A DNA stretch of 64,000 bases from Candidatus Saccharimonadales bacterium (GTDB lineage: Bacteria > Patescibacteriota > Saccharimonadia > UBA4664 > SCTI01), in assembly GCA_035479795.1 (NCBI GenBank), contig DATIII010000008.1, forward strand, positions 94,487 to 158,486, in the 5' to 3' direction. The notes beneath the pieces are model-generated. The model did not search any database and was not told the DNA's origin. It was given only the letters and a program-made list of their open reading frames with translations. Positions within the stretch are counted from its first letter, which is position 1, and each line of letters starts with the position of its first letter. Positions 1 through 64,000 of this stretch are shown here, one piece after another. Made by a program: the position numbers and the translations under genes.

Positions 1-208
1 ACTCCCCTTTGTTGCTTCTATTTTAGCAAGCAGCCAAGGAGTAAAAAAGACTTGAAATTGGTTATGCTTGTGGTATTCGGACCAAAACCTAATAACTGAT
101 TCTAAACAGTAAAATTCCAGGAAAAACCGAAGCCCGCAAACGAGACGTATATTAATACGGCGAGTGCGGACTGGAAGTTTTGGCGAAGAGGCTTGCGCTT
201 AGAGTCAG

Positions 209-475
209 TTATTGCTGGAGCTGACTACCGGCATCCTGGAGGTAGTGCCCAATAAAAGGCAGTCCGCCGAGCAAATGCAGAATCCAGATCAGAACCGCCA
301 CGATGACGGTCGCTCCAATAACGGTACCGAAACCGGTAAAAATCCCGCGCACAAAGGCGCTTTTGATCTGGCGCCGGGTGTTCCCTAGCAGATCAATGTA
401 GTCGTCAATTAGAGCTGACTCAACCGCCCGGCCGAGCTTTTCGTAGTCCTCAGGGGTGATCTTAGTTTTTTTCAC
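209..475 (-). CDS. small membrane protein, hypothetical
   Basis: 88-aa ORF with a C-terminal hydrophobic segment; start/stop overlap with the next gene. Confidence 0.4.
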   Translation of the reverse strand: MKKTKITPEDYEKLGRAVESALIDDYIDLLGNTRRQIKSAFVRGIFTGFGTVIGATVIVAVLIWILHLLGGLPFIGHYLQDAGSQLQQ

Positions 476-959
476 CTGCGTCCTTATCCTTGGCTACATC
501 TTTGGCCCTCTCTTGAGCCGAGTCCACTACCTTGCGGGTCGTCTTCTCCAGTTCGGAAATGACACTGTTGCCCTCGTTGATAAGTCGCTTCACGTCCTGG
601 AGCGATTCGTCCTTGACGCCCTTGGCACGACCGGCCAGTTTGGCTGCCGAATCCTGCAAATCATTCTTTAATATCTCGGCCTTAGTAATCAAACGCTGGC
701 TTTCTTCATAAGCCTCGCCGCGCAGATCCTTGGCCGCCTTTTTAAGGTTTTTAATCCGACCATCGAGCTCGGCCTCCATCTCACCCAGGCGAATATCGGT
801 GTCTTTCTTCAGCTCAGCCGCTTTCTTCTTTAAATCGGCCTGGGTTTCCTTGCCACTTTTAGGTGCCAACAATAAAGCAACTATCGAGCCCACAACGGCG
901 CCGATGATACTACCTTTAATAAATCCCTTACTGTGTTCCTTCACTCTTTTGTCTCCCAT
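462..959 (-). CDS. YtxH-like stress protein (N-terminal GxxxGAxxG...APKSGKET motif, Lys/Glu-rich coiled coil)
   Basis: Motif GSIIGAVVGSIVALLLAPKSGKETQ is typical of the YtxH family; operon-like overlap with neighbours. Confidence 0.55.
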   Translation of the reverse strand: MGDKRVKEHSKGFIKGSIIGAVVGSIVALLLAPKSGKETQADLKKKAAELKKDTDIRLGEMEAELDGRIKNLKKAAKDLRGEAYEESQRLITKAEILKNDLQDSAAKLAGRAKGVKDESLQDVKRLINEGNSVISELEKTTRKVVDSAQERAKDVAKDKDAGEKN

Positions 960-1228
960 TATTCGTCACCCTTGCGGCGCTTGAATTTGCCTCGAATACT
1001 ACGAGCAAGGACAGCCGCTAGCGCCGAAGCCGCCGCCGGCCCCACTTTACGACCAAAATATTTCGTAAAATCGCTGGCGCTTTCAGTGGCTTCGTCAATC
1101 CGCCCGGTAATCCGCCGAATACTGGTGAAAATCTTCAGCAGAATGACAACCAATATGATGCCCAGAATCAGCAAAATACTGAAGCCAATGCCGAGAATGA
1201 TGAGTAAAACAGATTCGAGTGTTCCCAT
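959..1228 (-). CDS. DUF948/YtxG-like small membrane protein
   Basis: 89 aa with an N-terminal TM helix and a charged tail; start/stop overlaps the YtxH-like gene (ATGA). Confidence 0.4.
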   Translation of the reverse strand: MGTLESVLLIILGIGFSILLILGIILVVILLKIFTSIRRITGRIDEATESASDFTKYFGRKVGPAAASALAAVLARSIRGKFKRRKGDE

Positions 1229-1291
1229 GTAAGCTTCCTTTTGTACCTATTATCAGTAGTTTGCCTGATTAGCGCAAGCCGAGCGCCTTGG

Positions 1292-1849
1292 TTAACGATC
1301 CTTCTTTTTGGCCAGCAGTACCCATTCCCGGCGCTCGATATAGGAGTTCGGGAAGATATGCAGGTAACCCTTTTCATCTCGCACCCGTGTGCGCCGCATG
1401 TCCATGGCCTCCACCACGCCTTCGACGCCCGGCTGACCCGGCTCTTCGGCCACCCGCACAACATCACCAACGCTAAAGTCATGGTCTTTCGCCAGGAAAA
1501 TACCGGCCAGAATGTCTTGAACAATTGTTACTGAGCCATTACCCAAGGCTAGGCCAATGGCAGCCACGGCAGCCGAGAAGGCAAATGCAACATTACTGAG
1601 CCCTAGAGCCTGTAGGGTCACAATCGTCAAGAAGACTGATAGCAAGATATCGATCAGCGAAACAATAATGCCGCGCAGGCCCTTAGGCATGCGAATGAAG
1701 GACAGCAGCCAGCTGGCAATCCAAGACAGGATTCTGATGACGACTAAGCCGACCAGCAGGGTGGCAGCCGCCGTCGGCAGCTTAGGCAAGAGATCATTGA
1801 TATTTTGGGCTAGGGAATCAAATAGATGGGATGGCGAAGTATCAATCAT
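1292..1849 (-). CDS. mechanosensitive ion channel, MscS family (small)
   Basis: TM helices followed by a beta-rich domain (…VGDVVRV…GVVEAMDMRRTRVRDEKGYLHIFPNS…) characteristic of MscS. Confidence 0.75.
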   Translation of the reverse strand: MIDTSPSHLFDSLAQNINDLLPKLPTAAATLLVGLVVIRILSWIASWLLSFIRMPKGLRGIIVSLIDILLSVFLTIVTLQALGLSNVAFAFSAAVAAIGLALGNGSVTIVQDILAGIFLAKDHDFSVGDVVRVAEEPGQPGVEGVVEAMDMRRTRVRDEKGYLHIFPNSYIERREWVLLAKKKDR

Positions 1850-1852
1850 ACA

Positions 1853-1888
1853 TAACAGGATACAGGATACAGGATTGAGGATACAGAC
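1853..1888. repeat. heptanucleotide tandem repeat (GGATACA-like x3-4) in the 39-bp gap between the mscS start and the gatB stop
   Basis: Direct reading: acaggatacaggatacaggattgaggatacagac. Confidence 0.6.
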
Positions 1889-3334
1889 TTACTTCTTAAG
1901 CTTATCCTTAAGAATCTCATTCACCATCGGCGGGTTGGCCTGACCTTTAGATAGTTTCATTACCTGGCCAACTAAGAATCCAAGGGCCTTGGCCTCACCT
2001 TTTTGGTAATCCGCTACCGGTTTTGGATTATCTTTAATCACTTGATCCGTCCAGGCTTCTAGCTCGCCCGCATCAGATTGCTGCAACAGGCCCTCACGCT
2101 CCGCCACATGATGCGCACCTTCATCGTTTTCCCAGAGCATAGCAAGCAAAGCTTTGGAATTTGTAGAACTTAGCTTGCCGGCCGCTACCATTTCACCCAC
2201 CGCTGCCACGGTCAGCGAGGACACGTCGGATTCTCTCAGTGACTTGCCCTTGGCCTCAGCCAGACGTAGCATGTCGCCTACCAACCAGTTAAAGGCAAAC
2301 TTGGCCTGCTCGGGGTTTTCAATGTTTAACTGCAGCCAAAGTTCCGCGGCTTCAATGTTTGCCACCAGAGTTTCAACCTCCCGGCCAGAAATGCCAGCAC
2401 CAGCCAGCTCCTGCCGGAGCTCCATTGGCATCTTTTCTGGCATCCCATTACTAGCAACCTTTAACATGTCACTTGTCACCTGTACGGGCGGCAAATCCGG
2501 CTCGGGGAAATAGCGGTAATCATGCGCCTCCTCCTTCGTCCGCTGGCTGAACGTCTCGCCCTTACTTTCATCCCAACCCCGTGTTTCCTGAACCACCTTT
2601 TCACCGGCGTCGAGAATCTCCGCCTGGCGCTTCATCTCATACTCGACCACTCCGGCCACTGCACGGAATGAATTAAGATTTTTACTCTCAGTCCGTGTTC
2701 CGAATTCCTTCTGCCCCGCTAGTCGCAACGACACGTTTACATCAAACCGCATGTTGCCGTAGTACAGGTCACAGTCACTGACTCCGGCATAGCGCATTAA
2801 GTGATACAGTTCCTCGGCATAAGCTTTAGCCTCGGCCGCACTGCGCATATCCGGCTCGCTGACAATCTCGAGAAGCGGTGTGCCGGCTCGGTTAAGGTCG
2901 ACCAGTGAATAATCTTTGCCAGCCGGATGAGTCAGCTTGCCGGCATCAGCCTCGAGATGGGCTCGAGTGATACCGACTCGCTTAGTCTCACCCTCGAATG
3001 GAAACTCCACAAACCCATTGCCAATAATCGGCTCGTCGAACTGAGTGATCTGATAACCACTGGGGCTGTCCGGGTAAAAGTAATTTTTGCGATCAAACTT
3101 GGTATGAAATTCCAACATATCCGAGTAGGCGTTGAGCGCCAAACCGGCCTTTAGTGCCAGCTCCACCGCCGCCTTGTTCAGTACCGGCAGCGCGCCGGGC
3201 AGAGCAATACAAACCGGGCAGACATGGGCGTTTGGCTTGGCCTCACGGCTGTCATTATTACAGCCACAAAACAGCTTCGACTTTGTCGCTAGCTGCACAT
3301 GGGTCTCAATACCAATTACGACTTCGTATTTCAT
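1889..3334 (-). CDS. gatB: Asp-tRNA(Asn)/Glu-tRNA(Gln) amidotransferase subunit B
   Basis: N-terminus MKYEVVIGIETHVQL…CGC and a C-terminal GatB/YqeY domain; 481 aa. Confidence 0.95.
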   Translation of the reverse strand: MKYEVVIGIETHVQLATKSKLFCGCNNDSREAKPNAHVCPVCIALPGALPVLNKAAVELALKAGLALNAYSDMLEFHTKFDRKNYFYPDSPSGYQITQFDEPIIGNGFVEFPFEGETKRVGITRAHLEADAGKLTHPAGKDYSLVDLNRAGTPLLEIVSEPDMRSAAEAKAYAEELYHLMRYAGVSDCDLYYGNMRFDVNVSLRLAGQKEFGTRTESKNLNSFRAVAGVVEYEMKRQAEILDAGEKVVQETRGWDESKGETFSQRTKEEAHDYRYFPEPDLPPVQVTSDMLKVASNGMPEKMPMELRQELAGAGISGREVETLVANIEAAELWLQLNIENPEQAKFAFNWLVGDMLRLAEAKGKSLRESDVSSLTVAAVGEMVAAGKLSSTNSKALLAMLWENDEGAHHVAEREGLLQQSDAGELEAWTDQVIKDNPKPVADYQKGEAKALGFLVGQVMKLSKGQANPPMVNEILKDKLKK

Positions 3335-3888
3335 ATTTGTCTGCCTTCAATAAATTCATACGAAATCCGATCAACTATTTCTCTATGATCTGTAGCCTTT
3401 ATTATTTCTAGTGCCTCATCTTCATACGGTCTGAAACTTTCAGGCAAAATGTTGATCAACTTATTGGCCGCCACACCTTTATCGAACGCTGGATGCCCTA
3501 ACACGCCGAGCCTGAGCAGGTACCATGATGCAATAAACAGCGAGCAGGGGTATTTTTTGTTCTGGACATACTTAACCAATGACTGCTTAGACTTCTCATT
3601 TTTCATAAGGTTAAGAGTTTCATCGCAAAGTGGGATTAGCTGAGATTCCCTGTACATAAAGTCGGGCGCAAAACCTTTCTCGGCCAGCCATTTGCTGTAT
3701 GCCTCATAGTCAAAGCTTGGGTCCGGGAATGAGTAATCATCTACGAGCACTACCAGATTATGGGATTCGCCGGCAGTATCGAGTTTATCTGTGACGGTTT
3801 TTAGTTCATCAATCGCGACTTCGTGTTCTTTCCGAATTTGATCGTTTGTATATATATGAGCATATTCAACTGAGACGTCAGTCTTCAC
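3331..3888 (-). CDS. hypothetical protein; AT-richer insertion inside the gat operon
   Basis: 185-aa ORF overlapping the gatB start by 4 bp; no recognisable motif; visibly lower GC than its neighbours. Confidence 0.5.
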   Translation of the reverse strand: MKTDVSVEYAHIYTNDQIRKEHEVAIDELKTVTDKLDTAGESHNLVVLVDDYSFPDPSFDYEAYSKWLAEKGFAPDFMYRESQLIPLCDETLNLMKNEKSKQSLVKYVQNKKYPCSLFIASWYLLRLGVLGHPAFDKGVAANKLINILPESFRPYEDEALEIIKATDHREIVDRISYEFIEGRQI

Positions 3889-4307
3889 AACGCCCCCTTC
3901 AGCTCTGACATAATGGCATCGAATGTCTCATCTGAAATCTCAGCAACTTGCATTTGAGTCTTGAGAGGCCAGTCAATGTCGGTCATCTTGGCGCCGGCAA
4001 CCTCTACCGGCCTGGAATATCGGGGGACGAAGTGGAAGTGAGGGTTCGGGTCCTTCATCATAAAAGCAGCATAATTGTATTTTTCAGCTCCGAAAACTTT
4101 TGCGGTAATATGCTCACTGAAAGCTGAAACCTCCGCAAATTCCGCCCATTCTTCGGCCGATAATTCGCCGAAGTTTGATACATCTGACTTTATCGCAAGT
4201 ACTAGCGTGCCAGCGGTTATCTGTGTTGGACGCAGTAAAACGACCCAGTATTTAAACTCCTTGAGCAGAGTCCTTGGATAACCCCGTGAAATAATCGTTT
4301 GGTTCAC
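3885..4307 (-). CDS. HIT-like family protein (putative nucleotide hydrolase/transferase)
   Basis: …NPHFHFVPRY… resembles a histidine-triad-like motif; 140 aa; translationally coupled to flanking genes. Confidence 0.45.
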   Translation of the reverse strand: MNQTIISRGYPRTLLKEFKYWVVLLRPTQITAGTLVLAIKSDVSNFGELSAEEWAEFAEVSAFSEHITAKVFGAEKYNYAAFMMKDPNPHFHFVPRYSRPVEVAGAKMTDIDWPLKTQMQVAEISDETFDAIMSELKGAL

Positions 4308-4729
4308 AGCGCCCCCAGATCTTTAAGCGCCTGATAGTAGGCCGCCACTGCCTCGTGGGCTTGCTTCGGCACCAAGTCAAAAGTGACTTCGTGGGCCAGG
4401 GCGTTGCGGAGTTTATGGGCCTCCCAAACGGCATTACGATTGCTGAGATTTTTTTGGGCGCGCTTGAGCCGCTCGGCCATGGTTTCGCCACCATAACCAG
4501 ATTGGCGCATGACGTAGTCGAGTAATTTGTCGGCTTCAGCCACGGCACTTTTCAGGTTGGACCCGGTGCCCGAATTCATAGCTTGAATAGCCTGCCAGCG
4601 CTGATGCACCAGCTCTTTATTAACATGCGCCTTCTTGCCGCCCACCTTTTTTGGTGCAGTCTGAGAGCCAGAAACCACGGCGAGCACTAACAAGCCAGCA
4701 GCCAGGACGGCAATCAAAAACCAGATCAT
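4304..4729 (-). CDS. hypothetical membrane-anchored protein
   Basis: 141 aa with an N-terminal TM helix; overlaps the gatA stop by 4 bp. Confidence 0.45.
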   Translation of the reverse strand: MIWFLIAVLAAGLLVLAVVSGSQTAPKKVGGKKAHVNKELVHQRWQAIQAMNSGTGSNLKSAVAEADKLLDYVMRQSGYGGETMAERLKRAQKNLSNRNAVWEAHKLRNALAHEVTFDLVPKQAHEAVAAYYQALKDLGAL

Positions 4730-6132
4730 GCCAGCAGCTCCTCGGCCGCCGCCGCGGCGTCCAAAAGTACCTCTTCGCCTTTTTGCGGCGCGATTAGTTG
4801 CAGTCCGATTGGCAGACTATCAGTCTCTCCGGCCGGGATGCTTATGGCACAGTTACCAACCAGGTTTACAGCCACAGTATCAACATCGTTTAAATACATG
4901 GCCAATGGGTCTGACTTTTCACCAAGTTTAAATGCAGTGGTTGGAGCTGTCGGGCTAATCAGGAGGTCGAACTCTTTAAAGGCTTCATCAAACTCTTTGA
5001 CCAACAGCGTACGGACCTTTTGCGCCTGTTTGTAATAGGCATCGTAGTAACCGCTCGAAAGAACGTAGGTGCCAATAATAATCCGCCGCTTGGCCTCCGC
5101 GCCAAAGCCTTCATCTCGGCTCTTCAGGAAGGTTTCGCTTAATGTTTTCGCATCGCTAGAGCTATGTCCGAATCTAATACCATCATAGCGTGACAGGTTA
5201 GAACTGACTTCAGCCGGTACCAAAATGTAATAACAGGCCAATGCCAGATCAACCGATGGCAGGCTGACTTCTTCGACCGTCGCGCCGGCTGATTTAAACT
5301 TTTCGGCTGCATCCAGAACCGCCTGCCTGACCTCTGGCTGGGTGCCTTCGGCCAAATATTCTTTGATTAGGCCGATCTTAAGGTTTTTGAGATTGCCACT
5401 CCGCCCGCCGGATCGCAATGACAACTTAGAAGAATCGATTGTTGTAGAATCGTTCGGGTCCTGTCCAGCCATGACATCCAAAACCAGTGCGGCATCGGCC
5501 ACAGAGTTAGTCAGCGGGCCAATCACATCAACTGAGCTACCCATGGCCACCACACCGTAGCGAGACACTAATCCATAGGTCGGTTTCAGGCCGACGACGC
5601 CGCTGAGTGCTGCTGGCTGGCGGATGGAGCCGCCGGTATCCGTACCCAGCGCAAAGCACGCCAAGCCTAGCGCCACGGCCGCGGCCGAGCCGCCGGATGA
5701 ACCGCCGGGCACGCGCGACTTATCATGCGGGTTTTTGGTCGGGCCAAAGTCGCTATTCTCGGTTGAAGAGCCGTGGGCAAAAGCGTCCAAATTAGCCTTG
5801 GCCACCATAATCGCCCCCTCGGCCTCAAGCTTTTCGATCACAGTAGCTTGATAAGGTGCCTGGAAGGGCTTGAGGATGTTACTGGAAGCAGTGGTGTGCG
5901 TACCACTGGTAAGGAAATTATCTTTAGCGATAAATGGAATGCCGGCCAGCTTGCCTTGTTTATTTGCCTTTTTAGCCTGATCCAGCGCGCGCTCGTTAAC
6001 TTCTAAAATAGCGTGGTAATCTTCATTGGCTTTAATCGCCTCTAAGCTGGCCTTAACCAGATCCACCGGATCGAGTTTGCCGGCTTGGACATCGGCCACT
6101 AGCTCGGCAATCGGTCGCTTAAGATCAATCAT
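4726..6132 (-). CDS. gatA: Glu-tRNA(Gln) amidotransferase subunit A (amidase signature)
   Basis: GGSSGGSAAAVA amidase signature. Likely start is the internal Met (MIDLKRPI…) at 6132, giving an 8-nt overlap with the gatC stop; the ORF track extends it to 6171. Confidence 0.93.
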   Translation of the reverse strand: MIDLKRPIAELVADVQAGKLDPVDLVKASLEAIKANEDYHAILEVNERALDQAKKANKQGKLAGIPFIAKDNFLTSGTHTTASSNILKPFQAPYQATVIEKLEAEGAIMVAKANLDAFAHGSSTENSDFGPTKNPHDKSRVPGGSSGGSAAAVALGLACFALGTDTGGSIRQPAALSGVVGLKPTYGLVSRYGVVAMGSSVDVIGPLTNSVADAALVLDVMAGQDPNDSTTIDSSKLSLRSGGRSGNLKNLKIGLIKEYLAEGTQPEVRQAVLDAAEKFKSAGATVEEVSLPSVDLALACYYILVPAEVSSNLSRYDGIRFGHSSSDAKTLSETFLKSRDEGFGAEAKRRIIIGTYVLSSGYYDAYYKQAQKVRTLLVKEFDEAFKEFDLLISPTAPTTAFKLGEKSDPLAMYLNDVDTVAVNLVGNCAISIPAGETDSLPIGLQLIAPQKGEEVLLDAAAAAEELLA

Positions 6133-6421
6133 TATTAAGTACCCGCTTGACCCTATACTGCCCATCTTCAAAGTCGGGAGCGTTCAGTTTGAGGTCGTCG
6201 TAGCTCAAACCCTCCCGAACCTCGTCTTCACGCCAAACATCGACCAGTCCCGTGACTTGATCGGTTGGCTCGACCCCCTCAACATCAACTTCCTGGAGCT
6301 GTTCGACAAAGCCAACAATTTTAGCGAGCTCGTCGGCTAATTTGCTAACTTCGGCCTCCTGCAAGCCCATATTGGCCAGCTCGGCCACGCGGCGGACTTC
6401 ATCCGGAGTGATCTTTGACAT
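6125..6421 (-). CDS. gatC: Glu-tRNA(Gln) amidotransferase subunit C
   Basis: 98 aa, MSKITPDEVRRVAELANMGL…; first gene of the gatCAB operon. Confidence 0.9.
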   Translation of the reverse strand: MSKITPDEVRRVAELANMGLQEAEVSKLADELAKIVGFVEQLQEVDVEGVEPTDQVTGLVDVWREDEVREGLSYDDLKLNAPDFEDGQYRVKRVLNND

Positions 6422-6424
6422 AGG

Positions 6425-6462
6425 TCTTATTGTAGCGATTTAAGGTTACAGGAGCAAAAAAT
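6425..6462 (-). promoter_or_regulatory. putative sigma70 promoter for gatCAB (minus-strand TTGCTC-17-TACAAT); the -10 lies about 7 nt from the gatC ATG, suggesting a leaderless mRNA
   Basis: Reverse complement reads TTGCTCctgtaaccttaaatcgcTACAATaagacctATG. Confidence 0.4.
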
Positions 6463-6491
6463 TGACATTAGCATAACCACGAGAGCATAAT
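6463..6491 (+). promoter_or_regulatory. strong sigma70-like promoter (TTGACA-18-CATAAT) facing into the GC-rich non-coding block
   Basis: ttgacattagcataaccacgagagcataat; divergent from, and overlapping, the gatC promoter. Confidence 0.5.
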
Positions 6492-6496
6492 TCGGG

Positions 6497-7131
6497 GCAT
6501 GAGATGGGGCAATAGCCCTGTAGTACCCAACAAACTTGGCTACTGAGGCGTCGGGTCACCACCGTTCAATGGAATCTCGTCTGCCTCGCCCGCTTGCGCT
6601 TGGACTCCAGTCCCTTAGTGCGTCGGGTTAGGTGTTTTCCGTCTGGAGACGGAGCCGGTAGCCAAAATAACTGCGAGAGACCGGCCTTAGCCGGGATAGC
6701 CCGCTCCATAGGTGAAGCTGCTTATCCGCCCTAGAGCGGATCATGCGCCTCTCGCACCCTCGTGCCGGGACAGGTGGCCATAAGGTTCTGGAGCTTCCAT
6801 AAGGGGAACCTCCACCTGTCTCGGCCGACCACTTCGCTAGAACGATCCCAGCCTACGGGCATGGCCCGGTCTCGCGATAGGCGGGCCGCCCCCCGGCCCG
6901 AAAATGGGTGCGCGCTTTGCGCTGGACCGCGAGCGCGCACCCACCTCTTCGCCGGTTGAAAATCTGGCCATAGTCTCTAGGGGACGAGACTGTTCAGAAC
7001 CGGCGTCGGTGCGGCGGTCCATCACGTCGCAGCGGGGTGCGTGAGTCGTGCCACGCACCCCAAAAACTTTGCCACTGGCAAAGCGGGTTGGTGCGACCTC
7101 GCCAATCTGACTCCGGTTCACCCCGGGGATC
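6497..7131 (+). ncRNA. candidate large structured ncRNA; RNase P RNA (rnpB)-like motifs present but assignment unconfirmed
   Basis: ~630 nt with no plausible ORF on either strand and visibly high GC, bounded by a promoter and an intrinsic terminator. RNase-P-like motifs occur in the expected order: ccgtctggagacgg (P3-like hairpin) at 6636-6649, GCTCCATAGG at 6703-6712, CATAAGG twice at 6767-6773 and 6787-6793 (E. coli M1 has one copy, downstream of its CUCCACC element), AACCTCCACC at 6797-6806, and TTCAGAACCGGCGTCGG at ~6982-6998 (P4 3'-strand-like). Confidence 0.35.
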
Positions 7132-7166
7132 CGAACGACACCGGGGCTGGCGCCCTTCAGCGCCAG
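7132..7166 (+). terminator. rho-independent terminator (GGGGCTGGCGC-loop-GCGCCAGCCCC followed by TTTT)
   Basis: Perfect 11-bp GC-rich stem followed by a T run. Confidence 0.7.
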
Positions 7167-7270
7167 CCCCGTTTTACGTAATTATCCCTCCGTCATTCTC
7201 AGCTCGCCCAACTATCATTCTCGAGCGCAGCGAAGGATCTTTAGAGTCTAAGACTCCAATGCCATTTTTT

Positions 7271-7299
7271 CCCAGGCAGCCAGAGCCTGGGGTTTCTTC
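7271..7299 (+). terminator. second plus-strand intrinsic terminator (CCCAGGC-loop-GCCTGGG followed by GTTTCTT)
   Basis: 7-bp stem followed by a T-rich tract. Confidence 0.45.
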
Positions 7300-7513
7300 C
7301 ACAGCTTTTGAAGTGAGCAAAAGCTGTCCAAAACTGGCCGCGTAGAAGTTCACAGACTTGAAGCACTCCTTAATCCAAACCAATCTGAGCTGCGGAACTC
7401 GCTTCGCTCAAACAGTCCTCGCTTTTACAGATTTGGTTTGGATTGGTCGCTTTCAGGCTGCTCCATACGCGGGGATAGGGGAGGCCTGGATCCTCAATCC
7501 TGGATTCTGGATG

Positions 7514-9535
7514 CTATTTAAGTAGTTTCAGCAGGCCGGTTTCATCAATTTGCTTTGTGCCGTGCTTCTCGGCCTGTTTCACCTTACTTCCACCTGGAGA
7601 ATCGCCAATTATCAGATAGGTTGTATCTTTGGTGACGCTGTTTTGGAGCTTGCCGCCGAGAGCCACGATTTTTTCGCTAGCCGCCTCACGGCTAAATGCG
7701 TCAAGAGTCCCGGTAATCACAAAGCTCTGGCCGGTCAACCGTCCCTCGACCCGTTTACGCTCAACCGGGCGTACGCCAACCGCAGTCAATTTTTCGAGAT
7801 AATTTTGATGTCGCTTCGAATTTAGCCATTCATAGACGCTGCCGGCCACGACTTTGCCAATGCCCGCAACGTCCTGCAGTTCATCCAGTGAGACCTGCCT
7901 GAAGCGGTTAAGTGAGCCAAAGTGATCTGCCAAATCAATGGCAGTCTGCTGTCCAACATGGCGAATACCTAGAGCGTAGATAAAACGATCAAAGCTAATA
8001 TTTTTGCGATCTTGGATCGAGTCGACCAACTTACGAGCCGAAATATCGGCGAATCGCTCTAGCTTTACCAGTTGATCGTAGGTAAGTGAAAACAGATCGG
8101 CCGCGTCCTCCACCAGCTCAGCATCGATCAGCGCCTCCACATTCTTCTCGCCCATCCCCTCAATATCGTAGGCATCTTTGGAGGCAAAATGTACCACGCG
8201 ACCCCACTTTAGCGCGGGGCAATCAAAGTTAACACAACGCCAAACCGCTTCCTCGCTGCCCTTTCCCAGTGGCTGGCCGCAAACCGGACAGTTCTTCGGC
8301 ATTACAAAGGGCTTTTCCTTACCGGTTCTAAGCTTTGGCAGCGGCGCTACCACCTCCGGAATAATGTCCCCTGCCTTCTGGACAATGACGGTGTCACCAA
8401 TCCGAATATCCTTGCGGGCTACCTCGCCGGCATTGTGCAATGTGGCCATTTTGACAGTTGAGCCCGCAATTTTCACAGCCTCGAGCACAGCAAAGGGCGT
8501 AGCCGCACCGGTTCGCCCAATCGACACCATAATCTCCTTCAGGATAGTTGTCGCTTGCTCAGCCGGAAACTTATAGGCTACTGAACCGCGCGGGGCTTTA
8601 CCAACTACCCCCAGGGCGTTATAGATGGCCGTATCGTTTATAGTCGCCACCAGCCCATCGGTGCCATATGGCAGGTCGTGTCGCTTGTCCTCCCACTTAT
8701 GAGCAAACTTCATGATACCCTCGACTCCTTCAACCACCTCGCTATGGGGTTCCACCTTGAAACCCAGTTTGGCCGCCAACTCATGCTGAGCCCCGTGAGT
8801 ATCGAGACCGGGTACATTTGTCGCCAGTGCATATACATGAAAGCTCAGCGGTCTGGCTGCCACTAGCGCCGGATCTAGTTGGCGGATGGTGCCAGCGGCC
8901 GTATTGCGAGGGTTGGCAAACAACGGCTGACCCGCCTCTTCTCGCTCGGCATTGAGCCTACCGAAAACGGCTTTGTACATCATTACTTCCCCACGCACTT
9001 CAAACCGTCCCCGATATACAACATCAGGCACTCCGGGGTCACGACGCAGCACCAACGGTACCTGATCAATCGTCCGAATATTAGCTGTCACATCCTCACC
9101 CGTGCGGCCGTCCCCACGAGTCAATGCCCGAACTAGTAGTCCATCTTCATAAATAACCGCCGCCGCCAAGCCGTCCATTTTGATTTCAACATAAAACTCT
9201 TCGTCCAGGCCAGGTTGTAGCTTTTTAATCCGATCGACCCACGCCCTAGCCTCGGCTTCGTCAAACACGTCTTGCAGGCTAAGCATGGGCGCAGTGTGGG
9301 CTACAGCCGCAAACTTGGAGCTCGGCTTACCCGCTACTCGCTGGGTCGGGGAATCAGGTGTAATTAGGTCTGGAAACTGATCTTCCAACTGGCTGAGCTC
9401 ATGTTTAAGGCTGTCGGCCGCCGCCTCGCTCATCGTCGATTTGTCTAGCACATGATAGTAATAACGATAGTCATTAATCTGCTCGCGCAGCTTGGCAATC
9501 CGCTCCGCCGCCTGGTCTTTCTCAGGCAGCGGCAT
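7514..9535 (-). CDS. ligA: NAD-dependent DNA ligase
   Basis: 673 aa with KMDGLA adenylation motif, zinc-finger Cys cluster (CPVCGQPL…C) and HhH/BRCT C-terminus. Confidence 0.95.
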   Translation of the reverse strand: MPLPEKDQAAERIAKLREQINDYRYYYHVLDKSTMSEAAADSLKHELSQLEDQFPDLITPDSPTQRVAGKPSSKFAAVAHTAPMLSLQDVFDEAEARAWVDRIKKLQPGLDEEFYVEIKMDGLAAAVIYEDGLLVRALTRGDGRTGEDVTANIRTIDQVPLVLRRDPGVPDVVYRGRFEVRGEVMMYKAVFGRLNAEREEAGQPLFANPRNTAAGTIRQLDPALVAARPLSFHVYALATNVPGLDTHGAQHELAAKLGFKVEPHSEVVEGVEGIMKFAHKWEDKRHDLPYGTDGLVATINDTAIYNALGVVGKAPRGSVAYKFPAEQATTILKEIMVSIGRTGAATPFAVLEAVKIAGSTVKMATLHNAGEVARKDIRIGDTVIVQKAGDIIPEVVAPLPKLRTGKEKPFVMPKNCPVCGQPLGKGSEEAVWRCVNFDCPALKWGRVVHFASKDAYDIEGMGEKNVEALIDAELVEDAADLFSLTYDQLVKLERFADISARKLVDSIQDRKNISFDRFIYALGIRHVGQQTAIDLADHFGSLNRFRQVSLDELQDVAGIGKVVAGSVYEWLNSKRHQNYLEKLTAVGVRPVERKRVEGRLTGQSFVITGTLDAFSREAASEKIVALGGKLQNSVTKDTTYLIIGDSPGGSKVKQAEKHGTKQIDETGLLKLLK

Positions 9536-10347
9536 TATTTTAGACCTTTGTAGTATCGATAAAGGTAAAGGTTAGAAAGTGGCAACACCGTTAGCGCGAT
9601 AACCACCTGAATGAGCACCAGTACAAAAACATTCTGAGTAAAGTTAGCTAGCAAGGCTAGAAGACCAATTGGCACCACCAGCATCAATGCCAGCAGAAAG
9701 ACCAGGGCGATCATGCGACCGAGAGTCATAACCACTTTGCCTTTGGTGAGCAGCCGACTATGCCTAATTGCCTCCCACGGGCCCAGGTCAGTCTCGAAGA
9801 TGGCATAGAGCCCCCACAAACCGCGGGTGATCATTACAATACTGGGCACCGAGACGATCAGGGCGAGCAACCCCATCAGGGTTTTTTCGGCCGGCGACAG
9901 GGCCGTGCCCGGAGCTACAACTCCAAAGGCGAAAATAAGTAATCCGAGTAGCAGCGGCAGCAGCATAACCGTTAGCATTAATGCCACCAGGATCATACGG
10001 ATAAACATGGCCGAGCCCTTGTAATAAGATTCCCTAACCCCCACCTGATCACCATTTAGGAGTTGGACGATGGCGTAAACCAAGGCCACATTCATGGCCA
10101 GCTGTGCAAAGGTTAGATAAGCCGAAAGCGTGGTGTCACTGCCCGGATCCACCGCCAAGTTGGCTAGTAAAGCCACCGGCAAAATAACCGTCAGGATTAT
10201 CAGAACCAGAGCCCGTTTGTGCTTTCTAAAATCTTTCATCGACTGTTTAAACAGCGTCCACGGCTTAGGGTGCTTCTGGTGCTGATCACGCCAACTAATG
10301 ATGGAATTGCGAAACCATTCGAGCGGATGTCGTAGGTTATTCATCAT
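9535..10347 (-). CDS. polytopic membrane protein, hypothetical
   Basis: 270 aa with several predicted TM helices; stop overlaps the ligA start. Confidence 0.5.
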   Translation of the reverse strand: MMNNLRHPLEWFRNSIISWRDQHQKHPKPWTLFKQSMKDFRKHKRALVLIILTVILPVALLANLAVDPGSDTTLSAYLTFAQLAMNVALVYAIVQLLNGDQVGVRESYYKGSAMFIRMILVALMLTVMLLPLLLGLLIFAFGVVAPGTALSPAEKTLMGLLALIVSVPSIVMITRGLWGLYAIFETDLGPWEAIRHSRLLTKGKVVMTLGRMIALVFLLALMLVVPIGLLALLANFTQNVFVLVLIQVVIALTVLPLSNLYLYRYYKGLK

Positions 10348-10474
10348 TGCGGCAATCCTGTTTCGATGCAGTTCAAGGACGAGCGAGCACCGTAAGCGAA
10401 GCGTACATGAAGGTACGTTAAGCGCGGAGCGGAAGTTCGGACGCCGAAATGTGCGATAGAGGCTTGCCGCTTCA

Positions 10475-11362
10475 TTATACCTTCCCCTCCATGTCTCGGA
10501 GTTTCCTAATCCGATCCTCGATTGGCGGATGGGTACTAAAGAGATTAGCTACCAAGGCACCAGCTTTGCGACCAGCCAACGGGTTAGAAATATACATGTG
10601 GGCGTTAGCCGTGGAGGCGTGGCGCAATGGGCGGCCGGCGTGCTCGATCTTCTCCAGCGCGCGAGCTAAACCTTCTGGATAGCGAGTCAGTAGCGCTCCC
10701 GAAGCGTCGGCCAAATACTCACGGCGGCGCGAAACGGCCAACTGCAGCAGGGTGGCCACGATCGGCGCCAGGATGGCTAGAACGATCCCAATGATCATGA
10801 ACACCGGATTATTATCTTCCTCGTCGTCACCACCAAAGAAGTTCCAGCGGAAAAAGAAATCACTCAGCAGCGAAACCACCGTCACCAGGACCATGACAAT
10901 CGCCATAAAACGAATGTCGTAGTTCCCAACGTGGCTCAGCTCGTGAGCCAATACACCCTCCAGCTCTTCCTTTTCCATCACCTCCAAAATGCCAGTCGTC
11001 ACCGCCACCACAGCATGCTTCGGGTCGCGACCAGTAGCAAAAGCGTTAGGTGATGGATCATCGATAATGTAGACCCTGGGCATCGGCAGACCGGCAGTGA
11101 TCGCAAGATTTTCCACAATCCGATATAACTCAGGCGCATCCTTTTTGGCCACCTCACGAGCACCAGAAAGACTCAGAGCAATCTGGGCTGAGGCATAATA
11201 CCCAATTGTGGCGTACGCCAGCGAGCCCAGGCCGGCGAACACAAAAATTCCGGGATGATTAGTCGCTCGGGCAAAAACGTACCCGAGTATGGACACAAAG
11301 CCGACGAAGCCTATGGTTAACAACCATGATCTGCGCTTATTTGCCGCAATCTGAGTGTACAC
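10475..11362 (-). CDS. htpX: zinc metalloprotease HtpX (M48 family)
   Basis: HELSHVGNYD (HExxH) motif plus N-terminal TM helices; 295 aa. Confidence 0.85.
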   Translation of the reverse strand: MYTQIAANKRRSWLLTIGFVGFVSILGYVFARATNHPGIFVFAGLGSLAYATIGYYASAQIALSLSGAREVAKKDAPELYRIVENLAITAGLPMPRVYIIDDPSPNAFATGRDPKHAVVAVTTGILEVMEKEELEGVLAHELSHVGNYDIRFMAIVMVLVTVVSLLSDFFFRWNFFGGDDEEDNNPVFMIIGIVLAILAPIVATLLQLAVSRRREYLADASGALLTRYPEGLARALEKIEHAGRPLRHASTANAHMYISNPLAGRKAGALVANLFSTHPPIEDRIRKLRDMEGKV

Positions 11363-11364
11363 GG

Positions 11365-11658
11365 CTAGCCCTTAAGTAGCTTATTAAGCAATATATCGGC
11401 GGCGGCCGTATCGATGGCCGGATAAATTTTATTTACCAACTCCAGCACGGCGGCTAACCGAACCAGCGGCTCGGGGTTGAGTTTGTGCTGGGCCATCAGA
11501 TCGGCCGCTACAGCTGCCGGTACATCGGCAATGGCCTGACGAATGTGATGGGCTAGGACATTGGTTTCCGAGTCGCTAAATTCCTCGCCCACGCTAACTA
11601 GCTCCTTGGCCAGTGCCAGGGCATTCTTCCACGAATCTGTACGCTTAATTTCATCCAA
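11365..11658 (-). CDS. hypothetical protein
   Basis: 97-aa ORF between lemA and htpX in the same orientation. Confidence 0.4.
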   Translation of the reverse strand: MDEIKRTDSWKNALALAKELVSVGEEFSDSETNVLAHHIRQAIADVPAAVAADLMAQHKLNPEPLVRLAAVLELVNKIYPAIDTAAADILLNKLLKG

Positions 11659-11676
11659 CTTTTATCTAAACTCCAG

Positions 11677-12231
11677 CTAAAGCTTAACTTCGACTGGCTT
11701 ATCGATCTCCGCTTGGTTGTCGACTCCAAAGAATTCGCGAGCCTTAAAGCCCAACATGCCACCAAACAGGTTGGTCGGAAAAACTTGCAGCTTGGTGTTG
11801 AAATCACGGACATTACCGTTGTAGAAGCGGCGAGCCGCCTGAATCTTATCTTCGGTATCCACCAGCTCATCCTGTAGGGCTTTGAAGTTTTCGTTAGCCT
11901 TTAGCTGTGGGTAGGCCTCGGCCACGGCAAATAGGCTCTTTAGAGTACCGGCCAGCTGGTTTTCAGCCTGAGCCTTGTCCGCCATTCCGGTGGCGCCCAT
12001 AGCGGCACTGCGCGCGGCGCTGACATCAGAAAAGACCTTAGATTCGTGCGTGGCATAACCCTTGACCGTGGTGACCAGGTTAGGGATCAGATCGTACCGG
12101 CGCTTCAGCTGGACATTAATGTCGCTCCAGGCCTCGTCCGTCCGGTTCTTTGACTGAATCAGGCTATTGTAAACACCAATAACCCCAATCAGGATTACGG
12201 CTAATATTGCGATTACGATCCACATCGTCAT
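11677..12231 (-). CDS. lemA: LemA family protein
   Basis: N-terminal TM helix followed by a conserved LemA core (…NSLIQSKNRTDEAWSDINVQLKRRYDLIPNLV…RRFYNGNVRDFNTKLQVFPTNL…). Confidence 0.85.
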   Translation of the reverse strand: MTMWIVIAILAVILIGVIGVYNSLIQSKNRTDEAWSDINVQLKRRYDLIPNLVTTVKGYATHESKVFSDVSAARSAAMGATGMADKAQAENQLAGTLKSLFAVAEAYPQLKANENFKALQDELVDTEDKIQAARRFYNGNVRDFNTKLQVFPTNLFGGMLGFKAREFFGVDNQAEIDKPVEVKL

Positions 12232-12300
12232 GGTTTTGTACCTTGTTATTTTGGCTTATTATACCATTTTTGTGAGGTATTTGTATCTCAAAATACTACA

Positions 12301-12327
12301 CGCCCCCTCTAGTGAAAGAGGGGGCGC
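12301..12327 (-). terminator. strong GC hairpin (GCCCCCTCT…AGAGGGGGC) at the downstream end of the GC-rich island operon, just upstream of the lemA start
   Basis: ~9-bp perfect stem; the minus-strand read-out is followed by GTGTAGTATTTTGAG. Confidence 0.5.
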
Positions 12328-12329
12328 TG

Positions 12330-12692
12330 TTACTCGCGGAGGCGGGTAACGTCGAGGGTGACGCGGCTGACGTCGTCGATCTCGTTGCAGAGGCGCTTCG
12401 AAAGCTCCTCCATCCGCTTGAAAAAGTCCTCCTCGGGCTCCCCGTCATCCGGACATGCAGTAACCATCACGACCTTGCTGACATGAGGCTCATCACCCTT
12501 AACGCCTTTGGTCCTCAGCCGCGGCGGGCACCAGACCTCGAACGGACGGCCAGCCAGCTCATCGGCGATGATCAGCTTGGCAGCCCGCTGCACCTCACGG
12601 GCTCTCATGGCCGGCCTCGCAGGTCCCACTTCAGCCAATCCCAGCCGACAATCATCCCGACGGCAATTACTCCAGCGATTAGCCCGAGCCAA
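12330..12692 (-). CDS. hypothetical protein (GC-rich island); a shorter form may start at Met12617
   Basis: Minus-strand ORF tiling with the island operon; charged, protein-like composition. The overlapping plus-strand ORFs look like high-GC shadow frames. Confidence 0.4.
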   Translation of the reverse strand: MARANRWSNCRRDDCRLGLAEVGPARPAMRAREVQRAAKLIIADELAGRPFEVWCPPRLRTKGVKGDEPHVSKVVMVTACPDDGEPEEDFFKRMEELSKRLCNEIDDVSRVTLDVTRLRE

Positions 12693-12808
12693 GAATCGGA
12701 GGCAGCGACCGCCAAGGCACCTGGCAAGCTAGCCATGGCAGCGACAACTAGCCAGTAGTGCCTCTGACGCATGTAGGTCCGGAAATGGAACTTTCAGATT
12801 CTTCAACA

Positions 12809-13312
12809 CTACCGACTCCTCTCATAGGGGTTCTCCTCGGCCAGCTTGCGGGCGCGCTTTTCGATAATGCGCTCCTCCACACCGGTCAGCCGCATATTCG
12901 AAGGATGATGGCTGTCGCTCAAGACATAGCCGATGTAGATCCAGCAAAGACAGTCGAACAGATACTGGGAGCCATGATTGTTCAGGCCGTCACGGTTGGC
13001 TTTCCAAACTGCGTCTGCATGAACCCAGATTTCATGCGGAACCTTTGGCTTACCGGGGGTTCTTGCGGCGCTCTGAATGACCTTGAGCGTGCGCAAAACA
13101 TGATCACTGGACGTCAGTACGACCCTGACATCCCTTGCCTCGTCGGCGCTGCTTACAACCTCGACATGACGCTTGAACCATTCAGCACCCACTGACTGAC
13201 TGAGTCCATTGAGACTCACCCCAGCCTTTTCGGCAACCTGGCCCAAAGTGGCATTACCGCACAAATCATGCAGCGCCAGCAGAATCTGCTTCTGCCTAGT
13301 GTTTAGGCCCAC
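12809..13312 (-). CDS. HTH DNA-binding protein (LuxR/sigma-region-4-like N-terminal HTH), GC-rich island
   Basis: GTG start preceded by GAGGTGAGGAA; N-terminus …TRQKQILLALHDLCGNATLGQVAEKAGVSLNGLSQSV… is HTH-like. Confidence 0.5.
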   Translation of the reverse strand: MGLNTRQKQILLALHDLCGNATLGQVAEKAGVSLNGLSQSVGAEWFKRHVEVVSSADEARDVRVVLTSSDHVLRTLKVIQSAARTPGKPKVPHEIWVHADAVWKANRDGLNNHGSQYLFDCLCWIYIGYVLSDSHHPSNMRLTGVEERIIEKRARKLAEENPYERSR

Positions 13313-13327
13313 TTCCTCACCTCGCTT

Positions 13328-13897
13328 TCAGAGTTGGATTTGGCTTGCGCCGGGCCGAAAGATGGGCTCATGTTCACCCCATCCGGGCTGGCCGCGGCAG
13401 TCGCTCACGATGCCGTCGATCTCCACCCGGCAGATAGGGCAATGAGTCTTGCCCTCGGCCACCAACGAGTCACGTAGCTCCAACGGCCGGTCAGCCAGCT
13501 CACGACGGATCTCATGCCAACGCTGCTCCACGTCTTCCAGGGCTCGCCCCAATGCCCCACGAAGCCGGCCAAGATCGCCAAACGGAAAGCCCTGCCCACC
13601 GGTGGCCGACAGGTAGGAGCGGCCAGTATCACCAATCGGGTCTATCTGACTGAGAGCTTGAGTCAGATCGACATGGAGCTGCCGCCAAGGGGTAGTTCTG
13701 TCTAGATCGTCTTCGCGCCAGCGGATGGCCGAGGTCCGACGAGCATCGACCGATGCCGGCGTGCCGCGTAGCTCGAGCATGCGGGTGCACGGCAGCGGTT
13801 CACCACAGCCCTCGCAGACCGGCCGGTAATTCATAGGTCGATGGCCCTCAGCAGCGGCCGGATCAGGCAGGGTTGACGTCAGAGTTGGTGGCGCCAT
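13328..13897 (-). CDS. zinc-ribbon protein (two CxxC…C knuckles), GC-rich island
   Basis: Strong RBS AAGGAG 7 nt upstream; motifs CEGCGEPLPC and CPICRVEIDGIVSDC. Confidence 0.5.
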   Translation of the reverse strand: MAPPTLTSTLPDPAAAEGHRPMNYRPVCEGCGEPLPCTRMLELRGTPASVDARRTSAIRWREDDLDRTTPWRQLHVDLTQALSQIDPIGDTGRSYLSATGGQGFPFGDLGRLRGALGRALEDVEQRWHEIRRELADRPLELRDSLVAEGKTHCPICRVEIDGIVSDCRGQPGWGEHEPIFRPGASQIQL

Positions 13898-13918
13898 TAG
13901 TTTCTCCTTTTCAAGGTT

Positions 13919-14410
13919 CTATGCCCACACCAACTGGTATGGAACTTTCTTTTGTATCCGCTCGATTGCCTCGTCCAGCAGCTTGCCCAGATTGTAGGGT
14001 TTCGGCTGGCTGGCGTTCCACAGGGCGTATCTGATTTGCCCTGCCGAAAAGCCCATGAAGCCAGCAATATCCCGCGGCTCCAATGCGGTCAGCTGATCGG
14101 CCAAGAGGATCGTCCACATCCGTGCCCAATCCTCCATGCCTTGACGCCCCTTGGGGAGACGAACGGGGTTTACGGGATAGGAACCACAGATGTCTTGAGC
14201 GATGGCCGTCAGGACGTCGTGGCCCAGATCGATCTCGGCCACGGCCTTGAGGTGGTTTTCGCGGCCTCCCTTATTCCAGATTGAGTAGCCCAGACAGGCG
14301 GCATCAAAACAGTTCCGGCACAGCCGGATTCCCTTGTACTTCTCGACTGCCCGAGGCGGCCCCTTGGTCCCCCAAGGGCAGCTCTCGCATTTTCCCTTGG
14401 GAGGCATTCT
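13919..14410 (-). CDS. zinc-ribbon plus putative C-terminal HTH protein, GC-rich island
   Basis: Start moved to the internal Met (MPPKGKCESCPW…CRNC…) with RBS GAGGTGA, because the ORF-track N-terminus is simply read-through of tRNA-Leu. Confidence 0.5.
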   Translation of the reverse strand, partial: RMPPKGKCESCPWGTKGPPRAVEKYKGIRLCRNCFDAACLGYSIWNKGGRENHLKAVAEIDLGHDVLTAIAQDICGSYPVNPVRLPKGRQGMEDWARMWTILLADQLTALEPRDIAGFMGFSAGQIRYALWNASQPKPYNLGKLLDEAIERIQKKVPYQLVWA

Positions 14411-14436
14411 CACCTCGTTTTGGTATTGGTGTTCAC

Positions 14437-14465
14437 AGATTAGATAAAGCCGACAATTATTGCAA
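14437..14465 (-). promoter_or_regulatory. putative promoter of the island operon (TTGCAA-17-TAATCT), abutting the tRNA-Leu 3' end
   Basis: Reverse complement reads TTGCAAtaattgtcggctttatcTAATCT. Confidence 0.3.
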
Positions 14466-14467
14466 AT

Positions 14468-14553
14468 TGGTGGGAGAGGTGGGACTCGAACCCACAAGCC
14501 CGTAAAGGCAGCGGATTTTAAGTCCGCCGTGTATACCATTCCACCACTCTCCC
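14468..14553 (-). tRNA. tRNA-Leu (anticodon UAA)
   Basis: Manual fold: 7-bp acceptor stem GGGAGAG/CTCTCCC, anticodon arm GCGGA-CTTAAAA-TCCGC, long variable arm, T-loop GTTCGAGTC, encoded CCA. Confidence 0.85.
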
Positions 14554-14568
14554 TGGAGGCACCTAGGG
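14554..14568. repeat. 15-bp direct repeat of the tRNA-Cys 3' end (tggaggcacctaggg), immediately 5' of tRNA-Leu(UAA)
   Basis: Exact 15/15 match to 14688-14702; looks like an att-site or integration-scar style duplication. Confidence 0.7.
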
Positions 14569-14687
14569 TATGTCGCTTCGCGACCTCCTTGCGGTGCTCG
14601 GAACATGCCTGAGCAAGCTCGGCGCGTTCCTGCGCTCCTCATCCACCGAACCCTGGGTTTCGCTTCCCCAGATCGATTAACTCTAAT

Positions 14688-14761
14688 TGGAGGCACCTAG
14701 GGGAATCGAACCCCTGTAAAAGGTTTTGCAGACCTCTGCGTAACCACTCCGCCAAGGTGCC
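14688..14761 (-). tRNA. tRNA-Cys (anticodon GCA)
   Basis: Manual fold: acceptor stem GGCACCT/AGGTGCC, anticodon arm GAGGT-CTGCAAA-ACCTT, T-loop GGTTCGATTCC, discriminator U plus CCA. Confidence 0.85.
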
Positions 14762-14884
14762 AACGATAAGATTATACATTGGCGCTATCAGATATAAAAC
14801 GCTATTGCCTAGCGGCATTGCCAAGACGCACCGAGGATGTCATAATCGGTATACGAGTATGCCCCACAAACCCAGGAGGGACAC

Positions 14885-15276
14885 TGGTGAAGACTCGATT
14901 TAACCGTAGTGAAGGCTTCGAAGCACTCGTCGCCCAGGTTCACCGGCAGTTTGCCACCGACCCGAGGACGACCCACGAGATCTGCGAAGCAACCACTACC
15001 CCTCGCGCCAAGTGCGAGAGGTGGATAACGCCCTTTGGCGGCAGTACCTGCGTTCAAATGCTGCTCGCCGAATACGACACAGGTGGCCGGCTCTGCCAGC
15101 TGTCCGTCATCTCGGCCGATGGCCGCTGGCACGAGCTGGTTTCTGAAAACAACGGCGACGCCCCTGCTGGCAGACTGTCGCTTTGGACCGATACGGAATT
15201 GGCCCGAGCCACTGCAGCCAAGCTGCGACACTGTTTTAGGTGGCAGCGCCGCCCTAGCCTGGCCCTCGCGGCCTAG
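14885..15276 (+). CDS. hypothetical protein (GC-rich; GTG start after AGGAGGG)
   Basis: Plus-strand ORF with a strong RBS; the competing antisense ORF lacks one. Confidence 0.4.
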
Positions 15277-15318
15277 AACGCCATACAGCCGTTCTCTGAC
15301 ATGGATGTTGGAGGACGG

Positions 15319-16068
15319 CTAGTTGTTTTTATAAGCTTTTTGCCTGGCCGAGTGGCTTACGAAGTCAGAAAGTAACATCAGCCAGCTGTCATCCTGCTTG
15401 TACAACCATTCCGGATGAAACTGGGTCGCCATAATATAATGATTGCCATCTCCTTCCAGCACCTCAATGACGTTATCAGGAGCCATGGCCGCAATCTTTA
15501 AGCCCGGGGCAACGATATCCACGGCCTGATTATGCAGTGAGTTTACAGTCACGACATCACGTCCCATGATCTGGCGCAAGTGGGACTGCGGCCGGACGTG
15601 GATTTCATGAACAGGCAGGTCGAATTGTTTCTTTTTAAATGACTCGTCATGGTCGATCTCGGCATGACTCTGCGACGGGATGGTCTGATGCAAACTCCCG
15701 CCCATTACCACATTCATAATTTGAAGGCCGCGGCATACGCCAAACACCGGCTTTCGATCCAAAACACACCAACTGGCCATTACCATTTCGGCTTTATCCA
15801 CCCGAAGACTCGGCCGGTCAAGTTTACGTTGTATTTCCTGATGATAGAAACCCGGATCAATATCGCCGCCGCCACAGAACAGCATGCCGTCCAGAGTTTG
15901 ATAAATGCGCTTTAGGCTGGCAGTTTCAACCAACGGTACCAAAACCGGGGCTCCCCCGGCCGCCTCGATGGCTTCCACATAAGCCCCCAAAACGCCTTGG
16001 CGTTGCGGATACCATGACCGAGCCTCGTCATCCACCTCGCGGCAAACAATTCCCACCAGCGGTTTCAT
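15319..16068 (-). CDS. class I glutamine amidotransferase-like / peptidase C26 (gamma-glutamyl hydrolase family, PuuD-like)
   Basis: GVCRGLQ nucleophile elbow and a downstream His; 249 aa. Confidence 0.75.
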   Translation of the reverse strand: MKPLVGIVCREVDDEARSWYPQRQGVLGAYVEAIEAAGGAPVLVPLVETASLKRIYQTLDGMLFCGGGDIDPGFYHQEIQRKLDRPSLRVDKAEMVMASWCVLDRKPVFGVCRGLQIMNVVMGGSLHQTIPSQSHAEIDHDESFKKKQFDLPVHEIHVRPQSHLRQIMGRDVVTVNSLHNQAVDIVAPGLKIAAMAPDNVIEVLEGDGNHYIMATQFHPEWLYKQDDSWLMLLSDFVSHSARQKAYKNN

Positions 16069-16141
16069 AGTTCTTATGCTACGCCTTTATCCCGCCACAG
16101 TAAACACTATTCACATCTGGAAAGTTATTTAAAAGTCCTGG

Positions 16142-16732
16142 TTAATGGAACTTCTGGCCGGTCTTGAGCATTTCCATGATTGCATCCAGCCGTTTTTGGC
16201 GAGTTTCCGGCTTTATGGCGGTGTTGAGGCGGAAAGCGATGGCGTATTTATTGGCTTTGCTAAGCGTATTGTAGAACTCCTCGGCCTCAGGGTACCGTGA
16301 AAGCAGTTTTAAGAAATCAGCCGGCGTCTCCATATTGGCGGGCGAATCATAGGCGGCCTCCCAGCGACCATCAGTTTTGGCCGCCTCGATCTGCACTAAA
16401 CCAGCCGGACGCATTTTTTTATTGGCGATCAACCGCTCCACGTTTTCAATATTCTTCTTCGACCAAATGCTGCGCGGTCGCCTGGGCGTGAACTTCTGGA
16501 TAAAACTAATGTCGTCGTACTTGTTTACCAGGCTATCAATCCAGCCGAAACATAAGGCAACATCGACTGCTCCTCCCCAGTCGAGGGTGGGTTTGCCAGA
16601 TGCTTTTTTATAAAAGCGCAGCCAAACCCCAGGCTCCTTAGAATGATTTGCTTCAAGCCATGAATAAAACTCATCCCCGGTCTTAAAACTTTTTATAACT
16701 AATCCGTCTTTTTGTAGTTTTGGCATAATCAA
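16142..16732 (-). CDS. YdeI/OmpD-associated family protein (DUF1801/1905-like)
   Basis: 196-aa ORF whose N-terminal region (MIMPKLQKDGLVIKSFKTGDEFYSWLEANHSKEPGVWLRFYKK…) matches the YdeI-like family from memory; a domain search was not run. Confidence 0.5.
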   Translation of the reverse strand: MIMPKLQKDGLVIKSFKTGDEFYSWLEANHSKEPGVWLRFYKKASGKPTLDWGGAVDVALCFGWIDSLVNKYDDISFIQKFTPRRPRSIWSKKNIENVERLIANKKMRPAGLVQIEAAKTDGRWEAAYDSPANMETPADFLKLLSRYPEAEEFYNTLSKANKYAIAFRLNTAIKPETRQKRLDAIMEMLKTGQKFH

Positions 16733-16805
16733 ATATTACTCCCCTACTCCTGGAAATGTCTATGTGGCTATGCTACAATTTGACGGTTCGCCAGCCTGGC
16801 GACGC

Positions 16806-16892
16806 GCGGACGTGGCGGAATGGTAGACGCGCCAGCTTGAGGGGCTGGTGACCGCTTAGGTCGTGGAGGTTCAAGTCCTCTCGTCCGCACCA
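16806..16892 (+). tRNA. tRNA-Leu (anticodon GAG)
   Basis: GCGGACG…CGTCCGCACCA; anticodon arm CCAGC-TTGAGGG-GCTGG; long variable arm. Confidence 0.85.
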
Positions 16893-16960
16893 GTAAGCAA
16901 TTATTTGTAATTTATCACCCATAGGTCATCATAGAAGTGACTCGACCGAAGGAGTGGCAC

Positions 16961-17506
16961 ATGAAGTTTGGGCGGCAAGGATCCGAAGCCGCCTTAATGC
17001 GGCGCAAGGTCCTATTTCTACTCGTCAACTCACGTGAGCCTAAGCGCCCTCGCGAACTAGTTGAGATGGGCTGGGGCAAGGATAGCGGCCACATCATCGA
17101 GCAAAAGGTAGGTTTGGCGCTGCGTTGGCTAAAAGATGCCGGGCTAGTCAGGCAGGTTCCGAACGAAACTCTGACATGGCCAAAATGGGAGGTCAACGAG
17201 CAAGCCCGAGTGATTTTTGCCGGAGAAGCTGAAACCGAATCTCTCCCGATCGCTATACCCGATCGAGACGTCTACCCCGAGATTAACGACGTCAACGGCG
17301 AAGACGGCATTCGCTTTGTCGGGGTGGATCAGGACCAATCGCGTGATGACGGAGATTTGGGCGTCCTAATCGAGGGCTACCACCCCGAGGTGATGCTGAC
17401 CCCGGAGGGAGCTGAGGAGTTAGCTGACCGGTTGCGCCAAGCTGCTGCCCGGGCTCGGTTTGAGCAACAGGGCCGTGGCGCTATAGGAGGCGAGGCTTCA
17501 TCGTGA
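16961..17506 (+). CDS. hypothetical protein with an N-terminal winged-helix-like region (GC-rich)
   Basis: Starts MKFGRQ…; followed by a GGGAGGGG-tttcgg-CCCCTCCC hairpin. Confidence 0.45.
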   Translation: MKFGRQGSEAALMRRKVLFLLVNSREPKRPRELVEMGWGKDSGHIIEQKVGLALRWLKDAGLVRQVPNETLTWPKWEVNEQARVIFAGEAETESLPIAIPDRDVYPEINDVNGEDGIRFVGVDQDQSRDDGDLGVLIEGYHPEVMLTPEGAEELADRLRQAAARARFEQQGRGAIGGEASS

Positions 17507-17530
17507 GGGAGGGGTTTCGGCCCCTCCCTT
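17507..17530 (+). terminator. GC hairpin after the 16961-17506 gene (weak U tract)
   Basis: GGGAGGGGtttcggCCCCTCCC. Confidence 0.4.
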
Positions 17531-17569
17531 GAAGCATCATCAAGCTATCTGTATGATTAATCAGGTTTA

Positions 17570-17646
17570 GGGCGATTAGCTCAGCTGGCTAGAGCACCTC
17601 GTTTACACCGAGGGGGTCGGGGGTTCGAATCCCTCATCGCCCACCA
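17570..17646 (+). tRNA. tRNA-Val (anticodon UAC)
   Basis: GGGCGATTAGCTCAGCTGG…; anticodon arm CCTCG-TTTACAC-CGAGG; T-loop GGTTCGAATCC; CCA. Confidence 0.85.
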
Positions 17647-17661
17647 TGCTATAATCTGCTT

Positions 17662-17883
17662 ATGTTTAGAAAATTCGATAAACACAAGCCATATTTTAGA
17701 GCTGTGGCCATGGCCACTATCTTGTGTGGAGCAGCCATCTTTGCCCTCGGAGTGGTTGAATTGCTATTCAACTTGTTCGGGACTACCAACTTTGTTAGCC
17801 CGGTAGGCAAGATAGCAGTTGGTCTAGTTGCGACCTCTCTAGGCTACATCCACCTCGAGCTCGAACAAATCCGCATCAAGTAG
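17662..17883 (+). CDS. small membrane protein, hypothetical
   Basis: 73 aa with two hydrophobic helices. Confidence 0.4.
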   Translation: MFRKFDKHKPYFRAVAMATILCGAAIFALGVVELLFNLFGTTNFVSPVGKIAVGLVATSLGYIHLELEQIRIK

Positions 17884-17941
17884 CTACTACTCAAGCGCTA
17901 TTTGTAAAAGTTGCCGTTTCTCGGTATGATTTTGTGGTTGC

Positions 17942-18017
17942 GGCGCCTTAGCTCAGCTGGTAGAGCAGTGGCCTGAAGAGCCTCGTGTCGCTGGTTCGAG
18001 TCCAGCAGGCGCCACCA
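17942..18017 (+). tRNA. tRNA-Phe (anticodon GAA)
   Basis: GGCGCCTTAGCTCAGCTGGTAGAGC…; anticodon loop CTGAAGA with one U-U mismatch in the anticodon stem; CCA. Confidence 0.8.
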
Positions 18018-18018
18018 T

Positions 18019-18094
18019 GCGGGTGTAGCTCAGTTGATAGAGCGCTTCCTTGCCAAGGAAGAGGCCCCGGGTTTGAGTCCCGGTACCCGCACCA
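18019..18094 (+). tRNA. tRNA-Gly (anticodon GCC)
   Basis: GCGGGTGTAGCTCAGTTGATAGAGC…; anticodon arm CTTCC-TTGCCAA-GGAAG; only 1 nt after tRNA-Phe. Confidence 0.85.
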
Positions 18095-18336
18095 AAAGGG
18101 AATTATAAAAGTGACTGACAAGATGGAAATCATACAACAAAGTCATAAGAGGGCAGAGGAATTCATTACCTTGGACGGGGCGATGCAGGCTCCGGGCGCG
18201 TCATAGGCTATTTGTTGTATACTTATCGCAGCATATAAGCCCGCGTACAGGGCGAATCCTAATCCCCAAAGGGAGTAATTCGCTAGCGGCTCTGCGCAAA
18301 ATTCGGGGACTTTTATTAATTAATAGGAGTCTTGCG

Positions 18337-18498
18337 ATGTCGAAAATGACAAAGGAAGAGCAGCTCGACTGGTACGAGCGATCGCATAAGAATTGGCGAT
18401 CGTGGGGTAGCTGGTTTAGCTGGGGGTCTCCGGTCGGGCTTGGATTATTTTTTATCCAAATAGCCGCTGCGATCTGGATTCTAACCCAAGCGTTCTAA
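18337..18498 (+). CDS. small Trp-rich membrane protein (53 aa, not in the ORF track)
   Basis: AGGAG RBS followed by ATG; MSKMTKEEQLDWYERSHKNWRSWGSWFSWGSPVGLGLFFIQIAAAIWILTQAF; followed by a terminator. Confidence 0.35.
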   Translation: MSKMTKEEQLDWYERSHKNWRSWGSWFSWGSPVGLGLFFIQIAAAIWILTQAF

Positions 18499-18499
18499 G

Positions 18500-18535
18500 A
18501 AAATAACACCCGCTGAACCGGGTGTTATTTTTATC
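18500..18535 (+). terminator. rho-independent terminator (AATAACACCCG-loop-CGGGTGTTATT followed by TTTAT)
   Basis: 11-bp stem followed by a T run. Confidence 0.7.
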
Positions 18536-18553
18536 GTTTGATATAGTTTAAGT

Positions 18554-18904
18554 ATGAAACTCGAGCGACTATACGCCACTAGCTTTGCCAGTATCTACCC
18601 TTATTATATTCGAAAAGCTGAGGCCAAAGGGCGCAGCAAGTCAGAGCTGGACGAGATTATTCGCTGGCTGACAGGCTACAGCCAACAGCAGCTAGAAGCC
18701 CAGATTGAGAAAAAGACTGGCCTCGAGGATTTTTATAGCCAAGGCAAGCTAAACCCGGCGCGAAAGTTAATCACTGGCGTGATTTGTGGCGTCCGCGTGG
18801 AAGATATCCAAGAACCAACCATGCAAGAAATCCGCTACCTTGATAAGCTTGTTGACGAGCTTGCCAAGGGCAAAGCGATGGAGAAGATTCTAAGAAAGGC
18901 CTAA
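18554..18904 (+). CDS. DUF2200 family protein
   Basis: [42 protein letters not shown] matches the DUF2200 N-terminal signature from memory. Confidence 0.55.
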
Positions 18905-18908
18905 AAAT

Positions 18909-19244
18909 CTACATTCCGGGGGCGGGTAGCAGCTCGTAAACCTCAACACTAAATTGACCAGTCTTGTCACTCAAAAATGGATGGCCATCCACTAGTTTCA
19001 CAGCCGCTTCCATATCCTCAGCCTGGAGAATACTAAATCCATTTAGCTGATCTGCCTGCCCCGCCGATCCATCATCAACTACCGACTGACCACCGGGAGC
19101 CATTGGCTGGCCCATGTCAGCAATAGCGGCACCGACCTTTTCCATCCAGGCTTTCCAGTTTTCCATTACCTTCTGCGTTGCATCTGGGCTCATTTGTTCT
19201 GGCGGAGTAGCCGGACCTTTGTATAGCAACATAAACTTTTTCAT
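18909..19244 (-). CDS. YciI-like (DGPF domain) protein
   Basis: MKKFMLLYKGP…ENWKAWMEKVG…GFSILQAEDMEAAVKLVDGHPF; ~110 aa. Confidence 0.55.
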   Translation of the reverse strand: MKKFMLLYKGPATPPEQMSPDATQKVMENWKAWMEKVGAAIADMGQPMAPGGQSVVDDGSAGQADQLNGFSILQAEDMEAAVKLVDGHPFLSDKTGQFSVEVYELLPAPGM

Positions 19245-19378
19245 AATTCCTCCTAATATTTAACTTATGCTTTGGCAAAGCCATAATTTAATAATAGGCC
19301 TTCGACCAAAAAGTTGATAGTGATAGTACTTTTCCGATAGATCTCCCGACTTGGCTCTAGATGACATCCTGAGTCCTG

Positions 19379-21013
19379 CTATGAGTGCGGCATGTGGTCG
19401 TAGAGGTGCTTCATTGAATATTCGTGACGAAGCAGTGGCTCCAAATCTTTTTTGGTGACATTCAATTTTATTCGTGGGTTAAAGATGCCTTTGGGGTCAC
19501 AGATTTTTTTGACCTCCAAAAATAGATCGTACATTTCTTTGCCATAGAGCTTCTCCAAATACGGCGCGCGTAGTAAGCCATCATTATGCTCACCGCAAGT
19601 TGAACCACCCATCTTGATCACCATGTTGTAATAGTCATCCATGACCTCGAACACCTTTTTGCGATCTTTCACCTTGGAAAGATCCATGAATGGCTGCATA
19701 TGGAAGTTGGCGTTGCCGGCGTGACCCCAGACGGCAATTTCTAATTTGTGTTTCTTCAGCAGTTTGTAGACCGCCTCTAAGAATTCAGGCAACTTTTCCA
19801 CCGGCACGACACCGTCTTCGATAATCGGCAGGGCCTTGGTGGGGCCATTGTTCATCCAGATAACGGCAGCGGCGCTCCGACGGATCTGCCATAGACGGTC
19901 CTGCTCTTTAATATCAACCGAGGTCCGTTGAGCATAGGCTAGTTTAGCCAAAATCTTTCCAGCTCGTCGACCCAAGACATTCTGCCGAAAATGCGAATGA
20001 TTATCGAATTCAATCAAAATCACAATCTTGGGCAGATCCCCTGGGGGCAGAAGGTCTTCCAGACTTTCTGGTCGGTTTTTCCGCAAGAAGTCGAGCAAAT
20101 AAAAGTCAACCACCTCCATGGCGCTGGGATTTAGCTTTTGCAATTTCAACACCGCCTCGCCGGCCTTCTCGATCGAGTCAAAATACCCAACCACTAAGTT
20201 GGTCCGTGGCTCATATTGGGCAGTAGCGAAAGTAATCTCGGTGGTAATCCCCAGTGTGCCCTGGGCCCCGACAAGCAGCTGCCCCAGATCAAACGAGCCA
20301 TCCTTGCCCTTAACTCGGGCTAGGGCATAGCCCGCTGAGTTTTTGCTCGTCTTTGGGCCGGCTTCTTTAATAAGTCCTAGATTATCTTGGATCAAGCCGT
20401 CGATTCCCCGATAGATCTCGCCCTCCCTGGTCGACAGTCCCTTCTTGCGGTTCAGCTCGCGCTTGCTAATCCGTTTGGTTTCAATAATGCTGCCGTCATC
20501 CAGCACCACGTTCATGCGCTTTACCCAGTCTCGAGTTGCGCCATACTTTAACGTCTTTTCGCCGCAGGTGTTATTGGCGACGGCCCCGCCCATGGTCGCA
20601 TAGTCGATCGACGAAGGATACGGCGGCAAGAAGCGATGATGTGTATGGAGTGTCTTCTGAAGGTCACCAAAGATAATTCCGGGCTGAACGGTCACCGTAT
20701 CCTTTGTCAGTTTGAGAATTTTGTTCATGACCGCCGGAAAAACCACCATGGCTCCGTCGCCCAGGGCTCCTCCGGCCTGATCCGTCCCCTTGCCACGCGC
20801 TATCAGACTGAATTTGCGTCCACTCTTGTCAGCCTCAGCTCGGGCGTAGCGCACAGCAGCGGCCACGTCGGCCTCACTCCGAGGATAAATGACGGCAGAA
20901 GGCATGATCGTAAAAACACTGCCGTCGGTAGCAAAATAGCTACGAGCATGATCGGCATCGGTTACACTGCCATCAATCAGTTTTTCAAGCTCTTTGATCT
21001 GACCGGATTTCAT
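19379..21013 (-). CDS. FAD-binding oxidoreductase (FAD-linked oxidase, GlcD/D-lactate dehydrogenase-like)
   Basis: 544 aa with an N-terminal FAD-binding PCMH-type fold (…GKGTDQAGGALG…VVFP…) and a C-terminal FAD-oxidase domain. Confidence 0.8.
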   Translation of the reverse strand: MKSGQIKELEKLIDGSVTDADHARSYFATDGSVFTIMPSAVIYPRSEADVAAAVRYARAEADKSGRKFSLIARGKGTDQAGGALGDGAMVVFPAVMNKILKLTKDTVTVQPGIIFGDLQKTLHTHHRFLPPYPSSIDYATMGGAVANNTCGEKTLKYGATRDWVKRMNVVLDDGSIIETKRISKRELNRKKGLSTREGEIYRGIDGLIQDNLGLIKEAGPKTSKNSAGYALARVKGKDGSFDLGQLLVGAQGTLGITTEITFATAQYEPRTNLVVGYFDSIEKAGEAVLKLQKLNPSAMEVVDFYLLDFLRKNRPESLEDLLPPGDLPKIVILIEFDNHSHFRQNVLGRRAGKILAKLAYAQRTSVDIKEQDRLWQIRRSAAAVIWMNNGPTKALPIIEDGVVPVEKLPEFLEAVYKLLKKHKLEIAVWGHAGNANFHMQPFMDLSKVKDRKKVFEVMDDYYNMVIKMGGSTCGEHNDGLLRAPYLEKLYGKEMYDLFLEVKKICDPKGIFNPRIKLNVTKKDLEPLLRHEYSMKHLYDHMPHS

Positions 21014-21041
21014 ATCTTAAACATAACAGCTTTGTAACCTG

Positions 21042-21839
21042 TTGACCAGACTCGACAGGTGTGACCGCAGAGGGCATAATTGTATGGTTATGAAGCGCGT
21101 ATACAATAACTGGCTGGTTCGGGCGACTCTTGGCTTTGCTGCTATGACTGGCGCTCGGGTAGTCTCAACCCTGCTACATATGACCACACTCGACAAGCTC
21201 TACAAGCCCAGAGATTTTCGACGGACCAGTCATATTGAACTCAGCGACGAGATAACCTCCAGCCTCCCGCGCTACTGCCAGACAGTTTATGGCCTGAAAA
21301 TGGATCCAATTAATCTAATGTTTATCGGCACCGAAGCCGGGCTGCGTCGAGCCTTCGAAAAGGCGGGCTGGCATGGCGCGCATCCCTCTACTCCCGTTCA
21401 TCTTTTTCTCGGTCTAGTCTCAAGTGTGTTTCGCCGGTCGTACAAACAAGGTCCGTTTATGCCGCTATTCGTCGATATCGGCATGCAAGATCTGGCGTTT
21501 CAAAAAACTACCAAGACTAACAAGTTTGCCCAGCGTCATCATATCCGCATCTGGCGCACTCGCCATAAATTGGGCGACCGTAATTACCTGTGGGTGGCCG
21601 CCGCTACTCATGAAACCGGCATGAAGGTTGTATGGTTACCTCCCTTCATCGTCCACCGCATGGATCCTGACTTGGATTATGAACGTGACTTTATCGCCGG
21701 CGAGCTAATCGAACAGGGCCATTTGATGGCCGGCGACCACCAGCTAAATGATGCAATTAAACGCACCAAGCCCAAACGCAATCCCAATAATGACCATTAT
21801 TACAGCGATGGTCGGGCCAAGGCCATCGAGATAGTTTAA
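21042..21839 (+). CDS. hypothetical protein, possibly LssY C-terminal-like (HHIRIW motif); true start may be Met21090
   Basis: N-terminal TM helix; RHHIRIWRT motif; divergent from the FAD oxidase gene. Confidence 0.4.
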   Translation: MTRLDRCDRRGHNCMVMKRVYNNWLVRATLGFAAMTGARVVSTLLHMTTLDKLYKPRDFRRTSHIELSDEITSSLPRYCQTVYGLKMDPINLMFIGTEAGLRRAFEKAGWHGAHPSTPVHLFLGLVSSVFRRSYKQGPFMPLFVDIGMQDLAFQKTTKTNKFAQRHHIRIWRTRHKLGDRNYLWVAAATHETGMKVVWLPPFIVHRMDPDLDYERDFIAGELIEQGHLMAGDHQLNDAIKRTKPKRNPNNDHYYSDGRAKAIEIV

Positions 21840-21890
21840 ACGAAAAACCCACCCTCACCGGCGGGCTTTCCGCAGCGGCGAAGATGGGCT

Positions 21891-22190
21891 TCAAACGAGG
21901 TGAGACCTGAGAAGCTGCGGAGACATGGGCTTCTCAGGGGCATATCCCCAATTCAGTGCGAACTTGGAGTCTTTGTCCTCCACCGTGTAGCAGACCTCGT
22001 CGCCCACATTCGGCGGCATTAGGTCGGGAACTCCTACGGAGTTTCGCTTGGCCTCAAAAGCCAGATTGATTGTCCCCTTCGGGTGCCGGCCATCGAGGTA
22101 GCGGAACTTAACTGACCGCCCCCGGTTGGCTGGAGCGATAAAACCCTCGCCGGTAGTTGGATCAAACTTCACAACGCTGCCGTATTTCAT
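21891..22190 (-). CDS. hypothetical protein with a cold-shock/OB-like N-terminus (GC-rich)
   Basis: MKYGSVVKFDPTTGEGFIAP resembles a CSD N-terminus; ATGA overlap with the upstream gene. Confidence 0.4.
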   Translation of the reverse strand: MKYGSVVKFDPTTGEGFIAPANRGRSVKFRYLDGRHPKGTINLAFEAKRNSVGVPDLMPPNVGDEVCYTVEDKDSKFALNWGYAPEKPMSPQLLRSHLV

Positions 22191-22444
22191 CAGCCATCAT
22201 CTCCCATGAAGCTTTCGATGATTTTCTCCAGACGCTGCTTGGCCTCTCGAATTTGAGACCCTGCCGCGTGGTTGGCACCATGAGCCAGCGAGGTCTGGGC
22301 CACTCCCAGCTGATCGGCTACCGATGTCAGATTGGTGACCATTCTCTGGCAAAATGCGTCGACCTCGTCACCTAGGCCTGCCTCCTCGATTTCACGCAGG
22401 TTCGGAAAGAAGCCCTTGGTCAGACTGCTCAAATGCCATGTCAT
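22190..22444 (-). CDS. small protein with a sigma-70 region-4-like HTH (GC-rich)
   Basis: …NLTSVADQLGVAQTSLAHGANHAAGSQIREAKQRLEK… resembles the recognition helix of sigma region 4. Confidence 0.4.
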   Translation of the reverse strand: MTWHLSSLTKGFFPNLREIEEAGLGDEVDAFCQRMVTNLTSVADQLGVAQTSLAHGANHAAGSQIREAKQRLEKIIESFMGDDG

Positions 22445-22583
22445 TTCAATACCCCTCTACCGTTTGCACGATTAACTGGGATTATACGCTTAAGGTTGTG
22501 AGGGTCAATATAATTGCTGGAGGGCGAGAGGACAGCGCTCGAATTACGTTCGCGCTAAAGCCCCACATCGATGAGGCGTTTAC

Positions 22584-22669
22584 TGGTGGGCGAGAGAGGA
22601 CTTGAACCTCCACGAGCTTGCGCTCACTAGTACCTGAAACTAGCGTGTCTACCATTTCACCACCCGCCC
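22584..22669 (-). tRNA. tRNA-Leu (anticodon CAG)
   Basis: GGGCGGG…CTCGCCCACCA; anticodon arm CTAGT-TTCAGGT-ACTAG; long variable arm. Confidence 0.85.
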
Positions 22670-22725
22670 GAGTGTGAATTTACACTCAGACAAGCTTAAC
22701 CCAGACAAGATAAAATTTCTAGTCG

Positions 22726-24480
22726 CTACTGACCGATCAATTTAGTCCGCACGGCCCAATGTTCAACGCCGTAAAAGCGATCGGATGGTGTGATGAGATG
22801 TTTGGTACTAAAGCCGTAAACTTCTTTGTTTTGAGCGTAAAGATAGTTTGGCGAATACAACATGACCGCCGGAGTATCAGCCACCCAAGCTTGGGCGAAG
22901 GCCTTGTACTTAGCGGCTCGCAGGCCAGGCTCACGAACGGTCCGTCCACCCTCCAGCGCCTTATCCACTGCTGGTGACTTGTACGCTGAAAGATTTAACC
23001 CGGGATCAGCTGCCTGCGACGAATGCCAAAAGGCATAAACATCGGGATCGGCCCCGACATTAATGCCGTACAGCAAGGCGTCGTATTTACGAGGACGGAT
23101 AAAGCTTTGTTGCAAGGTGGTTGGATCCACTTCCACAACGTGGACTCTAACGCCCACTTTAGCCCATTGATTTTTTATAGCGGTCGCCACTGCCCCATAG
23201 GTGCTGTCCGACTGGGTGACTAAATTAAGCTGCAGCACTTGATCTTGCTTTTTACGTGTTCCATCCGGCTGTTTCTTCCACCCAGCCGCCTCCAGCTCGG
23301 ACTCAGCGCCTTTTAAATCAAATCTGGGTTGATGGGCGACGCCCTTAATGGCCAGTTCTGTCGGCAGAAGTGGCGATGCTACTGGGGTGGCTTCCCCTCC
23401 CAAAGCTTCCTTAATTAGATCTCCACGGTTAGTGGCCTTGGCCAGTGCCTCGCGCACGGCTTTGTCTTGGAGCATCGGTGCCGAGTTCTTTAGAAATACA
23501 CCGACCTCATCTGGAGTAGTAAGCTCGCTGGCGTGTAGACTGGCCAGTTCGCGCGCCTCCGAAGCCTTGTCCCGCGGGGCTTTATTTACTCCCATTACCT
23601 GCCGCTTTATCAAGGCGTCATAGGCCTGTTCCGATGTGGAATAAGTTTTGAAAGTAATCGAGTCTAGGAGCGGTTTTTTGCCCCAATAGGCCGAGTTGGC
23701 CTTGAGTTCAACCTGACTTGCCGATGGGTCAAGCTGATCGAGTTTAAACGGCCCGGTACCCACTGGATGTTGATTAAAGCTGGCCACCCGCAGCTGGCTG
23801 GGCTCAGAATTTTCCAGCAAGTGGCGTGGGATGATGCCAATGGTTGTGGTGGTTAAAAAGGGCGTGAAGGGCTTGGGCAAGATTAGCTGCACGGTCAGAT
23901 CATCTGGCGTTTGAACCTTAACCCCCTTCCAGCTCAAATTGAGTGGAGAGCGAGTATCCGGATTTTGAACGGCCGCCAAAGTAAAGGCTACGTCAGCCGA
24001 GGAAAAGGGTACGCCATCATGCCATTTGACACCCTTGCGCAGTTTAAAGGTGTAGGTCCGGCCATCATCGCTAATCGCCCAGCTGCTTGCCAAGTCTGGC
24101 TCAACCTGGCCACTGGCGTTATAGCGAGTCAACCCATCAAACACCAGTCGGGTCACATCGGCACTGGCCGAACCCTCAGGCAGGATGGGATTAACATTTT
24201 TAATCGTCCCAGCCAGAGCTTCGGTATAGGTACCCCCCGCCAATGGCTGAATAAACAGCGTATTCTGGCGTAATCGTTCAACCTGTACGACCAAACCGAC
24301 ACCGACCAGCAGAATAAGCAGCCACCAACCAGCGGCAAAGCGGCGAATCATGGCCAATTGCCGCCATTTGCCGTAGAGATGCTGACGCGCATAGTCGGTC
24401 ACATCGACCCGTATTTTGGCAGCGTCGCGCCGATAGCGACGGATAGTTCGGTTGGCCCGAAAGCGGGTGTAAGATGGCAT
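22726..24480 (-). CDS. ABC transporter substrate-binding protein, family 5 (peptide/nickel, OppA/DppA-like)
   Basis: ~585 aa with an N-terminal TM/signal segment and the SBP family-5 fold. Start set at MPSYTRF… preceded by GAGG; the ORF track's longer N-terminus is rejected. Confidence 0.8.
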   Translation of the reverse strand: MPSYTRFRANRTIRRYRRDAAKIRVDVTDYARQHLYGKWRQLAMIRRFAAGWWLLILLVGVGLVVQVERLRQNTLFIQPLAGGTYTEALAGTIKNVNPILPEGSASADVTRLVFDGLTRYNASGQVEPDLASSWAISDDGRTYTFKLRKGVKWHDGVPFSSADVAFTLAAVQNPDTRSPLNLSWKGVKVQTPDDLTVQLILPKPFTPFLTTTTIGIIPRHLLENSEPSQLRVASFNQHPVGTGPFKLDQLDPSASQVELKANSAYWGKKPLLDSITFKTYSTSEQAYDALIKRQVMGVNKAPRDKASEARELASLHASELTTPDEVGVFLKNSAPMLQDKAVREALAKATNRGDLIKEALGGEATPVASPLLPTELAIKGVAHQPRFDLKGAESELEAAGWKKQPDGTRKKQDQVLQLNLVTQSDSTYGAVATAIKNQWAKVGVRVHVVEVDPTTLQQSFIRPRKYDALLYGINVGADPDVYAFWHSSQAADPGLNLSAYKSPAVDKALEGGRTVREPGLRAAKYKAFAQAWVADTPAVMLYSPNYLYAQNKEVYGFSTKHLITPSDRFYGVEHWAVRTKLIGQ

Positions 24481-24484
24481 ATGA

Positions 24485-24706
24485 TTACCTCTTGGAGAGT
24501 ATGCCCAAGATGATGGAAACCACAAACACGACTCCCGCCACAATGGTCGCGTTAAAGATTACCTTTTCGGCGCCGCGTTGACTGCGGTAAAAATTGGTGT
24601 CACCACCAAACCCGGCTCCTAAACTGGAACCACGGTGTTGCAGTAGAACTGTAGTTACAATTACCACCGCTGAAATAATCGTTAATGTATTGAATAAATT
24701 CTTCAT
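24485..24706 (-). CDS. secG: preprotein translocase subunit SecG
   Basis: 73 aa with two TM helices flanking the LLQHRGSSLGAGFGG glycine-rich loop. Confidence 0.8.
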   Translation of the reverse strand: MKNLFNTLTIISAVVIVTTVLLQHRGSSLGAGFGGDTNFYRSQRGAEKVIFNATIVAGVVFVVSIILGILSKR

Positions 24707-25075
24707 TTACTTGTGATTATGACGCGACCCTTCCAGCACGTCGGTAAGCAGATAGTTTACCAGCCAGATGATGACTGCGCCTAGTACCGCCTGCCCAAAG
24801 GAAGCCACGTGGAATGGGTGATAGAGCACGGTTACGAGGTACAGCATAAAGGCGTTGACCACAAAGGTAAAGAGACCGAGGGTCAGGACGATGGCTGGCA
24901 GCGCCAGTAAAATAATCAGCGGCCGGATAAAGGCGTTAACGATGGAGAAAACTAGCGCCGCCACAATTAGCACGGCCATCTTGTCATTGTAATCAATACC
25001 CGAAAGCAGGCTGGCAGCCACCCACAGACCGAGAAAGTTTAGCAGCCAGCGAAGAATGAATTTACGCACTAGCAT
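24707..25075 (-). CDS. phage holin family protein (4-TMS, PF04020-like)
   Basis: 122 aa with four TM helices; …WVAASLLSGIDYN…VNAFIRPLIILLALPAIVLTLGLFTFVVNAFMLYL…. Confidence 0.55.
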   Translation of the reverse strand: MLVRKFILRWLLNFLGLWVAASLLSGIDYNDKMAVLIVAALVFSIVNAFIRPLIILLALPAIVLTLGLFTFVVNAFMLYLVTVLYHPFHVASFGQAVLGAVIIWLVNYLLTDVLEGSRHNHK

Positions 25076-25437
25076 TAGTCGCCTTTGATTAACTTGTCGA
25101 CCTGTGAAGCTACATCTTCTGGGTTATGCTGCAACTTTGAGATGTATTTCAAAACGCCCAATTCCGAAGCTTCCGGCATTGATTCAAAATTGCTAACAAC
25201 CACAACTTTTAAGTCCTTGTTTTTATCGTCAGATCTAATTTCGCGCAGTAAGCCAATGCCGTCTAGGTTCGGCATGAGCATGTCGAGCAGCAGTAAATCT
25301 GGAGCCCCTTTTGCCAAAAGTTTTTGGCCTTCTAGGCCATCAGAGGCGGTTTCCACCTCATGTCCAAGCTTGGACAGCGCAGCCGAATAGGCTGTGCGCA
25401 AGCCGGTATCATCATCAACAACATATACTTTAGCCAT
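25075..25437 (-). CDS. response regulator, receiver domain only (CheY-like)
   Basis: DDD…LLLDMLMPNLDG…K; 120 aa with no output domain. Confidence 0.8.
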   Translation of the reverse strand: MAKVYVVDDDTGLRTAYSAALSKLGHEVETASDGLEGQKLLAKGAPDLLLLDMLMPNLDGIGLLREIRSDDKNKDLKVVVVSNFESMPEASELGVLKYISKLQHNPEDVASQVDKLIKGD

Positions 25438-25828
25438 TTTTTACCTCGCTTTTCTCTCCGGCGGATGCCATGGCTTCTTTAATAATCCCTACCATTTCTT
25501 TCGGCGTAAAGCTCGACTTCGTCAGGTACTTAGATGCCCCAAGCTGCATTGCATCCTTCACATCACTTGGCACCGACATATTGGAAAAGACAATAATCTT
25601 AGTTTTGGGGTGCTTATTCTTGGCATCAAAGGCCTTTAGAAATTCCAGGCCGTTCAGGTTAGGCATTAGCATATCCAGTAGAATCACATCTGGATTTTCC
25701 TGTTGGGCTAGTCGTAAGCCTTCAATGCCGTCGGGAGCCGTCTTGGTCTCATAACCCTCCATCGTCAGCACGGTATCATAGGCGCTTTGCAAAATTGCAT
25801 CATCTTCAATTATTAGAACCTTAGGCAT
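25430..25828 (-). CDS. response regulator, receiver domain only (CheY-like)
   Basis: IEDD…ILLDMLMPNLNGLEFL…; 132 aa. Confidence 0.8.
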   Translation of the reverse strand: MPKVLIIEDDAILQSAYDTVLTMEGYETKTAPDGIEGLRLAQQENPDVILLDMLMPNLNGLEFLKAFDAKNKHPKTKIIVFSNMSVPSDVKDAMQLGASKYLTKSSFTPKEMVGIIKEAMASAGEKSEVKNG

Positions 25829-25834
25829 AAATTT

Positions 25835-26065
25835 TTAGAGGTTTCCTAGTTTGTCGACGCATTCATCGACCATTTTTTTATCATCCGTTAACAGAGCTAG
25901 GGAAACCTTAACCCACTCGACCAGTTGGGGCAAGTCCTGATTGGTCAGCTCGTCGGGCTTCTTTTTTAAATGAAACTCGATTTGGCGATCAATAAAGCGG
26001 GGCGCGGCCGGCCCTAGGTAATTTTCAGTGATACCAACCACTTGTTGGTGCAATGTGGCATTCAT
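25835..26065 (-). CDS. hypothetical small protein
   Basis: 76 aa; start/stop coupled to neighbouring genes. Confidence 0.4.
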   Translation of the reverse strand: MNATLHQQVVGITENYLGPAAPRFIDRQIEFHLKKKPDELTNQDLPQLVEWVKVSLALLTDDKKMVDECVDKLGNL

Positions 26066-26994
26066 CAGGCCACCTCTTCGATTTTAGATAGTTGACGGGC
26101 TCCGCGGGCCAAAAATCCGTAGCCGACGGCGATTATCAACAGGAGAAAATAAACAATACCAAGTATGCCCGATAGGCCCATGGCGGCTAAGGCGGGGCCG
26201 ACGGCGGTAAGGAACTGGCCCATAATCGAAACCACCACAACGGTCGCTAGGCCGATCGCCAAGGAACTGAATGCCTGCCGGTAAATTACACCCTTAACCC
26301 GCAATCGATACTCCATTATATTGGTGGTTGCCAATAGACCGAGCAGCCAGGTAATGCCATACGGGAGCACAATGGTCAGGATAATCAGCCAGTCCGGCAA
26401 GAAATACGACGAAAACTTATTAATGTCCGGCGTATCGCTGCGGTAGCTATTACCAAACAGAGTCAAAGCATAGACGGCGGTCATTACGACTGCTATTAAC
26501 GCCGCTGCCTGTCGATTACGACGGAGCGACTTATGTTGATTAGCCCGGACCAAACTTTGACTACCCCGAAAAATCTGGAAAAAGGCCACCAGCGGCAAAA
26601 ATACGGCCACGTATTCGCTCAATATCCGCCACCCGGCACCCGCTCCCAACTGCACCATAGCGGAGTTGAAGGCCGATATCATACTGCCCACTATCAAGCT
26701 AAAAACCAAGATCAGCACACCATCGGCAAAGCGGCGAAAGTTGCCTCCCTCCTTAGTCTCCCGAAGCAGCGTAGCGTAGCGTGACACACCTAGTGAACTG
26801 TAAATGGCCAGCATCCAAATAATGAAAATGGGGATTAATAGTGACAGAATCAACAGCCGAATGTCACCGGCGCTCAGACCATAATTGGTGGCGTTGGGAT
26901 TCTGGGGTGTTACAAACGAGACAGTAGTATAAACCGCAGCGGCCACCAACCCGGCAACGTAGGGAAAGAGAGATTTATCCCCGGACTTTTGCAT
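26065..26994 (-). CDS. polytopic membrane protein, hypothetical
   Basis: 309 aa with about 8-9 TM helices; sits between the histidine kinase and the response regulators. Confidence 0.5.
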   Translation of the reverse strand: MQKSGDKSLFPYVAGLVAAAVYTTVSFVTPQNPNATNYGLSAGDIRLLILSLLIPIFIIWMLAIYSSLGVSRYATLLRETKEGGNFRRFADGVLILVFSLIVGSMISAFNSAMVQLGAGAGWRILSEYVAVFLPLVAFFQIFRGSQSLVRANQHKSLRRNRQAAALIAVVMTAVYALTLFGNSYRSDTPDINKFSSYFLPDWLIILTIVLPYGITWLLGLLATTNIMEYRLRVKGVIYRQAFSSLAIGLATVVVVSIMGQFLTAVGPALAAMGLSGILGIVYFLLLIIAVGYGFLARGARQLSKIEEVA

Positions 26995-27047
26995 GAAGCG
27001 CTTCCTTTTTTGCTAATTATACAATAGTACTAGATTTTTTAAAATGC

Positions 27048-29015
27048 TTATGGTTTGCTGGCTGGCGGTTCCAGAACGCTTTGCGCATTTGGCTTTTTCG
27101 GCGGTTCCAGGGGCAGCTCCAGTGTGAAGATAGTCCCCTTGCCTACGGTAGAGTCGACCATCAGCTTGCCGTGATGTAGTAAAACGATGTTCCGGGTCAA
27201 ATACAGGCCTAAGCCCGTGCCGCCGCGTTGAGTTGATAGCCTATTGTCAATGCGCGAGAAACGCTTAAAAAGCTTCGAAATATCAACTTTAGCAATACCA
27301 ACACCACTGTCGCTAACTACCACTTGCAGCTTTTGCTTCGATTGCGAAAGTACGACGGTGATTTTTCCACCATCGGGAGTGTATTTACTAGCATTGGACA
27401 CCAAGTTGTCTACCACCATACGGATCAGTTTCGGGTCCAACGTGGCTTTGACATCGCCGGCTGGTAGATCCAGTTCAATCTTTTGTTTGCGCTCTTTAAT
27501 CGTAAGTGTCTGCTCATCAACCGTATCCTTGACCAAACCTTTTACATCGGTTGGCAGAAAATCCGGAGTAATGCGGCCGGCATCAATCCGCGCCACGTTC
27601 AACATGTCGTTGACGATTTGGAGCTGACGCTCGTTAGTATCGTAGACTTTCTTCACAAATGATAATTGCTTTGCGGTCAGCTTGCCGGCGTAACCATCGA
27701 TTAGCATCGACACAAAGGCCTTAACACCGGTAGCTGGAGTTCGAAGCTGGTGCGAAGCCAATGACACGAATTCTTCCTTAGCCTCTTCCAGCTGCCGCTC
27801 CTTGGTAATATCACGAAACACCTCAATAGCGCCGATTGGCTTGCCCTTTAAAACCACGGGGGATACCGTAATGGCCGCCGGAAAACTGGTGCCGTTTTTT
27901 CTCCTATACAGCACGGCTTCCGTAACAACTTGACCGGTTGTCAGCGCCTTAGTAATTGGCCGATCGAGTGGGTCTATCTTTGCGCCTTCTTCATCGGCTG
28001 CCTTGATCAGCCCCGGGAACCACTTGCCTTCAACCTCTTCAGGCTTATAACCCAGAGTGGCCAAGCCGGCGGGGTTGATTCGCGATATATTTCCCTTTTC
28101 GTCGATGACTATAAGGCCCTCACCGATACTCGTCAATAAGGCCTCATCACGCAGGCGGCTAGCTTCGGCATGCACCTTCTCCTCACTGAGGTCCTCAAGC
28201 ATATTCAACATAGCCTTTTGAGTATCCTCCGGCGAAGCTGGAGTCTCCCCCGTTCTAAACTCTGCCACTGGAGCTTGATTGCCAATCGGTTTGCCCAACT
28301 GACGCTTAAATTCAATCATTTTCAATTCACGATCAACGGTTAGGCGATTGAGTTTGTCCGCCTCATTTTTAGCATGAGTAATTAATATATTCGCCTCTTC
28401 CAAACTATGAATCATGCCTGAGAGCTGCTTGTTTGCTCGCTCGAGCTCCCTACTGCGATCCTCCAGCTCAAATTTGTTGGTATCAATCAGCCGCTGATCG
28501 AGATAGACCAACACTGATACCACGATTAAACTTATGAGCATTTGTCGCAGGTTGGCTAGCGAATATGGTGTACCGACTATACCAACTGCCTCTAGCAAGC
28601 CCACCGCCACGATGTCGAGCAAGAACAAGCTCATCCAAACGGTACCGACCCGCCGGCCGTGCAAAAAATAGGCCACGACTGGGAACACGAACACCCAGTA
28701 AGTACCGGTATTTTCCAAACCTCCAACTAAAATCAGAAATGTCAGTGACACGCCCAAAATTAGTGTCATTCCCACCGCGGCCGTTTCAACCTGACGTGTC
28801 AAGCGCAGCCATAAAGCATTTAGACTCACCAAGCCGCCCAGACCTAGCTCAAACCAACCCTTAAAGGCTTCCCCACCCCATACGTGAATTACGCCGAAGA
28901 TACCAAAGACGACCACTCCTACCGGGGAAAATCTCCATAGAAGATCATAGCGCTCCCGCTCGGTCTTAGACCGTCGCCGCTCGCGCAAAACTTTTTTGAT
29001 TGCCGGGTCAGTCAT
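27048..29015 (-). CDS. sensor histidine kinase (multi-TM N-terminus, PAS domain, HisKA/HATPase)
   Basis: H-box SHQLRTPATGVKAF, N-box and G-boxes (…DSGVGI…GGTGLGL…); 655 aa. Confidence 0.85.
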   Translation of the reverse strand: MTDPAIKKVLRERRRSKTERERYDLLWRFSPVGVVVFGIFGVIHVWGGEAFKGWFELGLGGLVSLNALWLRLTRQVETAAVGMTLILGVSLTFLILVGGLENTGTYWVFVFPVVAYFLHGRRVGTVWMSLFLLDIVAVGLLEAVGIVGTPYSLANLRQMLISLIVVSVLVYLDQRLIDTNKFELEDRSRELERANKQLSGMIHSLEEANILITHAKNEADKLNRLTVDRELKMIEFKRQLGKPIGNQAPVAEFRTGETPASPEDTQKAMLNMLEDLSEEKVHAEASRLRDEALLTSIGEGLIVIDEKGNISRINPAGLATLGYKPEEVEGKWFPGLIKAADEEGAKIDPLDRPITKALTTGQVVTEAVLYRRKNGTSFPAAITVSPVVLKGKPIGAIEVFRDITKERQLEEAKEEFVSLASHQLRTPATGVKAFVSMLIDGYAGKLTAKQLSFVKKVYDTNERQLQIVNDMLNVARIDAGRITPDFLPTDVKGLVKDTVDEQTLTIKERKQKIELDLPAGDVKATLDPKLIRMVVDNLVSNASKYTPDGGKITVVLSQSKQKLQVVVSDSGVGIAKVDISKLFKRFSRIDNRLSTQRGGTGLGLYLTRNIVLLHHGKLMVDSTVGKGTIFTLELPLEPPKKPNAQSVLEPPASKP

Positions 29016-29052
29016 GGGGTAAGCATAACAGTTTTGCTATCCTGTGGCCAGA

Positions 29053-30537
29053 TTAGCGACCGAGGAATTGCTGCAAAGCCCGCGCCCGAACATCACCGAC
29101 GGCGGCAGACAACTCATCATGGCTCGCCTCTTTAACCCCACGGACGCTGCCAAATTGCTTAATTAGCTTCTTACGCGTGGCTGGGCCAATCCCCGGTACG
29201 TCGTCCAGCTGCGAAGCGGTTTGCCGCTTGCCTCGGAGTAAGCTGTGGTAGGTCACGGCAAAGCGATGGGCCTCATCACGCACCCGCTGGAGGAGCTGGA
29301 GAATGTGCGAGCTGTGGGGAAGTCTAACGACTTCGAAGTTGTTAGTTTTTTCTTCTCGTAACTTAATAATCTCCTCTTCGCGTTTGGCCAGCCCAATCGT
29401 CGGCAAGCTGACCCCAAGCTCGCTCATCACCCCCAGGGCCGCCGCCAGTTGCCCTTTACCACCGTCGATCAAGACTAAATCTGGCTTCGGCCACTGCTCA
29501 AGATTCTTGCCGCTGAATCGCCGCCGCATCACCTCGCGCATGTGCTCAAAATCGTCATTTCCGCCCTTGCGCATCTTGAACCGCCGATACTCTTCCTTAT
29601 GAGCCACACCATCCGTAAAGACAATCATGCTGGCCACATTGTCAGTTCCCTGCAGGTGCGAAATATCGTAAGCTTCAATCCGGCGCGGCAGGCCTTTGAG
29701 CTCCAACAGATCCGCCAAGCCCACCAAGGCCTGGTCACGCGATAGGTCGAATACCTCCTTGTCACCAAAAATCATTTGCTTCGATAGTGCCTGGATATTG
29801 CGTAATTGATTGCGTCGCACTGCCGCCGCCTCAAAATCTTGTTTTTTAGCCGCTGCCGCCATCTCTTTTTCTAGCTGCTTCACGAGCTTGGGCTTTTCCC
29901 CCTTGAAGTACATTTCCAGCCGACGCAAACTGCGCTTATAATCGGCCGATGTAATGGCACCAGCCTCTGGCCCCGGACACAGCCCAATGTGGAAGTGCAG
30001 ACAAGCTCGCGGCGGAGGCGGCGTCATAGAATGCGTTACATAAGGGAAAGCCTTGCGTAAATGCTTGAGTGCCTTGCGAACAGCATCACTCGAAGTATAC
30101 GGGCCAAAGTAATCGACGCAATCGTCCAATGGTCGTCGCACAATCTCCAACACCGGAAATTCATCCTGCATCGGAATGCGGATATAAATCCAGTGCTTAT
30201 CATCTTTAAGGTCAATATTGTATTTGGGCCGGTAGCGCTTAATAAACTCGGATTCCAGAAACAGCGCCTCTACCTCACTATCCACCGTAATCCAGTCAAG
30301 ATCGACAATGTCACCAACCAGCAGTGAAGTTTTGGCGTCACGGTGGCGCGATTGCTGGAAATACGAGCCAACTCGGTTTTTCAGATTAGCCGCCTTGCCA
30401 ATATAAATAATCTTGCCCTTGGCATCCTTATGGAAGTAAACTCCCGGCTCCTTGGGCAACTGCTTTAATTTTTGCACTAATTTATCAGGTTGGGACATCT
30501 GTCCTATTTTAGCATTCCATGTTTTAATATTGAGCAC
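29053..30537 (-). CDS. uvrC: excinuclease ABC subunit C
   Basis: GIY-YIG motif (GVYFHKDAKGKIIYIGKAANLKNRV), UvrC middle domain and C-terminal HhH. Confidence 0.95.
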   Translation of the reverse strand: MLNIKTWNAKIGQMSQPDKLVQKLKQLPKEPGVYFHKDAKGKIIYIGKAANLKNRVGSYFQQSRHRDAKTSLLVGDIVDLDWITVDSEVEALFLESEFIKRYRPKYNIDLKDDKHWIYIRIPMQDEFPVLEIVRRPLDDCVDYFGPYTSSDAVRKALKHLRKAFPYVTHSMTPPPPRACLHFHIGLCPGPEAGAITSADYKRSLRRLEMYFKGEKPKLVKQLEKEMAAAAKKQDFEAAAVRRNQLRNIQALSKQMIFGDKEVFDLSRDQALVGLADLLELKGLPRRIEAYDISHLQGTDNVASMIVFTDGVAHKEEYRRFKMRKGGNDDFEHMREVMRRRFSGKNLEQWPKPDLVLIDGGKGQLAAALGVMSELGVSLPTIGLAKREEEIIKLREEKTNNFEVVRLPHSSHILQLLQRVRDEAHRFAVTYHSLLRGKRQTASQLDDVPGIGPATRKKLIKQFGSVRGVKEASHDELSAAVGDVRARALQQFLGR

Positions 30538-30560
30538 GCAACTTCGACAAAGGAGCGGTT

Positions 30561-31112
30561 ATGAAAGGGCTGGCCGGATACCTGCTGCGCAAGGGCCTTA
30601 AGTCCTACCGCGTCGGCTGGGAGGCCACGATCAACGGCCACGAGTTGGCCTGGGTTGTGACCGACTACGGTCGGTTGATTTGCACCTGCGACATCAACCA
30701 AAGTGCTGACTTCGAGATTTACGAAACCCACAATCACTTCCACGATGGCTCGGAGCTGTGCTACTTCAAAGAAGTTGCTGCTCGCCTACGAGCTTTGGAG
30801 CTGCGCCGAGAGCTGGTCGGCAATCAATCCGTATACCACTTCGTCGACGAGGACCTCCAAGCCCTTGTCGACACGTTATACCAGAAATGGCTCAACCACC
30901 AGTTCATCGGCTGCAGTGATAGTGAGGATTGGGGCGCACCGGAAATCTGCGCCGTACTGGGACTTGACCCCTCAGAGCATGATGGCGACTACTTCGCTGG
31001 CGAGGAATATGAGCGCGTTAAGTCCGCCATGTCCAACGCCAAGCGAAAACTCGGAATTTCTGAAGAAGTATGCGGTAATTTTGAACAGCTACCCGGAGAG
31101 CATCATGACTAG
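30561..31112 (+). CDS. hypothetical protein (partner of the XRE regulator)
   Basis: 183 aa with no recognised motif; its stop overlaps the next start (ATGACTAG); divergent from uvrC with only 23 bp between the two start codons. Confidence 0.5.
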   Translation: MKGLAGYLLRKGLKSYRVGWEATINGHELAWVVTDYGRLICTCDINQSADFEIYETHNHFHDGSELCYFKEVAARLRALELRRELVGNQSVYHFVDEDLQALVDTLYQKWLNHQFIGCSDSEDWGAPEICAVLGLDPSEHDGDYFAGEEYERVKSAMSNAKRKLGISEEVCGNFEQLPGEHHD

Positions 31113-31425
31113 CCCCAGATCTCACGCTTTCGGCGAACTGGTGGATCATGCCCTCTGGGAAAAGGCCATGACTACTACTGAGCTGGCAAGCACGATCGGC
31201 GTTAACCCCGCCACGCTCTACCGTTACTTGGAAGGCTACCTCGAGCCGAAGGCGACTAAAGTCCTGCAGATTTGCGAGCTACTGAACCTGGATGTGCTCC
31301 ATGCATTTCACCTGCTAGGCTGGCTCCCCGATAAGTACGCCGACGAAGTCACAATCATCGCCGCTGCTCACCGCGCCGACCAGATGCTGGCCAAGCTGCG
31401 TACAATGATCGACGACCTGCCGTAA
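31106..31425 (+). CDS. XRE-family HTH transcriptional regulator
   Basis: …TTTELASTIGVNPATLYRYLEG… is a classic HTH_XRE; 106 aa. Confidence 0.65.
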
Positions 31426-31440
31426 CCAACGGCTAAATTG

Positions 31441-31482
31441 CCCACTCCAAGGAGCCTGCCTTGGGTGGGCTTCTTTATTTGG
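31441..31482 (+). terminator. intrinsic terminator (CCCACTCCAAGG-loop-CCTTGGGTGGG followed by CTTCTTTATTT)
   Basis: Imperfect 11-bp stem followed by a T-rich tract. Confidence 0.55.
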
Positions 31483-31522
31483 GCCCAGCATGGTAGCGTT
31501 AAAGCAATAATAAGGAAGCGCC

Positions 31523-31825
31523 ATGACACCCGAAGCCGCTCCTCAGCCAGCCCCCGAAAATCAATCGGAACATAAAGCTGAAGTTATTCCAATTCGGCCG
31601 GAGGCTACCAAGTGGCCCAGTGACGAATTGGCTCAGGCCGAAATGAAACTAGCCGCTACTCAGCGCTCAGAAAAAGCCAATCTGGCTCGTCCGATTAGCG
31701 AACAGGACCCGATGATGACTCAAATTAGAGAAGAAATCGTTGGCAATCTGACAGATCACATTGCCGATCTGAAGGCCAACCGCACAACCGAAGCCGAAAA
31801 ATCAGACGACCAGATCGCCGCCTGA
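31523..31825 (+). CDS. hypothetical acidic protein
   Basis: 100-aa ORF with an RBS-like AAGGAAG upstream. Confidence 0.4.
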   Translation: MTPEAAPQPAPENQSEHKAEVIPIRPEATKWPSDELAQAEMKLAATQRSEKANLARPISEQDPMMTQIREEIVGNLTDHIADLKANRTTEAEKSDDQIAA

Positions 31826-31906
31826 TTTAATCATTACAACTATTGACTTTTTAAAGTTTTTATGCTATTATTCTTGTCGCCCAAATTCGATAGAAAGGAA
31901 TTTGAC

Positions 31907-32272
31907 ATGGGCAAGAAGTTGGTCAAGCTGGTTTTGAAAAGGGCTGGCATCACGGCTACCGATCGAGCCATTGAGGCTCTTGAGGACCGTACCAACGAGG
32001 AGAATCGCCAACTGCTTCGGCAGGTCGACATCCTCTGCGGCTGTGTAGTTGCTGCGATGGTTTTGGTCGCGCTAGTAAGCGCCATTTCCATGATCAGTTC
32101 GCAGTCGCTTAGCGGCGTCGGCTTTCTGATCGGCGGCATCGCCAGTGTCTTCATGGCCCTGTGGGCCAGAAGGATGTTTCGCTGGCTGCTCCGTCTGGAG
32201 CAAGCCGGCAAGATGGCCGGGGAGATCAATGAGCTCTGCCGCAACCTATGGCAAAGCCGACACACCATCTAG
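31907..32272 (+). CDS. small 2-TM membrane protein, hypothetical
   Basis: Start taken at MGKKLVKL…. Confidence 0.45.
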   Translation: MGKKLVKLVLKRAGITATDRAIEALEDRTNEENRQLLRQVDILCGCVVAAMVLVALVSAISMISSQSLSGVGFLIGGIASVFMALWARRMFRWLLRLEQAGKMAGEINELCRNLWQSRHTI

Positions 32273-32326
32273 CCGCCCCAGGCGCAAGGTAACCAGAAGA
32301 ACGGTCCGAAATCCGTCGCCCCCTTG

Positions 32327-32359
32327 CAACGCCTCGCAACCCGCGAGGCGTTTTCTTTT
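32327..32359 (+). terminator. rho-independent terminator (CAACGCCTCGC-loop-GCGAGGCGTT followed by TTCTTTT)
   Basis: Stem followed by a T tract; lies between the cassette and the uvrA 3' end. Confidence 0.65.
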
Positions 32360-32361
32360 GC

Positions 32362-35217
32362 CTATTTAGTAACGGGTACCTTAGATTTTGTGCCCAACAA
32401 GCGGCGCAGATATTTCCCGGTATGAGAATGATGTACCTCCGCCACCTGCTCGGGAGTACCCTCGGTGATCACCGTACCGCCGCCATCTCCGCCCTCGGGG
32501 CCCATGTCGATCACCCAATCCGCCGACTTAATAATGTCTAGATTGTGTTCGATAACCAAAACGGTATTGCCGCTTTCAACCAACGCATTTAGGACCTCAA
32601 GCAACTTTTTAACATCCTCAAAGTGCAGACCGGTAGTCGGTTCATCCAAGATGTAAAGTGTTCGGCCAGTCGAGCGTCGGGCCAGCTCGGTGGCTAATTT
32701 AATCCGTTGAGCCTCCCCGCCACTGAGCGTGGTGGCCGGCTGGCCCAAGCGAATATAACCTAAGCCCACGCTATTTAGAGTTTCAATTTTACGTTTAATG
32801 GCCGGGATATTTTCAAAGAAGCTAAGTGCCTCTTCAACCGTCATTTCCAGCACATCGGCAATGGTTTTGCTTTTATAGTGGATTTCCAGAGCCTCGCGAT
32901 TGTAGCGCTTGCCCTTACACTCCTCACAGGTTACATAGACGTCTGGCAAGAAGTGCATTTCGATTTTAATAATGCCATCGCCTTTGCAAACCTCACAGCG
33001 GCCGCCCTTGACATTAAAGCTGAAACGGCCGGCCTTATACCCACGAATTTTGGCCTCTGGCGTACCGGCAAATAGTTCACGAATATCGCCGAATACACCG
33101 GTATATGTAGCCGGGTTCGAACGTGGTGTGCGACCAATGGGACTTTGATCAACGCTAATCACTTTATCGAGATTTTTCAGCCCCTCAATATCATCATGTT
33201 TTCCAGGCACATCACCAGCTCGGTGAAAGACCTGGGCCAGTTTTTTAGCCAAAATGTCATTAATCAGGCTGGATTTTCCAGAGCCAGATACACCGGTAAC
33301 CGTCACAAACTGACCCAAAGGAATCTTTACATCAACGCCTTTAAGATTGTGCTCACGAGCATTCTTAATCTCAATACTATTTCCATTACCCTGGCGCCGT
33401 TGGGCTGGCACCGGCAGCTCCAGTTTACCCGCCAGATACTGCCCAGTCAGACTGGTCGGGTGGGCCGTTACCTCATCTGGCGTGCCAGCCGCTACCACCT
33501 CACCGCCGTGCTCACCCGCCATTGGCCCAATATCAATCAGCCAGTCGGCCGTGCGCATGGTATCTTCGTCGTGCTCCACCACAATGACGGTATTGCCCAG
33601 ATCGCGCAGGCGCACCAAGGTCGAAATCAACCGGTCATTGTCGCGTTGATGCAGGCCAATCGACGGCTCATCTAAGATATAGAGCACACCCATCAAGCTG
33701 GACCCAATCTGAGTCGCCAAGCGAATCCGCTGAGCCTCACCACCAGCCAGGGTGTTAGCACTACGATCTAAGGTCAGATAATTCAAGCCAACATCGCCGA
33801 GGAACTGTAGTCGAGCGCGGATTTCTTTCATTATCTGCTGGGCAATCTTTTGATCACGTTCGTTAAAGTCAATTCCATTAAAGAAGCTGCTGGCCGCTTC
33901 GATCGATAGTGTCGTTACATCTACAATCGACTTATCGCCAACCGTTACCGCCAGCATTTCCGGCTTCAGCCGTTTGCCATTACAAACCGGGCACTGGTGC
34001 TCTGCCATGTATTTGGCAATCTCACGCCGTACGAAGTCTGAATCGGTTTCGTGATAACGCCGTTCCAAATTCGGTACCACACCTTCAAAGGTCGTGTGAT
34101 AAGTGCGACCGCCAGGACCACGCATGGTGATGCCCTCATTGCCAGCGCCGTAGAGAATAATTCGTAACTCTTCCGGCTTCATCTGGCTAACTGGCACATC
34201 TATGGAAAAGCCAAAATGTTTGGCGGCGGCTTCAATCAAACGCGTATACCAGGTAACTCGAGCTGTTGTCCTGCTCCAGGGGCGAATAGCCCCTTCGGCC
34301 ACGCTTAGGCGACGATTAGGAATAACTAGCTCCGGATCTACCTCGAGCTTGGTGCCCAAACCGGTGCAGTGAGGGCAGGCCCCATGGGGTGAGTTGAACG
34401 AAAAATTGCGGGGAGCGATGTCGGGTAAACCGACCTCACGGTGCACCGGACAGGCGTAATGTTCGCTGTAGATAGCGATCTTTTCTCCGCCGGCTGGCGG
34501 ATCGGCTTCAAGGATTTTAACCACACCCTCGCCCAGCGCCAGGGCTTGCTCCACCGAATCAATCATGCGTTGGCGCTCCTCCGCCTCCACCGTCATTCGA
34601 TCTACCACTGCCTCGACGGTGTGCTTTTTCTGCTTATCTAGGTCTGGGAATTCAGTAATATCCATGACGATGCCGCCCACTCGCACCCGGCTGTAACCGG
34701 CCTTTTTGAGTTCTTGGACGATCGTCCGATGTTCGCCCTTCTTGTCGTCAACCACCGGTGCCAGAATCATAATCCGCGTCCCCTCCGGCAGCTCCATGAC
34801 CTGTTCGACAATCTGGCCGGAAGTTTGACGAGTAACTTCACGCCCACAAATTGGACAGTGCGGTACGCCCACGCGCGCCCAGAGCAAGCGCATATAGTCA
34901 TAAATTTCGGTCACAGTACCCACCGTCGAGCGCGGATTGCGACTGGAGGATTTTTGATCAATTGAAATGGCCGGGCTCAAGCCGTCAATCTGATCGACGT
35001 CTGGCTTTTCCATTAACCCTAAGAATTGGCGGGCATAGGCACTCAAGCTTTCGACATAGCGCCGTTGGCCTTCGGCGTAGATGGTATCAAAAGCCAGCGA
35101 GGATTTACCTGATCCGGACAGTCCGGTGATAACAACTAATTTGTCACGGGGGATTTCGACATTGATGTTTTTGAGATTGTGCTCACGGGCCCCGCGCACC
35201 ACAATCTTATCCTGCAT
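32362..35217 (-). CDS. uvrA: excinuclease ABC subunit A
   Basis: 951 aa with two ABC ATPase modules ([10 protein letters not shown] / [10 protein letters not shown]) and zinc-finger Cys clusters. Confidence 0.95.
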
Positions 35218-35338
35218 TCCCAGAGTAATTCCTCTCTAAAACAAGAAGTAAGTATACATAAATTTGACCGGTTTATCAAGACTTGAAGGCAAGCAAAAGG
35301 GCTCACTTTCGTGAGCCCAATCGCACCTACGCCTGTGT

Positions 35339-35857
35339 TCATCCCTGGCCGATGACGGCAGATCCATCGATCCAGGTCTTCAGCTTCGGCCATCTCACGA
35401 CGGCCAGGATCAGCATCGGGACCAGCCATAGCCAGCCGACGCCGCCGAAGGCAGTGACGAAGTAGATCAGAGGAACTACCAGTATTGAGACGATCCCATG
35501 GCAAATCACCATGTTGATCGTAACCGCCAGAGGTGAGTTCTTTGAGTAAGCCACCCCGATCCCAGTCAAAGCCAGAACCTCGCCTAGAGTGATCGCTAAG
35601 GCGACAGGGTGATCGAGCCCCAGCGGAAGCCAGAACAGGCCGGCGTACGTCCCCAGGGTGAGGACGAAGTCGCTGATCCCATCGATGTCAACATCTCCCC
35701 CTGCCTTCCCGCTCTTGCGAGCGATCGGGCCATCAATCATGTCGGTAGCCCAACTGGCGCCGGCCAGAGTGGCCGCCAGTTGGTAATTGTGCGCGACCGC
35801 CGCGACGATGATCGGTAGGGCCATGATGGCCCGGGTCACTGAAACAGCATTAGCCAT
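35339..35857 (-). CDS. CDP-alcohol phosphatidyltransferase family protein (GC-rich)
   Basis: DMIDGPIARKSGKAGGDVDIDGISD fits the D(x)2DG(x)2AR…G…D(x)3D signature; multi-TM. Confidence 0.6.
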   Translation of the reverse strand: MANAVSVTRAIMALPIIVAAVAHNYQLAATLAGASWATDMIDGPIARKSGKAGGDVDIDGISDFVLTLGTYAGLFWLPLGLDHPVALAITLGEVLALTGIGVAYSKNSPLAVTINMVICHGIVSILVVPLIYFVTAFGGVGWLWLVPMLILAVVRWPKLKTWIDGSAVIGQG

Positions 35858-35938
35858 AGCCTTGAACCCTCCTCAGGGTTGGATTGTTAGGTGCGATCGG
35901 AATACTATAGCATAAAAAGTATAAAATTACAAGAGCAG

Positions 35939-37930
35939 CTAGCGCTTTGTGTTTCGAGCGGCTTTTTGGGCTTCCTTTATCTCCTCAATCTGATCGCGCA
36001 GGGCGGCGGCCTTTTCGAACTGGAGATTTTCGGCAGCCAACTCCATCTGCTTGGTCAGCTCACTAACCAAATGCTTGCGCTCATCTTTAGGAATGTCGTC
36101 AATCTTAAATTCCTTAACATCGGCGGTTTCGGCCGCCTGCTCCGAACGCATCCGCTCGGCCAGGGCCTTCTTGATGCCAGCCGGGGTAATGCCGTGCTCA
36201 TTATTGTAGACCTCCTGCAGGGTTCGGCGCTTCTCAGTGGTTTCAATGGCTGCCTGCATTGAACGCGTACGGTTATCGGCGTACATTATAACTCGTCCCT
36301 CCACATGGCGAGCCGCTCGGCCAATAGTTTGAATGAGAGCCGATTCACTGCGCAAAAAGCCCTCCTTATCAGCATCCAGAATCGCCACCAAGCTGACTTC
36401 CGGCAGGTCCAACCCCTCTCGCAGCAGGTTGATGCCGACAACTACATCGTAAACTCCCGATCGGAGATCATGTAGAATATCGACCCGTTCCAGAGTGTCA
36501 ATCTCGGAATGCAAATATTGCACCTTGATGCCTAGCTCCGCCAGGTATTCCGATAAGTCTTCAGCCATGCGTTTGGTAAGAGTCGTAACCAGTACCCGCT
36601 GGCCCTTTTTGACCGTTTCACGGATCTCACTAATGAGATCGTCCACCTGATGGTTTGTCGGGCGCACTTCAATCTGGGGGTCCAGCAGGCCGGTTGGCCT
36701 AATCACCTGTTGCGCCACCTGGCTCGATCGCTTCACCTCCCATTCGGCCGGAGTCGCCGAAACATAGATGGCTTGGTTGATATGGCGTTCGAATTCATCA
36801 AACTTCAATGGCCGGTTATCGAGCGCCGAAGGCAGACGGAAACCGTACTCCACCAGCGTTTCTTTACGTGCCCGGTCGCCATTAAACATCCCCCGCACCT
36901 GCGGAATCGTCATATGGCTTTCGTCGACAAAAAGCAGAAAATCATCTGGGAAATAGTCCAATAAAGTGGCTGGCTGCTCCCCCGGCTCGCGGTTACTTAG
37001 ATACCTGGAATAATTTTCAATGCCGGGTACGAAGCCAGTTTGCTCCATCATTTCAAGGTCAAAATTAGTGCGTTGCTTGAGCCGCTGGGCTTCAAGTAGT
37101 TTATTTTCAGATGCAAGCTGAGCGAGACGAGTTTCGAGATCCACTTTGATCTCCCCAACGGCCTTCATCAACTTTTGATGCGGAGTCACGAAGTGCTTTC
37201 CAGGAAAGATTCTCAAGTTCTGCCGTTCGTTCAAAACCTCACCCGTCAACGGTTCCACCTGTCGAATCCGTTCTACCTCATCGCCAAAAAACTCGATGCG
37301 ATAAGCAACTTCTTCGCCGACCGGAAAAACTTCAACCGTATCGCCACGCACCCGGAAGGTGCCACGGGTGAAGGCAATGTCATTACGGCTGTATTGAATG
37401 TCCGTCAGTAGCCGCAGCAATTTATCCCGTTTGCGCTTCTCACCTTGCTTCACCTCAACCGTCATGGATGTGTAATCTTCCACATTTCCGAGACCATAAA
37501 TACAGCTCACCGAAGCCACAATCAGCACATCTTTACGGGTCAGCAGGCTCATGGTGGCAGCATGCCGCAACCGGTCTATTTCTTCATTAATGGCGCTGTC
37601 TTTTTCGATAAAAGTGTCGCTGCGCGGAATGTAGGCCTCAGGTTGGTAGTAATCGTAGTAACTAACAAAGTACTGGACGGCGTTATCGGGGAAAAACTGC
37701 CGAAATTCGCCGTAGAGCTGGGCTGCTAAAGTCTTGTTGTGGCAAAGAATCAAGGTTGGCTTTTGGACGTTTTGAACAACATTGGCCATGGTAAAGGTCT
37801 TACCGGAACCGGTCACGCCCAGAAGCGTTTGCTCCTTATCGCCCCGCACCAAACCTCCCGAAAGCTGTTTAATTGCTCTCGGCTGATCTCCCGCCGGCTG
37901 ATACTGACTGCTTATCTTAAAATTAGCCAT
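35939..37930 (-). CDS. uvrB: excinuclease ABC subunit B
   Basis: 663 aa with helicase motifs (GVTGSGKT…), beta-hairpin region and a C-terminal UvrC-binding coiled coil. Confidence 0.95.
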
Positions 37931-38075
37931 CTCCTAATTATACAAGGTCGGACCTTTACCTGGGAAGAAATGCCTTTTCAGATCAACGGAAGGTCGGACC
38001 CTGTTGACTAAACGTAAGTTTTATGATATAAAAAGGCCGTCGTACATCTACAATTTCAACCGAAAGGAAGCCCAC

Positions 38076-38483
38076 ATGCGGCTCGCAGTAGCCCTGGCGA
38101 TCTTCTTCATCACCCTCTTCGCTATTGGTGTGTGGGCGAACTACCCGATCACCACGGCAATCTGCCTGGTGCTCGGCGCGGCTTTGATCGGCATCATGAT
38201 CTACAACGGCGTGACAGGCGGAGTCATCTTCGATCGCACGACCGACGAAGGTCGCCGAACGGAGGTTCGGGTGGTAACTCTCGGCATTCTGCTGTTTGTC
38301 CTAGGGGCCTTTGCCGCTTGGGCCGGCCGTCAGAAGTTGGGCCACTGGGGCGAAACAGCCTTCACCACCGTCACCATCGCCGTCATCTTGGCGGCCATCG
38401 CCTTCGGCGTCGTGACCTGGGTGCTCAGCTACGCCGGGATTGACCTTGGCAAGAAGAAGAAAAAGAAGGACGACAACAAGTAG
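38076..38483 (+). CDS. membrane protein, hypothetical (Lys-rich C-terminal tail)
   Basis: Start at MRLAVALAIFF… after AAGGAAG; four TM helices; followed by a terminator. Confidence 0.5.
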   Translation: MRLAVALAIFFITLFAIGVWANYPITTAICLVLGAALIGIMIYNGVTGGVIFDRTTDEGRRTEVRVVTLGILLFVLGAFAAWAGRQKLGHWGETAFTTVTIAVILAAIAFGVVTWVLSYAGIDLGKKKKKKDDNK

Positions 38484-38515
38484 ACGTACGGATCGGCGCT
38501 AGGCCTCGGACTATC

Positions 38516-38560
38516 CCACCATCAGGTGGGCCCGAGCGCCTGGCGCCTTTTCTGTTTTTT
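38516..38560. terminator. bidirectional terminator region (CCACC-atca-GGTGG and GCGCC-tg-GCGCC hairpins followed by TTTTCTGTTTTTT)
   Basis: Lies between convergent genes 38076-38483 (+) and 38559-39113 (-). Confidence 0.5.
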
Positions 38561-39113
38561 ATTTAGCGTATTTGATATCTAAAATAGTGATCAGTCGGTC
38601 CACCAGGCGAGCGGGGTCGTCGTCGAAAATCACCGTATGCCGGTTGCGCTTGGCCGCCTTCAAAACTTCCTTGATTGCATCGGTCACGCCCCCCGACCCG
38701 GTAACAATTCCAATCGGCGTCTTTTCTTCGAATGCCACCGCAAATTCTTGCAGTGTCCCGACCCGGCCGCCAATGGTTACTACAGCATCAGCCGAGCGAA
38801 CTAACAACAGATCCCGACCGGTATAACCAAACCCCGTGCAGAGGATACTGTCGAAGTTAGCTACCGGTAGTCGGTAAACTTTAATGTGCTCACGCCGAGA
38901 AACAGCTGGAGAAAAACCAATGGATACCCCGCCGGCCTGCTTGGCCGCCTTAGCGGCCGCGTCCGGCAGTCCAGATGTCGCGCCGGTAATCAAAACTTGT
39001 CCGCGCTCGGCAATTCGCTTGCCTGCTGCCTCCGCTAATTTGGCAGAATGCGTAACCGCCGCCCCTCTGGCCGAGCCGGAAACACAAATCTGATAGGGGT
39101 ACCCCGATTTCAT
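38559..39113 (-). CDS. LOG-family / TIGR00725 Rossmann-fold nucleotide-binding protein (putative nucleotide N-glycosidase)
   Basis: GGRVGTLQEFAVAF matches the LOG PGGxGTxxE motif; 184 aa. Confidence 0.7.
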   Translation of the reverse strand: MKSGYPYQICVSGSARGAAVTHSAKLAEAAGKRIAERGQVLITGATSGLPDAAAKAAKQAGGVSIGFSPAVSRREHIKVYRLPVANFDSILCTGFGYTGRDLLLVRSADAVVTIGGRVGTLQEFAVAFEEKTPIGIVTGSGGVTDAIKEVLKAAKRNRHTVIFDDDPARLVDRLITILDIKYAK

Positions 39114-40339
39114 AAGGTTTCAGGCTTAATCATGGCGTTATCTAATTTCATGAGTAGTTGTTCCTCGAGCTCCTTCTGCCCGAAGTACCTGGCAAACACT
39201 TCGTTCCACAACGACTCGCGGAAATGATACAGATAACGATCTTCAAATTTTAAGCCGTTCGAGTAACTTAGACTGACATCCATGAGGTTAAAAGTGACAG
39301 TCTCGCCAGTTTTTAGCGTCGCCACATAATCCATATCGCGCCACATCGCCAAATCGGGATCAACCTGATACAGCAGGTTCTCGGCCTTACGCCAATGCAA
39401 ATCCTCAGGCTGGACGTGTGGTTCAAAAATTTCCGGATGCGACTCGTTTTTGAGCTTGCCAAAGTAGCGCTGAATCACCCGCCAATGGATATGTCCGTGA
39501 TCGATCAGGGGGATGTCCGGCGTATCCGCGATCAAAGTTTCCGCCACAATCTGCCCAAAGTTTTTCTTGGGCTGCATCAGTTTAAAGAACGCACTGTACA
39601 GCCGAATCTCATTAAAGTAATGAAAAATCAGTGGCATAACCTTAAGGGTCACACCCGGCATCCGTTCGATCGTCATCGGCATAACACAAATAGCACCCAA
39701 CTCCTTCAGGTTGGTAATATTGTGCAGTTTCTTTTGAATAAAATGTTCGGCAATGTCACCCCATTTATTCGGGTCAAACTGAACAATTCTAATATTGCGG
39801 GCCTCAAAATCAGCCGGCTTCAGTTTGGAATACTTGGCGTTAAATTTATTCAGCCAGTCAGCTTCTTCCGCAAATCTCAGCGAGCCGTAGATCTCGAATA
39901 GATCCTCTTTTTCCAGTAGGCCTTCTAGTGAATCATGCCCCAGCCGTTTCATCACAGCCTTCGGCGGCATTGATTTAAGCATACCTTCCGCCACCTCGGT
40001 TTTAATAAACCAGCCATCGCGGGGCATCTGGACCTGCTCGATTCGGCGCACAACCAACGGGATCATTTCGTGTACATCCTCAGGATCATGCCCGCCGATA
40101 GTGTGGGCAAGATGCTCATCCTGTCGCTTAACTCTTTCGACTAATGCTTTGTACAGATCAGGTCCGCTGCAGCCGGCGTCAAGGCCCAGATCAGAAATCA
40201 CACTGCCAGCTTTCTGGGCAATCTCACCGGCCAAAGCAGCATCGATGCCCTTTTTACCTGTGCGCTTTTCCAGCTCCTGCAGTGCTTGGTCAAATAATGG
40301 CTCTTTGGCTTGAAGAAAGGTCGCGAGTCGGCTGCGCAT
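39110..40339 (-). CDS. hypothetical protein (409 aa), operonic between the LOG-family and PfkB genes
   Basis: Start/stop overlaps on both sides; no motif recognised. Confidence 0.5.
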   Translation of the reverse strand: MRSRLATFLQAKEPLFDQALQELEKRTGKKGIDAALAGEIAQKAGSVISDLGLDAGCSGPDLYKALVERVKRQDEHLAHTIGGHDPEDVHEMIPLVVRRIEQVQMPRDGWFIKTEVAEGMLKSMPPKAVMKRLGHDSLEGLLEKEDLFEIYGSLRFAEEADWLNKFNAKYSKLKPADFEARNIRIVQFDPNKWGDIAEHFIQKKLHNITNLKELGAICVMPMTIERMPGVTLKVMPLIFHYFNEIRLYSAFFKLMQPKKNFGQIVAETLIADTPDIPLIDHGHIHWRVIQRYFGKLKNESHPEIFEPHVQPEDLHWRKAENLLYQVDPDLAMWRDMDYVATLKTGETVTFNLMDVSLSYSNGLKFEDRYLYHFRESLWNEVFARYFGQKELEEQLLMKLDNAMIKPETL

Positions 40340-41313
40340 CAGATAGAAACTCGCTTAACTTTCATTTTCTTTATTTTCGACACCCCCCGAAGTATGCCGC
40401 TTTTGGCACCGACCGACTGCACAACCGAAGTCGAGTTGGCACTAGCCAGTGTCAGAGCATCTTCAATCGGCCAGCCCCGGGCAATAGCGGCTACAAAGCC
40501 CGAGCAAAAGGCGTCGCCTGCACCAGTGCGATCCAAGACTTTAACCCTCTGGTATTGACCAGCGAAGTAGATTACCTGACCATCTGAAGCATAACTACCA
40601 CCGGGCCCATCAGTTAGGACAATGTAGGGGCAATAGGGCATGGCGTTAAGCATGGTGTCCACGGGCGACTCGCCCCCAAACAGCCTGGCCATTTCCTCGC
40701 GGTTGGCAATCAATATGTCCACGGCCTGCAGATAGCCCCGCAGTTTTTTGGCATTAGCCAACTCCCCCGCACCGGGATTTAGAGCAACTCGAACATCGTT
40801 GCGATGAGCGGTTTGCAACAGGTTCTTTAATAAATCCATATTCCCAGCCAAAGAAGAAATGTACATCCATCCACCCTTCATTTGATGGAGCGAAAAGTCG
40901 TTTGTTTTGAGAGCATGCGAGGCGCCTCGGTAGGCTAGGATCGTGCGCTCGCCGTTATCAGCTAGCAAGATCACCGAGTAGCCCGTCCCGAGTCTGTCAT
41001 CCACCCGAACGTGGGCAGTATCAACCCCTTCACGTTTAAGGACTCGCAGGACTTCCGCACCGGCCGGATCCTTACCGAGTTTGCCCGCAAACTGCGCATT
41101 CATCCCTTGCCGAGCAAAAGTAACTGCCGCATTAGTAGCTCCACCACCGGTGTCAAAAAAAACGTGGTCGAGCTCGAGCTTGGCTCCCAACGGAAACTGC
41201 TCGACAAAACTGTGACTACGCACGTCGCGCTTGGCATGCAACGCCTTGCCCGCCGCAAAGACGTCTTGGGTCGCCGCCCCCACGCAAATAATATCGATAT
41301 CTCTAGGATCCAT
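40339..41313 (-). CDS. PfkB-family carbohydrate/nucleoside kinase (ribokinase-like)
   Basis: DTGGGATNAAV and DRTGAGDAFCSGFVAA signatures; 324 aa. Confidence 0.85.
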   Translation of the reverse strand: MDPRDIDIICVGAATQDVFAAGKALHAKRDVRSHSFVEQFPLGAKLELDHVFFDTGGGATNAAVTFARQGMNAQFAGKLGKDPAGAEVLRVLKREGVDTAHVRVDDRLGTGYSVILLADNGERTILAYRGASHALKTNDFSLHQMKGGWMYISSLAGNMDLLKNLLQTAHRNDVRVALNPGAGELANAKKLRGYLQAVDILIANREEMARLFGGESPVDTMLNAMPYCPYIVLTDGPGGSYASDGQVIYFAGQYQRVKVLDRTGAGDAFCSGFVAAIARGWPIEDALTLASANSTSVVQSVGAKSGILRGVSKIKKMKVKRVSI

Positions 41314-41378
41314 GCCTAAATTATACCGCTTATGGTATTTGAAAAATAGTCACAAATACCGATATACAATCTGAAACT

Positions 41379-42125
41379 CTACTCAAATTTCATTGATTTA
41401 AGTATTTGTTCAGCCATGATGAGGTTCGGAAGAGCGTAGTATTTATCAGCTGGCAGTTTAGACTGCGTAAAGGTTTGGGGATAAGCGCCGTAAGCCCAGA
41501 CCCGACCGGTATCATCATCTTTGGCGCCTTTTTTATTAAAGATAAGATAGGGCGGAAAGCTACGAATCTCCTTAATTTTCACAAATGCGTCGACATCGTA
41601 ATCACCTTTATACAGGGTATAAAGGCCGATTGTCTTTTGGCCTAAGTCACGCCGGCTCGGGTAGGTCGCAAGATAATACTTGATCAAATAGGTGTCGGCC
41701 GAACCTCCTGATACCGTGGCCGGTGCGGCACTGTATGTTTCAACATAGGGGCAGCCGTCGTCTTCTTGCTCTTCCATACTGCAGCCCCCACCTATACCAC
41801 TGGGATTGTTATAAACATAAAACTCAAAGCCATCAGGAGCCGTCAACTTGCCAGTGTCGGTTTTCCACGTATCCTGGACCTCTAACTTAATATCCGAGCT
41901 CCAGTTGGCCGGATACCTAAAACTCAAACCATTAATTGTCGACTTATAAGTAGCCCAGCCTTTGTATGGGTCAGTCTTGGCGGCGGGAACTTTCGACTCG
42001 GAAGTAACCGTCTTGGCGCCATGATTTTGATAGGCAAAGTAGGCCGCTGTACCAATCGCAAAGATGGCTACCACTACCAGAAGTCCTTCGAGTACTGCGA
42101 GCCCTGTTTGATTAATTTTTTTCAT
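41379..42125 (-). CDS. type IV pilin-like protein (prepilin-type N-terminus with Glu+5)
   Basis: MKKINQTG|LAVLEGLLVVVAIFAI… followed by a secreted domain containing a Cys pair. Confidence 0.5.
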   Translation of the reverse strand: MKKINQTGLAVLEGLLVVVAIFAIGTAAYFAYQNHGAKTVTSESKVPAAKTDPYKGWATYKSTINGLSFRYPANWSSDIKLEVQDTWKTDTGKLTAPDGFEFYVYNNPSGIGGGCSMEEQEDDGCPYVETYSAAPATVSGGSADTYLIKYYLATYPSRRDLGQKTIGLYTLYKGDYDVDAFVKIKEIRSFPPYLIFNKKGAKDDDTGRVWAYGAYPQTFTQSKLPADKYYALPNLIMAEQILKSMKFE

Positions 42126-42160
42126 TTTAGACCTTTTGTTTTGGTAATTGGTTATGCTTA

Positions 42161-42799
42161 TTATCCTATGCCGTCAAGCTGGGGCGTATCCAGTGATTTC
42201 CAGATATACCAAGACGCGATTGATTCATACCCCTCCCATTTACCCTTGGCCGCGAGTTGGCGGATTTTCAAATCGTCAGGGAGGTCGCGTAAACCATACA
42301 GAATTCTAATGCCATTGCGCACGCCCAAATCGCCGACGGGTAGAACCTCTAGCCGCCCCAGGCAAAAAATCAGAAACATATGGGCCGTCCATTCGCCAAT
42401 GCCCTTCACGTCGGTTACCTCCACTACGATCTCGTCATTAGTAAGGTTAGATATACGCTTCAAATCAAGTCGTCCATCCTGTACATGAGCCGCCAAATCC
42501 TTGATGTATTTAACTTTTGAATTAGACAGTCCAACCCCACGGAGAACCTCATCGCTCATCTGGAGAACCTCATCTGGCCGCGGAAAGCCCTTGTGACCCA
42601 GGTCGGCAAATCGCTGGCGAATAGTACTAGCTGCTTTAACGCTGAGCTGCTGGCCAATAATGGAACTGGCCAAGGCTTGAAAATAGTTACTGTGCGGCTG
42701 GATATCTGGACGTGGATTGCGACTAATAACCAGAGCTAAAACTGGATCATTAGCCGAAATAACCTCGATGCCCTCGGAAATCTTGTCCTGAAAATCCAT
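42161..42799 (-). CDS. HhH-GPD base-excision DNA glycosylase (AlkA/3-methyladenine glycosylase II-like)
   Basis: HhH-GPD motif (…LPVGDLGVRNGI…) with a catalytic Asp. Start taken at the ATG (MDFQDKI); the ORF track's TTG extension overlaps the fba 3' end. Confidence 0.75.
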   Translation of the reverse strand: MDFQDKISEGIEVISANDPVLALVISRNPRPDIQPHSNYFQALASSIIGQQLSVKAASTIRQRFADLGHKGFPRPDEVLQMSDEVLRGVGLSNSKVKYIKDLAAHVQDGRLDLKRISNLTNDEIVVEVTDVKGIGEWTAHMFLIFCLGRLEVLPVGDLGVRNGIRILYGLRDLPDDLKIRQLAAKGKWEGYESIASWYIWKSLDTPQLDGIG

Positions 42800-42806
42800 C
42801 TGATAT

Positions 42807-43706
42807 TTAGGATTTGTTGACAGAGGCGTCGTAGACGGCAGCGATGGTGGACTCAAGCTTGGCGCCAAATTCTGCGTCTGATTGGTCAGCCTTTAAGCCT
42901 TCAGCCAATACTCGGCTAAAGCTGGCAATCACATCGTGATTTTGCCGCAATCGCCGGTTCGCTTCGTTTCCGTCATAGCCACCGGAAAGCGCCACTACTC
43001 TTACTACCCGTGGGTGCTTTGTGAACGGCTCATACAAATCGGGCTGCTCCGGCAGGGTCAGCTTGAGCATAACCATCTGATCTTCGCCTAGTTTATCCAA
43101 ATGGGCATTCAGCTGATCAAACAGCTCTTTTTCGCATTCGGCCTTATCAGGGGCATGAATATCTACCTCAGGCTCAATAATGGGCACGAGATTTTTACTC
43201 ATTATCTGGTGGGCGCAGTCGAACTGTTGCTCGACAACCTTGGCAATCCCATCGGCATTATGGCCTTTGATCACCGACCGCATCTTAGTTCCAAAAATAT
43301 GTTTTTCCACCGCTCTATCAAGCAAAGCGTCTAAATCCGGCATCGGCTTCATGAGCTGAACACCACCCACTTCTTCAGCCAGGCCATTATCTATCTTTAA
43401 AAAGGGCACAACCTTTTTCTGCTCCCATAAGTAATCGGCACTATCCTGGCCTTCAATCTGACGCTCCATGGTTGCCTTGAATAAGATGGCACCTAGAATA
43501 CGGTCGCCACTAAAAACGGGGCTGGTAACTATCCGACTACGCATCTGGTGGACCAGATCAAACATCTGCTCCTCACCCGAATAAGCCGTTTCCGAAATGC
43601 CATAACTGGCCAAGGCCTTAGGCGTACTTCCGCCCGACTGATCTAGGGCCGCCACAAAGCCTTTACCATCGCGCATCTTGGCTAGCTGTTCCTGATTTGG
43701 ATTCAT
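42807..43706 (-). CDS. fba: fructose-bisphosphate aldolase, class I
   Basis: N-terminus …[22 protein letters not shown]… is typical of bacterial class I FBA (Fda-like); 299 aa. Confidence 0.8.
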
Positions 43707-43708
43707 AA

Positions 43709-44689
43709 TTACTCCTTAATTAGCTCCTCCGCCGCCTTCATTATATGTGGTGCTGTCAGGCCAAAGTGCTCAAGTAGCTCATCTGGCTTGCCGGATTCAC
43801 CGAACCGATCACGCATGCCAATCCGTCTAACCGGTACCGGAAAGTTTTCACTCAGCAGCTCGGTCACGGCGGATCCTAATCCACCGGCAATCTGGCTTTC
43901 TTCACAGGTGACTACCCGTCCAGTTTTCTTGACCGACTTTAATATGGTAACTGAATCTAATGGTTTGACTACGGCGGCGTTGATCACTTCGGCCTCGATT
44001 CCCTTTTGTTTTAATTTTTCAGCAGCCAGCAGCGCCTGATGAACCAAGAGTCCGCAGGCGACGATAGTAATGTCTTCGCCCTCACGCAATATCTGAGCTT
44101 TATTCAGCGCAAACGGAGTATCGGGAGTTGTGATAACAGCCGATTTTTCGCGGGCCAGCCGAATGTAGGCCCCGCCCGGATGGCTGGCCAGAGCAATGGT
44201 GGCTTTTTCGGCTTCGACTGAGTCGCACGGTACCACCACTGTCATATTCGGTAGTACCCGCATTAGCGCAATGTCTTCTAGCATCTGGTGGGTGGCGCCA
44301 TCAGGGCCAACCGATACGCCGGCATGCGAACCGGCAATTTTAACATTGGTTTCATTTAAACAAACTGTCGTACGTATCTGTTCCCAGTTGCGGCCGGGCG
44401 AAAAGGCAGCATAGCTGGATACAAAGGGAATCTTCCCAGCCAGAGCCATGCCAGTGGCCACCGTCACCAAGTTCTGTTCGGCCACCCCAACCTCAACAAA
44501 TCTTTCCGGAAAAGCTTTGGCAAAACCGTCCATTTTGGTCGAATCAGTTAGGTCGGCGCAAAGAGCCACCACATTTGGCAGTCGCTCACCGAGCTTTACC
44601 AGCCCACTGCCGAAGCCATCACGAATAGCCTGTTGTTTAACTTCCGGGCTGAGCGCATCCGGTGTTAGTTTCATCTCGGTGTTCATCAT
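43709..44689 (-). CDS. transketolase, C-terminal subunit
   Basis: 326 aa with Pyr-binding and C-terminal transketolase domains. Confidence 0.9.
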
Positions 44690-45096
44690 TTTCTAATTCC
44701 CCTTGAATACTGCCTTTGGCGCCAAGCATCTGTAACGAGAATTATCATACTAATGACAACTAAGGGTACTACTATGATTGGCCCTAAATTAAAATGGCCC
44801 TCAGACTGGGCGCCATACCATAATGGCAAAATAAATGATGCGATCAACATCGCAATGAAATTCTTACGTGACAGCGTTATCAAATACCCAACCATAACTA
44901 GCGCGGCGCAAATTGCGATGAACCCATAAATAAAGGCAAAGATTGCAAGCGTATTAGTAAGACCGGATATTGAACTATTAACCACTAACCCGCTGCCAAA
45001 AAGTATCAACTGCGTAATGGGAATAATTGCCGGTATTGCGAGCCACATGGCTACTGGCCAAGTTCGATAATTTAAGTTAACCATCAGCCTAGTCAC
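44686..45096 (-). CDS. membrane protein inserted between the transketolase subunit genes
   Basis: 136 aa with four TM helices; 4-bp overlaps on both sides. Confidence 0.5.
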   Translation of the reverse strand: MTRLMVNLNYRTWPVAMWLAIPAIIPITQLILFGSGLVVNSSISGLTNTLAIFAFIYGFIAICAALVMVGYLITLSRKNFIAMLIASFILPLWYGAQSEGHFNLGPIIVVPLVVISMIILVTDAWRQRQYSRGIRK

Positions 45097-45971
45097 TATT
45101 CATGCTCCCCGCGAATCCGGCCTTGGAGGGTCCGTAACTCATGCAGGGCGATCTTGGCTTGCTCAGCCTTGGGCGGTGATCCAGGCGGCTCAATGGTGCC
45201 AGGCGGGTTGCCGTGCCAGTGAAAGTCATATTCCATAAAATCTACCCCTTTGCCCGGAATCGTATGCGCCACGATAACTGTAGGCTTATTTTCGACGGCT
45301 TTGGCCAGATTGCAGGCGTCGATGACGGCTTGAATATTGTGGCCGTCCACCTCCATCGTATGCCAGCCAAAGGCCTTGAATTTCTCGGCCAAATCACCAA
45401 GCGGCATAACCTTTTCGGTTGGCCCATCAATCTGGATATTATTGCGGTCGACTATCACCGTTAGATTGCTCAAGTTGTATTTGGGTGCAAACAGGGCAGC
45501 TTCCCAAATATTACCCTCGTCAAGCTCACCATCGCCAGTTAGGCAATAGACTCTTCTGTCTTTTTTACCGTCCATTTTAAAGGCCAGTGCCAAGCCACAT
45601 GCAGCACTCAAACCGGAGCCAAGTGGACCGCTGGTCGTCTCCAGCCCGGGCAGTCGCAGCCTCTCAGGATGGCCTTGTAGCCGAGAGCCGAATTTACGCA
45701 GAGTCTTCAACTCTTTCACCGGAAAGTAGCCAGCCCGAGCCATGGCCGCGTAACGGATTGGCACAATATGTCCGTTGGACAAGATCAAGCGGTCGCGTTC
45801 GGGCCAATCAGGATTTTTAGGGTCATGTTTGAGAATTCGAAAATACAGGGCTGTAAAAATGTCGGCCATTCCGAGTGGGCCAGCCGAATGCCCGCTACCG
45901 GCCGCCACCAGCATTTCGATAACGTCTTGGCGCAGTTGATTGGCCTGCTTGTCTAGCTCAGCGACGGTCAT
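45096..45971 (-). CDS. transketolase, N-terminal (TPP-binding) subunit
   Basis: 291 aa with the GDG…N TPP motif (…LTGDGELDEGNIWEA…). Confidence 0.9.
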   Translation of the reverse strand: MTVAELDKQANQLRQDVIEMLVAAGSGHSAGPLGMADIFTALYFRILKHDPKNPDWPERDRLILSNGHIVPIRYAAMARAGYFPVKELKTLRKFGSRLQGHPERLRLPGLETTSGPLGSGLSAACGLALAFKMDGKKDRRVYCLTGDGELDEGNIWEAALFAPKYNLSNLTVIVDRNNIQIDGPTEKVMPLGDLAEKFKAFGWHTMEVDGHNIQAVIDACNLAKAVENKPTVIVAHTIPGKGVDFMEYDFHWHGNPPGTIEPPGSPPKAEQAKIALHELRTLQGRIRGEHE

Positions 45972-46606
45972 ACCGGCACCTCGGCCTTCATCTGGATCAC
46001 GTCGTAGGCCTGCTCGGGCATGGGCGAACTCTGAAGGTAGGCACCAACGAACAAAACGTCAGCATCTTTGGCCACAATCTGCTTCGCCACCACGTCGGTC
46101 ACGCCCCCATCGACGCCAACTTCCACGCTGGGATTGAGCTGGCGAACGGCGGCGATTTTTTCTAGCGGCCCGGCTTGGAACTGGCCGCCATTGTGGCCCA
46201 AGTGGCCAGTGAAAATAAGTACGTGGTCGGCCAGCTTAATTAGTTCGGCCGCCGAATCAACCGTCGTCTCGGGCAGGATAGCCACACCGGCTTTGACATC
46301 GAGCTCATGGCAATGATTGATGAGGGATGCGAGATCGCCGTTAGATTCGGCATGAAAGATAATCAACTCAGGATGCAAGCTTAAAGCTGACTCGATCTGG
46401 CTAGCCGGATCTTTGACCATCAGATGCAGGTCAACAGCCAACCCGGTATCAAAATGCACCTGGGCCAGGCTGATCGTGGGATTATCGGCAAACTGGCCAT
46501 CGCAAATGTCGATATGAACTCGCGGCGATAATGAAGTCGCCAACTTTAGCCGCTGATCATACTCGGCCGGGCTGGTGGCGAGCACCGTCGGCACCACTTT
46601 AGCCAT
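45968..46606 (-). CDS. rpe: ribulose-phosphate 3-epimerase
   Basis: TIM-barrel Rpe motifs (…HIDICDGQF…DLHLMV…GVDGGV…). Start taken at MAKVVPT… with a GGGGGA RBS; the ORF track's N-terminal extension is rejected. Confidence 0.85.
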   Translation of the reverse strand: MAKVVPTVLATSPAEYDQRLKLATSLSPRVHIDICDGQFADNPTISLAQVHFDTGLAVDLHLMVKDPASQIESALSLHPELIIFHAESNGDLASLINHCHELDVKAGVAILPETTVDSAAELIKLADHVLIFTGHLGHNGGQFQAGPLEKIAAVRQLNPSVEVGVDGGVTDVVAKQIVAKDADVLFVGAYLQSSPMPEQAYDVIQMKAEVPV

Positions 46607-46729
46607 TATTAAAAATCCCCCAGCTTGATGGAGTTCAAGGAAAAACCAGTCCCTGCAGCGAGGCGTAGTGCGACTACGTCGAGCGAAGCGACGCTGATTT
46701 GACGCTGAAATACGCAAACTGGAGGGTTT

Positions 46730-47182
46730 TTAGCCACCGTATATTTCCTCTATTTGTTCAAGTCGACGCTTGTGTCTTTCAAGGCCAGAAAATTTTTGAT
46801 CAATAAAGGCGTCTACCACGGCTAAGGCCGTATCGATGTCGATCATATTTGCCGGCAGCACCAGCACATTGGCATCGTCGTCATGACGCGCGGCGCGGGC
46901 TTCCTGCGGGCTCCAGACCAAGGCCGCTCGGATTCCCGGAACTTTATTGGCTGCCATGGCCATCCCCTGGCCGCTACCACACAACAAAATACCATAGGCC
47001 TCACCGTCTCCCTCGCCTAGCAGCTTGGTACAAACACTAAAGGCATATTTGGGATAATCATCGTCTTTGTTGAATGTCACCGCCCCCTCATCCTCAACGC
47101 CAATACCCTTATGAGCCAGGTGATCCAAGACCTGATTCTTCATCTCGAACCCTTTATGGTCAGAGCCCAGAAATACGACCAT
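46730..47182 (-). CDS. rpiB: ribose-5-phosphate isomerase B
   Basis: 150 aa, …LLCGSGQGMAMAANK… RpiB/LacAB fold. Confidence 0.85.
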   Translation of the reverse strand: MVVFLGSDHKGFEMKNQVLDHLAHKGIGVEDEGAVTFNKDDDYPKYAFSVCTKLLGEGDGEAYGILLCGSGQGMAMAANKVPGIRAALVWSPQEARAARHDDDANVLVLPANMIDIDTALAVVDAFIDQKFSGLERHKRRLEQIEEIYGG

Positions 47183-47241
47183 TTACAGTACTCCCAAAAC
47201 GATATGACGGTAGAGAGGAATTAACGCCGCAGATAGCGCCG

Positions 47242-48264
47242 TCATATCGTTTTCCCGACATTTATAACCTGTTCAACGAGTCGGTTCGAATACCCCCACT
47301 CGTTATCGTACCAAGCCACAACCTTCACCAAATTTCCGCCAACCACGTTTGTCAGCTTCAAATCCACAATGGCCGAATGAGTATTGCCGCGATAATCGGT
47401 AGAAACCAATTCTTCTTCAGTAGCGGCGAGGATCCCTTGAAGCTTGGGGCTATGACTGGCCTTGGTTAAAGCCGCATTTACCTCTTCGACCGTAGTATCT
47501 TTCTTACTGACAAAGGTGATATCAGCGATCGAAACCACCGGCGTGGGGACCCGAATGCTCATACCGTCAAAGATACCCTTTAGCGCCGGGTAGGCCAGAG
47601 CCGCTGCCTTAGAGGCACCAGTAGTGGTGGGCACAATGTTTTCAGCCGCATTGCGAGCTTCGCGCAGGTCCTTGGCCGGAGCATCTTGCAGCTTTTGGCT
47701 GGCCGTGTAGGAGTGAACCGTAGTCATTAAGGACTTTTCAACTCCAAAAACTTCATCCAAAACCACCATGACCGGTGTGATGCAGTTGGTGGTACACGAG
47801 GCATTTGAAACAATCTTATGTTCTGATGTAATTTTGTCCTCGTTAGCCCCAATCACAAAGGTTTCGTGGGCTTCGTGATGAGCTAAATCACCTTTTTCCG
47901 GGGCGCTCAGCACAACTCGCTTGGCTCCGGCCTTCAAATGTGACTCGAGAGCTTCATGGGTGGTGAAAAAGCCGGTGCTTTCAATGACCACATCTACCTT
48001 CAGGTCCTTCCAGGGCAGAGTAGCCGGATCTTTTTCGGCCAGAACTGCAATCTTTTTACCGCCCACAATCAAGTGTTTTTCATCGTGCCCGACTTCTTCG
48101 TGGTAAAGACCGTAGTTCGAGTCGTGTTTGAGTAAGTGGGCCAGCGTTTCGGTATCTGTTAAATCATTAACCGCCACCACTTCGAGCTCATGATGAGCGT
48201 TGGCAATCTTAAAGGCATTGCGGCCAATGCGCCCAAAGCCATTAATTGCTACTTTTATTGCCAT
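47242..48264 (-). CDS. gap: glyceraldehyde-3-phosphate dehydrogenase
   Basis: INGFGRIGR Rossmann motif and ASCTTNC active site; 340 aa. Confidence 0.95.
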   Translation of the reverse strand: MAIKVAINGFGRIGRNAFKIANAHHELEVVAVNDLTDTETLAHLLKHDSNYGLYHEEVGHDEKHLIVGGKKIAVLAEKDPATLPWKDLKVDVVIESTGFFTTHEALESHLKAGAKRVVLSAPEKGDLAHHEAHETFVIGANEDKITSEHKIVSNASCTTNCITPVMVVLDEVFGVEKSLMTTVHSYTASQKLQDAPAKDLREARNAAENIVPTTTGASKAAALAYPALKGIFDGMSIRVPTPVVSIADITFVSKKDTTVEEVNAALTKASHSPKLQGILAATEEELVSTDYRGNTHSAIVDLKLTNVVGGNLVKVVAWYDNEWGYSNRLVEQVINVGKTI

Positions 48265-48372
48265 ATTTCCCTCTTTATTGTTTTTGTTTTTGGCTAATCT
48301 TATCTACATCTTATAAGCATAAGAGCTATTATGCAATGTTTTGTCAGGTCTTACGGTAGTAGTGACAACCCG

Positions 48373-49002
48373 CTATTCGTTGGCGGTGAAATTGAAGCTA
48401 GCTGGAATGGGATTTGGCAGTTCGGACTCGGTGCCATAGGTCAGAACGATTTCCTGATGAGCTTCCAGCTTTAACTGGCGCGGATCACCGGTATACTCAT
48501 GACCGTTTACATAAACTCGCACTCTGCTATCATCCTTCGAGCCGTAACCACCTAGATGATCTTTATCAAATTTCACGCCCCAGATATCCATAAACTGGCC
48601 AAAGTAAAAATCCTGCTTCTTCGGCGACTCAACATGGATAACTCCGCGCGTGTCATGGGTATGTAGCTCGGTTATAAAACCTGCGGCCTCGTTGATGCCA
48701 ATCTCGGGAACAACCTCGACGGCCTTACCATGCACAAAAATATCCAGGTGCTGGTGAATATGGAAATCGACAGCTTCTTGCGGTAGAGCCGGCATACCAA
48801 TCTTATCCAAGCGTTCTTTTAGCTTGTCAGTATTCTTGGGCCATGGCGCTTCTGAGGTTAACAGGCCGGGCAAACCGTCTGACGTGGCACTGGGCTTAAC
48901 TGACTGATCGGGGGACTTATCGGAATTGCCGCCCAACATGAAAACGCCAACTAGGCCGGCAACGACCAGTGCCAAGACAATCCACAATCCGTACTTCCTC
49001 AT
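48373..49002 (-). CDS. secreted His-rich protein, hypothetical
   Basis: N-terminal TM/signal segment; HIHQH and HTHDTRGVIH motifs; overlaps the ppa start. Confidence 0.45.
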   Translation of the reverse strand: MRKYGLWIVLALVVAGLVGVFMLGGNSDKSPDQSVKPSATSDGLPGLLTSEAPWPKNTDKLKERLDKIGMPALPQEAVDFHIHQHLDIFVHGKAVEVVPEIGINEAAGFITELHTHDTRGVIHVESPKKQDFYFGQFMDIWGVKFDKDHLGGYGSKDDSRVRVYVNGHEYTGDPRQLKLEAHQEIVLTYGTESELPNPIPASFNFTANE

Positions 49003-49526
49003 TTGGCGGCCCTGGCAATCGATTCTTTAATAACCTGCTTGGCCTCGGCCGCATCCCCCCAGCCCAAAACCTTGGTTGAGCCTTGCTGCTTTAAATCCTT
49101 GTAGTGATTAAAGTGGTGCTCAATCTTTTGCTTCCAAGCAGGGTGTAAATCATCCATCGACTGGATCGTGTCACCGACATTGCGGTCATCCAGTGGTACG
49201 CAAATAATCTTATGGTCGGCGTCACCACCGTCATCAAAATTCATAATGCCGAGCACCTTGGCCTGCAGATAAACTCCCGTAGGCAAAGGCTCGTTGGTGA
49301 TAATCAGGGCGTCGAGCTCGTCTCCGTCGTCGTCCAGAGTACGCGGAATAAAACCGTAATTGACCGGCTTGGCAAAGATACTCGGCTCCACCCGATCAAG
49401 CTCAAAACAGGCCAGCTCACGGTTCCACTCGATCTTCAGTGTCGACCATTTAGGGATCTCCACCACCGTATTGATGATGCCGTTTTGGTAATCTCCAGCG
49501 TCTAATATTTTGTTAAAATCAGGCAT
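48999..49526 (-). CDS. ppa: inorganic pyrophosphatase (family I)
   Basis: …EIPKWS…DGDELDALI…DDGGDADHKII…; 175 aa. Confidence 0.9.
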   Translation of the reverse strand: MPDFNKILDAGDYQNGIINTVVEIPKWSTLKIEWNRELACFELDRVEPSIFAKPVNYGFIPRTLDDDGDELDALIITNEPLPTGVYLQAKVLGIMNFDDGGDADHKIICVPLDDRNVGDTIQSMDDLHPAWKQKIEHHFNHYKDLKQQGSTKVLGWGDAAEAKQVIKESIARAAK

Positions 49527-49534
49527 TCCTTCTC

Positions 49535-49960
49535 CTATTCCGTCACCGTTACCGTGGCGTGCATGGACGACATCGAGGCATGTGGTACACAGTAATATTT
49601 GTAAGTCCCAGCCGTATCAAAGCTAAAGCTGTAAGTCTCACCCTTACCGAGCAGTGGGCTGCTTAATCCCTTCTGGGGCGAATCATCCTCGCTGACGATA
49701 TCGTGCCGTACGCTGTCTTGGTTAGTCCACGTTACCCTAGTACCCTTTTTAACCGTTAGAGTTTGGGGCATGAAGGTAAAGTTTTCTATGCTAACCGCCT
49801 GAGCAGTGGCGGATGGAGACTGGCTTTGCTCGGCTTTTTGACTTTTCTGGCTGGAGTTACCAGCTGTGCTAGAAGGACTTTGAGCCGGACGCGCCAACAT
49901 CATAAAGGCCACAAAACCAATAACTACGACTCCAATAACTCCGATTATCCAATTCCGCAT
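49535..49960 (-). CDS. cupredoxin (type-1 copper, plastocyanin/amicyanin-like)
   Basis: Signal/TM N-terminus, His ligand …VRHDIV… and C-terminal YYCVPHASM (C-x2-H-x2-M). Confidence 0.7.
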   Translation of the reverse strand: MRNWIIGVIGVVVIGFVAFMMLARPAQSPSSTAGNSSQKSQKAEQSQSPSATAQAVSIENFTFMPQTLTVKKGTRVTWTNQDSVRHDIVSEDDSPQKGLSSPLLGKGETYSFSFDTAGTYKYYCVPHASMSSMHATVTVTE

Positions 49961-49973
49961 AGTTTCTCCTTAT

Positions 49974-50008
49974 TTCGACTTTCGACTTTCGACTTTCGAC
50001 TTTCGACT
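49974..50008. repeat. perfect heptanucleotide tandem repeat (TTCGACT)x5, equal to (AGTCGAA)x5 in the cupredoxin sense, between a TATAAT-like box and the AAGGAG RBS
   Basis: Direct reading: tat ttcgact ttcgact ttcgact ttcgact ttcgact tataat. Confidence 0.9.
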
Positions 50009-50049
50009 TATAATATTGTACCTTGGCAGCGCCAAAATCCAAGCTCTAG

Positions 50050-50988
50050 CTACTTTGCCACGTGATGAGGTGCCAGATAGTGACGGATTGATAAGGCCGC
50101 ACTGACCCCTTCACCGACGGCGCTGGCAATCTGCCCAATACTGCCAGCACAGACGTCCCCGGCGGCGTAGACTCCTGGTAGTGATGTGGCGAAGTCGTTG
50201 CCCACCTTCACCAGCCCTCTCTTATCGAGCTCGACGGCTCCGCCCAGCCAGCCGGTGTTGGGTAGCAGACCCACGAACACGAATACCCCATCAGTTTCGA
50301 GCTGACCCTTTGCCTTCGTGGCGTTATCAACCGTTTCCACACCCGACACTTTATGCCCTTCGGCCAATATTTTAGTAATCGAAGTATTGAATTTAACTTC
50401 TACATTGGGCAGTTTCTGAATCTGTTCAACCAGCACCTCGGCGCCCCGAAATTCACTGCCTCTCACGAGCATGGTAATGTGGCTGGCGAACTTAGCCAAA
50501 AACAATGTTTCTTGGAGAGCGGTGTTACCGCCTCCCACCGTTACCAGGCGCTTGCCCCGGTAGAGCGGACCATCACAGGTGGCGCAGTAATGCACCCCCC
50601 GTCCGCCGAGTTCCGTCTCGCCGGGCACTTCTAGGTGCTTGTAAGATGAGCCGGTGGCGATCAAAACGCTCTTGGCCAGGACGGGATCGCTATTAGTTTT
50701 TAAGGTTAACAGCTCATCGGAACGTTCAAGGCCGGCAACATCAACTCCAGTGCGAATTTCGGCTCCGAAACGTTCGGCCTGTTTGCGCATCAAATCGGAA
50801 AGTTCCAGGCCGCCGATGCCCTCTGGGAAACCCGGATAATTATCGACGATTTCGGTGGTGGCAATCAGACCACCAATCACACCATGATCAAGTACCACCG
50901 TTTCGAGGTCTTCGCGGGTGGTATACACGGCCGCGGACAGTCCGGTGGGGCCAGCGCCGACAACGGCTACATCGTAGATCTTGGCCAT
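50050..50988 (-). CDS. trxB: thioredoxin-disulfide reductase
   Basis: GAGPTG FAD motif and CATCDG redox centre; 312 aa. Confidence 0.9.
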   Translation of the reverse strand: MAKIYDVAVVGAGPTGLSAAVYTTREDLETVVLDHGVIGGLIATTEIVDNYPGFPEGIGGLELSDLMRKQAERFGAEIRTGVDVAGLERSDELLTLKTNSDPVLAKSVLIATGSSYKHLEVPGETELGGRGVHYCATCDGPLYRGKRLVTVGGGNTALQETLFLAKFASHITMLVRGSEFRGAEVLVEQIQKLPNVEVKFNTSITKILAEGHKVSGVETVDNATKAKGQLETDGVFVFVGLLPNTGWLGGAVELDKRGLVKVGNDFATSLPGVYAAGDVCAGSIGQIASAVGEGVSAALSIRHYLAPHHVAK

Positions 50989-51245
50989 CAGATCCCCAGG
51001 GCGTGAGCCAGGCGCGGCTGGTCAAAGCCAAGAATATGTTCCTCGGTGTCATCAGCCTTTTTGACTACTGTAAAAGGCACTCCCATTTGGCCGCTTAAAT
51101 TTATAAATTCCTCGGCCGCCTGAGCATCGGTATCCACCCGCACTTCATCAAACTTGATGTCGTGTTGCTTTAAAAATTCCTTTTCGGCATGGCAGTAGGC
51201 ACAGACGCCGGTGGTGTACATAGTGACACTTTTGATTTTGGACAT
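50988..51245 (-). CDS. glutaredoxin-like protein (NrdH/Grx, CxxC)
   Basis: …MYTTGVCAYCHAEKEFL…GVPFTVV…; start taken at MSKIKS with a GGGAG RBS. Confidence 0.7.
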   Translation of the reverse strand: MSKIKSVTMYTTGVCAYCHAEKEFLKQHDIKFDEVRVDTDAQAAEEFINLSGQMGVPFTVVKKADDTEEHILGFDQPRLAHALGI

Positions 51246-51304
51246 TGATTTCTCCCCTTTTGTGTTGATTATACCTATCCCAGCCACGACTGGCCAGTAA
51301 ATGC

Positions 51305-51448
51305 TTATGCTTTACGCCCAGCTAGTTGATTGTAGATAAACGCAACCAGTGCCACGACCAGCAATATATGTATCAGGCCGCCGCCTATATGCACGAACAA
51401 GCCAAGCAGCCAGAGGATTAACAGTATGCCCACAATTGTCATTATCAT
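51305..51448 (-). CDS. small membrane protein, lmo0937-like (47 aa, not in the ORF track)
   Basis: GGAGATGG RBS; MIMTIVGILLILWLLGLFVHIGGGLIHILLVVALVAFIYNQLAGRKA. Confidence 0.45.
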   Translation of the reverse strand: MIMTIVGILLILWLLGLFVHIGGGLIHILLVVALVAFIYNQLAGRKA

Positions 51449-51517
51449 TATTCCATCTCCTTAAATCTTAATCCTAAAATTCTTAACCCTAAGAAGCTTT
51501 AGGCAGTTTTCCAAAAA

Positions 51518-52615
51518 CTAGTCGTGGACCATCTGAGCACCTACAAGATGCGCCGCCACATCTGCCAGCGCGGCTTCGGCCTTGGCATCTAAGTTCAAAC
51601 TTTTAAGATTATTCAAAGCCGTTCGGAGATAATCGTTTATCATCTCATGAGCTGCCTGTTTGGCACCGCAGCCTACAATCAGCTCTTGCAGATTTTCCAC
51701 TTCTGACTTTTTTAGCGGGCGCCCAATGCCCAGTTTACCAGCCAGCTCCTCACGATCCTTGCCGTCCAGTTTCTCCAGCGCTAGCATAATCGGGATCGTC
51801 GGCTTACCCTCAACGACATCACCCATCACCTGCTTCCAATCAGTCTCATCGCTAAACAGATCAGAAAGGTCATTGTGGAGCTGAAATGCTAGCCCCAGCG
51901 GCACCGCCACTTCCTCCCACTTTGAAGCCTCGACTTGGCTGGCTCCGGCCAGGATGGCCCCAAGTTTGAGCGGGGCGATAAATGTATAGCTGGCGGTTTT
52001 GTAGCGGTTAATCTTGTTGAGTTGGTCAATCGATGGCTGCGGACCGTCGGGGCGCAGCCACATTAAATCAAGCTGTTGGCCGGCAGCCACTTCGGTAAAT
52101 ATCAGACGATTAAAGACTTTAAGTAGCTCTAGACGAATCTTATCTGGCATCGCTGCCTGCAATATTGGTTCGCTAGCCAGCCCGGCCACTACATCGCCGG
52201 CCACGATTGCTAAACTGTCGCCATAATGAGCTGCCTCGCCAGAAATCATTTTGTCTTCAGCTTGACGGCGATAAATAGCATTAATCGTCGGGTGGCCATG
52301 GCGCACATCATCGCGGTCCATGACATCATCATGAATAAGCAGAAATAGGTGGTACAACTCCTGGCTCAGTGCCACGTCCAAAATCAGCTCTTCATCGCGG
52401 CCGCCATGAGCCCGATAAGCTACATAGGCCAGGTAGGGCCGTAGTCGCTTGCCATCGGACGCAATACTTGCAATGTAACCCAACATTTCACCATACAGTG
52501 GGTCCAGCACGGTGGCCTCTGATATTTTTAACTCAAAAAAGTTAGCGACCCGCTGATCAATAGCTTGTTTAACCTGTTTTGGGGTTTTTATTTCGGCCGA
52601 GGCGGCGGTTTTCAT
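51518..52615 (-). CDS. polyprenyl synthetase family protein (e.g. geranylgeranyl/farnesyl diphosphate synthase)
   Basis: First Asp-rich motif LIHDDVMD and second motif …DDLSD…; 365 aa. Confidence 0.85.
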   Translation of the reverse strand: MKTAASAEIKTPKQVKQAIDQRVANFFELKISEATVLDPLYGEMLGYIASIASDGKRLRPYLAYVAYRAHGGRDEELILDVALSQELYHLFLLIHDDVMDRDDVRHGHPTINAIYRRQAEDKMISGEAAHYGDSLAIVAGDVVAGLASEPILQAAMPDKIRLELLKVFNRLIFTEVAAGQQLDLMWLRPDGPQPSIDQLNKINRYKTASYTFIAPLKLGAILAGASQVEASKWEEVAVPLGLAFQLHNDLSDLFSDETDWKQVMGDVVEGKPTIPIMLALEKLDGKDREELAGKLGIGRPLKKSEVENLQELIVGCGAKQAAHEMINDYLRTALNNLKSLNLDAKAEAALADVAAHLVGAQMVHD

Positions 52616-52651
52616 GCGTACAACTATACTCCGAGAGATGATGGTTACAAG

Positions 52652-53020
52652 CTATTTCTTCAGCAGCGTTTGAATTTTTGCGGCCAGCTCTGATGGTGTG
52701 GTGGTGACCTTAACAATATATTCGGTGATGCCCAGCGACTTGGCCTCATCCATAACCCGAGGCGAATCGATATTAGTAAATACCAAGATCTTCATATCCG
52801 GGAAGCGCTGACTCACCTTTTCCTGCTTCAGAAACTCGACTCCGGAAATACCTGGCATTAATAAATCCAAAACCATGACATCAGGAGTATCAGCTTGCAG
52901 CTGCTTGGCGGCTTCTTCGGCATTTCCGGCAATCATCATTTGATACCCGGCATGGGTCAGACCGTGAGCAAAGGCGTTTCGGATGTCGGCGTCGTCTTCG
53001 ACTATGAGAACTTTGGCCAT
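52652..53020 (-). CDS. response regulator, receiver domain only
   Basis: VEDDADIRNAF…VLDLLMPGISGVEFL…; 122 aa. Confidence 0.8.
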   Translation of the reverse strand: MAKVLIVEDDADIRNAFAHGLTHAGYQMMIAGNAEEAAKQLQADTPDVMVLDLLMPGISGVEFLKQEKVSQRFPDMKILVFTNIDSPRVMDEAKSLGITEYIVKVTTTPSELAAKIQTLLKK

Positions 53021-53091
53021 AACGTAACGATTATACTAAATAAAAGACCCCGCCGCAGCGGGACCTTTTATTGGTCATGCCGCGGAGGGGG

Positions 53092-53703
53092 CTAGCTGTA
53101 CTCGGCAGCGCTCAGCTCGAGCTCGATCTGATTGAGATGGCGCTGTAAGCGCTGCAAGGTCAGGTCCAGCGGCTCCTCAATGCAGCCCTCGAGCTGCTCA
53201 AGAGCGTCCTTCAGCTGTCGCCTACGAAGGTGGACTTCCCTGAGGGCGAGTTCTTCCGGAGAGCCGCCTTTGGTTATATAGCTCAGCACACGCTCCCGGA
53301 TCTTCTCGGGGGTTGCCTGTTGGTTGTAAAGAATTCGAGCCGCCACGCCCCCGTTTTCGTGCACCAGTCCGAGCAGGATGTGTTCGGGGCCGATGTAGTT
53401 GTGGCCCAGGATGAGAGCCTCGCGTAATGCCAGCTCAATCACCTTTTTTGACCTTGGAGTGAGCGCAATTTCTCGGCCCGGCTCCGAAGGCTCCGTACGA
53501 CCGGCGATGCCCTCAACCTCCAGACGAACATGACTGAGCTCGACATCAAGCTCGCGCAAGACCCGGGCCGCCAGACCCTGTTCTTCGAGAAACAAGCCAA
53601 GCAGAATGTGCTCAGTACCGACGTAGTTGTGCTTCAGCCTCTCGGCCTCCTGCTTTGCCAGGACTATGACCTGACGGGCCCGCTCGGTAAACCTTTCAAA
53701 CAT
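53092..53703 (-). CDS. Clp N-terminal domain repeat protein (ClpC/ClgR-like N-domain)
   Basis: Two Clp_N repeats (…GTEHILLGL… / …GPEHILLGL…); start taken at MFERFTER with an AGGAGG RBS. Confidence 0.7.
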   Translation of the reverse strand: MFERFTERARQVIVLAKQEAERLKHNYVGTEHILLGLFLEEQGLAARVLRELDVELSHVRLEVEGIAGRTEPSEPGREIALTPRSKKVIELALREALILGHNYIGPEHILLGLVHENGGVAARILYNQQATPEKIRERVLSYITKGGSPEELALREVHLRRRQLKDALEQLEGCIEEPLDLTLQRLQRHLNQIELELSAAEYS

Positions 53704-53804
53704 GATGACCTCCTGGTCACGCGCTAGTCCGTTTAGACTTAAGAAGGACAATACCACTTTTTTTATTTTTTTCAAGACTTGGAGATTAGGTTTATAATAA
53801 TCTG

Positions 53805-54788
53805 ATGAAAAAGATTCCGATTACCGCAATCACGGGCTTTTTGGGCTCCGGCAAAACCACCCTGCTCAATCACATTCTGACCAATAATCAGGGCTTAAAA
53901 ATTGGCGTGGTGGTGAATGACTACGGCGACATCAATATCGACCAGAAATTGGTGGCCGGACAGACCGATAAAACCCTCGAGCTGACTAATGGCTGCATTT
54001 GCTGCAGCCTGGGGACTCTTGAGCTGGATGAAGCCATCGGCCAGTTTGCCTACCCTGGCAGCGATATCGATTACATTGTGATCGAGGCTAGCGGCTTGGC
54101 TGAACCGGCCGACTTAGCGCTGACCCTACGCGAAGCCAGCGGCCGTCACACCCGGCTCGACAGCATCGTGACCGTGCTGGATGCAGCCAATCTAGAAAGT
54201 AACGCCGAGGCTCATACCACCGCCCTGCAGCAAATCGAGTACAGTGACTTTGTAATCATTAATAAGACGGATCTGGTTGATAGGGAAAAAATTGATCAGA
54301 TCAAAATGTTAATAACCGGTATAAACAATCGTGCCCGTATTTTCACAACTGACCATTCCCAGATAGATGTCCGGCTACTTCTCGACAAGGATGCCCACGA
54401 TCTAGACTTCAAAATCGAACATAATCACACCAAACACCTCCACGATGATTACCAAACTGTCAGTTTTTCTTCCGACCAGCCACTAGATCCGGTGGCCTTC
54501 CAGCAATTCGTGAATGACCAAATTCCGCCGGAGGTCTACCGAGCCAAGGGCTTTGTGAATCTGGGCAAAAAGGGGCATCGTCGCAAATATATCTTCCAGC
54601 TGGTTGGTAAACGAGCCGATTTAAGCTGGACAGACTGGGGCGAGGAAAAGCCGCAAACCCAGCTGGTCTTTATCGGCCGAGATTTTAATCAAAAACAGTT
54701 AATAGCCAATCTTGAGTCGGCCATCGATAAACAGTCGGATAAGTACGACCCGGATCAGCAGGTAGTCTTACCTAAGCACCGGAGTTAG
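53805..54788 (+). CDS. COG0523 (CobW/YeiR/ZigA-like) metal-chaperone GTPase
   Basis: Walker A GFLGSGKTTLL and GCICCS motif; 327 aa. Confidence 0.85.
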   Translation: MKKIPITAITGFLGSGKTTLLNHILTNNQGLKIGVVVNDYGDINIDQKLVAGQTDKTLELTNGCICCSLGTLELDEAIGQFAYPGSDIDYIVIEASGLAEPADLALTLREASGRHTRLDSIVTVLDAANLESNAEAHTTALQQIEYSDFVIINKTDLVDREKIDQIKMLITGINNRARIFTTDHSQIDVRLLLDKDAHDLDFKIEHNHTKHLHDDYQTVSFSSDQPLDPVAFQQFVNDQIPPEVYRAKGFVNLGKKGHRRKYIFQLVGKRADLSWTDWGEEKPQTQLVFIGRDFNQKQLIANLESAIDKQSDKYDPDQQVVLPKHRS

Positions 54789-54797
54789 CAGAGCCCG

Positions 54798-55358
54798 TCA
54801 AACGACGGGCTCTTTAGGGCGGCTGGTCATGTAGCGACCGTTGATACCTGGGCGACGAGCGGCCAAGGCGTCTTCAATGTTGTAGTCGAGGCGTTCAAGA
54901 GTGATCATCGGCGACACCCAAAACTCCAGGCCGGCGAAATCGTCGGATCCCAGGTAGTGCGCAGCGCGGGGTCGCAAGACTCGCAGATCATCAATCCGCT
55001 CGACGAGAAAGTGCTTACCGTCCTGATCCAGCGGGAAGGCGTAGGCGAACAACATCTGGGCCATGTCGTCGCGCAGGCTGTACTCGACGACCCGGTTATC
55101 TTCACAGGCGCCGACGAAGAAGCCTTGAGAACCGGACAGCAGGCAGGGGTGGTTTGACCGCAGTACCCGAAAAGCCTTCGGGATGCGCTCGACCTCGAGG
55201 ATCAGGCGGCAGTAGACCCCATCTACCACGCCGGCGATGTAAAAGCTGGTGAAGGGCTTGATGGTCTCCAGATCAACCTTGACCTTCGGAATGCCCAGCA
55301 CATAGGCCAGCTCGTGTGGCCTGGGGCGCTCCAGCCCCAGCAGTTTCTTGAAATTCAT
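54798..55358 (-). CDS. hypothetical protein (GC-rich)
   Basis: Start taken at MNFKKLLGL with an AAGGAG RBS; no motif recognised. Confidence 0.45.
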   Translation of the reverse strand: MNFKKLLGLERPRPHELAYVLGIPKVKVDLETIKPFTSFYIAGVVDGVYCRLILEVERIPKAFRVLRSNHPCLLSGSQGFFVGACEDNRVVEYSLRDDMAQMLFAYAFPLDQDGKHFLVERIDDLRVLRPRAAHYLGSDDFAGLEFWVSPMITLERLDYNIEDALAARRPGINGRYMTSRPKEPVV

Positions 55359-55454
55359 GGTGCTCCTTGCATCGGACGCAGGTGAACCCATTCTTAGCCT
55401 TTGCCAAACAAAAAACAAGAGGCCACAAGAGACCTCTTGTTTTTAGAAACTACT

Positions 55455-55853
55455 TTATTGTGGCCAGATAGCCAGCAAAGCTCCGTTGATGACGAGGACT
55501 ACCAGGAAGTAGCCGACGTTGATGTAGTACAGCTTCTTCGGCCGGCTTTCAAAAATATAGCTGGTGGCGTAGGTGGTAGCCACAAAACCAAGCCATACTA
55601 GAAATCCAACCTTGGCACCCAGCCACAAGCTGTCGGCACCCCGCCAGTGGACCAGCAGGCCCAAAATCCAGGCCTGAACCAACGCACCGACGGTAGTCAG
55701 GGCGTAGCCCTGGCCGCCTCCGCTCATGTCTTCCATCTTTTTGCCAACCGCCTTCGACCAGGCTTCGGCAAATAAGGCCTTCGAATACCACAAGTATCCG
55801 ACAACCATATTAATGGCGGCTGCTACGATCACCGCCCAAATACTTACGTCCAT
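55455..55853 (-). CDS. DUF1761 family membrane protein
   Basis: MDVSIWAVIVAAAINMVVGYLWYSKALFAEAW… matches the DUF1761 N-terminus from memory. Confidence 0.55.
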   Translation of the reverse strand: MDVSIWAVIVAAAINMVVGYLWYSKALFAEAWSKAVGKKMEDMSGGGQGYALTTVGALVQAWILGLLVHWRGADSLWLGAKVGFLVWLGFVATTYATSYIFESRPKKLYYINVGYFLVVLVINGALLAIWPQ

Positions 55854-55955
55854 TATTATTCCTCCTTTTATGGCTAGCGTACGCCTAAAAATACATGTTG
55901 TCCACGATTATTAACGTTTTGTGTCGACTGGTAGCCAACCCCAAACACGACTATA

Positions 55956-56333
55956 ATGGCCGCCATGAGTTTAAACCCAGAATTAGTCAGGCAATTCCAA
56001 AGCTTTGTTGAGGATTTTATGAGCCAAACCGCTGTTACCAAAGTAGATGGTGACTACTTTGATCTCCCCGGCACCGTCGTCTATACCCAGGCTAAAAAAT
56101 CCCTGCCGGAAAAAGGCCGACTGGAGATTAATGTATCCGACCCTAGCGTTCGCGATCGTTTCACCTGGAATGCCGAGATCACGCTCGACCGCCGGTCAAA
56201 CGATATTTTTAAACATATTTTGCTCAATGGCGACGGTAGCGTCGTCGAAACCTATGGAAAACGGGTTATTGAAGTCACCGATGAGACCGCTGCCGAACTA
56301 CTAAACCAATTGGCTACTGCCGCTAAGCTTTAG
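55956..56333 (+). CDS. hypothetical protein
   Basis: 125-aa soluble ORF; convergent with the PAP2-like gene. Confidence 0.45.
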   Translation: MAAMSLNPELVRQFQSFVEDFMSQTAVTKVDGDYFDLPGTVVYTQAKKSLPEKGRLEINVSDPSVRDRFTWNAEITLDRRSNDIFKHILLNGDGSVVETYGKRVIEVTDETAAELLNQLATAAKL

Positions 56334-57268
56334 CCAGAAAGCGGTTTGGCCCCGTATTTATTGGCGATGCGAGTGTGTAACCGACGACCATGGTGTCCGT
56401 AGCGATTGGCGATCAGAGCTGTCAGCCAGTAGGCAATAAACACATAGGCCACACCCACCATCGCATCAAACACATAGTGCTCGCCCATGTAAACGATGCC
56501 GATCCAGATGGCAATCGGATACCAGGCCAAAGCCAGCGCCCACTTCCAGCCAAAGGCGCGATTGACGAAGAGTACGATCATTAATGGGTAGGCCGAATGC
56601 AGCGAAGGTACAGCGGCCGTGAGATTGGGGCTGAGGTATTGATAGATAGTCGGAAAATTATGAACGCCCAGGGCCCACCAGACATCGCTTGAGATCTTGT
56701 GGATGGTTGGAATCAGATGCATTTCGGAAGCCATCCAGGGCGGTGCTGCTGGGAAGGCGATGTAGGTTAAGAAGCCGCCGTAGGAAAGAATGAGAAAGGC
56801 CAGCCCGTAGCGCAAATAATGCTGCGGTCGGTATTTCCAGATAAGAACCGCGGCAATCATGGGCGCCACAAAATGGCACATATAGAGCAGATAGAAGAAA
56901 AAGTCATACCAGACAGCGTGCCCTGAATACCACCATTGTTGAAGCACTACGGTGGGCAAGTGTCCGCCAAACAGCCACTTATCAAAATCAATCATTTCGG
57001 TGAAATGCACATGTTTAGATAGGAATGGCACCACGCCGCGCAGGCTGTCGTAAGCAAGCAAGGCTGCCACAAATGGGCCGAAGTTCACAAAAAATTGCCG
57101 GCCCTGGCCGTATAACAAGAAGAGGAAGAAAAACATGATGAAGAGTAGGTCCGGCGTCCAAAAAGCCCGCCAAAAAACTAAGATATAAACCATGCAGACG
57201 ATGTAGAAAAGTCGCATGCCGCGAACGGTCAGGGGGTGTTTTCCGAAGAAAGCCAGTTTATCGCGCAT
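56330..57268 (-). CDS. PAP2-superfamily membrane protein (PAP2_3 / inositolphosphotransferase-like)
   Basis: PSLHSAYP and GEHYVFD motifs resemble PAP2 motifs II and III; multi-TM. Confidence 0.5.
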   Translation of the reverse strand: MRDKLAFFGKHPLTVRGMRLFYIVCMVYILVFWRAFWTPDLLFIMFFFLFLLYGQGRQFFVNFGPFVAALLAYDSLRGVVPFLSKHVHFTEMIDFDKWLFGGHLPTVVLQQWWYSGHAVWYDFFFYLLYMCHFVAPMIAAVLIWKYRPQHYLRYGLAFLILSYGGFLTYIAFPAAPPWMASEMHLIPTIHKISSDVWWALGVHNFPTIYQYLSPNLTAAVPSLHSAYPLMIVLFVNRAFGWKWALALAWYPIAIWIGIVYMGEHYVFDAMVGVAYVFIAYWLTALIANRYGHHGRRLHTRIANKYGAKPLSG

Positions 57269-57328
57269 CGGCCGGAAGTGTCATTACACTATTATACCGC
57301 TTGTGCAGCTGAGGATCAGCTGAAGCCC

Positions 57329-58738
<1,410 letters not shown>

Positions 58739-58798
58739 TCAAGTTCCTCGTTGCAAAATGTGAACATACTCCGCCTTACTTCGTATGGCGGAGTTCTT

Positions 58799-59344
58799 TT
58801 ATAGCCTTTTGGCGTGCAAGACTGTAACTGATAAACCGAGTGTCACCAAACTCAGCAGCCAAGCCAAGGCGACCATTGTTTGTAGCTGGGCCTCGCGCTC
58901 TTCAACTTCCTTTAAACTGCGAGCCGCCAGCACAAAGCCGGGTTTTTTGCCATCGTGATGGGCAATGACCGCCGCTAACCTTACATTAGCCGTCGGCTGC
59001 CAAGTGATTCTTTCCTCTCCCACTTTGCGGGTGTTCGCAAAAACCCCGGCCGGTAGCTCCGGAGTTTTTCCGTCTAATTCGACATTTGAATCAACCACCT
59101 TGCCTTGATCATCGTAGATGATTGCAAAAGGCGTCAGACTTTTTGACGGGTCAATTTTGGGAACTTGGCCCAGTTCCACATCTGTGCCCTGAGTGATCTG
59201 ACCAGCCAAACCAATTACCATACTAGCCTGTGGGTCATTGGCATTTTGGCGATAATTCTGCTGTACCGCCGCATAGATGGTAACGAAAATGATAGTGATA
59301 ATGACGGCCTGGCCAAGCCAAAAGATAAGCTTTCGCATAAGCAT
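58799..59344 (-). CDS. membrane protein, hypothetical (TM-periplasmic domain-TM)
   Basis: 181-aa ORF. Confidence 0.45.
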   Translation of the reverse strand: MLMRKLIFWLGQAVIITIIFVTIYAAVQQNYRQNANDPQASMVIGLAGQITQGTDVELGQVPKIDPSKSLTPFAIIYDDQGKVVDSNVELDGKTPELPAGVFANTRKVGEERITWQPTANVRLAAVIAHHDGKKPGFVLAARSLKEVEEREAQLQTMVALAWLLSLVTLGLSVTVLHAKRL

Positions 59345-59406
59345 ATTGTAAATCCTTAATACTCTAATGCCTAATGCCTAAGCACAAATATTTAGGATTT
59401 TTTAGC

Positions 59407-60609
<1,203 letters not shown>

Positions 60610-60712
60610 GAATACCTTTCTACAAATCTTTGATGAACAGCCAGATCTAAAGATTAGTAGGTATTCATCCGAGTTAATTTAAGGCTATTTTAACAGATTA
60701 TTAGCGGCCTGT

Positions 60713-61336
60713 CTAGACTTTGATGGGTTGCCGGCCAACCAAACCGAGTAGCCGGTCTTCCAGACTAGCATCAGCTGGCACCTCAACCCGTGGTCCGTAA
60801 ACCCCCATCTGGCGATACTGCTCCACCACCCCTTCAGTTTGCTCCCACATTCCCTGCACCAGCTCCTCGGGCATGCCTGGCTCCACGCCAATTAGTTTGG
60901 CGATGTCGTAGGTGCGAAAAAACCGAAAGCTGGTGATATGCGACAGATAGTCTTTGGCGGGAAAGTCACCATAACTTAGGTGGCAAATCCGCTCGGCTTC
61001 ATAATGATTTTTAACGGCGTCTAGCGCCTTATCCACGATGACGGAGTAATTTTTCGCCGGATCATCTCCCAGCAAATCACCATCAAACTTGTCTTTACCG
61101 ACATCCTCCATCTTGCGACCCGCCAGGACATCCGGTACCCAAGCTTCGTCGTAGGCGTGGTAATTGACAATTTTGCGCAGATCCAAGTCTTCCTGTTTGC
61201 GCCCGATCGGAAACCACTCCGGTATCGGCATAGACCATTGATCGGCTTTAATTTGTAAAATCACCTTGCGCAAAGCCTCATCGGCGCCGGTAAATACCTC
61301 TGGCTCGCTCATTGCTGCCTCCATTTGGTTAATCAA
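60713..61336 (-). CDS. hypothetical protein
   Basis: 207-aa soluble ORF; family not recognised. Confidence 0.45.
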   Translation of the reverse strand: MINQMEAAMSEPEVFTGADEALRKVILQIKADQWSMPIPEWFPIGRKQEDLDLRKIVNYHAYDEAWVPDVLAGRKMEDVGKDKFDGDLLGDDPAKNYSVIVDKALDAVKNHYEAERICHLSYGDFPAKDYLSHITSFRFFRTYDIAKLIGVEPGMPEELVQGMWEQTEGVVEQYRQMGVYGPRVEVPADASLEDRLLGLVGRQPIKV

Positions 61337-61359
61337 GCTCTAGTAAGCCATAATAAGCT

Positions 61360-61827
61360 ATGGCTATGCGTATTGGATACGTTAAAATTTCTGAACTGCC
61401 CCGCCTTTCCCGGCTGTTTCGGAGTGCCTTAGTTGACGACTTTCGCTATTTCCCAAGGGCGGCTTTCGAGCAAGCCCGTCGTGACAATTCACTGCCACGG
61501 CTGGCGGCTTCGTGGTTAAAACCCGGCCGGATTCTGGCCGTGGCAGTCGAGGGACGGAACGTGGTTGGCTATAGCATTGCCTCGGCTGAAGATCCCCTGC
61601 GCTCGCAGCTCTACTGGCTGTATGTCCGGCCATCGCATCGCGGCCAGGGTGTTAGCGGCCAGTTACTCGACTTTACCCACCGCCAAATGCGAGCCCAGGG
61701 ATCATTGCTGGTCCAACTGGTAACTCGCGACTTTGCCGATTATTACGCCCAGCGCGGCTATAAACTGGCAGGGCAATACCAAATTAATGGCGTTGACATG
61801 CATCTGATGGAGCTGGCCTTAAGATGA
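61360..61827 (+). CDS. GNAT family N-acetyltransferase
   Basis: …LYVRPSHRGQGVSGQLL… acetyl-CoA binding motif. Confidence 0.75.
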   Translation: MAMRIGYVKISELPRLSRLFRSALVDDFRYFPRAAFEQARRDNSLPRLAASWLKPGRILAVAVEGRNVVGYSIASAEDPLRSQLYWLYVRPSHRGQGVSGQLLDFTHRQMRAQGSLLVQLVTRDFADYYAQRGYKLAGQYQINGVDMHLMELALR

Positions 61828-63101
61828 AGCGCTATCGCACCCCCCTGGTTAGCGGCCTGGTACTTTTCCTGGGACTAATTGCCATAAATATGGCGGCCTT
61901 GTATTTTCAGCAACGCCCAATCACCACGTATGTCCCCCCAATGAAGCAATCACCGGCCAAGCACGGCCAACTGGTCCAAATAGTCAGCACCCAGGCCCTT
62001 AGTGCCGAACAGGCCATGGCCGAGGCGCGGCAAAACTACGGCCCAATGATCGCTGCGTCACCGGCCGTAACTCGTACCGAGCTGGTATTTGGTCTGCTTG
62101 ATAAGGATGGTCGAGAGGCTGATGTCCATGCCCGAGCCTACGTGCCCGCCATGCCGATTAGCGCCGTTATTGTCTTGGCACCCGGCACCACCGGCATTGG
62201 TGATCAATGTGCCCCCAGCGTCGAGCAGCCCTCGGTTCATAATTGGGCTAACTATCAGTCACATGCTTTGGCCTACGCCGCCCGCGGGTTTATGGTAGTG
62301 GTGCCGGATTATGAGGGCCATCGCGATCCAGCTCGGATTCATCATTACATGTCGGGAGAATTAGAAGGCCGAGCGGTACTTGATAGCATTAGTGCCAGCC
62401 GCCAAATTCCCGAGGCCAGCGTTCTGAGCGCTGCCACCCCCAACTTCGTAACCGGATACTCACAAGGAGGCCATAGCGCCTTTTGGGCCGACAAAATTAA
62501 TGCCACCTACTCACCAGGAACCAAAATAGCTGGAGTTATTGGCTGGGGTCCAGTCATGGATGTCCAGGAGACCCTGGCCGACGTGACCCAAGGCGCTAAC
62601 ATTAACTGGTTTGGGCCTTACGTTCTCTATAGCTATCAAAACTTGTACGGCACCAACTATCATATTGACCGGATCCTCCAGCCGCGCTGGGTTTATGGTC
62701 TTAACACCGATGTTACCAGTCACTGCATCGATAGTGATATTGCCTATTGGGGGACCCATCCGGACAATGTTTATACACCCGATTTCTTGAATAATCTGCG
62801 CAAGGCTAATTTACCCGAAGCCCTTTACGGCAAGCTCGGCCAACAGCTGGCTGCTAATGTGGCCGACGACGCCACAACCGCCACACCTAAGTTAATCAAC
62901 GCAGGTGAACAAGATAATGTGGTCCTGCCCAGACAGCAGGCAGCAGCCAAGATCCAACTTTGCCAGCATAGCCGCGGGCCGGTGAGAGTTACCCTCTACC
63001 CTGAAACCACCCACTATAACGCCATGGTCCACAGCTTTGAGGATTCAATTGTATGGATGCAGCAAATTATGGCTGGGCAGACCCCAGCGGGAAACTGCTA
63101 A
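61824..63101 (+). CDS. secretory lipase / alpha-beta hydrolase family protein
   Basis: N-terminal TM helix and a GYSQGG nucleophile elbow; 425 aa; 4-bp overlap with the GNAT gene. Confidence 0.55.
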   Translation: MKRYRTPLVSGLVLFLGLIAINMAALYFQQRPITTYVPPMKQSPAKHGQLVQIVSTQALSAEQAMAEARQNYGPMIAASPAVTRTELVFGLLDKDGREADVHARAYVPAMPISAVIVLAPGTTGIGDQCAPSVEQPSVHNWANYQSHALAYAARGFMVVVPDYEGHRDPARIHHYMSGELEGRAVLDSISASRQIPEASVLSAATPNFVTGYSQGGHSAFWADKINATYSPGTKIAGVIGWGPVMDVQETLADVTQGANINWFGPYVLYSYQNLYGTNYHIDRILQPRWVYGLNTDVTSHCIDSDIAYWGTHPDNVYTPDFLNNLRKANLPEALYGKLGQQLAANVADDATTATPKLINAGEQDNVVLPRQQAAAKIQLCQHSRGPVRVTLYPETTHYNAMVHSFEDSIVWMQQIMAGQTPAGNC

Positions 63102-63105
63102 AGCC

Positions 63106-63513
63106 CTACTCCTGCTTAGCGCCGGCGATGTTCATCATCCACTCCACGCCGTACTTGTCAGTTAGCGAGCCAAAAACATCGCCCCAAAATTGCTTTTCGA
63201 GTTTTTGAAACACTTCGCCGCCTTCGGCCAGCTTGTCGAAGATTGCGTGCAGCTCATCAGAATCCGCTTCCTCGCCACCGAGCGAGAGAGAAATCTTTTT
63301 AGCCGTGTCGCTCGCCTTTTCGGTATCGCTGGCCATTAGCTTCACGTCGCCTTCGAGCGTGGCATGCATCACCCAATCCGGCTCGCCACCTTGACCGGCC
63401 TGCTCGTATGTTTGGATTGTTAATTCACCCCCAAAGATGCTTTTGTAAAATTCCATTGCCTCTTTGGCCTGTCCGTGGAAGAAAATGTAAGGCTCGAGTT
63501 TGATGATAGCCAT
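63106..63513 (-). CDS. VOC family protein (glyoxalase/bleomycin-resistance fold, PhnB-like)
   Basis: 135 aa; …PYIFFHGQAKEAMEFYKSIFGG…. Confidence 0.7.
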   Translation of the reverse strand: MAIIKLEPYIFFHGQAKEAMEFYKSIFGGELTIQTYEQAGQGGEPDWVMHATLEGDVKLMASDTEKASDTAKKISLSLGGEEADSDELHAIFDKLAEGGEVFQKLEKQFWGDVFGSLTDKYGVEWMMNIAGAKQE

Positions 63514-63565
63514 TGATGATTCCTTTGTTTATCCCGGCCATTATAGGCTTGGCGAGGCTAAAAAA

Positions 63566-64000
63566 CTATAGATTATTTCCCTTGAGCCGGATGCTCAAAC
63601 CTATCCCGCCGAATTTTTCGGCCACAAAGGCCGGCTCAGAAGTCGTACTCAATTTTTTGTCATAGCGGTATCCTATGTCATTGAAGCCGACCAATTCATC
63701 GACCTGCTCAATGCGATTTTTAATTACCCATCTCGCAAAAGCACCTCGAGCAACTTTGGCATGTACAGTTACGAATGCTGGCTCGCCTGTTTTTGGGCTA
63801 ACAGTCAGAAACCGCGGCGCGATAATACGATCTGTATTCACAAACGGCGTTATGGTTTTGGTGTACTCAACGGCCGAGAGATTGAGGATTAAACCATGGG
63901 TGGGCAAAGTTTCGGCGATGGATCTGCCCCAAAATTTATAAAGATTCTCGTATGGCTCATCTGGTAACCGGTAACCCATCTCCAATCGATAAGGCATTAC
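63566..64000 (-). CDS. yaaA: peroxide stress protein YaaA (UPF0246), 3' part only; the gene continues beyond the window edge
   Basis: …YRLEMGYRL…LYKFWG…FVTVHAKVARGAFARWVI… aligns with the C-terminal half of E. coli YaaA. Confidence 0.7.
   Translation of the reverse strand, partial: VMPYRLEMGYRLPDEPYENLYKFWGRSIAETLPTHGLILNLSAVEYTKTITPFVNTDRIIAPRFLTVSPKTGEPAFVTVHAKVARGAFARWVIKNRIEQVDELVGFNDIGYRYDKKLSTTSEPAFVAEKFGGIGLSIRLKGNNL

Follow-up and report, generated by a model that had tools for sequence, protein, structure and literature searches.

A candidate ~680-nt structured RNA gene between gatC and ligA of a Saccharimonadales bacterium

Results

An ORF-free block in a tightly packed window

The window analyzed here is a 64-kb stretch of DNA from an uncultured Saccharimonadales (CPR) bacterium. 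CPR genomes are ~1 Mb in size and have very little spare DNA. The window is tightly packed except for one block at 6422–7513, by far its largest gene-free gap, which is flanked by gatC (6125–6421) and ligA (7514–9535), both on the − strand. This block is non-coding. All six reading frames contain 8–14 stops each, the longest ORF is 102 aa long, and Pfam and NCBIfam searches gave no match above noise, which bears out the original prediction that the sequence between gatC and ligA lacks a credible ORF. When the block was compared by tblastn and tblastx with the proteins and blocks found at the same place in relatives, no similarity was detected, and a lookup of a 94-aa ORF internal to the block matched no record. 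With stops in every frame and no similarity in any of these searches, a protein-coding gene or pseudogene was rejected.

The whole 1.1-kb block had been described as GC-rich. Its GC content is 10 points higher than that of the neighboring genes, but the enrichment (0.58–0.66) is confined to ~6500–7200, and the final 300 nt are at ~0.50, the same as the flanking genes. Against the rest of the 64 kb, the block has no match longer than 27 nt except self-matches of its own hairpin arms, and no internal repeat family was found within it. Dispersed palindromic repeats of the REP/BIME or MITE type were rejected, as no similar copies occur in the 64 kb searched.

Transcription signals at both ends

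A near-consensus σ70 promoter, TTGACA-18-CATAAT, lies at 6462–6491 on the + strand, pointing into the block and divergent from gatCAB as predicted originally. It is an 11/12 match, and only two matches of at least 11/12, this one included, occur in the 64 kb on both strands (128 kb of strand). Transcription is expected to start near 6498. On the − strand, a putative gatC promoter, TTGCTC-17-TACAAT, can be read from the sequence at 6429–6457, with TTGCTC being the reverse complement of 6452–6457 and TACAAT that of 6429–6434. Because TACAAT is only 7 nt from the gatC ATG at 6421, gatC looks leaderless. The putative gatC −35 and that of the RNA promoter lie back-to-back. This layout upstream of gatC is kept in at least 15 related loci, and the conserved element presumably acts as a promoter. 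Among the related lineages, a TTGAC[ACT] box directly adjoins the gatC −35 in L019, L022, L041, L004, and L029, and is located 13 nt further out in L042.

A predicted intrinsic terminator (terminator 1) at 7142–7175 on the + strand, ~680 nt downstream of the RNA promoter, consists of a perfect 12-bp stem at 7142–7171 with 11 G-C pairs and a 6-nt loop, followed by TTTT. The original prediction was right about a perfect GC stem closing the block, but had it as 11 bp at 7132–7166, and the distance from the promoter as ~640 nt. A second terminator, formerly assigned to 7271–7299, was recovered in a terminator scan as a terminator-like site at 7270–7292 followed by TTTCTTCC (+ strand). The promoter/terminator layout of the window block is common to L019, L022, L041, L042, and L004, whose analogous blocks end with a strong terminator equivalent to terminator 1. 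Simple promoter and terminator scans gave counts no higher than in shuffled sequences, so the weight of these signals comes from match quality and layout conservation in relatives, not from scan counts.

Folding of the predicted transcript and its homologue

The predicted primary transcript, 6498–7175 on the + strand, is ~680 nt long with 63% GC and ~67% of its bases paired, and is predicted to fold into a series of hairpin domains, most of them local. Its folding is exceptional and strand-biased. In three runs against shuffles, the z-score of the minimum free energy (MFE) was −7.8, −8.1, and −9.75 on the + strand, and was weaker on the − strand (−7.4, −6.1, and −5.8). As controls, six regions of the same window with GC contents of 0.55–0.64 and lengths of 441–601 nt (four stretches of a GC-rich island, one of gatA, and one of ligA) yielded z-scores of −2.8 to +1.5.

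Speaking against an RNA reading, the many perfect stems and the − strand z-score of about −6 also fit palindromes at the DNA level.

The window block and that of L019 are homologous over ~300 nt (nhmmer E 1e-10). A 5′ multibranch domain is found in MFE structures at 6535–6665 (+). Compared with L019, most of this domain is an expansion, as the alignment leaves a ~100-nt gap in L019 opposite it. Within it, GCGTCGGGT is duplicated at 6548 and 6620, and the hairpin CCGTCTGGAGACGG is located at 6639–6652. The most conserved module follows at 6669–6759 (+), where an 8-bp closing stem, UGCGAGAG/CUCUCGCA, surrounds three hairpins. This module is 82% identical to L019, its junction strand GGGAUAGCCCGCU is nearly invariant there, and the same three-hairpin multiloop is predicted for both. 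A covariance model of the module matches the window and L019 only.

A long, nearly perfect hairpin occupies 6760–6828 (+) with arms at 6764–6777 and 6812–6825. L019 has an 87-nt hairpin at this position, of which the base (UCG...CGACC) is conserved while the distal arms differ in sequence. Another hairpin at 6905–6943 (+) has a perfect 12-bp stem and an apical CUGGACC loop at 6922–6928. The loop is conserved in L019 and the stems differ by paired changes. Further downstream, 7034–7083 (+) contains two perfect hairpins, GGGGTGCGTG/CACGCACCCC at 7034/7052 and CTTTGCCA/TGGCAAAG at 7067/7076. All the hairpins and the repeat noticed in the original prediction are present.

Thus, three modules fold alike in the window and L019 despite sequence change, and one loop and one junction remain constant. 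Paired changes between the two, the only alignable sequences (n = 2), were found in two hairpins, the long one and the one with the CUGGACC loop. The full-length MAFFT/RNAalifold fold of the pair is unreliable away from the anchors. For covariation, the collections hold no closer relatives, the nearest LigA being ~80% identical by two measures, and no strain variants, as contigs within each lineage are all identical.

The tail at 7176–7513 has a GC content of ~0.50, and could belong either to the RNA, as its 3′ part or as read-through, or to the 3′ region of ligA. It contains a hairpin at 7301–7327, an inverted repeat at 7372–7383/7433–7444, and an ATCC[TA]G-rich motif at 7486–7512 immediately after the ligA stop. 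Contigs from the runs SRR9179559–62 have a common end at 7297, which may mark a strain polymorphism or, should these runs be RNA, the 3′ end of a transcript at the second terminator. Its folding is mildly unusual (z-scores of −2.7 and −3.4), and no homologue of it was found among relatives. A decayed AAA_33 kinase gene, for which L019 and L029 would be the precedents, was rejected as the origin of the tail because its matches are at chance level only.

Variable content of the ligA–gatC slot in relatives

In relatives, the ligA–gatC slot is empty, or holds small protein genes or other GC-rich ORF-free blocks. It is empty in L001, L043, and L102, where only 40–62 nt separate the two genes, and is occupied by protein genes in five others (L002, L024, L025, L028, and L103). 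Because the slot is empty or filled with protein genes in those lineages, the RNA appears dispensable. Gene decay is also seen in the slot, as a full AAA_33 kinase gene is present in L019 and a 33-codon remnant of it is retained in L029.

ORF-free slot blocks in six lineages have + strand z-scores of −4.8 to −10.6, in every case more negative than the corresponding − strand value. Slots with protein genes have z-scores near 0 (L025 and L002). A k-mer search found no k-mer common to all six RNAs, tblastx between slot blocks gave no match, and the other five blocks have no k-mer, nhmmer, or covariance-model match with the window, their sequences being unalignable. Judged by sequence, these five may be analogues rather than homologues of the window RNA.

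Some similarity to L022 and to the leader of L025/L028 can be seen by eye, and is unsupported by the k-mer, nhmmer, and covariance-model searches. A 17-nt exact match in L024 is inside a membrane-protein gene and was treated as chance.

Comparison with known RNA families

Rfam 15 was searched with the 64-kb window and 14 related loci, and no family matched at the gathering score. When the threshold was relaxed to E ≤ 10 (roughly 11–16 bits or more) for the window, L019, and L041 blocks, only noise appeared, consisting of miRNA-like hairpins and sRNA models at 11–19 bits against gathering scores of 35–112, with neither RNaseP_bact_a nor RNaseP_bact_b (RF00010/RF00011) among them. No Rfam match to tmRNA, SRP, 6S, OLE, GOLLD, ROOL, or HEARO was found. 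The covariance-model search suggested along with the original prediction, therefore, gives no RNase P, tmRNA, SRP, 6S, OLE, GOLLD, or ROOL at E ≤ 10. ARAGORN detected no tRNA or tmRNA in 6300–7600, and tmRNA identity was rejected on this result and the lack of an Rfam match. The ~680-nt RNA appears to match no known RNA family.

RNase P type A (RF00010) resembles the window RNA in its strong promoter, terminator, and GC-rich stable fold, and in short look-alike strings. The RNase-P-like strings pointed out originally are indeed present at 6645, 6703, 6779/6798, 6810, and 6995. The same reading had remarked that GGGTGAAA and a clean P4 pairing were not evident; the former is absent, and none of the latter was found by inspection. 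Several short strings look like E. coli M1 RNA, and the one 10-mer in common with the 377-nt RNA is about a chance occurrence (~0.4 expected by our estimate).

On the other hand, the window RNA differs from RNase P type A in lacking the core of regions I and V (AAAGUCC, ACAGAA), the P4 pseudoknot, and the P1/P2 closure, being predicted as a chain of local domains. The RNase P P4 pseudoknot pairs a 5′ strand (..GGAAAGUCC..) in conserved region I with a 3′ strand (..ACAGAA..) in conserved region V. In the window as in L019, the conserved AUAGCCCGCU is within the domain closed locally by the 8-bp stem of the 6669–6759 module, with no P4-type pairing to a 3′ strand. AAAGUCC, GGAAAG, and ACAGAA/ACAAAA are missing from all six RNAs, CAGAACCGGC has no counterpart in L019, and no RNase-P-like string is kept in L019 or any positional analogue. 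In addition, a slot that is empty or protein-filled in interleaved lineages is a poor fit to an essential gene at a fixed locus.

In a scan of a viral collection, GCCGGGATARCCCGCT had 51 matches, which is about the chance number by our estimate. The combination GCGAGAGACCGGC-N(3-12)-GCCGGGATA had six matches, all in one near-identical phage family and protein-coding-looking by eye; as they come from a single family, they count as one chance event.

Discussion

We lean toward reading 6498–7175 on the + strand as an independent gene that encodes a highly structured ~680-nt non-coding RNA, which is accessory, fast-evolving, and confined to one Saccharimonadales lineage. The original prediction had offered two choices, an rnpB that is divergent or carries insertions, and some other large non-coding RNA. 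The latter agrees with the promoter, the terminator, the absence of an ORF, the folding, and the fold shared with L019, and the former has no Rfam match.

In the proposed course, a strong σ70 promoter would drive the RNA, back-to-back with a separate, apparently leaderless gatC promoter, and the intrinsic terminator would stop transcription ahead of ligA. The RNA may extend to ~800 nt if transcription passes terminator 1 to the second terminator. It would fold as a string of autonomous GC-rich hairpin domains. We infer that a stable RNA is in fact produced and acts in trans. As a guess at its mechanism, it could be a protein-binding scaffold or sponge that makes contact at the few stretches both conserved and unpaired, which are the CUGGACC loop and the GGGAUARCCCGCU junction. 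UGGAC occurs in hairpin loops of four of the six RNAs, which is not significant among 1024 pentamers. The six RNAs show no enrichment of a recurrent, CsrB-like loop motif, so the sponge idea has no direct support.

OLE, GOLLD, and ROOL are large ‘ornate’ bacterial non-coding RNAs whose functions are unknown or recently emerging. The window RNA is like them in being a heavily structured, stand-alone RNA of the 0.5–0.8 kb class without an ORF, in its patchy, lineage-restricted spread, and in having come to notice as a GC-rich intergenic region of unusual length. It differs from them in having no covariance-model match to any of the three. They have conserved sequence and long-range tertiary architecture in many genera, whereas the window RNA is alignable in two lineages only and is predicted as a chain of local hairpins. 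Nor does it have a prophage or tRNA neighborhood, or an associated protein such as OapA.

CsrB/RsmZ, which sequester proteins with serial hairpins, and 6S/Ms1, which bind RNA polymerase, are strongly expressed, and a few unpaired motifs are their functional contacts. By analogy, and in working principle only, the window RNA may resemble them as a non-coding gene whose sequence drifts fast while its hairpin architecture is kept. It is three to four times longer and matches no 6S or CsrB model. Unlike CsrB/RsmZ, it has no enriched GGA-type or other loop motif, and unlike 6S, it is not a rod with a central bubble.

To our knowledge, almost nothing is known about regulatory or structural RNAs of CPR bacteria. 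If the preferred reading is true, a strongly promoted, familyless RNA of ~680 nt would be among the largest orphan RNAs of the CPR radiation, and would be a concrete target for RNA work in cultivable Saccharibacteria.

The window RNA has one demonstrable homologue, in L019, and five further lineages seem to carry unalignable, equivalently built RNAs in the slot. A wider reading, which we consider possible but doubtful, is that all six ORF-free blocks represent a single ancient gene, constituting a new Saccharimonadales (CPR)-specific class of 0.45–0.8 kb structured RNAs that act as an abundant RNP scaffold or regulator. The gene would stay at one fixed chromosomal position, transcribed away from gatCAB by a strong and conserved promoter, and its sequence would change too fast for anything but the architecture and a handful of unpaired contact motifs to be retained. 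Such a class would serve ultra-small episymbiotic bacteria.

Among the rival explanations, it is unlikely that the transcribed sequence has no function of its own, being divergent-promoter transcription, an insulator or terminator buffer that spares ligA antisense transcription, or a hairpin-rich 3′ region of ligA. The promoter and terminator are conserved with an interior free to vary, the hairpins fold on the − strand too (z-score of about −6), and the slot content is replaceable, all of which a buffer would allow. A 30-nt terminator would suffice for this purpose, however, and the empty-slot lineages manage with 40–62 nt, whereas here a genome with almost no spare DNA retains 500–680 nt of GC-rich, strand-biased structure. 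Moreover, the window and L019 retain specific hairpins through paired changes, and the loop and junction are conserved in sequence.

It is improbable that the block is a decaying remnant of horizontally acquired GC-rich DNA (a pseudogene, or part of an island or mobile element) that came to lie behind an old promoter. Genes do turn over and decay in the slot, as exemplified by the kinase remnant in L029, a GC-rich island exists at ~12.3–15.3 kb of the same window, and the block exceeds its neighbors in GC as described above. Yet similarity to slot proteins or protein families is absent from every frame, the window's GC-rich coding DNA folds ordinarily (z-scores of −2.8 to +0.1), blastn against phage and plasmid collections gave no match, and there are no repeated REP or MITE copies. 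Perfect 10–12-bp stems and compensatory changes are not expected from decay either. If the buffer or the remnant is the correct explanation, the finding is an ordinary one.

Also quite improbable is an RNA of an accessory conflict or mobile system (antitoxin-like, defense, or anti-defense), or a cassette carried as cargo at a recombination hotspot. Patchiness in close lineages, fast evolution, and unrelated small genes alternating in the slot make an accessory-hotspot pattern. The locus has no conserved adjacent partner protein, no candidate integrase, reverse transcriptase, nuclease, or toxin, no internal tandem repeats of the ToxI, CRISPR, or TIGR array type, and no visible target-site duplications.

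Very far-fetched is an RNase P RNA (rnpB) that has diverged or taken up insertions and so escapes Rfam. CPR RNase P RNAs are known to be aberrant, falling below Rfam thresholds and carrying helix extensions (PMC8172020), and in GC content and size, as well as in its strong promoter and its terminator, the block would suit a stable RNA. This identity is largely refuted by the RNase P models finding nothing at E ≤ 10 in the window, L019, and L041 blocks and by the loss of the look-alike strings in L019 at an apparently dispensable locus.

As for annotation, the block should not carry the name rnpB. Over the equivalent blocks of L019 and L022, the ‘hypothetical proteins’ called there (150 and 179 aa) are probably spurious.

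Coding capacity and transcription signals

The block at 6422-7513 most likely gives rise to an independently transcribed, stable and highly structured noncoding RNA of ~680 nt, which would be lineage-specific and fast-evolving. The original prediction had left a choice between a divergent or insertion-bearing rnpB and a different large noncoding RNA. The analysis established the lack of coding capacity, a promoter with a terminator, exceptional strand-biased folding, recurrence at the same position and a fold kept in one homologue, and supports the second option.

The block lies between gatC (6125-6421, minus strand) and ligA (7514-9535, minus strand). Genes of the window otherwise run end to end, and no other gap without genes comes close to this one in size. 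In this uncultured Candidatus Saccharimonadales bacterium (CPR/Patescibacteria), the GatC protein and the entire block are 100% identical to those in GCA_964594805.1 (contig CAZQMU010000003.1), and the closest relatives by LigA are without exception metagenome-assembled genomes of Saccharimonadales. As predicted, no credible ORF exists: stop codons number 8-14 in each of the six frames, and no ORF is longer than 102 aa. Protein homology, named beforehand as evidence that would speak against an RNA, was sought for the block ORFs in Pfam and NCBIfam without any match above noise. GC richness holds for ~6500-7200 (0.58-0.66) rather than for the full 1.1 kb, the last 300 nt being at ~0.50 like the flanking genes.

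The features listed in the original prediction were all found, with small coordinate corrections. The near-consensus promoter, TTGACA-18-CATAAT, is at 6462-6491 on the plus strand with 11 of 12 consensus positions, and only one other as good was found when the whole 64 kb was scanned on both strands. The first terminator is indeed a perfect GC stem with a T run; the stem is now placed at 7142-7171, has 12 bp (11 G-C pairs) and precedes TTTT. The second is retained as a terminator-like site, relocated to 7270-7292 and followed by TTTCTTCC. Incidentally, contigs of three independent Logan assemblies, SRR9179559, SRR9179560 and SRR9179562 (L016, L017 and L018) all stop exactly at 7297, 876 nt upstream of gatC and within the U-tract of this site (7270-7300). 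This shared end could reflect strain polymorphism or a graph branch beyond that point, or a transcript end if the runs are RNA.

On the minus strand, TTGCTC-17-TACAAT is located 7 nt upstream of the gatC ATG (6421-6457) and is conserved at the same position in ~15 related Saccharimonadales loci (L001-L043). We infer that it is the promoter of a leaderless gatC mRNA, and gatCAB therefore seems to be under its own promoter rather than co-transcribed with ligA. At the other edge, a 27-nt ATCC[TA]G-rich motif directly follows the ligA stop (7486-7512). An 85% identical, inverted copy directly follows the gatB stop (1860-1886), forming GTATCCT heptad repeats; the motif is possibly a small repeat or binding site.

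Fold retained in a homologue

GC-rich blocks without a credible ORF also occupy the ligA-gatC slot in the related loci L019, L022, L041, L042 and L004. Only L019, whose LigA is ~80% identical to that of the window, has a demonstrable homologue of the window RNA: blastn matches two internal segments, and nhmmer aligns ~300 nt (E 1e-10). The other four blocks share with the window only the gatC promoter region and were not matched by nhmmer from the window. No k-mer of at least 8 nt is common to four of the six RNAs, and a covariance model of the best-conserved module, run on 23 sources, matches the window and L019 only. All six may share a common origin: LigA divergence among these lineages is 20-33%, at which loss of alignability is plausible for an RNA under weak sequence constraint.

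Three corresponding modules are predicted to fold alike in the window and L019. In the first (6669-6759), an 8-bp stem, UGCGAGAG/CUCUCGCA, closes a three-hairpin multiloop in both; hairpin 1 and the next strand, GGGAUA(G/A)CCCGCU, are conserved, and hairpin 3 remains a hairpin despite changes of sequence and length in L019. The second is a near-perfect 69-nt hairpin (6760-6828) with an 87-nt counterpart, the same base (UCG...CGACC) and distal arms unrelated in sequence. In the third (hairpin 6905-6943), the apical loop CUGGACC is conserved, while the small upper stem reads CGC/GCG in the window versus CCG/CGG in L019, and GGGU...ACCC in the lower stem becomes GGAG...CUCC. In these predicted folds of two sequences, which have no strain variants, conservation of this kind is what selection on the fold would be expected to leave. 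The interior might instead be functionally irrelevant, the unit acting as an insulator/terminator region or merely resulting from divergent transcription, and we regard this as unlikely.

Strand-biased folding

The predicted transcript (6498-7175, plus strand) has a folding energy of about -340 kcal/mol, and its z-scores against dinucleotide shuffles were -7.8, -8.1 and -9.75 in three runs. Six control regions of the window, comparable in length and GC (four GC-rich island stretches, one gatA and one ligA stretch), gave -2.8 to +1.5. Folding is strong on the reverse strand too (-7.4, -6.1 and -5.8) and weaker than on the plus strand in each paired comparison. The folding controls contradict the idea that the block is decaying foreign GC-rich DNA, as do the absence of any protein trace and of any phage or plasmid match, making it rather improbable.

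Across the six ORF-free loci (window, L019, L022, L041, L042 and L004), RNA-sense z-scores were -8.1, -8.4, -5.1, -10.6, -5.7 and -4.8, respectively, and the opposite strand was less negative in every one. Where the slot holds a protein gene, in L025 and L002, the values were -0.5 and -0.1 (opposite strand -0.4 and 0.0), so that folding cleanly separates the two kinds of slot content. These computed values support RNA-level structure on the strand indicated by the promoter and terminator.

The ligA-gatC slot in relatives

The order ligA then gatC is conserved in Saccharimonadales, and the intervening content is variable. In L001, L043 and L102 the two genes are 40-62 nt apart; the slot holds a 130-aa protein gene in L002, a ~96-aa, weakly winged-helix-like protein in L025 and L028, a coiled-coil protein with an ABC transporter in L024, another gene in L103, and a kinase remnant in L029. 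L019 has an AAA_33 kinase besides its GC-rich block.

The window and the five other ORF-free loci have a common layout. TTGCTC-17-TACAAT stands 7 nt before the gatC ATG; back-to-back with it, in the opposite direction, are a TTGAC[ACT] box and a -10 element, followed by a GC-rich stretch of 440-680 nt that a strong intrinsic terminator on the RNA strand closes. Gene callers placed Arg/Ser/Gly/Pro-rich proteins on two blocks (150 aa, L019 7043-7495; 179 aa, L022 6908-7447; both minus strand). Neither matches a family, and both calls are probably spurious, lying over structured RNA.

On the LigA tree, lineages with the RNA are scattered among others whose slot is empty or holds a protein gene, and the RNA is therefore accessory. 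That it belongs to an accessory conflict system is more doubtful still than foreign decay, as no conserved partner gene accompanies it.

In L025 4335-4842 and L028 6002-6893 (reverse strand), the same divergent promoter leads into a short leader and then the conserved ~96-aa ORF. This leader carries a terminator-like hairpin, AAACCGCCTCCGGGCGGTTTTTT, and its TTGCGAGAAACCAGC...GGGACTAAACCGCC by eye resembles the window/L019 motif GCGAGAGACCGGC...GGGATARCCCGC, a likeness that the covariance model did not confirm.

Known RNA families and possible role

At gathering scores, Rfam 15 finds only seven tRNAs in the whole window. The search was extended to permissive thresholds because RNase P RNAs of CPR bacteria are reported to be missed often at default ones and to carry helix extensions (2021; PMC8172020). 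With E<=10 on 6350-7600, the single match was a Burkholderia sRNA model (15.8 bits versus a gathering score of 112), and the matches of the L019 and L041 blocks, scoring 11-19 bits, were confined to miRNA-like hairpins and unrelated sRNA models. ARAGORN found no tRNA or tmRNA. Judged by these searches, the RNA belongs to no known family.

The RNase-P-like strings noted earlier are present in the window, but neither in L019 nor in the others of the six RNAs; we estimate that chance alone would give ~0.4 exact 10-mer matches when an RNA of 377 nt is compared with 1.1 kb. AAAGUCC, GGAAAG and ACAGAA/ACAAAA, near-universal core strings of RNase P, are absent from all six. The strand resembling the P4 5′ strand sits within a locally closed domain, and the fold is predicted to be a chain of local domains without P1/P2 closure. 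With no RNase P model matching in the permissive scans of the window, L019 and L041 blocks either, rnpB was rejected as very improbable.

The noncoding RNA that we favor is an orphan among large structured bacterial noncoding RNAs, a known kind of feature. Its interest is moderate, arising from its place in a CPR genome and from the recurrence of such RNAs, with sequences that do not align, in this slot of several lineages. It is presumably expressed and would act in trans. It might serve as a protein-binding scaffold or sponge, the role that best matches a strong promoter, autonomous hairpins in series and a small number of unpaired stretches that are conserved; this is only a guess, because a repeated loop motif that would back it was not found.

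Other features of the window

A candidate small RNA of ~90 nt lies at 58678-58800 (plus strand) behind a TTGCCA-18-CATAAT promoter, with a long hairpin, ATGTTCAC...GTGAACAT, and then a terminator, ACTCCGCC...GGCGGAGT plus TCTTTT. Rfam at E<=10 returned nothing beyond noise for it, and it is the most extreme 150-nt window of the fold scan (z -8.7).

The GC-rich region ~12300-15320 (0.55-0.64) adjoins two tRNA genes (14471-14761) and is probably a horizontally acquired islet. Its foreign-looking ORFs are a winged-helix-like one of 167 aa (12809-13312), Cys-rich ones (13328-14539) and one of ~130 aa (14888-15276). Folding is unusually strong in some of its 150-nt windows (z to -6.4) but not in whole ORF-sized stretches (z -1 to -2.8).

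Between gatA and gatB (3331-4729, minus strand) are three small ORFs of 141, 140 and 185 aa with no Pfam family. Relatives have one or two different small genes there (for instance His_Phos_1 in L022 and L102, Glyoxalase in L043), and the gatCAB operon therefore holds a second variable slot.

Follow-up and report, generated by a model that had tools for sequence, protein, structure and literature searches.

A tRNA-associated, probably regulatory accessory operon of Candidatus Saccharimonadales encoding a predicted winged-helix protein and a stand-alone homologue of the GuaA dimerisation domain

Background

Bacterial genomic islands associated with tRNA genes combine atypical composition, patchy presence among genomes and a slot whose cargo varies, and the five-gene operon described here shares these features. 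It differs from such islands in carrying no integrase, flanking att repeats or mobility genes, and in being fixed instead at one site with expression signals conserved across diverged lineages; in other species the cargo of the same slot consists of ordinary cellular genes. Type II toxin-antitoxin operons are likewise compact, with overlapping small genes, the DNA binder encoded first, fast evolution and patchy distribution, whereas here no component falls into a known toxin or antitoxin family and the downstream protein descends from a dimerisation domain.

The winged helix-turn-helix fold predicted for protein C of the operon is also that of MarR/ArsR-type regulators, but C matches neither the MarR nor the ArsR sequence profile, its winged helix occupies the very N-terminal end of the protein and lacks the dimerisation helices that flank it in MarR, and its C-terminal domain, with the motif SDxHHPS, has no known relative. 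Protein D aligns with the final ~70-85 residues of the GMP synthase GuaA, a stretch that contains the GVxGDxRxY/H loop and the SxRIxNEIxxVxRVxxDIT helix-strand, but D lacks the amidotransferase and ATP-pyrophosphatase (PP-loop) domains as well as the C-terminal end (lid) of GuaA, and it is encoded behind a putative DNA-binding protein, not in a purine operon. Saccharimonadales probably obtain their purines from a host. Literature searches turned up no account of this locus or of GMP_synt_C proteins that stand alone.

Results and discussion

Organization of the operon and its expression signals

The analysed DNA is a stretch of 64,000 nucleotides, referred to below as the window, from a metagenome-assembled genome of Candidatus Saccharimonadales (Saccharibacteria, TM7). 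The 2.2-kb GC-rich operon of five small unnamed proteins has tRNA-Leu on one side and lemA on the other (Table 1), and three assemblies of this organism, made independently, contain the identical segment. From promoter to terminator, the order of the minus-strand genes is A162, B189, C167, TM55 and D92 (A, B, C, TM55 and D below). The first-pass annotation, made by reading the sequence, had counted four genes; its single unknown protein of 95-120 aa resolves into a 55-aa membrane protein and a 92-aa protein whose genes overlap by 4 nt. The spacers of 15-25 bp that it described hold for the first two gaps (21 and 15 nt), and fail for the third (36 nt) and for the overlap that follows. No paralogy was found among the proteins of the segment.

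Table 1. Features of the operon and of the adjacent tRNA genes in window coordinates
Feature	Coordinates	Strand	Remarks
Intrinsic terminator of the operon	12300..12327	-	found by scan; hairpin of 11 pairs, 8 of them G-C
Gene D, 92 aa	12330..12608	-	GMP_synt_C, PF00958
Gene TM55, 55 aa	12605..12772	-	ORF; stop overlaps the D start (ATGA)
Gene C, 167 aa, GTG start	12809..13312	-	predicted winged helix and C-terminal domain
Gene B, 189 aa	13328..13897	-	RBS present; annotated frame best of six; GC 0.637
Gene A, 162 aa	13919..14407	-	ORF; RBS GAGGTGA
Operon promoter	14437..14465	-	-35 TTGCAA 14460-14465, 17-nt spacer, -10 TAATCT 14437-14442
tRNA-Leu(UAA)	14468..14553	-	ARAGORN and Rfam; upstream border of the operon
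tRNA-Cys/tRNA-Leu spacer, 134 nt	14554..14687	-	ends in a 15-nt copy of the tRNA-Cys 3' end
tRNA-Cys(GCA)	14688..14761	-	ARAGORN and Rfam; promoter-like site 14798-14771
Gene E129, 129 aa, GTG start	14887..15276	+	RBS AGGAGGG; far side of the tRNAs

The operon promoter begins 2 nt past the 3' end of tRNA-Leu. It agrees with the consensus at 7 of 12 positions, which is under the threshold of the promoter scan, so the scan did not list it. The hexamers proposed in the first-pass annotation are nevertheless present and, weak as they are, conserved beyond this genome: lineages X and Y, two relatives described below, keep the block ATTTGCAAT...TTATCTAAYCTG. The terminal hairpin proposed at the other end was found to be an intrinsic terminator that is conserved in the same two lineages, with one compensatory pair change in X. 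It is followed by the lemA promoter, which has the extended -10 element TGGTATAAT at 12258-12266, and terminator and lemA promoter are conserved together in related lineages. The ribosome-binding sites are conserved as well.

Both flanking genes named by the first-pass annotation, LemA and Peptidase_C26, were confirmed, and so were its two tRNA genes. The latter belong to a cluster with the conserved order tRNA-Leu(GAG), tRNA-Cys, tRNA-Leu(UAA), followed by lemA-htpX. The spacer between tRNA-Cys and tRNA-Leu(UAA) matched no Rfam family and gave no significant fold; the last 15 nt of tRNA-Cys are repeated in it without mismatch (14554-14568), 119 nt downstream of that gene. In the closest relatives this spacer measures 1-10 nt and is free of the repeat, and the att-like repeat occurs in no sister locus checked.

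Nucleotide composition of the segment

The jump in GC content that had been estimated by eye was borne out by computation. At 0.586 (58.6%), against 0.519 (51.9%) for the window, the region 12301-15300 has the highest GC content of all 3-kb windows, 3.7 SD over the mean and with local peaks to 0.63; its dinucleotide signature distance is the maximum of the window (80 vs 39 +/- 14), and its tetranucleotide correlation is about 3 SD low. The long shadow open reading frames are also real, with 110-148 aa on opposite strands. The GC excess is partly driven by amino acid usage, Arg, Pro, Trp and Cys being elevated and Lys, Asn, Ile, Phe and Tyr reduced, and it also resides partly in third codon positions, where GC reaches 0.72 in A, 0.77 in D and 0.64-0.65 in B, C and TM55, compared with a window mean of 0.58 +/- 0.065.

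Eight sister loci fit the tetranucleotide profile of the segment better than its own genome does. The oligonucleotide profile resembles that of GC-richer sister Saccharimonadales, which speaks against the earlier suggestion of DNA captured from an actinobacterial host; neither this source nor a phage is indicated by protein matches, which are absent beyond the generic GuaA domain. The cluster is still GC-rich in related lineages, and thus GC-richness is not a sign of recent arrival here. Since the composition is atypical and closer to GC-richer sister genomes than to its own, an ancient horizontal origin of the segment remains likely, and "native" would be the wrong word for it.

Distribution and evolution in related lineages

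We compared the gap between tRNA-Leu(UAA) and lemA in 60 related species and checked 80 loci for the genes A to E (E being E129, on the far side of the tRNAs). The order of the two markers is conserved at about 60 sister loci, and the gap is 57-152 bp long in 30 species and occupied by inserts of 600-4900 bp in 29 of the 60. These inserts carry unrelated ordinary genes, such as those for SPFH/Band 7 and EamA proteins or trehalose synthesis, and of the 49 Pfam families matched by the 58 insert ORFs, the 25 most frequent include no integrase family. None of the 80 sister loci encodes A-E and none of the 60 species has the operon. The view that an atypical segment occupies a tRNA-associated slot that varies between genomes is retained from the first-pass annotation.

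The three most closely related lineages (X, Y and Z) carry the C-D core at this site too; they are known from short metagenomic contigs only and have LemA proteins 85-92% identical to that of the window. Lineage X has the arrangement C'-D'-lemA (LemA 85%, HtpX 83% identical), and lineage Y has tRNA-Leu, A', C'', TM', D'' and lemA (LemA N-terminus 92% identical). The first-pass annotation had raised the case of one gene set shared at this locus by all relatives: sharing holds for the core in the closest ones, but the core is absent from species with LemA identity of 78% or less. Flanking genes in the three lineages are 83-92% identical, with synonymous sites saturated. Because the core, promoter and terminator stand beside lemA in lineages so diverged, the cluster must be old, and the occurrence of the same promoter, terminator and site in at least three related lineages implies that the C-D core predates their divergence. 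From these sequence comparisons, the cluster looks vertically inherited inside a small clade rather than repeatedly inserted at a single site. A and TM55 are optional extras beside the core, B is restricted to this lineage and E129 is an orphan of its own.

With dS saturated, dN amounts to 0.24-0.66 for the genes of the module vs 0.09-0.26 for the flanks, and the rate of protein evolution in the cluster is two to five times that of the neighbouring genes. For every gene pN is well under pS.

Protein families encoded by the operon

According to the first-pass annotation, none of the proteins belonged to a nameable family. For D this does not hold: PF00958 (GMP_synt_C) matches five of five D family members with a best E of 8e-12, although the copy in the window scores 24.4 bits, just below the GA threshold of 27. 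D also matches the NCBIfam model guaA_Cterm, and the D family profile aligns with residues 447-518 of 527 in the PDB GuaA structure 3tqi (E 2.8e-13), leaving out the last ~9 residues of GuaA. GuaA motifs are kept by family members at 40-57% identity. The GVKGD loop, which we take to lie near the XMP site in GuaA structures, is retained. Judged by its sequence, D is a stand-alone homologue of the C-terminal dimerisation domain of GuaA and, with that domain content, cannot be a GMP synthase. No further GuaA-like stretch was detected in the window by tblastn with partial GuaA proteins, a D-family profile search added only GuaA fragments, and a scan of JGI metagenomes yielded 13 weak matches at 28-34% identity, which are presumably guaA genes. 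C does not accompany every D-like protein: it is missing with P0011 in locus L090, where a membrane protein is encoded upstream of the D-like gene, and with P0012.

Residues 1-75 of C form, by prediction, a winged helix-turn-helix with no helix ahead of it. Its Pfam matches are sub-threshold (HTH_24, E 0.071; Sigma70_r4, E 0.06), and a viral fold search returned generic winged helices alone (E 0.058 or worse). The C-terminal part is a novel three-helix domain with the invariant motif WIYxGYxLSDxHHPS...ExRIIExRARxLA. Profile searches with the C family added no members, and scanning the JGI metagenomes for C gave no match.

Protein A has an N-terminal CxxC-19-CxxC motif (C7/C10, C30/C33) and a C-terminal HTH-like stretch, EPRDIAGFMGFSAGQIRYAL. 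No family in Pfam, PHROGs or NCBIfam matches it, its AF2 model, with a pLDDT of 37, is too poor to use, and its annotated frame is the best of six at a low codon score. One relative is known, with 64-69% identity: A' of lineage Y (L084), in which a G-run shorter by 1 nt causes a frameshift and the first CxxC motif is conserved, KGKCESCPWG being kept. The small protein TM55 contains two hydrophobic segments. Lineage Y encodes a 69-aa homologue of it with 41% identity (E 1.5e-7), whereas lineages X and Z have none.

Protein B contains two distant CxxC pairs (C28/C31, C153/C156) and a central amphipathic-helix region. Among 1.84 billion representative proteins it matches itself only, and in lineages Y and Z the interval from A to C does not contain it, making it an orphan of this lineage. 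B also matched a PDB entry for a designed helical protein (E 1.2e-6), which was rejected as an effect of composition, not homology. No zinc-ribbon profile of Pfam or NCBIfam matched A or B significantly. The plus-strand gene reported beyond the tRNAs at 14885-15276 is present, with its start at the GTG of position 14887; E129 has a promoter-like site at 14818-14846 and a terminator at 15287-15320, is likewise an orphan with a self match only among the 1.84 billion proteins, and its coding score does not separate sense from antisense frames. B and E129, which lack relatives and have coding scores that are low or ambiguous, may be non-functional genes. The general description of the products as small, probably DNA-binding and functionally undescribed stands.

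Interpretation of the locus

On balance, and with limited confidence, we favour the reading of the segment as an old, lineage-specific accessory operon that evolves fast, probably has a regulatory role and occupies a variable slot of a tRNA cluster. C would bind DNA, as its predicted fold suggests, and the simplest target would be the conserved promoter region of its own operon. D, which is usually translationally coupled to the preceding gene, would act as a dimeric partner or modulator and not as an enzyme, since the catalytic domains and the C-terminal lid of GuaA are missing from it. A, by its sequence motifs, may be a second, Cys-rich DNA binder. With these roles, the module would thus be a small transcription-control unit rather than a mobile element; we infer its regulatory role from the predicted fold of C and the motifs of A. 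A more specific version, in which the C-D pair is an undescribed two-protein regulator of a small Saccharimonadales clade and the GuaA-derived domain now serves the winged-helix binder as its dimeric sensor or partner, maybe tuned to guanine nucleotides, seems to us improbable.

The first-pass annotation regarded the segment as looking like the regulatory core or remnant of an integrated element. Position beside tRNA genes, atypical GC, dinucleotide and tetranucleotide values, an oligonucleotide profile fitting other Saccharimonadales better than the own genome and a slot that varies across species all suit a prophage, ICE or genomic islet whose point of entry was the tRNA genes and whose integrase has since been lost, the regulatory region being left; control regions of such elements typically hold small HTH and Cys-rich proteins, and the tRNA-Cys 3'-end duplicate resembles an att scar left by an earlier event. 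That repeat, however, brackets just 119 nt between two tRNAs and not the operon, which is also not bounded by a tRNA-Leu repeat: no second copy of the 20 nt at the 3' end of tRNA-Leu(UAA) exists, even at up to 3 mismatches, and no flanking repeats were found. None of the six products matches an integrase or recombinase in Pfam, PHROGs or NCBIfam, and the flanks are LemA and Peptidase_C26. Homologues are lacking in viral sources as well, since IMG/VR scans with A, C and D returned no relatives, blastn against phage genomes matched the tRNA-Leu gene alone, PHROGs gave no matches, NCBIfam none beyond GuaA for D, and the viral structures none. Plasmid homologues were not found either. The inserts of other species are ordinary genes, and the module has stayed at one site with the same promoter and terminator across three lineages with saturated synonymous sites, so its core is too old for recent integration. 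We consider a remnant of this kind doubtful.

An addiction, defence or toxin-antitoxin-like module, with C as antitoxin or repressor and the coupled TM55 and/or D as the toxic or effector part, would account for small overlapping genes with the DNA binder first, for fast evolution and patchy distribution, and for the small hydrophobic protein coupled to D in two lineages, with a membrane protein also upstream of the L090 D-like gene. It is unlikely, given that PADLOC returned no matches at E up to 1, no toxin or antitoxin Pfam family was matched, the homology of D is to a dimerisation domain without catalytic function, TM55 is missing from two of the lineages and C exceeds typical antitoxins in size. 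Least probable of all, in our view, is that the segment is largely non-functional, whether as a GC-rich spacer with ORFs that arose by chance, as a set of decaying pseudogenes or as a chimera of the assembly. The singletons B and E129, the shadow ORFs on both strands, the likeness of D to a guaA fragment and the frameshift in A' would be expected then, but A, C, TM55 and D stay open despite saturated synonymous divergence, with pN well below pS, the expression signals and the GuaA motifs of the D family are conserved, and three assemblies agree.

Conclusions

The operon has kept its odd composition through saturating divergence, which holds a caution for genome scanning: a GC-rich, tRNA-adjacent segment of orphan genes looks like a fresh island and is here an old resident. 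The stretch from tRNA-Leu(GAG) through tRNA-Cys and tRNA-Leu(UAA) to lemA emerges as a series of recurrent variable slots across the class. Two tiny protein families are defined, the SDxHHPS winged-helix protein and the stand-alone GuaA dimerisation domain, both known to date from just a few related genomes. Should the pair turn out to function as a regulator, it would represent an enzyme dimerisation domain recruited into gene control in a reduced-genome epibiont.

Operon organization and source genomes

The segment between the tRNA genes and lemA belongs to a genome of Candidatus Saccharimonadales (TM7, Patescibacteria). An identical segment is found in the NCBI MAG GCA_964594805.1, in a second NCBI MAG (locus tags VLF21_03250-03285, every one annotated 'hypothetical protein'), and likewise in the Logan assembly of SRR9179560. 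The coherent minus-strand operon described in the first-pass annotation was recovered together with its promoter and terminator, although the operon comprises five genes (A, B, C, TM55, and D) rather than the four originally claimed. A further gene, E129, lies beyond the tRNAs on the opposite strand.

Features of the operon and its surroundings (window coordinates)
Feature	Position	Strand	Description
E129	GTG 14887 to 15276	plus	promoter-like site, strong RBS, terminator
tRNA-Cys	14688-14761	minus	
Spacer between tRNA-Cys and tRNA-Leu(UAA)	14554-14687	minus	134 nt
tRNA-Leu(UAA)	14468-14553	minus	
Promoter	14437-14465	minus	TTGCAA-17-TAATCT
A	13919-14407	minus	162 aa
B	13328-13897	minus	189 aa
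C	12809-13312	minus	167 aa
TM55	12605-12772	minus	55 aa
D	12330-12608	minus	92 aa, ATGA overlap with TM55
Terminator	12300-12327	minus	hairpin of 11 pairs
lemA promoter	12258-12266	minus	TGGTATAAT
lemA	start 12231	minus	

Conservation of the module

When the island products were searched exhaustively with phmmer against 1.84 billion representative proteins, one relative of A, three of C (two full-length at 46-47% identity and one weak, N-terminal only), and four of D were recovered, and nothing beyond self for B and E129. The contigs of these relatives place the module in three further lineages, X, Y, and Z, represented in samples SRR28401826, SRR28401833, SRR28401841, and SRR33230284. In lineage X (L085-L088), where LemA and HtpX are 85% and 83% identical to those of the window, the tRNAs are followed by a 55-aa gene with a hairpin, the kept promoter, overlapping C'-D' genes, the terminator, and lemA. 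In lineage Y (L084 and L089), whose LemA is 92% identical across the 49 residues seen, the order is the tRNA-Leu(UAA) 3' end, a small gene with a hairpin, the promoter, A', C'', TM', D'', and lemA. Lineage Z (L104) contains A, C, and D; B was found in neither Y nor Z. The promoter-region block ATTTGCAAT...TTATCTAAYCTG is kept in the window, X, and Y, as are the terminator, with one compensatory change in its stem, and the lemA promoter. C and D are the conserved core of the operon, A and TM55 are optional, and B is a lineage-specific orphan.

In lineages X and Y, the small gene ahead of the module promoter is a basic ORF of 55-57 aa, rich in Gly, Gln, and Asn and followed by a hairpin (L085 426-593 and L084 207-380), with no Pfam match; the window lacks this ORF, and there the module promoter abuts the tRNA. 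In the lineage Y homologue of A, a G-run reads GGGG (L084 480-520), against GGGGG in the window. The resulting shift in frame falls just past the conserved KGKCESCPWG and may reflect either a genuine frameshift or a fault in the assembly.

Compositional properties

The GC-rich island reported at 12301-15300 is borne out by computation: it has 58.6% GC versus 51.9% in the window (3.7 SD over the mean, the maximum among all 3-kb windows), and GC peaks locally at 63%. Dinucleotide relative abundance likewise deviates more here than anywhere else in the window, and the tetranucleotide correlation of the island is ~3 SD low. The GC surplus has two sources: i) amino-acid usage, with Arg, Pro, Trp, and Cys up and Lys, Asn, Ile, Phe, and Tyr down; and ii) third codon positions, where the window has a GC3 of 0.58 +/- 0.065 and the operon genes reach 0.64-0.65 (B, C, and TM55), 0.72 (A), and 0.77 (D). 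The annotated frame ranks first of six by codon-usage score for all five operon genes; the scores of C and D are host-like, and those of A, B, and TM55 are low. The tetranucleotide profile of the island is closer to eight GC-richer sister Saccharimonadales loci than to its own genome, while 38 of 40 equal-length host pieces fit their own genome best. In lineages X and Y, C and D are also higher in GC than the flanking genes.

Protein products

Pfam GMP_synt_C is matched by all five members of the D family (best E 8e-12), the window copy scoring 24.4 bits, under the cut-off of 27. D also matches NCBIfam guaA_Cterm, and its family profile matches PDB GMP synthases (up to E 2.8e-13), aligning to residues 447-518 of 527. 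Based on these matches, D is a homologue of the GuaA dimerisation domain that stands alone, lacking the catalytic domains and the extreme C-terminus of GuaA, and is not a GMP synthase. As suggested by folds and gene order, C would act as a DNA binder and D would serve as its dimeric partner. A D-like protein of 124 aa, P0011 (L090 3168-4014), is encoded in an unrelated setting of 51% GC, downstream of several membrane proteins; it has no C-like gene nearby, and therefore the stand-alone GuaA-domain family is not strictly bound to the winged-helix partner.

A contains a CxxC-19-CxxC motif and a C-terminal HTH-like stretch, and has no significant profile match. B has two CxxC pairs far apart and an amphipathic central region; its sole PDB match, to a designed helical protein, was taken as compositional. 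TM55, for which lineage Y has a homologue, contains two hydrophobic segments.

The tRNA-cluster slot in Saccharibacteria

A LemA-based scan covered 80 loci of other Saccharibacteria species (LemA identity 61-78%). The order tRNA-Leu(GAG), tRNA-Cys, tRNA-Leu(UAA), lemA, htpX is widely kept among them, and relatives of A-E were found in none. Of the 60 scorable loci, half (30) have an empty slot, with a tRNA-Leu(UAA)-to-lemA gap of 57-152 bp, and in 29 others this gap measures 600-4900 bp; the tRNA-Cys-to-tRNA-Leu and tRNA-Leu(GAG)-to-tRNA-Cys gaps vary too. The insert products are ordinary and unrelated, including SPFH/Band 7 proteins (five species), EamA, and trehalose synthesis enzymes, and no integrase family is among the 25 families most frequently matched. 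One locus (L004) shares the upstream C26 gene with the window and carries another gene in the E129 slot and another 2.2-kb insert before lemA.

Within the window, 16500-18500 (tRNA-Leu(GAG), tRNA-Val, tRNA-Phe, tRNA-Gly) is a second tetranucleotide outlier, with ORFs of 189 aa (16937-17506; only a weak DUF6907 match) and 73 aa; the tRNA cluster probably has further variable slots here.

Other features in the window

A 1.1-kb gap without genes (6421-7514, 57% GC) separates gatC and ligA. Blocks of it, including a stretch containing CCCGGCTTA, are kept in lineage X (L085:6990-7610). Rfam gave no match with E as high as 1, and the gap could represent either a decayed gene or a structured RNA that has diverged. 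Between gatA and gatB of the gatCAB cluster (3331-4729; L001 12129-13527) are small ORFs of 141, 140, and 185 aa without Pfam matches, one of which has 42% GC.

Origin and significance of the operon

The segment is best interpreted as an accessory operon that is old, clade-restricted, and fast-evolving and that occupies a variable slot of the tRNA cluster. The earlier proposal of an integrated element or its remnant is not supported: no integrase was found among the island products and their surroundings, the tRNA-Leu 3' end was not found repeated, and IMG/VR, phage genomes, PHROGs, PADLOC, and viral structures yielded no relatives of the module. One att-like feature is present: the last 15 nt of tRNA-Cys (CCCTAGGTGCCTCCA) recur without mismatch next to the tRNA-Leu(UAA) 5' end. 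This copy terminates the 134-nt spacer, whose counterparts in the closest relatives measure 1-10 nt and which has neither an Rfam match nor a significant fold. This looks like a scar of an earlier site-specific insertion or a local duplication; the repeat brackets just 119 nt and therefore cannot bound the operon. We regard a decayed integrated element as unlikely, and a toxin-antitoxin-like or defence module as less likely still.

Least probable is that the segment as a whole is non-functional DNA. dS is saturated in module and flanking genes alike and pN is well below pS for all, with dN of 0.24-0.66 in module genes versus 0.09-0.26 in the flanks. The probability is higher for B and E129 alone; the sense and antisense frames of E129 are indistinguishable by codon-usage score. 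For the accessory operon, a horizontal origin is likely, in the distant past rather than recently, the donor being perhaps a GC-richer relative.

Variable tRNA-adjacent regions and orphan operons, as observed here, are common in Patescibacteria. In the searchable literature we found no description of a family of stand-alone GuaA-domain proteins or of their association with a winged-helix protein, both of which are rare.

Follow-up and report, generated by a model that had tools for sequence, protein, structure and literature searches.

The 134 bp between the genes for tRNA-Cys and tRNA-Leu(UAA) at positions 14554-14687 of the window, i.e., of the whole 64,000-nucleotide stretch analyzed, is on sequence comparison an insertion that was gained in the lineage of the window. 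The source of the sequence is a metagenome-assembled genome (MAG) of Candidatus Saccharimonadales. The inserted segment is probably a single copy of a structured element that is small, dispersed and linked to tRNAs, a Saccharimonadia counterpart of the RtT units of the tyrT operon. The proposed plan of such a unit is a short variable leader, a core of about 100 nt that would fold into a four-way junction, and a copy of the last 15 to 18 nt of the upstream tRNA, spanning from the T-loop/T-stem boundary to the CCA end. The first 6 to 7 nt of this tRNA fragment would close the junction, and the rest would form a single-stranded, tRNA-identical tail ending in CCA. The coordinates of the features are given in Table 1.

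TABLE 1 Features of the inserted unit and of its immediate surroundings in the window
Feature	Position	Strand	Basis
tRNA-Leu(UAA)	14468..14553	-	ARAGORN; Rfam
Whole inserted unit, 134 nt: variable leader, structured core and tRNA-Cys 3' fragment	14554..14687	-	Empty sites in relatives
Distal copy of the tRNA-Cys 3' end (CCCUAGGUGCCUCCA), adjoining tRNA-Leu +1	14554..14568	-	Sequence, fold
36-aa ORF antisense to the unit, NCBI-annotated gene; judged spurious	14570..14680	+	Frame not kept
Hairpin 5, GUCGC-GAA-GCGAC	14572..14584	-	Kept in all copies; GUUGC/GCAAC in L056_Val
Long composite stem-loop (helices 3 and 4), flanks AGCGCAG and CCGAGCAC	14590..14641	-	Pair counts
Invariant CGGUGRA after hairpin 2	14642-14648	-	Alignment A5
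Hairpin 2, AACC-CAG-GGUU	14649..14659	-	Invariant columns in alignment A5
Closing helix, 5' strand CUGGGG, pairing with CCCUAG (14563-14568)	14666..14671	-	RNAalifold, pair counts
Nonconserved leader ATTAGAGTTAATCGA next to the tRNA-Cys CCA; 17-60 nt and unrelated in the other copies	14673..14687	-	Alignments A1 and A5
tRNA-Cys(GCA), CCA encoded; its 3' 15 nt (14688-14702) are the proximal repeat	14688..14761	-	ARAGORN; Rfam tRNA, 64.7 bits
Sigma-70-like promoter TTTATA-16-TATAAT, upstream of tRNA-Cys	14771..14798	-	Consensus scan match only

The 15-mer TGGAGGCACCTAGGG occurs exactly at 14554-14568 and at 14688-14702, the copies being 134 bp apart. On the tRNA strand it reads CCCTAGGTGCCTCCA and covers four of the five 3' bases of the T-stem, the 3' strand of the acceptor stem, the discriminator and CCA, the fragment beginning one base into the 3' strand of the T-stem. 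The distal copy is directly adjoined by G+1 of tRNA-Leu(UAA). The repeat and its identity with the tRNA-Cys CCA end, acceptor stem and part of the T-stem are therefore as the preliminary description of this DNA had stated, and so are the GTCGC-GAA-GCGAC hairpin in the spacer and the lack of an intact tRNA fold there, since none was found even with relaxed ARAGORN settings. Exact 15-mer direct pairs with a spacing of ≤200 nt arose with a mean of 0.01 per window in 200 first-order Markov simulations, indicating that the pair at tRNA-Cys is not due to chance. The only other exact 15-mer direct pair in the window belongs to a tandem repeat near 49973, and no partial copies of at least 11 nt were found near the other tRNAs of the window. 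Neither a promoter nor a terminator was predicted within 14554-14687. A BLAST search of the spacer against the window and 80 relatives gave only chance matches of 11 to 15 nt.

Relatives were gathered by a genome scan with the neighboring HtpX protein, which returned 80 loci. The spacer between tRNA-Cys and tRNA-Leu(UAA) was 0 nt in L003, L004, L084 and L086 and 2 to 5 nt in L014, L018 and L019; L003 and L004, in which the two genes stand without any spacer, are the closest relatives of the window. Because the two tRNAs are only 0 to 5 nt apart in these seven relatives, from which the 134-bp unit is absent, the segment is interpreted as an insertion. The junction GGTGCCTCCAGGGAGAGTGGTGGAA was detected at three more sites in a metagenome scan. 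Two of the three are an intact tRNA-Cys abutting tRNA-Leu, and the third locus begins at the match, so that its upstream side is unreadable. In the window, the ancestral junction CCTCCA/GGGAGAGTGG is kept at the distal copy of the repeat. The same intergenic point holds unrelated insertions of 470 to 809 nt in L007, L009, L011 and L056, none of which contains a tRNA fragment. A filled and an empty site were also found at tRNA-Phe: the site between tRNA-Phe and tRNA-Gly of the window is empty (1-nt spacer), and an identical tRNA-Phe in L089 carries a unit. No unit was present in the long Phe-Gly spacers of L011 and L014.

The 95 tRNAs in 1.15 Mb of sequence were scanned for downstream copies of each tRNA's own 3' end. 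Four cases were detected, all 120 to 153 nt downstream of the tRNA, and three of them share a homologous core. These three are the copy at the window tRNA-Cys and two copies in L056, at tRNA-Val (17-nt fragment) and at tRNA-Phe (18-nt fragment). A covariance model of the three copies without the closing helix (R1) found two further units, which scored 61 and 39 bits; both are in L089, a short contig of a closer relative. One of these, L089_Phe, lies behind the tRNA-Phe that is identical to the tRNA-Phe of the window and has a 17-nt fragment. The other, at L089 2033-2155, has a fragment of the tRNA-Leu(UAA) type and follows an RNA end, termed X; this unit does not fit the simple model of an upstream tRNA tail. 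In all, five homologous units were found in three Saccharimonadia genomes, those of the window, L056 and L089. R1 scored 106 bits on 14554-14670 of the window, a copy that was itself used in building the model.

Three of the four sister units lie directly 3' of a tRNA and end in an exact 17- to 18-nt copy of the 3' end of that tRNA. The fragment agreed with the adjacent tRNA at every position, namely 15/15 for the window tRNA-Cys, 17/17 for the L056 tRNA-Val, 18/18 for the L056 tRNA-Phe and 17/17 for the L089 tRNA-Phe, while the identity of the cores between copies was only 47 to 77%. This indicates that the tail is kept identical by selection or by gene conversion. The cores group by lineage and not by tRNA (the window Cys copy and L089_X share 77% identity, L056_Val and L056_Phe 67%, and L089_Phe and L056_Phe 56%), indicating either that the units spread between tRNA genes within lineages or that the copies evolved in concert. 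All fragments end at CCA and start at tRNA positions 58 to 62, those of the sister units beginning at the last one or two bases of the T-loop. The size of the unit, from the tRNA end through the fragment, was 134 to 169 nt in all five copies. The leader beside the tRNA, 15 to 60 nt long, is unrelated between copies, and homology starts at one position in all of them, which indicates that they are complete units and not random deletion remnants. In L021, a longer partial copy of tRNA-Ser is interrupted at the same position.

The consensus structure obtained with RNAalifold from the five copies was a four-way junction with 33 pairs, of which the window copy makes 28. Paired cells amounted to 88.7%, compared with 30 to 41% when the partners were slid against each other. 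Compensatory changes were detected in 15 of the 33 pairs, compared with 4 to 7 with slid partners, in covariation statistics that are thin at five copies from three genomes. None of 500 shuffles attained the observed values. Helices 3 and 4 of the composite stem-loop, whose consensus flanks are AGCGCAG and CCRAGCAC, had compensatory changes in 9 of 16 pairs across the five copies. The closing helix (helix 1) is formed by the 5' end of the unit and the first 6 to 7 nt of the tRNA fragment (6 in the window), leaving a tail of 9 to 11 nt that ends in CCA (9 nt in the window). Five of its seven pairs had compensatory changes, and the helix varies in step with the tRNA identity. Its 5' strand resembles in all copies position 7, and often positions 6 and 7, of the cognate acceptor stem followed by the 5' strand of the T-stem; in the window, CUGGGG resembles acceptor positions 6 and 7 and the T-stem 5' strand of tRNA-Cys. 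The fold of the window unit as a single sequence was not unusually stable (z = -1.6). Read from the alignment of the copies, the core of about 100 nt is a conserved module with a predicted structure, and the tRNA fragment belongs to the unit as an integral, maintained component and is not debris.

A resemblance to RtT was seen in both directions of comparison. An initial Rfam search placed no family on the unit, and matches of RF00391, the RtT family, came in small searches. There, RF00391 matched over its full length exactly on two of the units, L089_Phe with 19.2 bits and L056_Val with 17.8 bits, neither of them anywhere near the gathering score of 45 bits. On the window copy, RF00391 had no match at E ≤ 10 in a 261-nt search. 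A covariance model of only the five Saccharimonadia copies with the closing helix included (R2) matched all four RtT units of the E. coli K-12 tyrT-tyrV locus with exact boundaries (15.7 to 21.1 bits; E = 7e-4 to 0.018). The maximum of R2 in 56 kb of tRNA-rich control sequence was 9.9 bits. R1 reached at most 5.2 bits on the E. coli RtT units, which equals tRNA noise and indicates that what links the units to RtT is their architecture, together with the 5' motif and the tRNA tail. The 12-mer AAGCGCGCAGCG is common to the L056 copies and E. coli and lies at a different position of the unit. The 116-nt tyrU-glyT spacer of E. coli, considered as a second RtT context, was tested and is not one.

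The preliminary description had taken the repeat for an att-like integration scar. The insertion and the tRNA 3' fragment in att geometry bear out this reading in part, but its cause, a decayed scar, does not agree with a spacer that is a conserved structured core. According to this alternative, a tyrosine-integrase element entered at the T-stem/acceptor junction of tRNA-Cys and left attL and attR, and it is now mostly deleted or is an integrase-less, cis-mobilizable remnant whose attP arm is the core; such an origin is considered unlikely. The Islander criteria for genomic islands are a cognate 3' fragment downstream of the tRNA gene and a tyrosine integrase between the two, with an island length of 2 to 200 kb (PMC4383910), and the fragment starts are assigned there to the anticodon loop, the T-loop or the T/acceptor junction (PMC4383910). 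Like these islands, the window has an intact tRNA and a displaced 3'-terminal fragment that lies downstream in direct orientation and starts in the T-stem/acceptor region, and the insertion is lineage specific. The topology of tRNA, insert and 3' fragment is equally expected from recombination of attP with attB. The GC content of the spacer, 58.0%, is the same as in the GC-rich blocks that flank it and higher than the 51.9% average of the window, and the 8 nt following each copy of the 15-mer have AGAGT in common. Att-flanked remnants without an integrase, e.g., cis-mobilizable elements, are also known (reviewed in PMC5704250).

The window unit differs from Islander islands in size, 134 bp compared with 2 kb or more, and in its 119-bp interval, which has no integrase and is instead a conserved structured module found at different tRNA targets, with the fragment taking part in a conserved helix. 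Of the 30 window ORFs that were scanned against Pfam, none belonged to an integrase or recombinase family (20 matched other families and 10 matched none), as the preliminary description had already noted for the window, and no such gene was seen between the repeats or beside those sister copies that could be checked. The core recurs behind tRNA-Val and tRNA-Phe with a fixed start and is not arbitrary leftover cargo. Independent deletions would not give five units of 134 to 169 nt in which the homology starts at the same point. One core combined with fragments of four different tRNAs, and cores that group by genome, would require repeated retargeting of attP. The compensatory changes in the core are of the RNA type and include the helix formed with the fragment itself. 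Scans of 2.9 million viral contigs gave no match to pieces of the spacer or to a strict core motif, and the 27 chance matches to a loose core motif were all rejected by the covariance model.

That island genes were left behind, as the preliminary description had considered, is a conjecture. The GC-rich ORFs at 12232-14467 are orphans without a link to the repeat, and the ORF at 14779-15276 is conserved in position in a relative. The island ORFs matched no family of Pfam or PHROGs, and a tblastn search against 50,697 phage records and a viral locus search gave nothing. The 167-aa and 189-aa ORFs had essentially no relatives among 5.8 billion and 1.84 billion proteins. The 2.2-kb GC-rich block is not bordered by repeats of the tRNA-Leu 3' end.

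It is rather improbable that the units are a nonautonomous mobile element whose copying is templated on the 3' end of the target tRNA, e.g., by reverse transcription up to the T-loop. Such copying would fit the fragment lengths of 15, 17, 17 and 18 nt (19 nt in E. coli), the constant CCA ends and the starts at positions 58 to 62, as well as the spread of the family between tRNAs within lineages and the coexistence of filled and empty sites in related genomes. However, none of the copies is linked to a reverse transcriptase, transposase or nuclease, there are no terminal inverted repeats, and each move would also demand a newly specified 5' strand for the closing helix. To our knowledge, E. coli also lacks the T-loop methylation m1A58, at which a reverse transcriptase might be stopped. 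The units resemble miniature inverted-repeat transposable elements (MITEs) in being small, noncoding and multicopy, in their presence or absence at orthologous sites and in the direct repeat of the target that flanks them. They differ in that the duplication of 15 to 18 bp is always a tRNA 3' end and always ends in CCA, and in their strict linkage to tRNAs in one orientation. An origin as a MITE or another derivative of a DNA transposon was rejected: no terminal inverted repeats were found in 14554-14702 by computation or by inspection, and the length of the repeat is not fixed (15, 17, 17 and 18 nt).

A wider proposition, that RtT-like units form a class of tRNA-tail elements which spans phyla and propagates itself without proteins, is regarded as doubtful. 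If it were true, the exact tail of 15 to 19 nt and the complementary 5' strand would be acquired in an RNA-mediated manner or by gene conversion. RtT would then represent a new kind of tRNA-targeting mobile element and not a local curiosity of E. coli.

The preliminary description had offered a decayed duplicate of tRNA-Cys as another reading, in which only the last 15 nt of a tandem gene would survive. This is very unlikely. The 59 nt upstream of the copy scored -13 in a global alignment with the body of tRNA-Cys, compared with a shuffle mean of -10.1 (standard deviation, 3.8), and ARAGORN in the modes -ps, -ps80 and -ps70 -i reported no further tRNA on the strand of the unit. The 5' end of the unit, CUGGGG AAGCGAAACC, is faintly like the T-arm of tRNA-Cys, CAGGGG TTCGATTCC, and the partial tRNA-Ser copy of L021, which is longer and interrupted at the corresponding position, also speaks for this reading. 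However, an exact 15-mer beside a wholly unrelated sequence is not the pattern of decay, and homologues of the spacer occur in units that follow other tRNAs. Nor does any relative have a genuine tandem tRNA-Cys pair of which the repeat could be part, a finding that would have spoken against the insertion proposed in the preliminary description.

That the unit is an assembly artefact, with reads of different populations joined at shared tRNA sequence, is hardly credible. The source is a metagenome-assembled genome, and independent Logan unitigs end inside tRNA-Cys (14733) and inside tRNA-Leu (about 14496), so that the whole segment is linked by the MAG assemblies only. However, the 15-bp overlap is shorter than assembler k-mers, and a false join from 15 bp is therefore impossible. 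Positions 5319-16857 of the window are 100% identical to NCBI contig CAZQMU010000003.1 of GCA_964594805.1, including the unit, and homologous units of the same layout are present in three other contigs from unrelated samples. The chance that a small protein encoded by the 36-aa ORF is the functional part is equally minimal: the NCBI record lists the ORF as a gene, and it has a good Shine-Dalgarno-like GGAGG 9 nt upstream, contributed by the repeat, but two 1-nt indels relative to the L056 copies break the frame, the L056_Phe copy has no start codon, conservation is at the level of nucleotides and base pairs, and a profile of the antisense pseudo-peptides, designed to catch misannotated copies, found only the window ORF itself among 5.8 billion proteins.

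With a tRNA-linked structured element as the preferred reading, the following course of events can be proposed. The unit would be cotranscribed with tRNA-Cys and tRNA-Leu from the promoter-like site at 14771-14798, as the consensus match suggests, and it may be cut out by the tRNA maturation machinery. Cleavage by RNase P at tRNA-Leu +1 would leave the unit with an exact CCA-3' end. By analogy with the E. coli rtT RNA, the product would be a small RNA whose 3' end resembles that of a tRNA. The fragment of a new tRNA may be acquired by duplication of the tRNA 3' end followed by recombination or gene conversion. Speculatively, the unit may serve as a decoy for enzymes by which tRNA 3' ends are read, or may modulate such enzymes.

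The presence of units of the same plan in the reduced genomes of Saccharibacteria turns an isolated oddity, RtT, into a comparative problem. The units combine fragments of four kinds of tRNA with exact tails and a covarying closing helix, which indicates that they move or arise anew at different tRNAs. The exact tail and the covarying helix argue for an essential role of the tRNA tail, be it in function or in mechanism. With the covariance model now available, many more copies can be collected. Such units are prone to misannotation as att scars, as tRNA fragments or as small ORFs, the 36-aa "gene" of the window being an example.

RtT repeats were described decades ago in the tyrT operon of E. 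coli; the tyrT repeat is 178 bp long and present in 3.14 copies. The rtT RNA reported from E. coli is small and tRNA-like at its 3' end. Members of RtT are found in several tRNA operons, with insertion differences between strains (PMC4986893, PMC7542023), and the function or mode of action is still called unknown (PMC7542023; bioRxiv 10.1101/2024.07.17.603846). The tyrT-tyrV locus of E. coli K-12 contains four RtT units, and several properties of these recur in Saccharimonadia. The units lie in a tRNA operon directly behind a tRNA and on the same strand, as do RtT RNA and rttR. Their length, 120 to 130 nt, is alike. Each E. coli unit ends in AAUCCUUCCCCCACCACCA, identical with the 3'-terminal 19 nt of tRNA-Tyr, and thus, like the Saccharimonadia units, in an exact copy of the 3' end of the upstream tRNA through CCA, in E. 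coli starting from the T-loop. Each starts with GGGGAAGG, which pairs with CCUUCCCC, i.e., with the T-stem/acceptor part of the tRNA copy, and this closing helix is also contained in the Rfam RF00391 consensus. After GGGGAAGG, each E. coli unit continues with GAUGAGAA, a hairpin and GGUUCGA. The shared pattern after the closing strand is GA(U/C)GAGAA, a hairpin and GGUUCG, and the GAGAAcc...GGUUCG motif at hairpin 2 of the Saccharimonadia units is also present in E. coli RtT. The covariance models matched in both directions, below threshold and on exact unit boundaries.

The differences concern the host phylum (Patescibacteria/Saccharimonadia compared with Gammaproteobacteria), the inner domains (a four-way junction compared with one long branched helix in the Rfam model), the copy number at the locus (a single unit compared with a tandem array in E. 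coli) and the tpr ORF, which has no counterpart here. RtT and the Saccharimonadia units could have independent origins from duplications of tRNA 3' ends. The feature in the window is nonetheless likely to be a divergent RtT-like element in Saccharibacteria, a member of a kind that is itself already known.

The junction between tRNA-Cys and tRNA-Leu is an insertion hot spot. In other Saccharimonadia, it holds unrelated inserts of 470 to 809 nt at four loci. An ORF makes up one of these inserts; its match to HNH_3 is weak (E = 0.0017) and falls short of the Pfam cut-off. Another has a motif that, by eye alone, resembles a Nudix box, and two carry antisense low-complexity ORFs.

Coordinates of inserts and genes at or near the tRNA genes, in the window and in related Saccharimonadia loci (L numbers)
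Feature	Location	Strand	Remark
GC-rich block	window 12232-14467	-	57.9% GC vs 51.9% for the window
ORF, GC-rich and orphan-looking	window 14779-15276	+	between peptidase C26 and tRNA-Cys
Peptidase C26/glutamine amidotransferase gene	window 15319-16068	-	
Insert with 189-aa ORF, weak DUF6907 match	window 16893-17569	+	between tRNA-Leu(GAG) and tRNA-Val(UAC)
Junction insert	L007 8012-8546		
Junction insert	L009 3567-4036		
Junction insert	L011 1689-2355		
Junction insert	L056 7788-8596		

The GC-rich block of the window contains five orphan ORFs, all co-oriented, and is flanked by tRNA-Leu(UAA) and LemA; in the related locus L004, the distance from tRNA-Leu to the LemA start is 80 nt. The 167-aa protein of the block had essentially no relatives among 5.8 billion proteins, nor did the 189-aa protein among 1.84 billion. 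No tRNA-Leu fragment was found at the block edges.

For the peptidase C26 gene, close relatives number only two, at 69% and 58% identity, and the matches then drop to about 42% identity; the few of these with an organism name are without exception Chloroflexi-type (Chloroflexi bacterium, Roseiflexus sp.), a pattern that suggests horizontal acquisition of the gene. The ORF between peptidase C26 and tRNA-Cys has a homologue of 55% identity at the equivalent position in the relative L089 (1503-1931), so this ORF does not count as a recent island gene.

Independent Logan unitigs (SRR9179562, SRR9179560) stop inside tRNA-Cys (14733), tRNA-Leu(UAA) (~14496) and tRNA-Leu(GAG) (16850), probably because the tRNA sequence is common to co-occurring populations. 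The linkage across the tRNAs therefore comes from the MAG assemblies only.

The region of the DUF6907-like ORF is another small insert adjoining tRNAs, without a tRNA fragment, and a GC-rich hairpin (GAGGGAGGGGTTTCGGCCCCTCCCT) follows the ORF. A short tandem repeat with the unit TTTCGAC(T) lies at 49973-50010; it and the tRNA-Cys repeat are the whole window's only direct pairs of exact 15-mers spaced within 200 nt.

At the contig edge of L089 (2156-2203, minus strand), an RNA end (...GTCAAACAAACGCACCA) precedes an RtT-like unit with a tRNA-Leu-type tail, and CACCATTTTGGCT is present on either side of this unit. The arrangement may represent a tandem unit or a rearrangement.

In the related locus L021 (3501-3725), a partial second copy of tRNA-Ser(GGA) lies 33 nt downstream of tRNA-Ser(GGA); it starts at the anticodon loop and reaches the T-loop. 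It is broken at the T-loop/T-stem boundary by a 58-nt hairpin-rich insert, followed by the 13-nt tRNA 3' end. The covariance model R2, built from five Saccharimonadia unit copies, did not detect this insert. The insert sequence differs from that of the RtT-like units, but the interruption point is identical.

Follow-up and report, generated by a model that had tools for sequence, protein, structure and literature searches.

A conserved PfkB-U409-LOG gene triad in Patescibacteria and a possible undescribed link between nucleotides and central sugar metabolism

What does a protein without annotation do between a sugar kinase and a LOG-superfamily protein, and what holds the three genes together? 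Patescibacteria account for much of bacterial diversity; they are auxotrophic for nucleotides, and the map of their central carbon metabolism has gaps (PMC6031116, PMC7143001). The question arises from one such genome, in which a window (the whole stretch of DNA analysed, 64,000 nucleotides) contains a three-gene unit with a 409-residue middle protein, termed here U409. The U409 family is about as conserved as the adjoining core enzymes, is found throughout Patescibacteria, and has neither annotation nor structural neighbour. Genetic linkage connects it with a LOG-type protein and with the kinase and aldolase of a sugar-phosphate cluster. The triad points to an undescribed step that links nucleotides to central sugar metabolism.

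Layout and conservation of the triad

All three genes lie on the minus strand: a PfkB-family kinase first (324 aa; 40339..41313; PF00294); U409 in the middle (409 aa, cytosolic; 39110..40339); and last a SLOG cluster 4/TIGR00725-like member of the LOG superfamily (184 aa; 38559..39113; PF18306). An earlier note on this DNA described them as fused by start/stop overlaps, and the reading frames and junctions, seen directly, are exactly so. PfkB and U409 overlap by one nucleotide, the A common to TGA and ATG at 40339 (...ATCTGATGCGC...). U409 and SLOG overlap by the four nucleotides ATGA at 39110-39113 (...CTTATGAAATC...). A minus-strand TATAAT box, read from the sequence at 41320..41325, stands 6 nt upstream of the PfkB ATG within the 65-nt gap to the preceding gene. 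This box may serve as the promoter of a leaderless or short-leader transcript; a consensus scan called no full -35/-10 promoter at this position. The 248-aa protein upstream, noted earlier as type-IV pilin-like, indeed carries a prepilin-like N-terminus (KKINQTG|LAVLEGLLVVVAIFAIG), but it is not conserved with the triad. Homologues occur in 4 of 92 U409 loci and, where mapped (L006 and L027), lie 2-4 kb off. The pilin-like gene is an incidental neighbour outside the module.

The earlier note overlooked the larger context. Both in the window and across Saccharibacteria and other CPR (ultra-small) bacteria, a GAPDH-RpiB-Rpe-TktN-TktC-FBA cluster has the triad at its distal end. The window's class I fructose-bisphosphate aldolase (42807..43706, minus; NCBIfam PRK05377, 478 bits against a cut-off of 392) adjoins a split transketolase (43709..45971, minus; PF02779/PF02780 plus PF00456). 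The transketolase C-terminal half (43709-44689, minus) and N-terminal half (45096-45971, minus) are separated by a hydrophobic, lineage-specific 136-aa ORF (44686-45096) with no Pfam or NCBIfam match, and no homologue across the 92 loci. The proximal end of the cluster (45968..48264, minus) encodes ribulose-phosphate 3-epimerase (45968-46717, minus; PF00834), RpiB (46730-47182, minus; PF02502), and GAPDH (47242-48264, minus; PF00044/PF02800). This gene order recurs in loci L081, L084, L086, L090, and L091, and the cluster context is found in the window plus 11 distant loci.

The survey of CPR neighbourhoods covered 92 U409 loci, with the LOG side testable in 85 and the PfkB side in 88. Because the arrangement recurs in 92 independent loci, it is far beyond chance; the three genes form a conserved module, as the earlier note's idea of a module requires. 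The PfkB orthologue usually lies directly upstream of U409 (86/88), and in 77 of the 85 loci with sequence on that side U409 has a LOG-superfamily gene beside it, nearby, or fused to it; the other 8 have no LOG gene nearby. U409-LOG junctions are mostly -4 or -1 overlaps and U409-PfkB junctions are often -4 overlaps, a sign of translational coupling. Such start/stop overlaps are kept in dozens of species.

The LOG gene is co-directional with U409 in most loci, convergent in L086, L087-89, and L092, and divergent in L064, L065, L068, and L079. A single U409::LOG fusion is seen (protein P0123, locus L081). The type of LOG partner also varies: TIGR00725-type in some lineages; canonical LOG (TIGR00730) in several others. 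The L087 partner, the one scanned, passes the TIGR00730 cut-off (126 bits against 96), and in one CPR lineage the fused partner is itself of the TIGR00730 type. In L085, the order U409-SLOG-PfkB-MFS occurs in a different genomic context, so the triad moved as a unit. Fusion, adjacency in four orientations, and TIGR00725/TIGR00730 exchange together support U409 as a specific partner of a LOG-type protein. The suggestion that the middle protein is a functional partner thereby holds.

Adjacency alone is weak evidence, since UvrB and GatCAB, unrelated to sugars, are equally conserved neighbours of the triad; gene order in CPR is partly frozen. UvrB is almost always the downstream neighbour. The window also contains genes for an HhH-GPD glycosylase, UvrA, and UvrC near the triad, and the HhH-GPD gene adjoins it in only 3 of the 92 loci. 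Transaldolase co-occurs with U409 in L002 and L087-89, and PGI in L085.

The three proteins

The 184-aa protein passes the Pfam model PF18306 ('SLOG cluster4'; E=9e-35, 120 bits, threshold 26.3). Its best NCBIfam match, TIGR00725, reaches 85.2 bits, under the cut-off of 106.9. PF03641 (20.5 bits, cut-off 27) and TIGR00730 (41.3 bits, cut-off 96.35) also fall short. Among solved structures, it comes closest to 1RCU (3e-13) and to the Moco carrier protein 2IZ5 (1e-9). The earlier description, a TIGR00725/LOG protein with a GGxGTxxE signature, is right as to superfamily, but the signature is really G115-G-R-V-G-T-L-Q-E123. With the preceding I114, this motif aligns as GGRxGTxxE against the canonical PGGxGTxxE. 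The form GGRxG[TS]xxE is present in 62 of 73 orthologues; PGG is restricted to the 7 canonical-type partners. Residues R100, E123, G44, G116, and G119 are invariant in the 73 SLOG/LOG orthologues. By alignment, R100 and E123 are equivalent, with the same spacing, to R99 and E122, the catalytic Arg/Glu of CgLOG (PMC4979012). The non-catalytic Moco carrier protein also keeps both residues, so their conservation is no proof of hydrolase activity. The protein is tentatively predicted to be a LOG-type nucleotide N-ribohydrolase that releases ribose-5-phosphate.

The 324-aa kinase, described earlier as a ribokinase-like PfkB protein, does belong to the PfkB family (PF00294: 156.7 bits, cut-off 25.8, E=1e-45), but fails the ribokinase models. 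The best NCBIfam match, ribokinase TIGR02152, gives 129.6 bits against a cut-off of 299.65, and PRK11142 gives 90 bits against 341. The models of the pfkB-type 6-phosphofructokinase/1-PFK subfamily, TIGR03168 (63 bits against 216.4) and TIGR03828 (58 against 292), fail as well, although this does not exclude PFK activity. The top scores fall on ribokinase and ribose-1-phosphate kinase models, the latter second, and identity to E. coli Pfk-2 is 19%. Residues D17, G57, N61, and G266-D267 are conserved with respect to E. coli RbsK and Pfk-2. The segments G56-G57...N61 and T263-G-A-G-D267 align with RbsK G41-G42...N46 and the GD motif; G57, N61, G266, and D267 are invariant in 8 aligned kinases. 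Ribokinases rely on a lysine and a glutamate to bind ribose: K43 and E143 in E. coli, K54 and E154 in the human enzyme. The role of this pair is described in PMC12621476. The K43 position is G58 in the window PfkB, Asn in 4 of the 5 other aligned CPR orthologues, and Cys in L085; the E143 position is Ala in the window PfkB, and Ala, Ser, or Asn across the alignment. Judged by these residues, the window PfkB is not a canonical ribokinase. It may instead be a non-canonical sugar(-phosphate) kinase of the cluster. The salvage of ribose-5-phosphate or nucleosides proposed earlier is accordingly affected in part: the ribose-5-phosphate link fits the cluster context, but the kinase is without the ribose-binding Lys and Glu.

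U409 has 2244 homologues at E<=1e-3, in 875 clusters at 50% identity. The family is large and apparently restricted to Patescibacteria. Searches of Pfam, NCBIfam, PADLOC, and PDB sequences gave no match for U409; no recurrent family emerged when 113 family members were scanned against Pfam at E<=10; and the best E-value of the family profile against PDB sequences is only 0.32. The AF2 model is confident (pLDDT 93.4, pTM 0.91), and Foldseek finds no neighbour for it (best E 0.53 in PDB, 0.22 in BFVD). Thus, U409 matches no described family by sequence profile or structure, and the earlier note rightly called it unrecognisable. The outcome envisaged as the note's refutation, a common housekeeping enzyme without such partners, is not what was found: U409 is no known housekeeping enzyme, and it co-occurs with LOG and PfkB.

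Residue D354 is invariant across the U409 family. E24, E145, E158, D177, E179, R181, and E213 are at least 90% conserved, and H308 81%. The invariant and near-invariant residues are chiefly acidic, with Arg and His in addition, and the acidic site probably binds Mg. Among 80 Saccharimonadia species, median identity is 58% for U409, 52% for PfkB, and 65% for TktC. The U409 phylogeny is incongruent in a gene-specific manner, which argues against tight co-evolution with its neighbours. One candidate identity found no support. Pol-beta-type nucleotidyltransferases are defined by hG[GS] x9-13 [DE]h[DE]h, a third carboxylate, and structural similarity. In U409, D177-F-E179-A fits [DE]h[DE]h but no G[GS] precedes it, and the Foldseek matches to TUTases and CCA-type enzymes are not significant (E=0.85-5.6, TM-scores 0.08-0.16).

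A proposed route and its rivals

Our preferred reading, to which we give a probability of roughly 0.4, is that a LOG-type N-ribohydrolase feeds ribose-5-phosphate into the pentose-phosphate/glycolysis cluster; that PfkB is the sugar(-phosphate) kinase of that cluster; and that U409 is a LOG-coupled enzyme or regulator. The cluster itself, from GAPDH, RpiB, and Rpe through transketolase and aldolase to PfkB, U409, and LOG, is widespread in Patescibacteria and would be vertically inherited. The enzymatic activities, the substrates, and the catalytic role of U409 we infer from sequence and gene context. The LOG-superfamily protein would cut the N-glycosidic bond of nucleoside 5'-monophosphates, yielding ribose-5-phosphate and the free base. 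RpiB, Rpe, and transketolase would convert ribose-5-phosphate to fructose-6-P and sedoheptulose-7-P, the most plausible substrates for PfkB, which may phosphorylate either or both. The adjacent aldolase would then split the resulting bisphosphates, and the two enzymes together would stand in for the PFK and transaldolase 'missing' from these bacteria. U409 presumably acts directly with the LOG protein: as a Mg2+-dependent enzyme that produces the nucleotide substrate or passes it on; or as a stoichiometric regulatory subunit through which an organism auxotrophic for nucleotides would gate their hydrolysis. The fuller proposal remains doubtful: that U409 represents a new fold and a Patescibacteria-specific family of enzymes or allosteric subunits, which with LOG turns scavenged nucleotides into ribose-5-phosphate for a transaldolase-independent route driven by PfkB and aldolase.

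In favour of the preferred reading we counted LOG coupling; orientation-independent adjacency; partner exchange; the mobility seen in L085; and retention of the Arg/Glu pair. Cluster context and U409 conservation were counted too, as was the literature on PFK and transaldolase gaps: annotated forms of both are absent in Saccharibacteria and other CPR (PMC6031116, PMC7143001). The PfkB of TM7x, which makes ATP from glucose, is glucose-induced, and a prediction makes it the pfkB-type phosphofructokinase that had been missing (PMC12815258). Growth-defect calls common to PfkB and FBA in the Southlakia Tn-seq table count on this side as well (PMC10633639 supplement). Counted against it were the variant GGRxGTxxE motif; the failed PF03641 and TIGR00725 cut-offs; the Arg/Glu of the Moco carrier; frozen gene order; Southlakia without U409 at the locus and with a LOG scored as non-essential; the 8 LOG-less loci; U409 incongruence; and the ribokinase-leaning scores of PfkB.

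U409 could instead be a missing CPR sugar-phosphate enzyme, for example a sedoheptulose/fructose bisphosphatase opposing PfkB, or another pentose-phosphate step, with LOG a nucleotide-sensing regulator or incidental. That its gene sits within the GAPDH-RpiB-Rpe-Tkt-FBA-PfkB cluster, in distant loci of CPR as well as in the window, is consistent with this, as are its frequent translational coupling to PfkB through -4 overlaps and a conserved site that is acid-rich, like those of Mg-dependent phosphatases. FBPase is also reported missing in CPR, alongside PFK and transaldolase (PMC7143001, PMC6031116). However, Pfam and PDB searches find U409 unlike any FBPase class or sugar-phosphate enzyme; transaldolase encoded alongside it in L002 and L087-89 means that U409 is no simple transaldolase substitute; and PGI co-occurs in L085. 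At the corresponding locus Southlakia epibionticum has FBA-PfkB-LOG but lacks U409, and the FBA and PfkB genes that it retains carry growth-defect calls (PMC10633639 supplement). This account is unlikely, and leaves unexplained both the U409::LOG fusion and the orientation-independent adjacency. Frozen ancestral gene order, with PfkB serving glycolysis beside aldolase and with U409 and LOG unrelated, makes no appeal to a common pathway. UvrB and GatCAB hold their places beside the triad over an equal evolutionary range; genes have been lost separately (SLOG in 8 loci, U409 in Southlakia); and the incongruent phylogeny indicates that U409 has a history of its own. Yet the triad survives relocation and reordering in L085; LOG stays beside U409 when inverted or swapped for another subfamily, and once is fused; and start/stop overlaps are kept across dozens of species. 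Mere inertia seems quite unlikely.

It is improbable that the U409-LOG pair cleans or balances the nucleotide pool in connection with DNA repair, destroying damaged or surplus host-derived (d)NMPs without feeding carbon. Such a role would suit the near-constant UvrB and the HhH-GPD glycosylase, UvrA, and UvrC genes nearby in the window. It would also suit the dependence of Saccharibacteria on external nucleosides and their many repair and sanitising genes (PMC6031116), and a Southlakia TIGR00725 paralogue that adjoins a PRTase-like gene (PMC10633639 supplement). However, it leaves the kinase and the sugar-phosphate cluster unexplained; an HhH-GPD neighbour is present in just 3 of 92 loci; and in L085 the triad is accompanied by PfkB and a transporter, not UvrB. 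The earlier note also hinted at a conflict system. In one such scheme, SLOG would sense a nucleotide messenger and U409 would be the effector or a Pol-beta-type nucleotidyltransferase making the signal. In Thoeris and similar systems, SLOG domains do have a sensory role (PMC7272460; bioRxiv 10.64898/2026.03.01.708072). The acidic D177-F-E179-A motif has the right form, and 10 of the top 50 U409 Foldseek matches are Pol-beta-type nucleotidyltransferases, all of them non-significant (E 0.5-5, TM-scores 0.08-0.16). Against this, the hG[GS] motif is missing ahead of D177. The sole PADLOC match, PsyrA, covers 50 residues of the SLOG protein (E=0.0017, 15.5 bits), with none for U409 or PfkB. The triad holds one fixed position amid housekeeping genes across many species, unlike mobile defence islands, and the base composition of the window is unremarkable. 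A conflict system is unlikely, and the scheme just described has next to no probability.

Significance and known systems

If nucleotide ribose does enter glycolysis as the preferred reading has it, this would define how an epibiont gains energy from host nucleic acids, and the triad would be a concrete, expressible three-protein system. Under the fuller and more doubtful proposal, the cluster would be a complete, previously unrecognised pathway of nucleotide-ribose fermentation, which would explain the long-noted PFK and transaldolase gaps. If U409 gates LOG, it would represent a novel way for organisms unable to remake nucleotides to control their hydrolysis.

Among known systems, the LOG/PpnN phosphoribohydrolases (PF03641, TIGR00730) have the superfamily fold in common with the window SLOG, which keeps the catalytic Arg/Glu at equal spacing (R100/E123 for CgLOG R99/E122; PMC4979012). 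True TIGR00730 LOGs partner U409 in several CPR lineages, in one as a fusion, and the LOG product ribose-5-phosphate fits the pentose-phosphate genes next to the triad. The window SLOG differs in scoring under the PF03641 and TIGR00730 cut-offs and in its GGRxGTxxE motif in place of PGGxGTxxE. To our knowledge, a U409-like partner has not been described for any LOG or PpnN, and Pfam scans of U409 family members did not reveal the domains that flank the core of PpnN. SLOG cluster 4/TIGR00725 proteins (1RCU; Moco carriers 2IZ5 and 6Y01) provide the best Pfam match and closest structures. Carriage of a cofactor without catalysis, as in the Moco carrier protein, differs from the role proposed for the window SLOG. 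Thermotogota TIGR00725 genes follow genes for OmpH and an LptB-like ATPase, and no association with PfkB or U409 was found there.

The window PfkB corresponds by gene position to Nanosynbacter lyticus TM7x_02415, a PfkB 'ribokinase' in an FBA operon whose assignment as 6-phosphofructokinase is itself a prediction (PMC12815258); the window protein scores 58-63 bits on 1-PFK/pfkB models against 130 on the ribokinase model. Southlakia, an oral Saccharibacterium related to TM7x, has PfkB-LOG without U409.

Pseudouridine kinase, a PfkB-family protein, is paired with pseudouridine-5'-phosphate glycosidase. Like the triad, this pair combines a kinase with an NMP-splitting enzyme that gives base and ribose-5-phosphate (PMC7797080, PMC12322656). 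The glycosidase, however, has a fold other than that of LOG, and the window PfkB matches the pseudouridine kinase model only at E=4e-4. The triad has U409 as an extra third component, and the substrates of its PfkB may be sugar phosphates, not nucleosides. The archaeal AMP, or pentose-bisphosphate, pathway comprises AMP phosphorylase, ribose-1,5-bisphosphate isomerase, form III RuBisCO, and a PfkB-family ribose-1-phosphate kinase. This pathway, like the one proposed here, carries nucleotide ribose to central carbon metabolism, and ribose-1-phosphate kinases rank second in similarity to the window PfkB. The window cluster contains none of the archaeal signature enzymes, and its proposed entry would be hydrolytic, through LOG, into the non-oxidative pentose-phosphate pathway.

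An overlapping operon and the U409 family

Three minus-strand genes encode, in order, a 324-aa PfkB-family kinase (40339-41313; PF00294, E=1e-45), a 409-aa protein, U409 (39110-40339), and a 184-aa SLOG cluster 4 protein (38559-39113; PF18306, E=9e-35; below cut-off for TIGR00725) of the LOG (nucleotide 5'-monophosphate N-glycosidase) superfamily. ORF calling returned exactly the boundaries proposed in an earlier note and, with the junction sequences, confirms its three-gene overlapping operon: the PfkB and U409 genes have a single base in common at 40339 (TGATG), and the U409 and SLOG genes overlap at ATGA (39110-39113). Between this triad and the gene before it lie 65 nt, which include a TATAAT box (41320-41325) 6 nt 5' of the PfkB start. 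A consensus scan of the operon found no promoter or terminator above shuffled expectation, and an Rfam scan around it found no riboswitch or other element. Downstream is a convergent plus-strand gene (38004-38483) for a 159-aa multi-pass membrane protein, with a weak DUF2062 match and a KKKKKKDDNK tail at its end.

The middle protein had been called unrecognisable, and indeed it lacks a match in Pfam, NCBIfam, PADLOC, and PDB sequences. U409 represents a genuine family, large and unannotated. A word-indexed search recovered 2244 homologues. The top 120 of these cover the full length at 61% identity or more, are labelled 'hypothetical protein', and come mostly from Saccharibacteria or other Patescibacteria (CPR); a protein identical to the window U409 is on record in a Candidatus Saccharimonadales MAG. 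An exhaustive profile search yielded 875 clusters at 50% identity, 349 of them with E<=1e-30. Of the 150 clusters listed, most are 380-445 aa, some 16 are fragments, and two are longer; identity among profile-search members drops to about 26% across the full length. Candidatus Spechtbacteria carries one distant member. The few records with non-CPR labels are probably mis-binned, because their flanking genes resemble those of Saccharimonadia. One 582-aa member (P0122) has an additional 170-residue N-terminal extension, which contains no Pfam domain and resembles a partial duplication of the family's N-terminal helical region; self-comparison of U409 with hhalign revealed no internal duplication.

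In a diverse alignment of 113 sequences, residue D354 is invariant. Conservation reaches at least 90% at E24, E145, E158, D177, E179, R181, E213, W162, W286, and W333, and at least 80% at H308, S349, and N351. No recurrent Pfam family emerged from 113 members scanned at E<=10, and the family profile has zero matches among all PDB sequences: U409 is a protein family without known relative. Three candidate assignments were rejected. Foldseek matches to Pol-beta nucleotidyltransferase and HEPN-like folds were non-significant, the former motif being incomplete (G[GS] is absent) and the latter reduced to Rx3H. In a MazG-like ExxE...ExxD motif, E149 and D161 fall under the 75% threshold for family-wide conservation.

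U409 and its genomic partners

Neighbourhoods were compared across 92 loci: 80 from Saccharimonadia genomes at species level, plus 12 that carry distant U409 members. The triad, whose conservation across CPR the earlier note had left to be checked, is widely but not universally kept. In 66 loci PfkB precedes U409 at a distance of no more than 200 bp, and another 20 have it within about 2 kb upstream; only 2 loci with upstream sequence lack it. Of the 85 loci with sequence covering the LOG side of U409, 71 have a LOG-superfamily gene beside U409, 5 have it 0.6-2.6 kb off, one has it fused, and 8 lack it.

The U409-LOG association is independent of any one operon layout. The two genes are co-directional and overlapping in most loci (U409-SLOG junctions are mostly -4 or -1 overlaps), convergent in L086, L087-89, and L092, and divergent in L064, L065, L068, and L079. 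In P0123 (L081), the U409 C-terminus is fused to a canonical PGGFGTLDE LOG domain (PF03641, E=1e-32). The partner is of TIGR00725 type in some lineages and a canonical LOG in others, as in L087 (TIGR00730, 126 bits against a cut-off of 96). In L085 the triad sits in other genomic surroundings and reads U409-SLOG-PfkB-MFS transporter. Adjacency across layouts, fusion, partner exchange, and relocation together speak for a functional connection of U409 with LOG-type proteins, in line with the earlier supposition that U409 is a functional partner in its operon. The U409-PfkB tie is looser.

The four divergent loci form a Saccharimonadia subgroup without a co-directional SLOG cluster 4 gene. Here (about 4100-4900, minus strand, in L064, L068, and L079; 2179-2886 in L065), a canonical-type LOG gene occupies the space separating PfkB from U409, immediately 5' of the latter and divergent from it, and the PfkB is a more distant one (30-32% identity).

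U409 also appears to have its own history. The PfkB, SLOG, and UvrB sequences place the window with L025, L035, L039, and L045 (70-84% identity), whereas the window U409 is 57-60% identical to the versions in those loci and 63-66% identical to those in a more distant group (L001, L002, L003, and L012). By these sequence comparisons U409 is phylogenetically incongruent with its flanking genes, a pattern suggesting that only the middle gene was replaced in situ, with overlaps intact.

The sugar-phosphate cluster, the kinase, and the LOG-type protein

The earlier note overlooked a sugar-phosphate context. The triad closes, at its distal end, a run of same-strand genes that begins with GAPDH (47242-48264, minus) and continues with RpiB, ribulose-phosphate epimerase, the two halves of a split transketolase, and an aldolase of class I (42807-43706, minus). 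Distant CPR loci have the same series 5' of PfkB-U409-LOG, usually with a class II aldolase. In the window, two lineage-specific genes are inserted between aldolase and PfkB, both on the minus strand. One (41379-42125) encodes a 248-aa protein with a prepilin-type N-terminus (KKINQTG followed by LAVLEGLLVVVAIFAIG) and a weak PsbP_2 match; this pilin-like gene, previously noted as lying upstream, is lineage-specific at this position and outside the conserved module. The other encodes an HhH-GPD base-excision glycosylase (42161-42868). The TTG listed as its start gives a 62-nt overlap with the aldolase gene and is probably placed too far 5'; translation more likely begins at an internal Met (MDFQDK...).

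Other neighbours deserve mention. A minus-strand hydrophobic ORF of 136 aa (44686-45096) is wedged between the transketolase halves, overlapping both; it has no Pfam or NCBIfam match and no homologue in 92 related loci. The halves are directly adjacent in other CPR loci, except that L082 has a 457-aa He_PIG/Big_9 protein inserted there. Beside the sugar cluster (48999-50988, minus) are genes for inorganic pyrophosphatase, a plastocyanin/azurin-type cupredoxin (49535-49960), and a thioredoxin-reductase-like flavoprotein (50050-50988); the cupredoxin stands out in a presumed fermentative episymbiont. Downstream of the triad, the nucleotide-excision-repair genes uvrB (35939-37930), uvrA (32362-35217), and uvrC (29053-30537) are strung along the minus strand (29053-37930).

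The top profile scores for PfkB are to ribokinase and ribose-1-phosphate kinase models, far under their cut-offs. Alignment with Escherichia coli RbsK and Pfk-2 (sequences from the K-12 record) shows that the catalytic and anion-hole residues are retained. At the position of the ribose-binding Lys (K43), the window protein has Gly and most of its CPR orthologues have Asn; Ala, Ser, or Asn stands in place of the ribose-binding Glu (E143). Since both residues are replaced, and given the profile scores, PfkB is not a canonical ribokinase. Saccharibacteria and other CPR have no annotated PFK and usually no transaldolase (PMC6031116, PMC7143001). In TM7x, the PfkB gene adjoining aldolase is a predicted pfkB-type PFK and is glucose-induced (PMC12815258). 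Tn-seq of Southlakia epibionticum, whose aldolase-PfkB-LOG locus has no U409, gave growth-defect calls for aldolase and PfkB; the adjacent 'LOG family' PF18306 gene was non-essential (PMC10633639 supplement).

The nearest solved relatives of the SLOG protein are 1RCU and Moco carrier proteins; true LOGs are farther. Residues R100 and E123, invariant across 73 orthologues, match catalytic R99 and E122 of the Corynebacterium glutamicum LOG (PMC4979012). The non-catalytic Moco carrier has the equivalent Arg and Glu, so catalysis by the SLOG protein is plausible but not established. The exchange with canonical LOGs in other lineages is a better argument for LOG-like chemistry than these residues. 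The glycine-rich motif cited earlier as GGxGTxxE takes the form GGRxG[TS]xxE in most of the 73 orthologues, compared with PGGxGTxxE in canonical LOG. A general association of TIGR00725 proteins with PfkB beyond CPR was not seen: in two Thermotogota loci the context differs, with neither PfkB nor U409 alongside. Literature searches found nothing on TIGR00725, or on Patescibacteria with phosphoribohydrolase. Southlakia epibionticum has a second TIGR00725/SLOG cluster 4 paralogue beside a PRTase-like protein (SEML1_0423-0424; PMC10633639 supplement), a further link of this SLOG family to phosphoribosyl/nucleotide chemistry in Saccharibacteria.

Proposed function and alternatives

The most likely model, to which we assign a probability of roughly 0.4, is that the triad feeds the pentose phosphate pathway. 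The LOG-type protein would convert nucleoside monophosphates to ribose-5-phosphate, to be handled by the adjacent RpiB, Rpe, and transketolase. PfkB would phosphorylate fructose-6-phosphate and/or sedoheptulose-7-phosphate, and aldolase would cleave the product, thereby supplying the PFK step and bypassing transaldolase. U409 would team up with the LOG protein: it may be a Mg-dependent enzyme that provides or processes LOG's nucleotide substrate, or else a stoichiometric regulatory subunit. All of these activities are predicted; the genetic architecture and residue conservation are observed.

U409 might instead be a missing sugar-phosphate enzyme, for example a bisphosphatase. Its place in the cluster accommodates this idea, which we judge unlikely. 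Substitution for transaldolase is rejected because a TAL_FSA gene co-occurs with U409 in the clusters of L087-89 and L002, and substitution for PGI is improbable, with PGI nearby in L085. Frozen synteny, with no function common to the triad genes, must also be weighed: UvrB and then GatCAB are equally constant after the triad across CPR, so part of the CPR gene order is frozen, and adjacency by itself says little. The fusion, partner exchange, and relocation make this explanation quite unlikely. Nucleotide-pool sanitation tied to repair would suit a LOG-type protein next to uvrB, itself one of those constant neighbours, and is very unlikely. Finally, a nucleotide-signal conflict system, touched on in the earlier note, received no support from the PADLOC search and is extremely improbable. 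That note's interpretation is supported in part: the U409-LOG tie survives, the conflict reading has no support, and the sugar-phosphate cluster was missed.

The triad varies the theme of 'kinase plus nucleotide N-glycosidase' in a form that is conserved and specific to CPR, joined to a pentose-phosphate/glycolysis cluster and including the U409 family.
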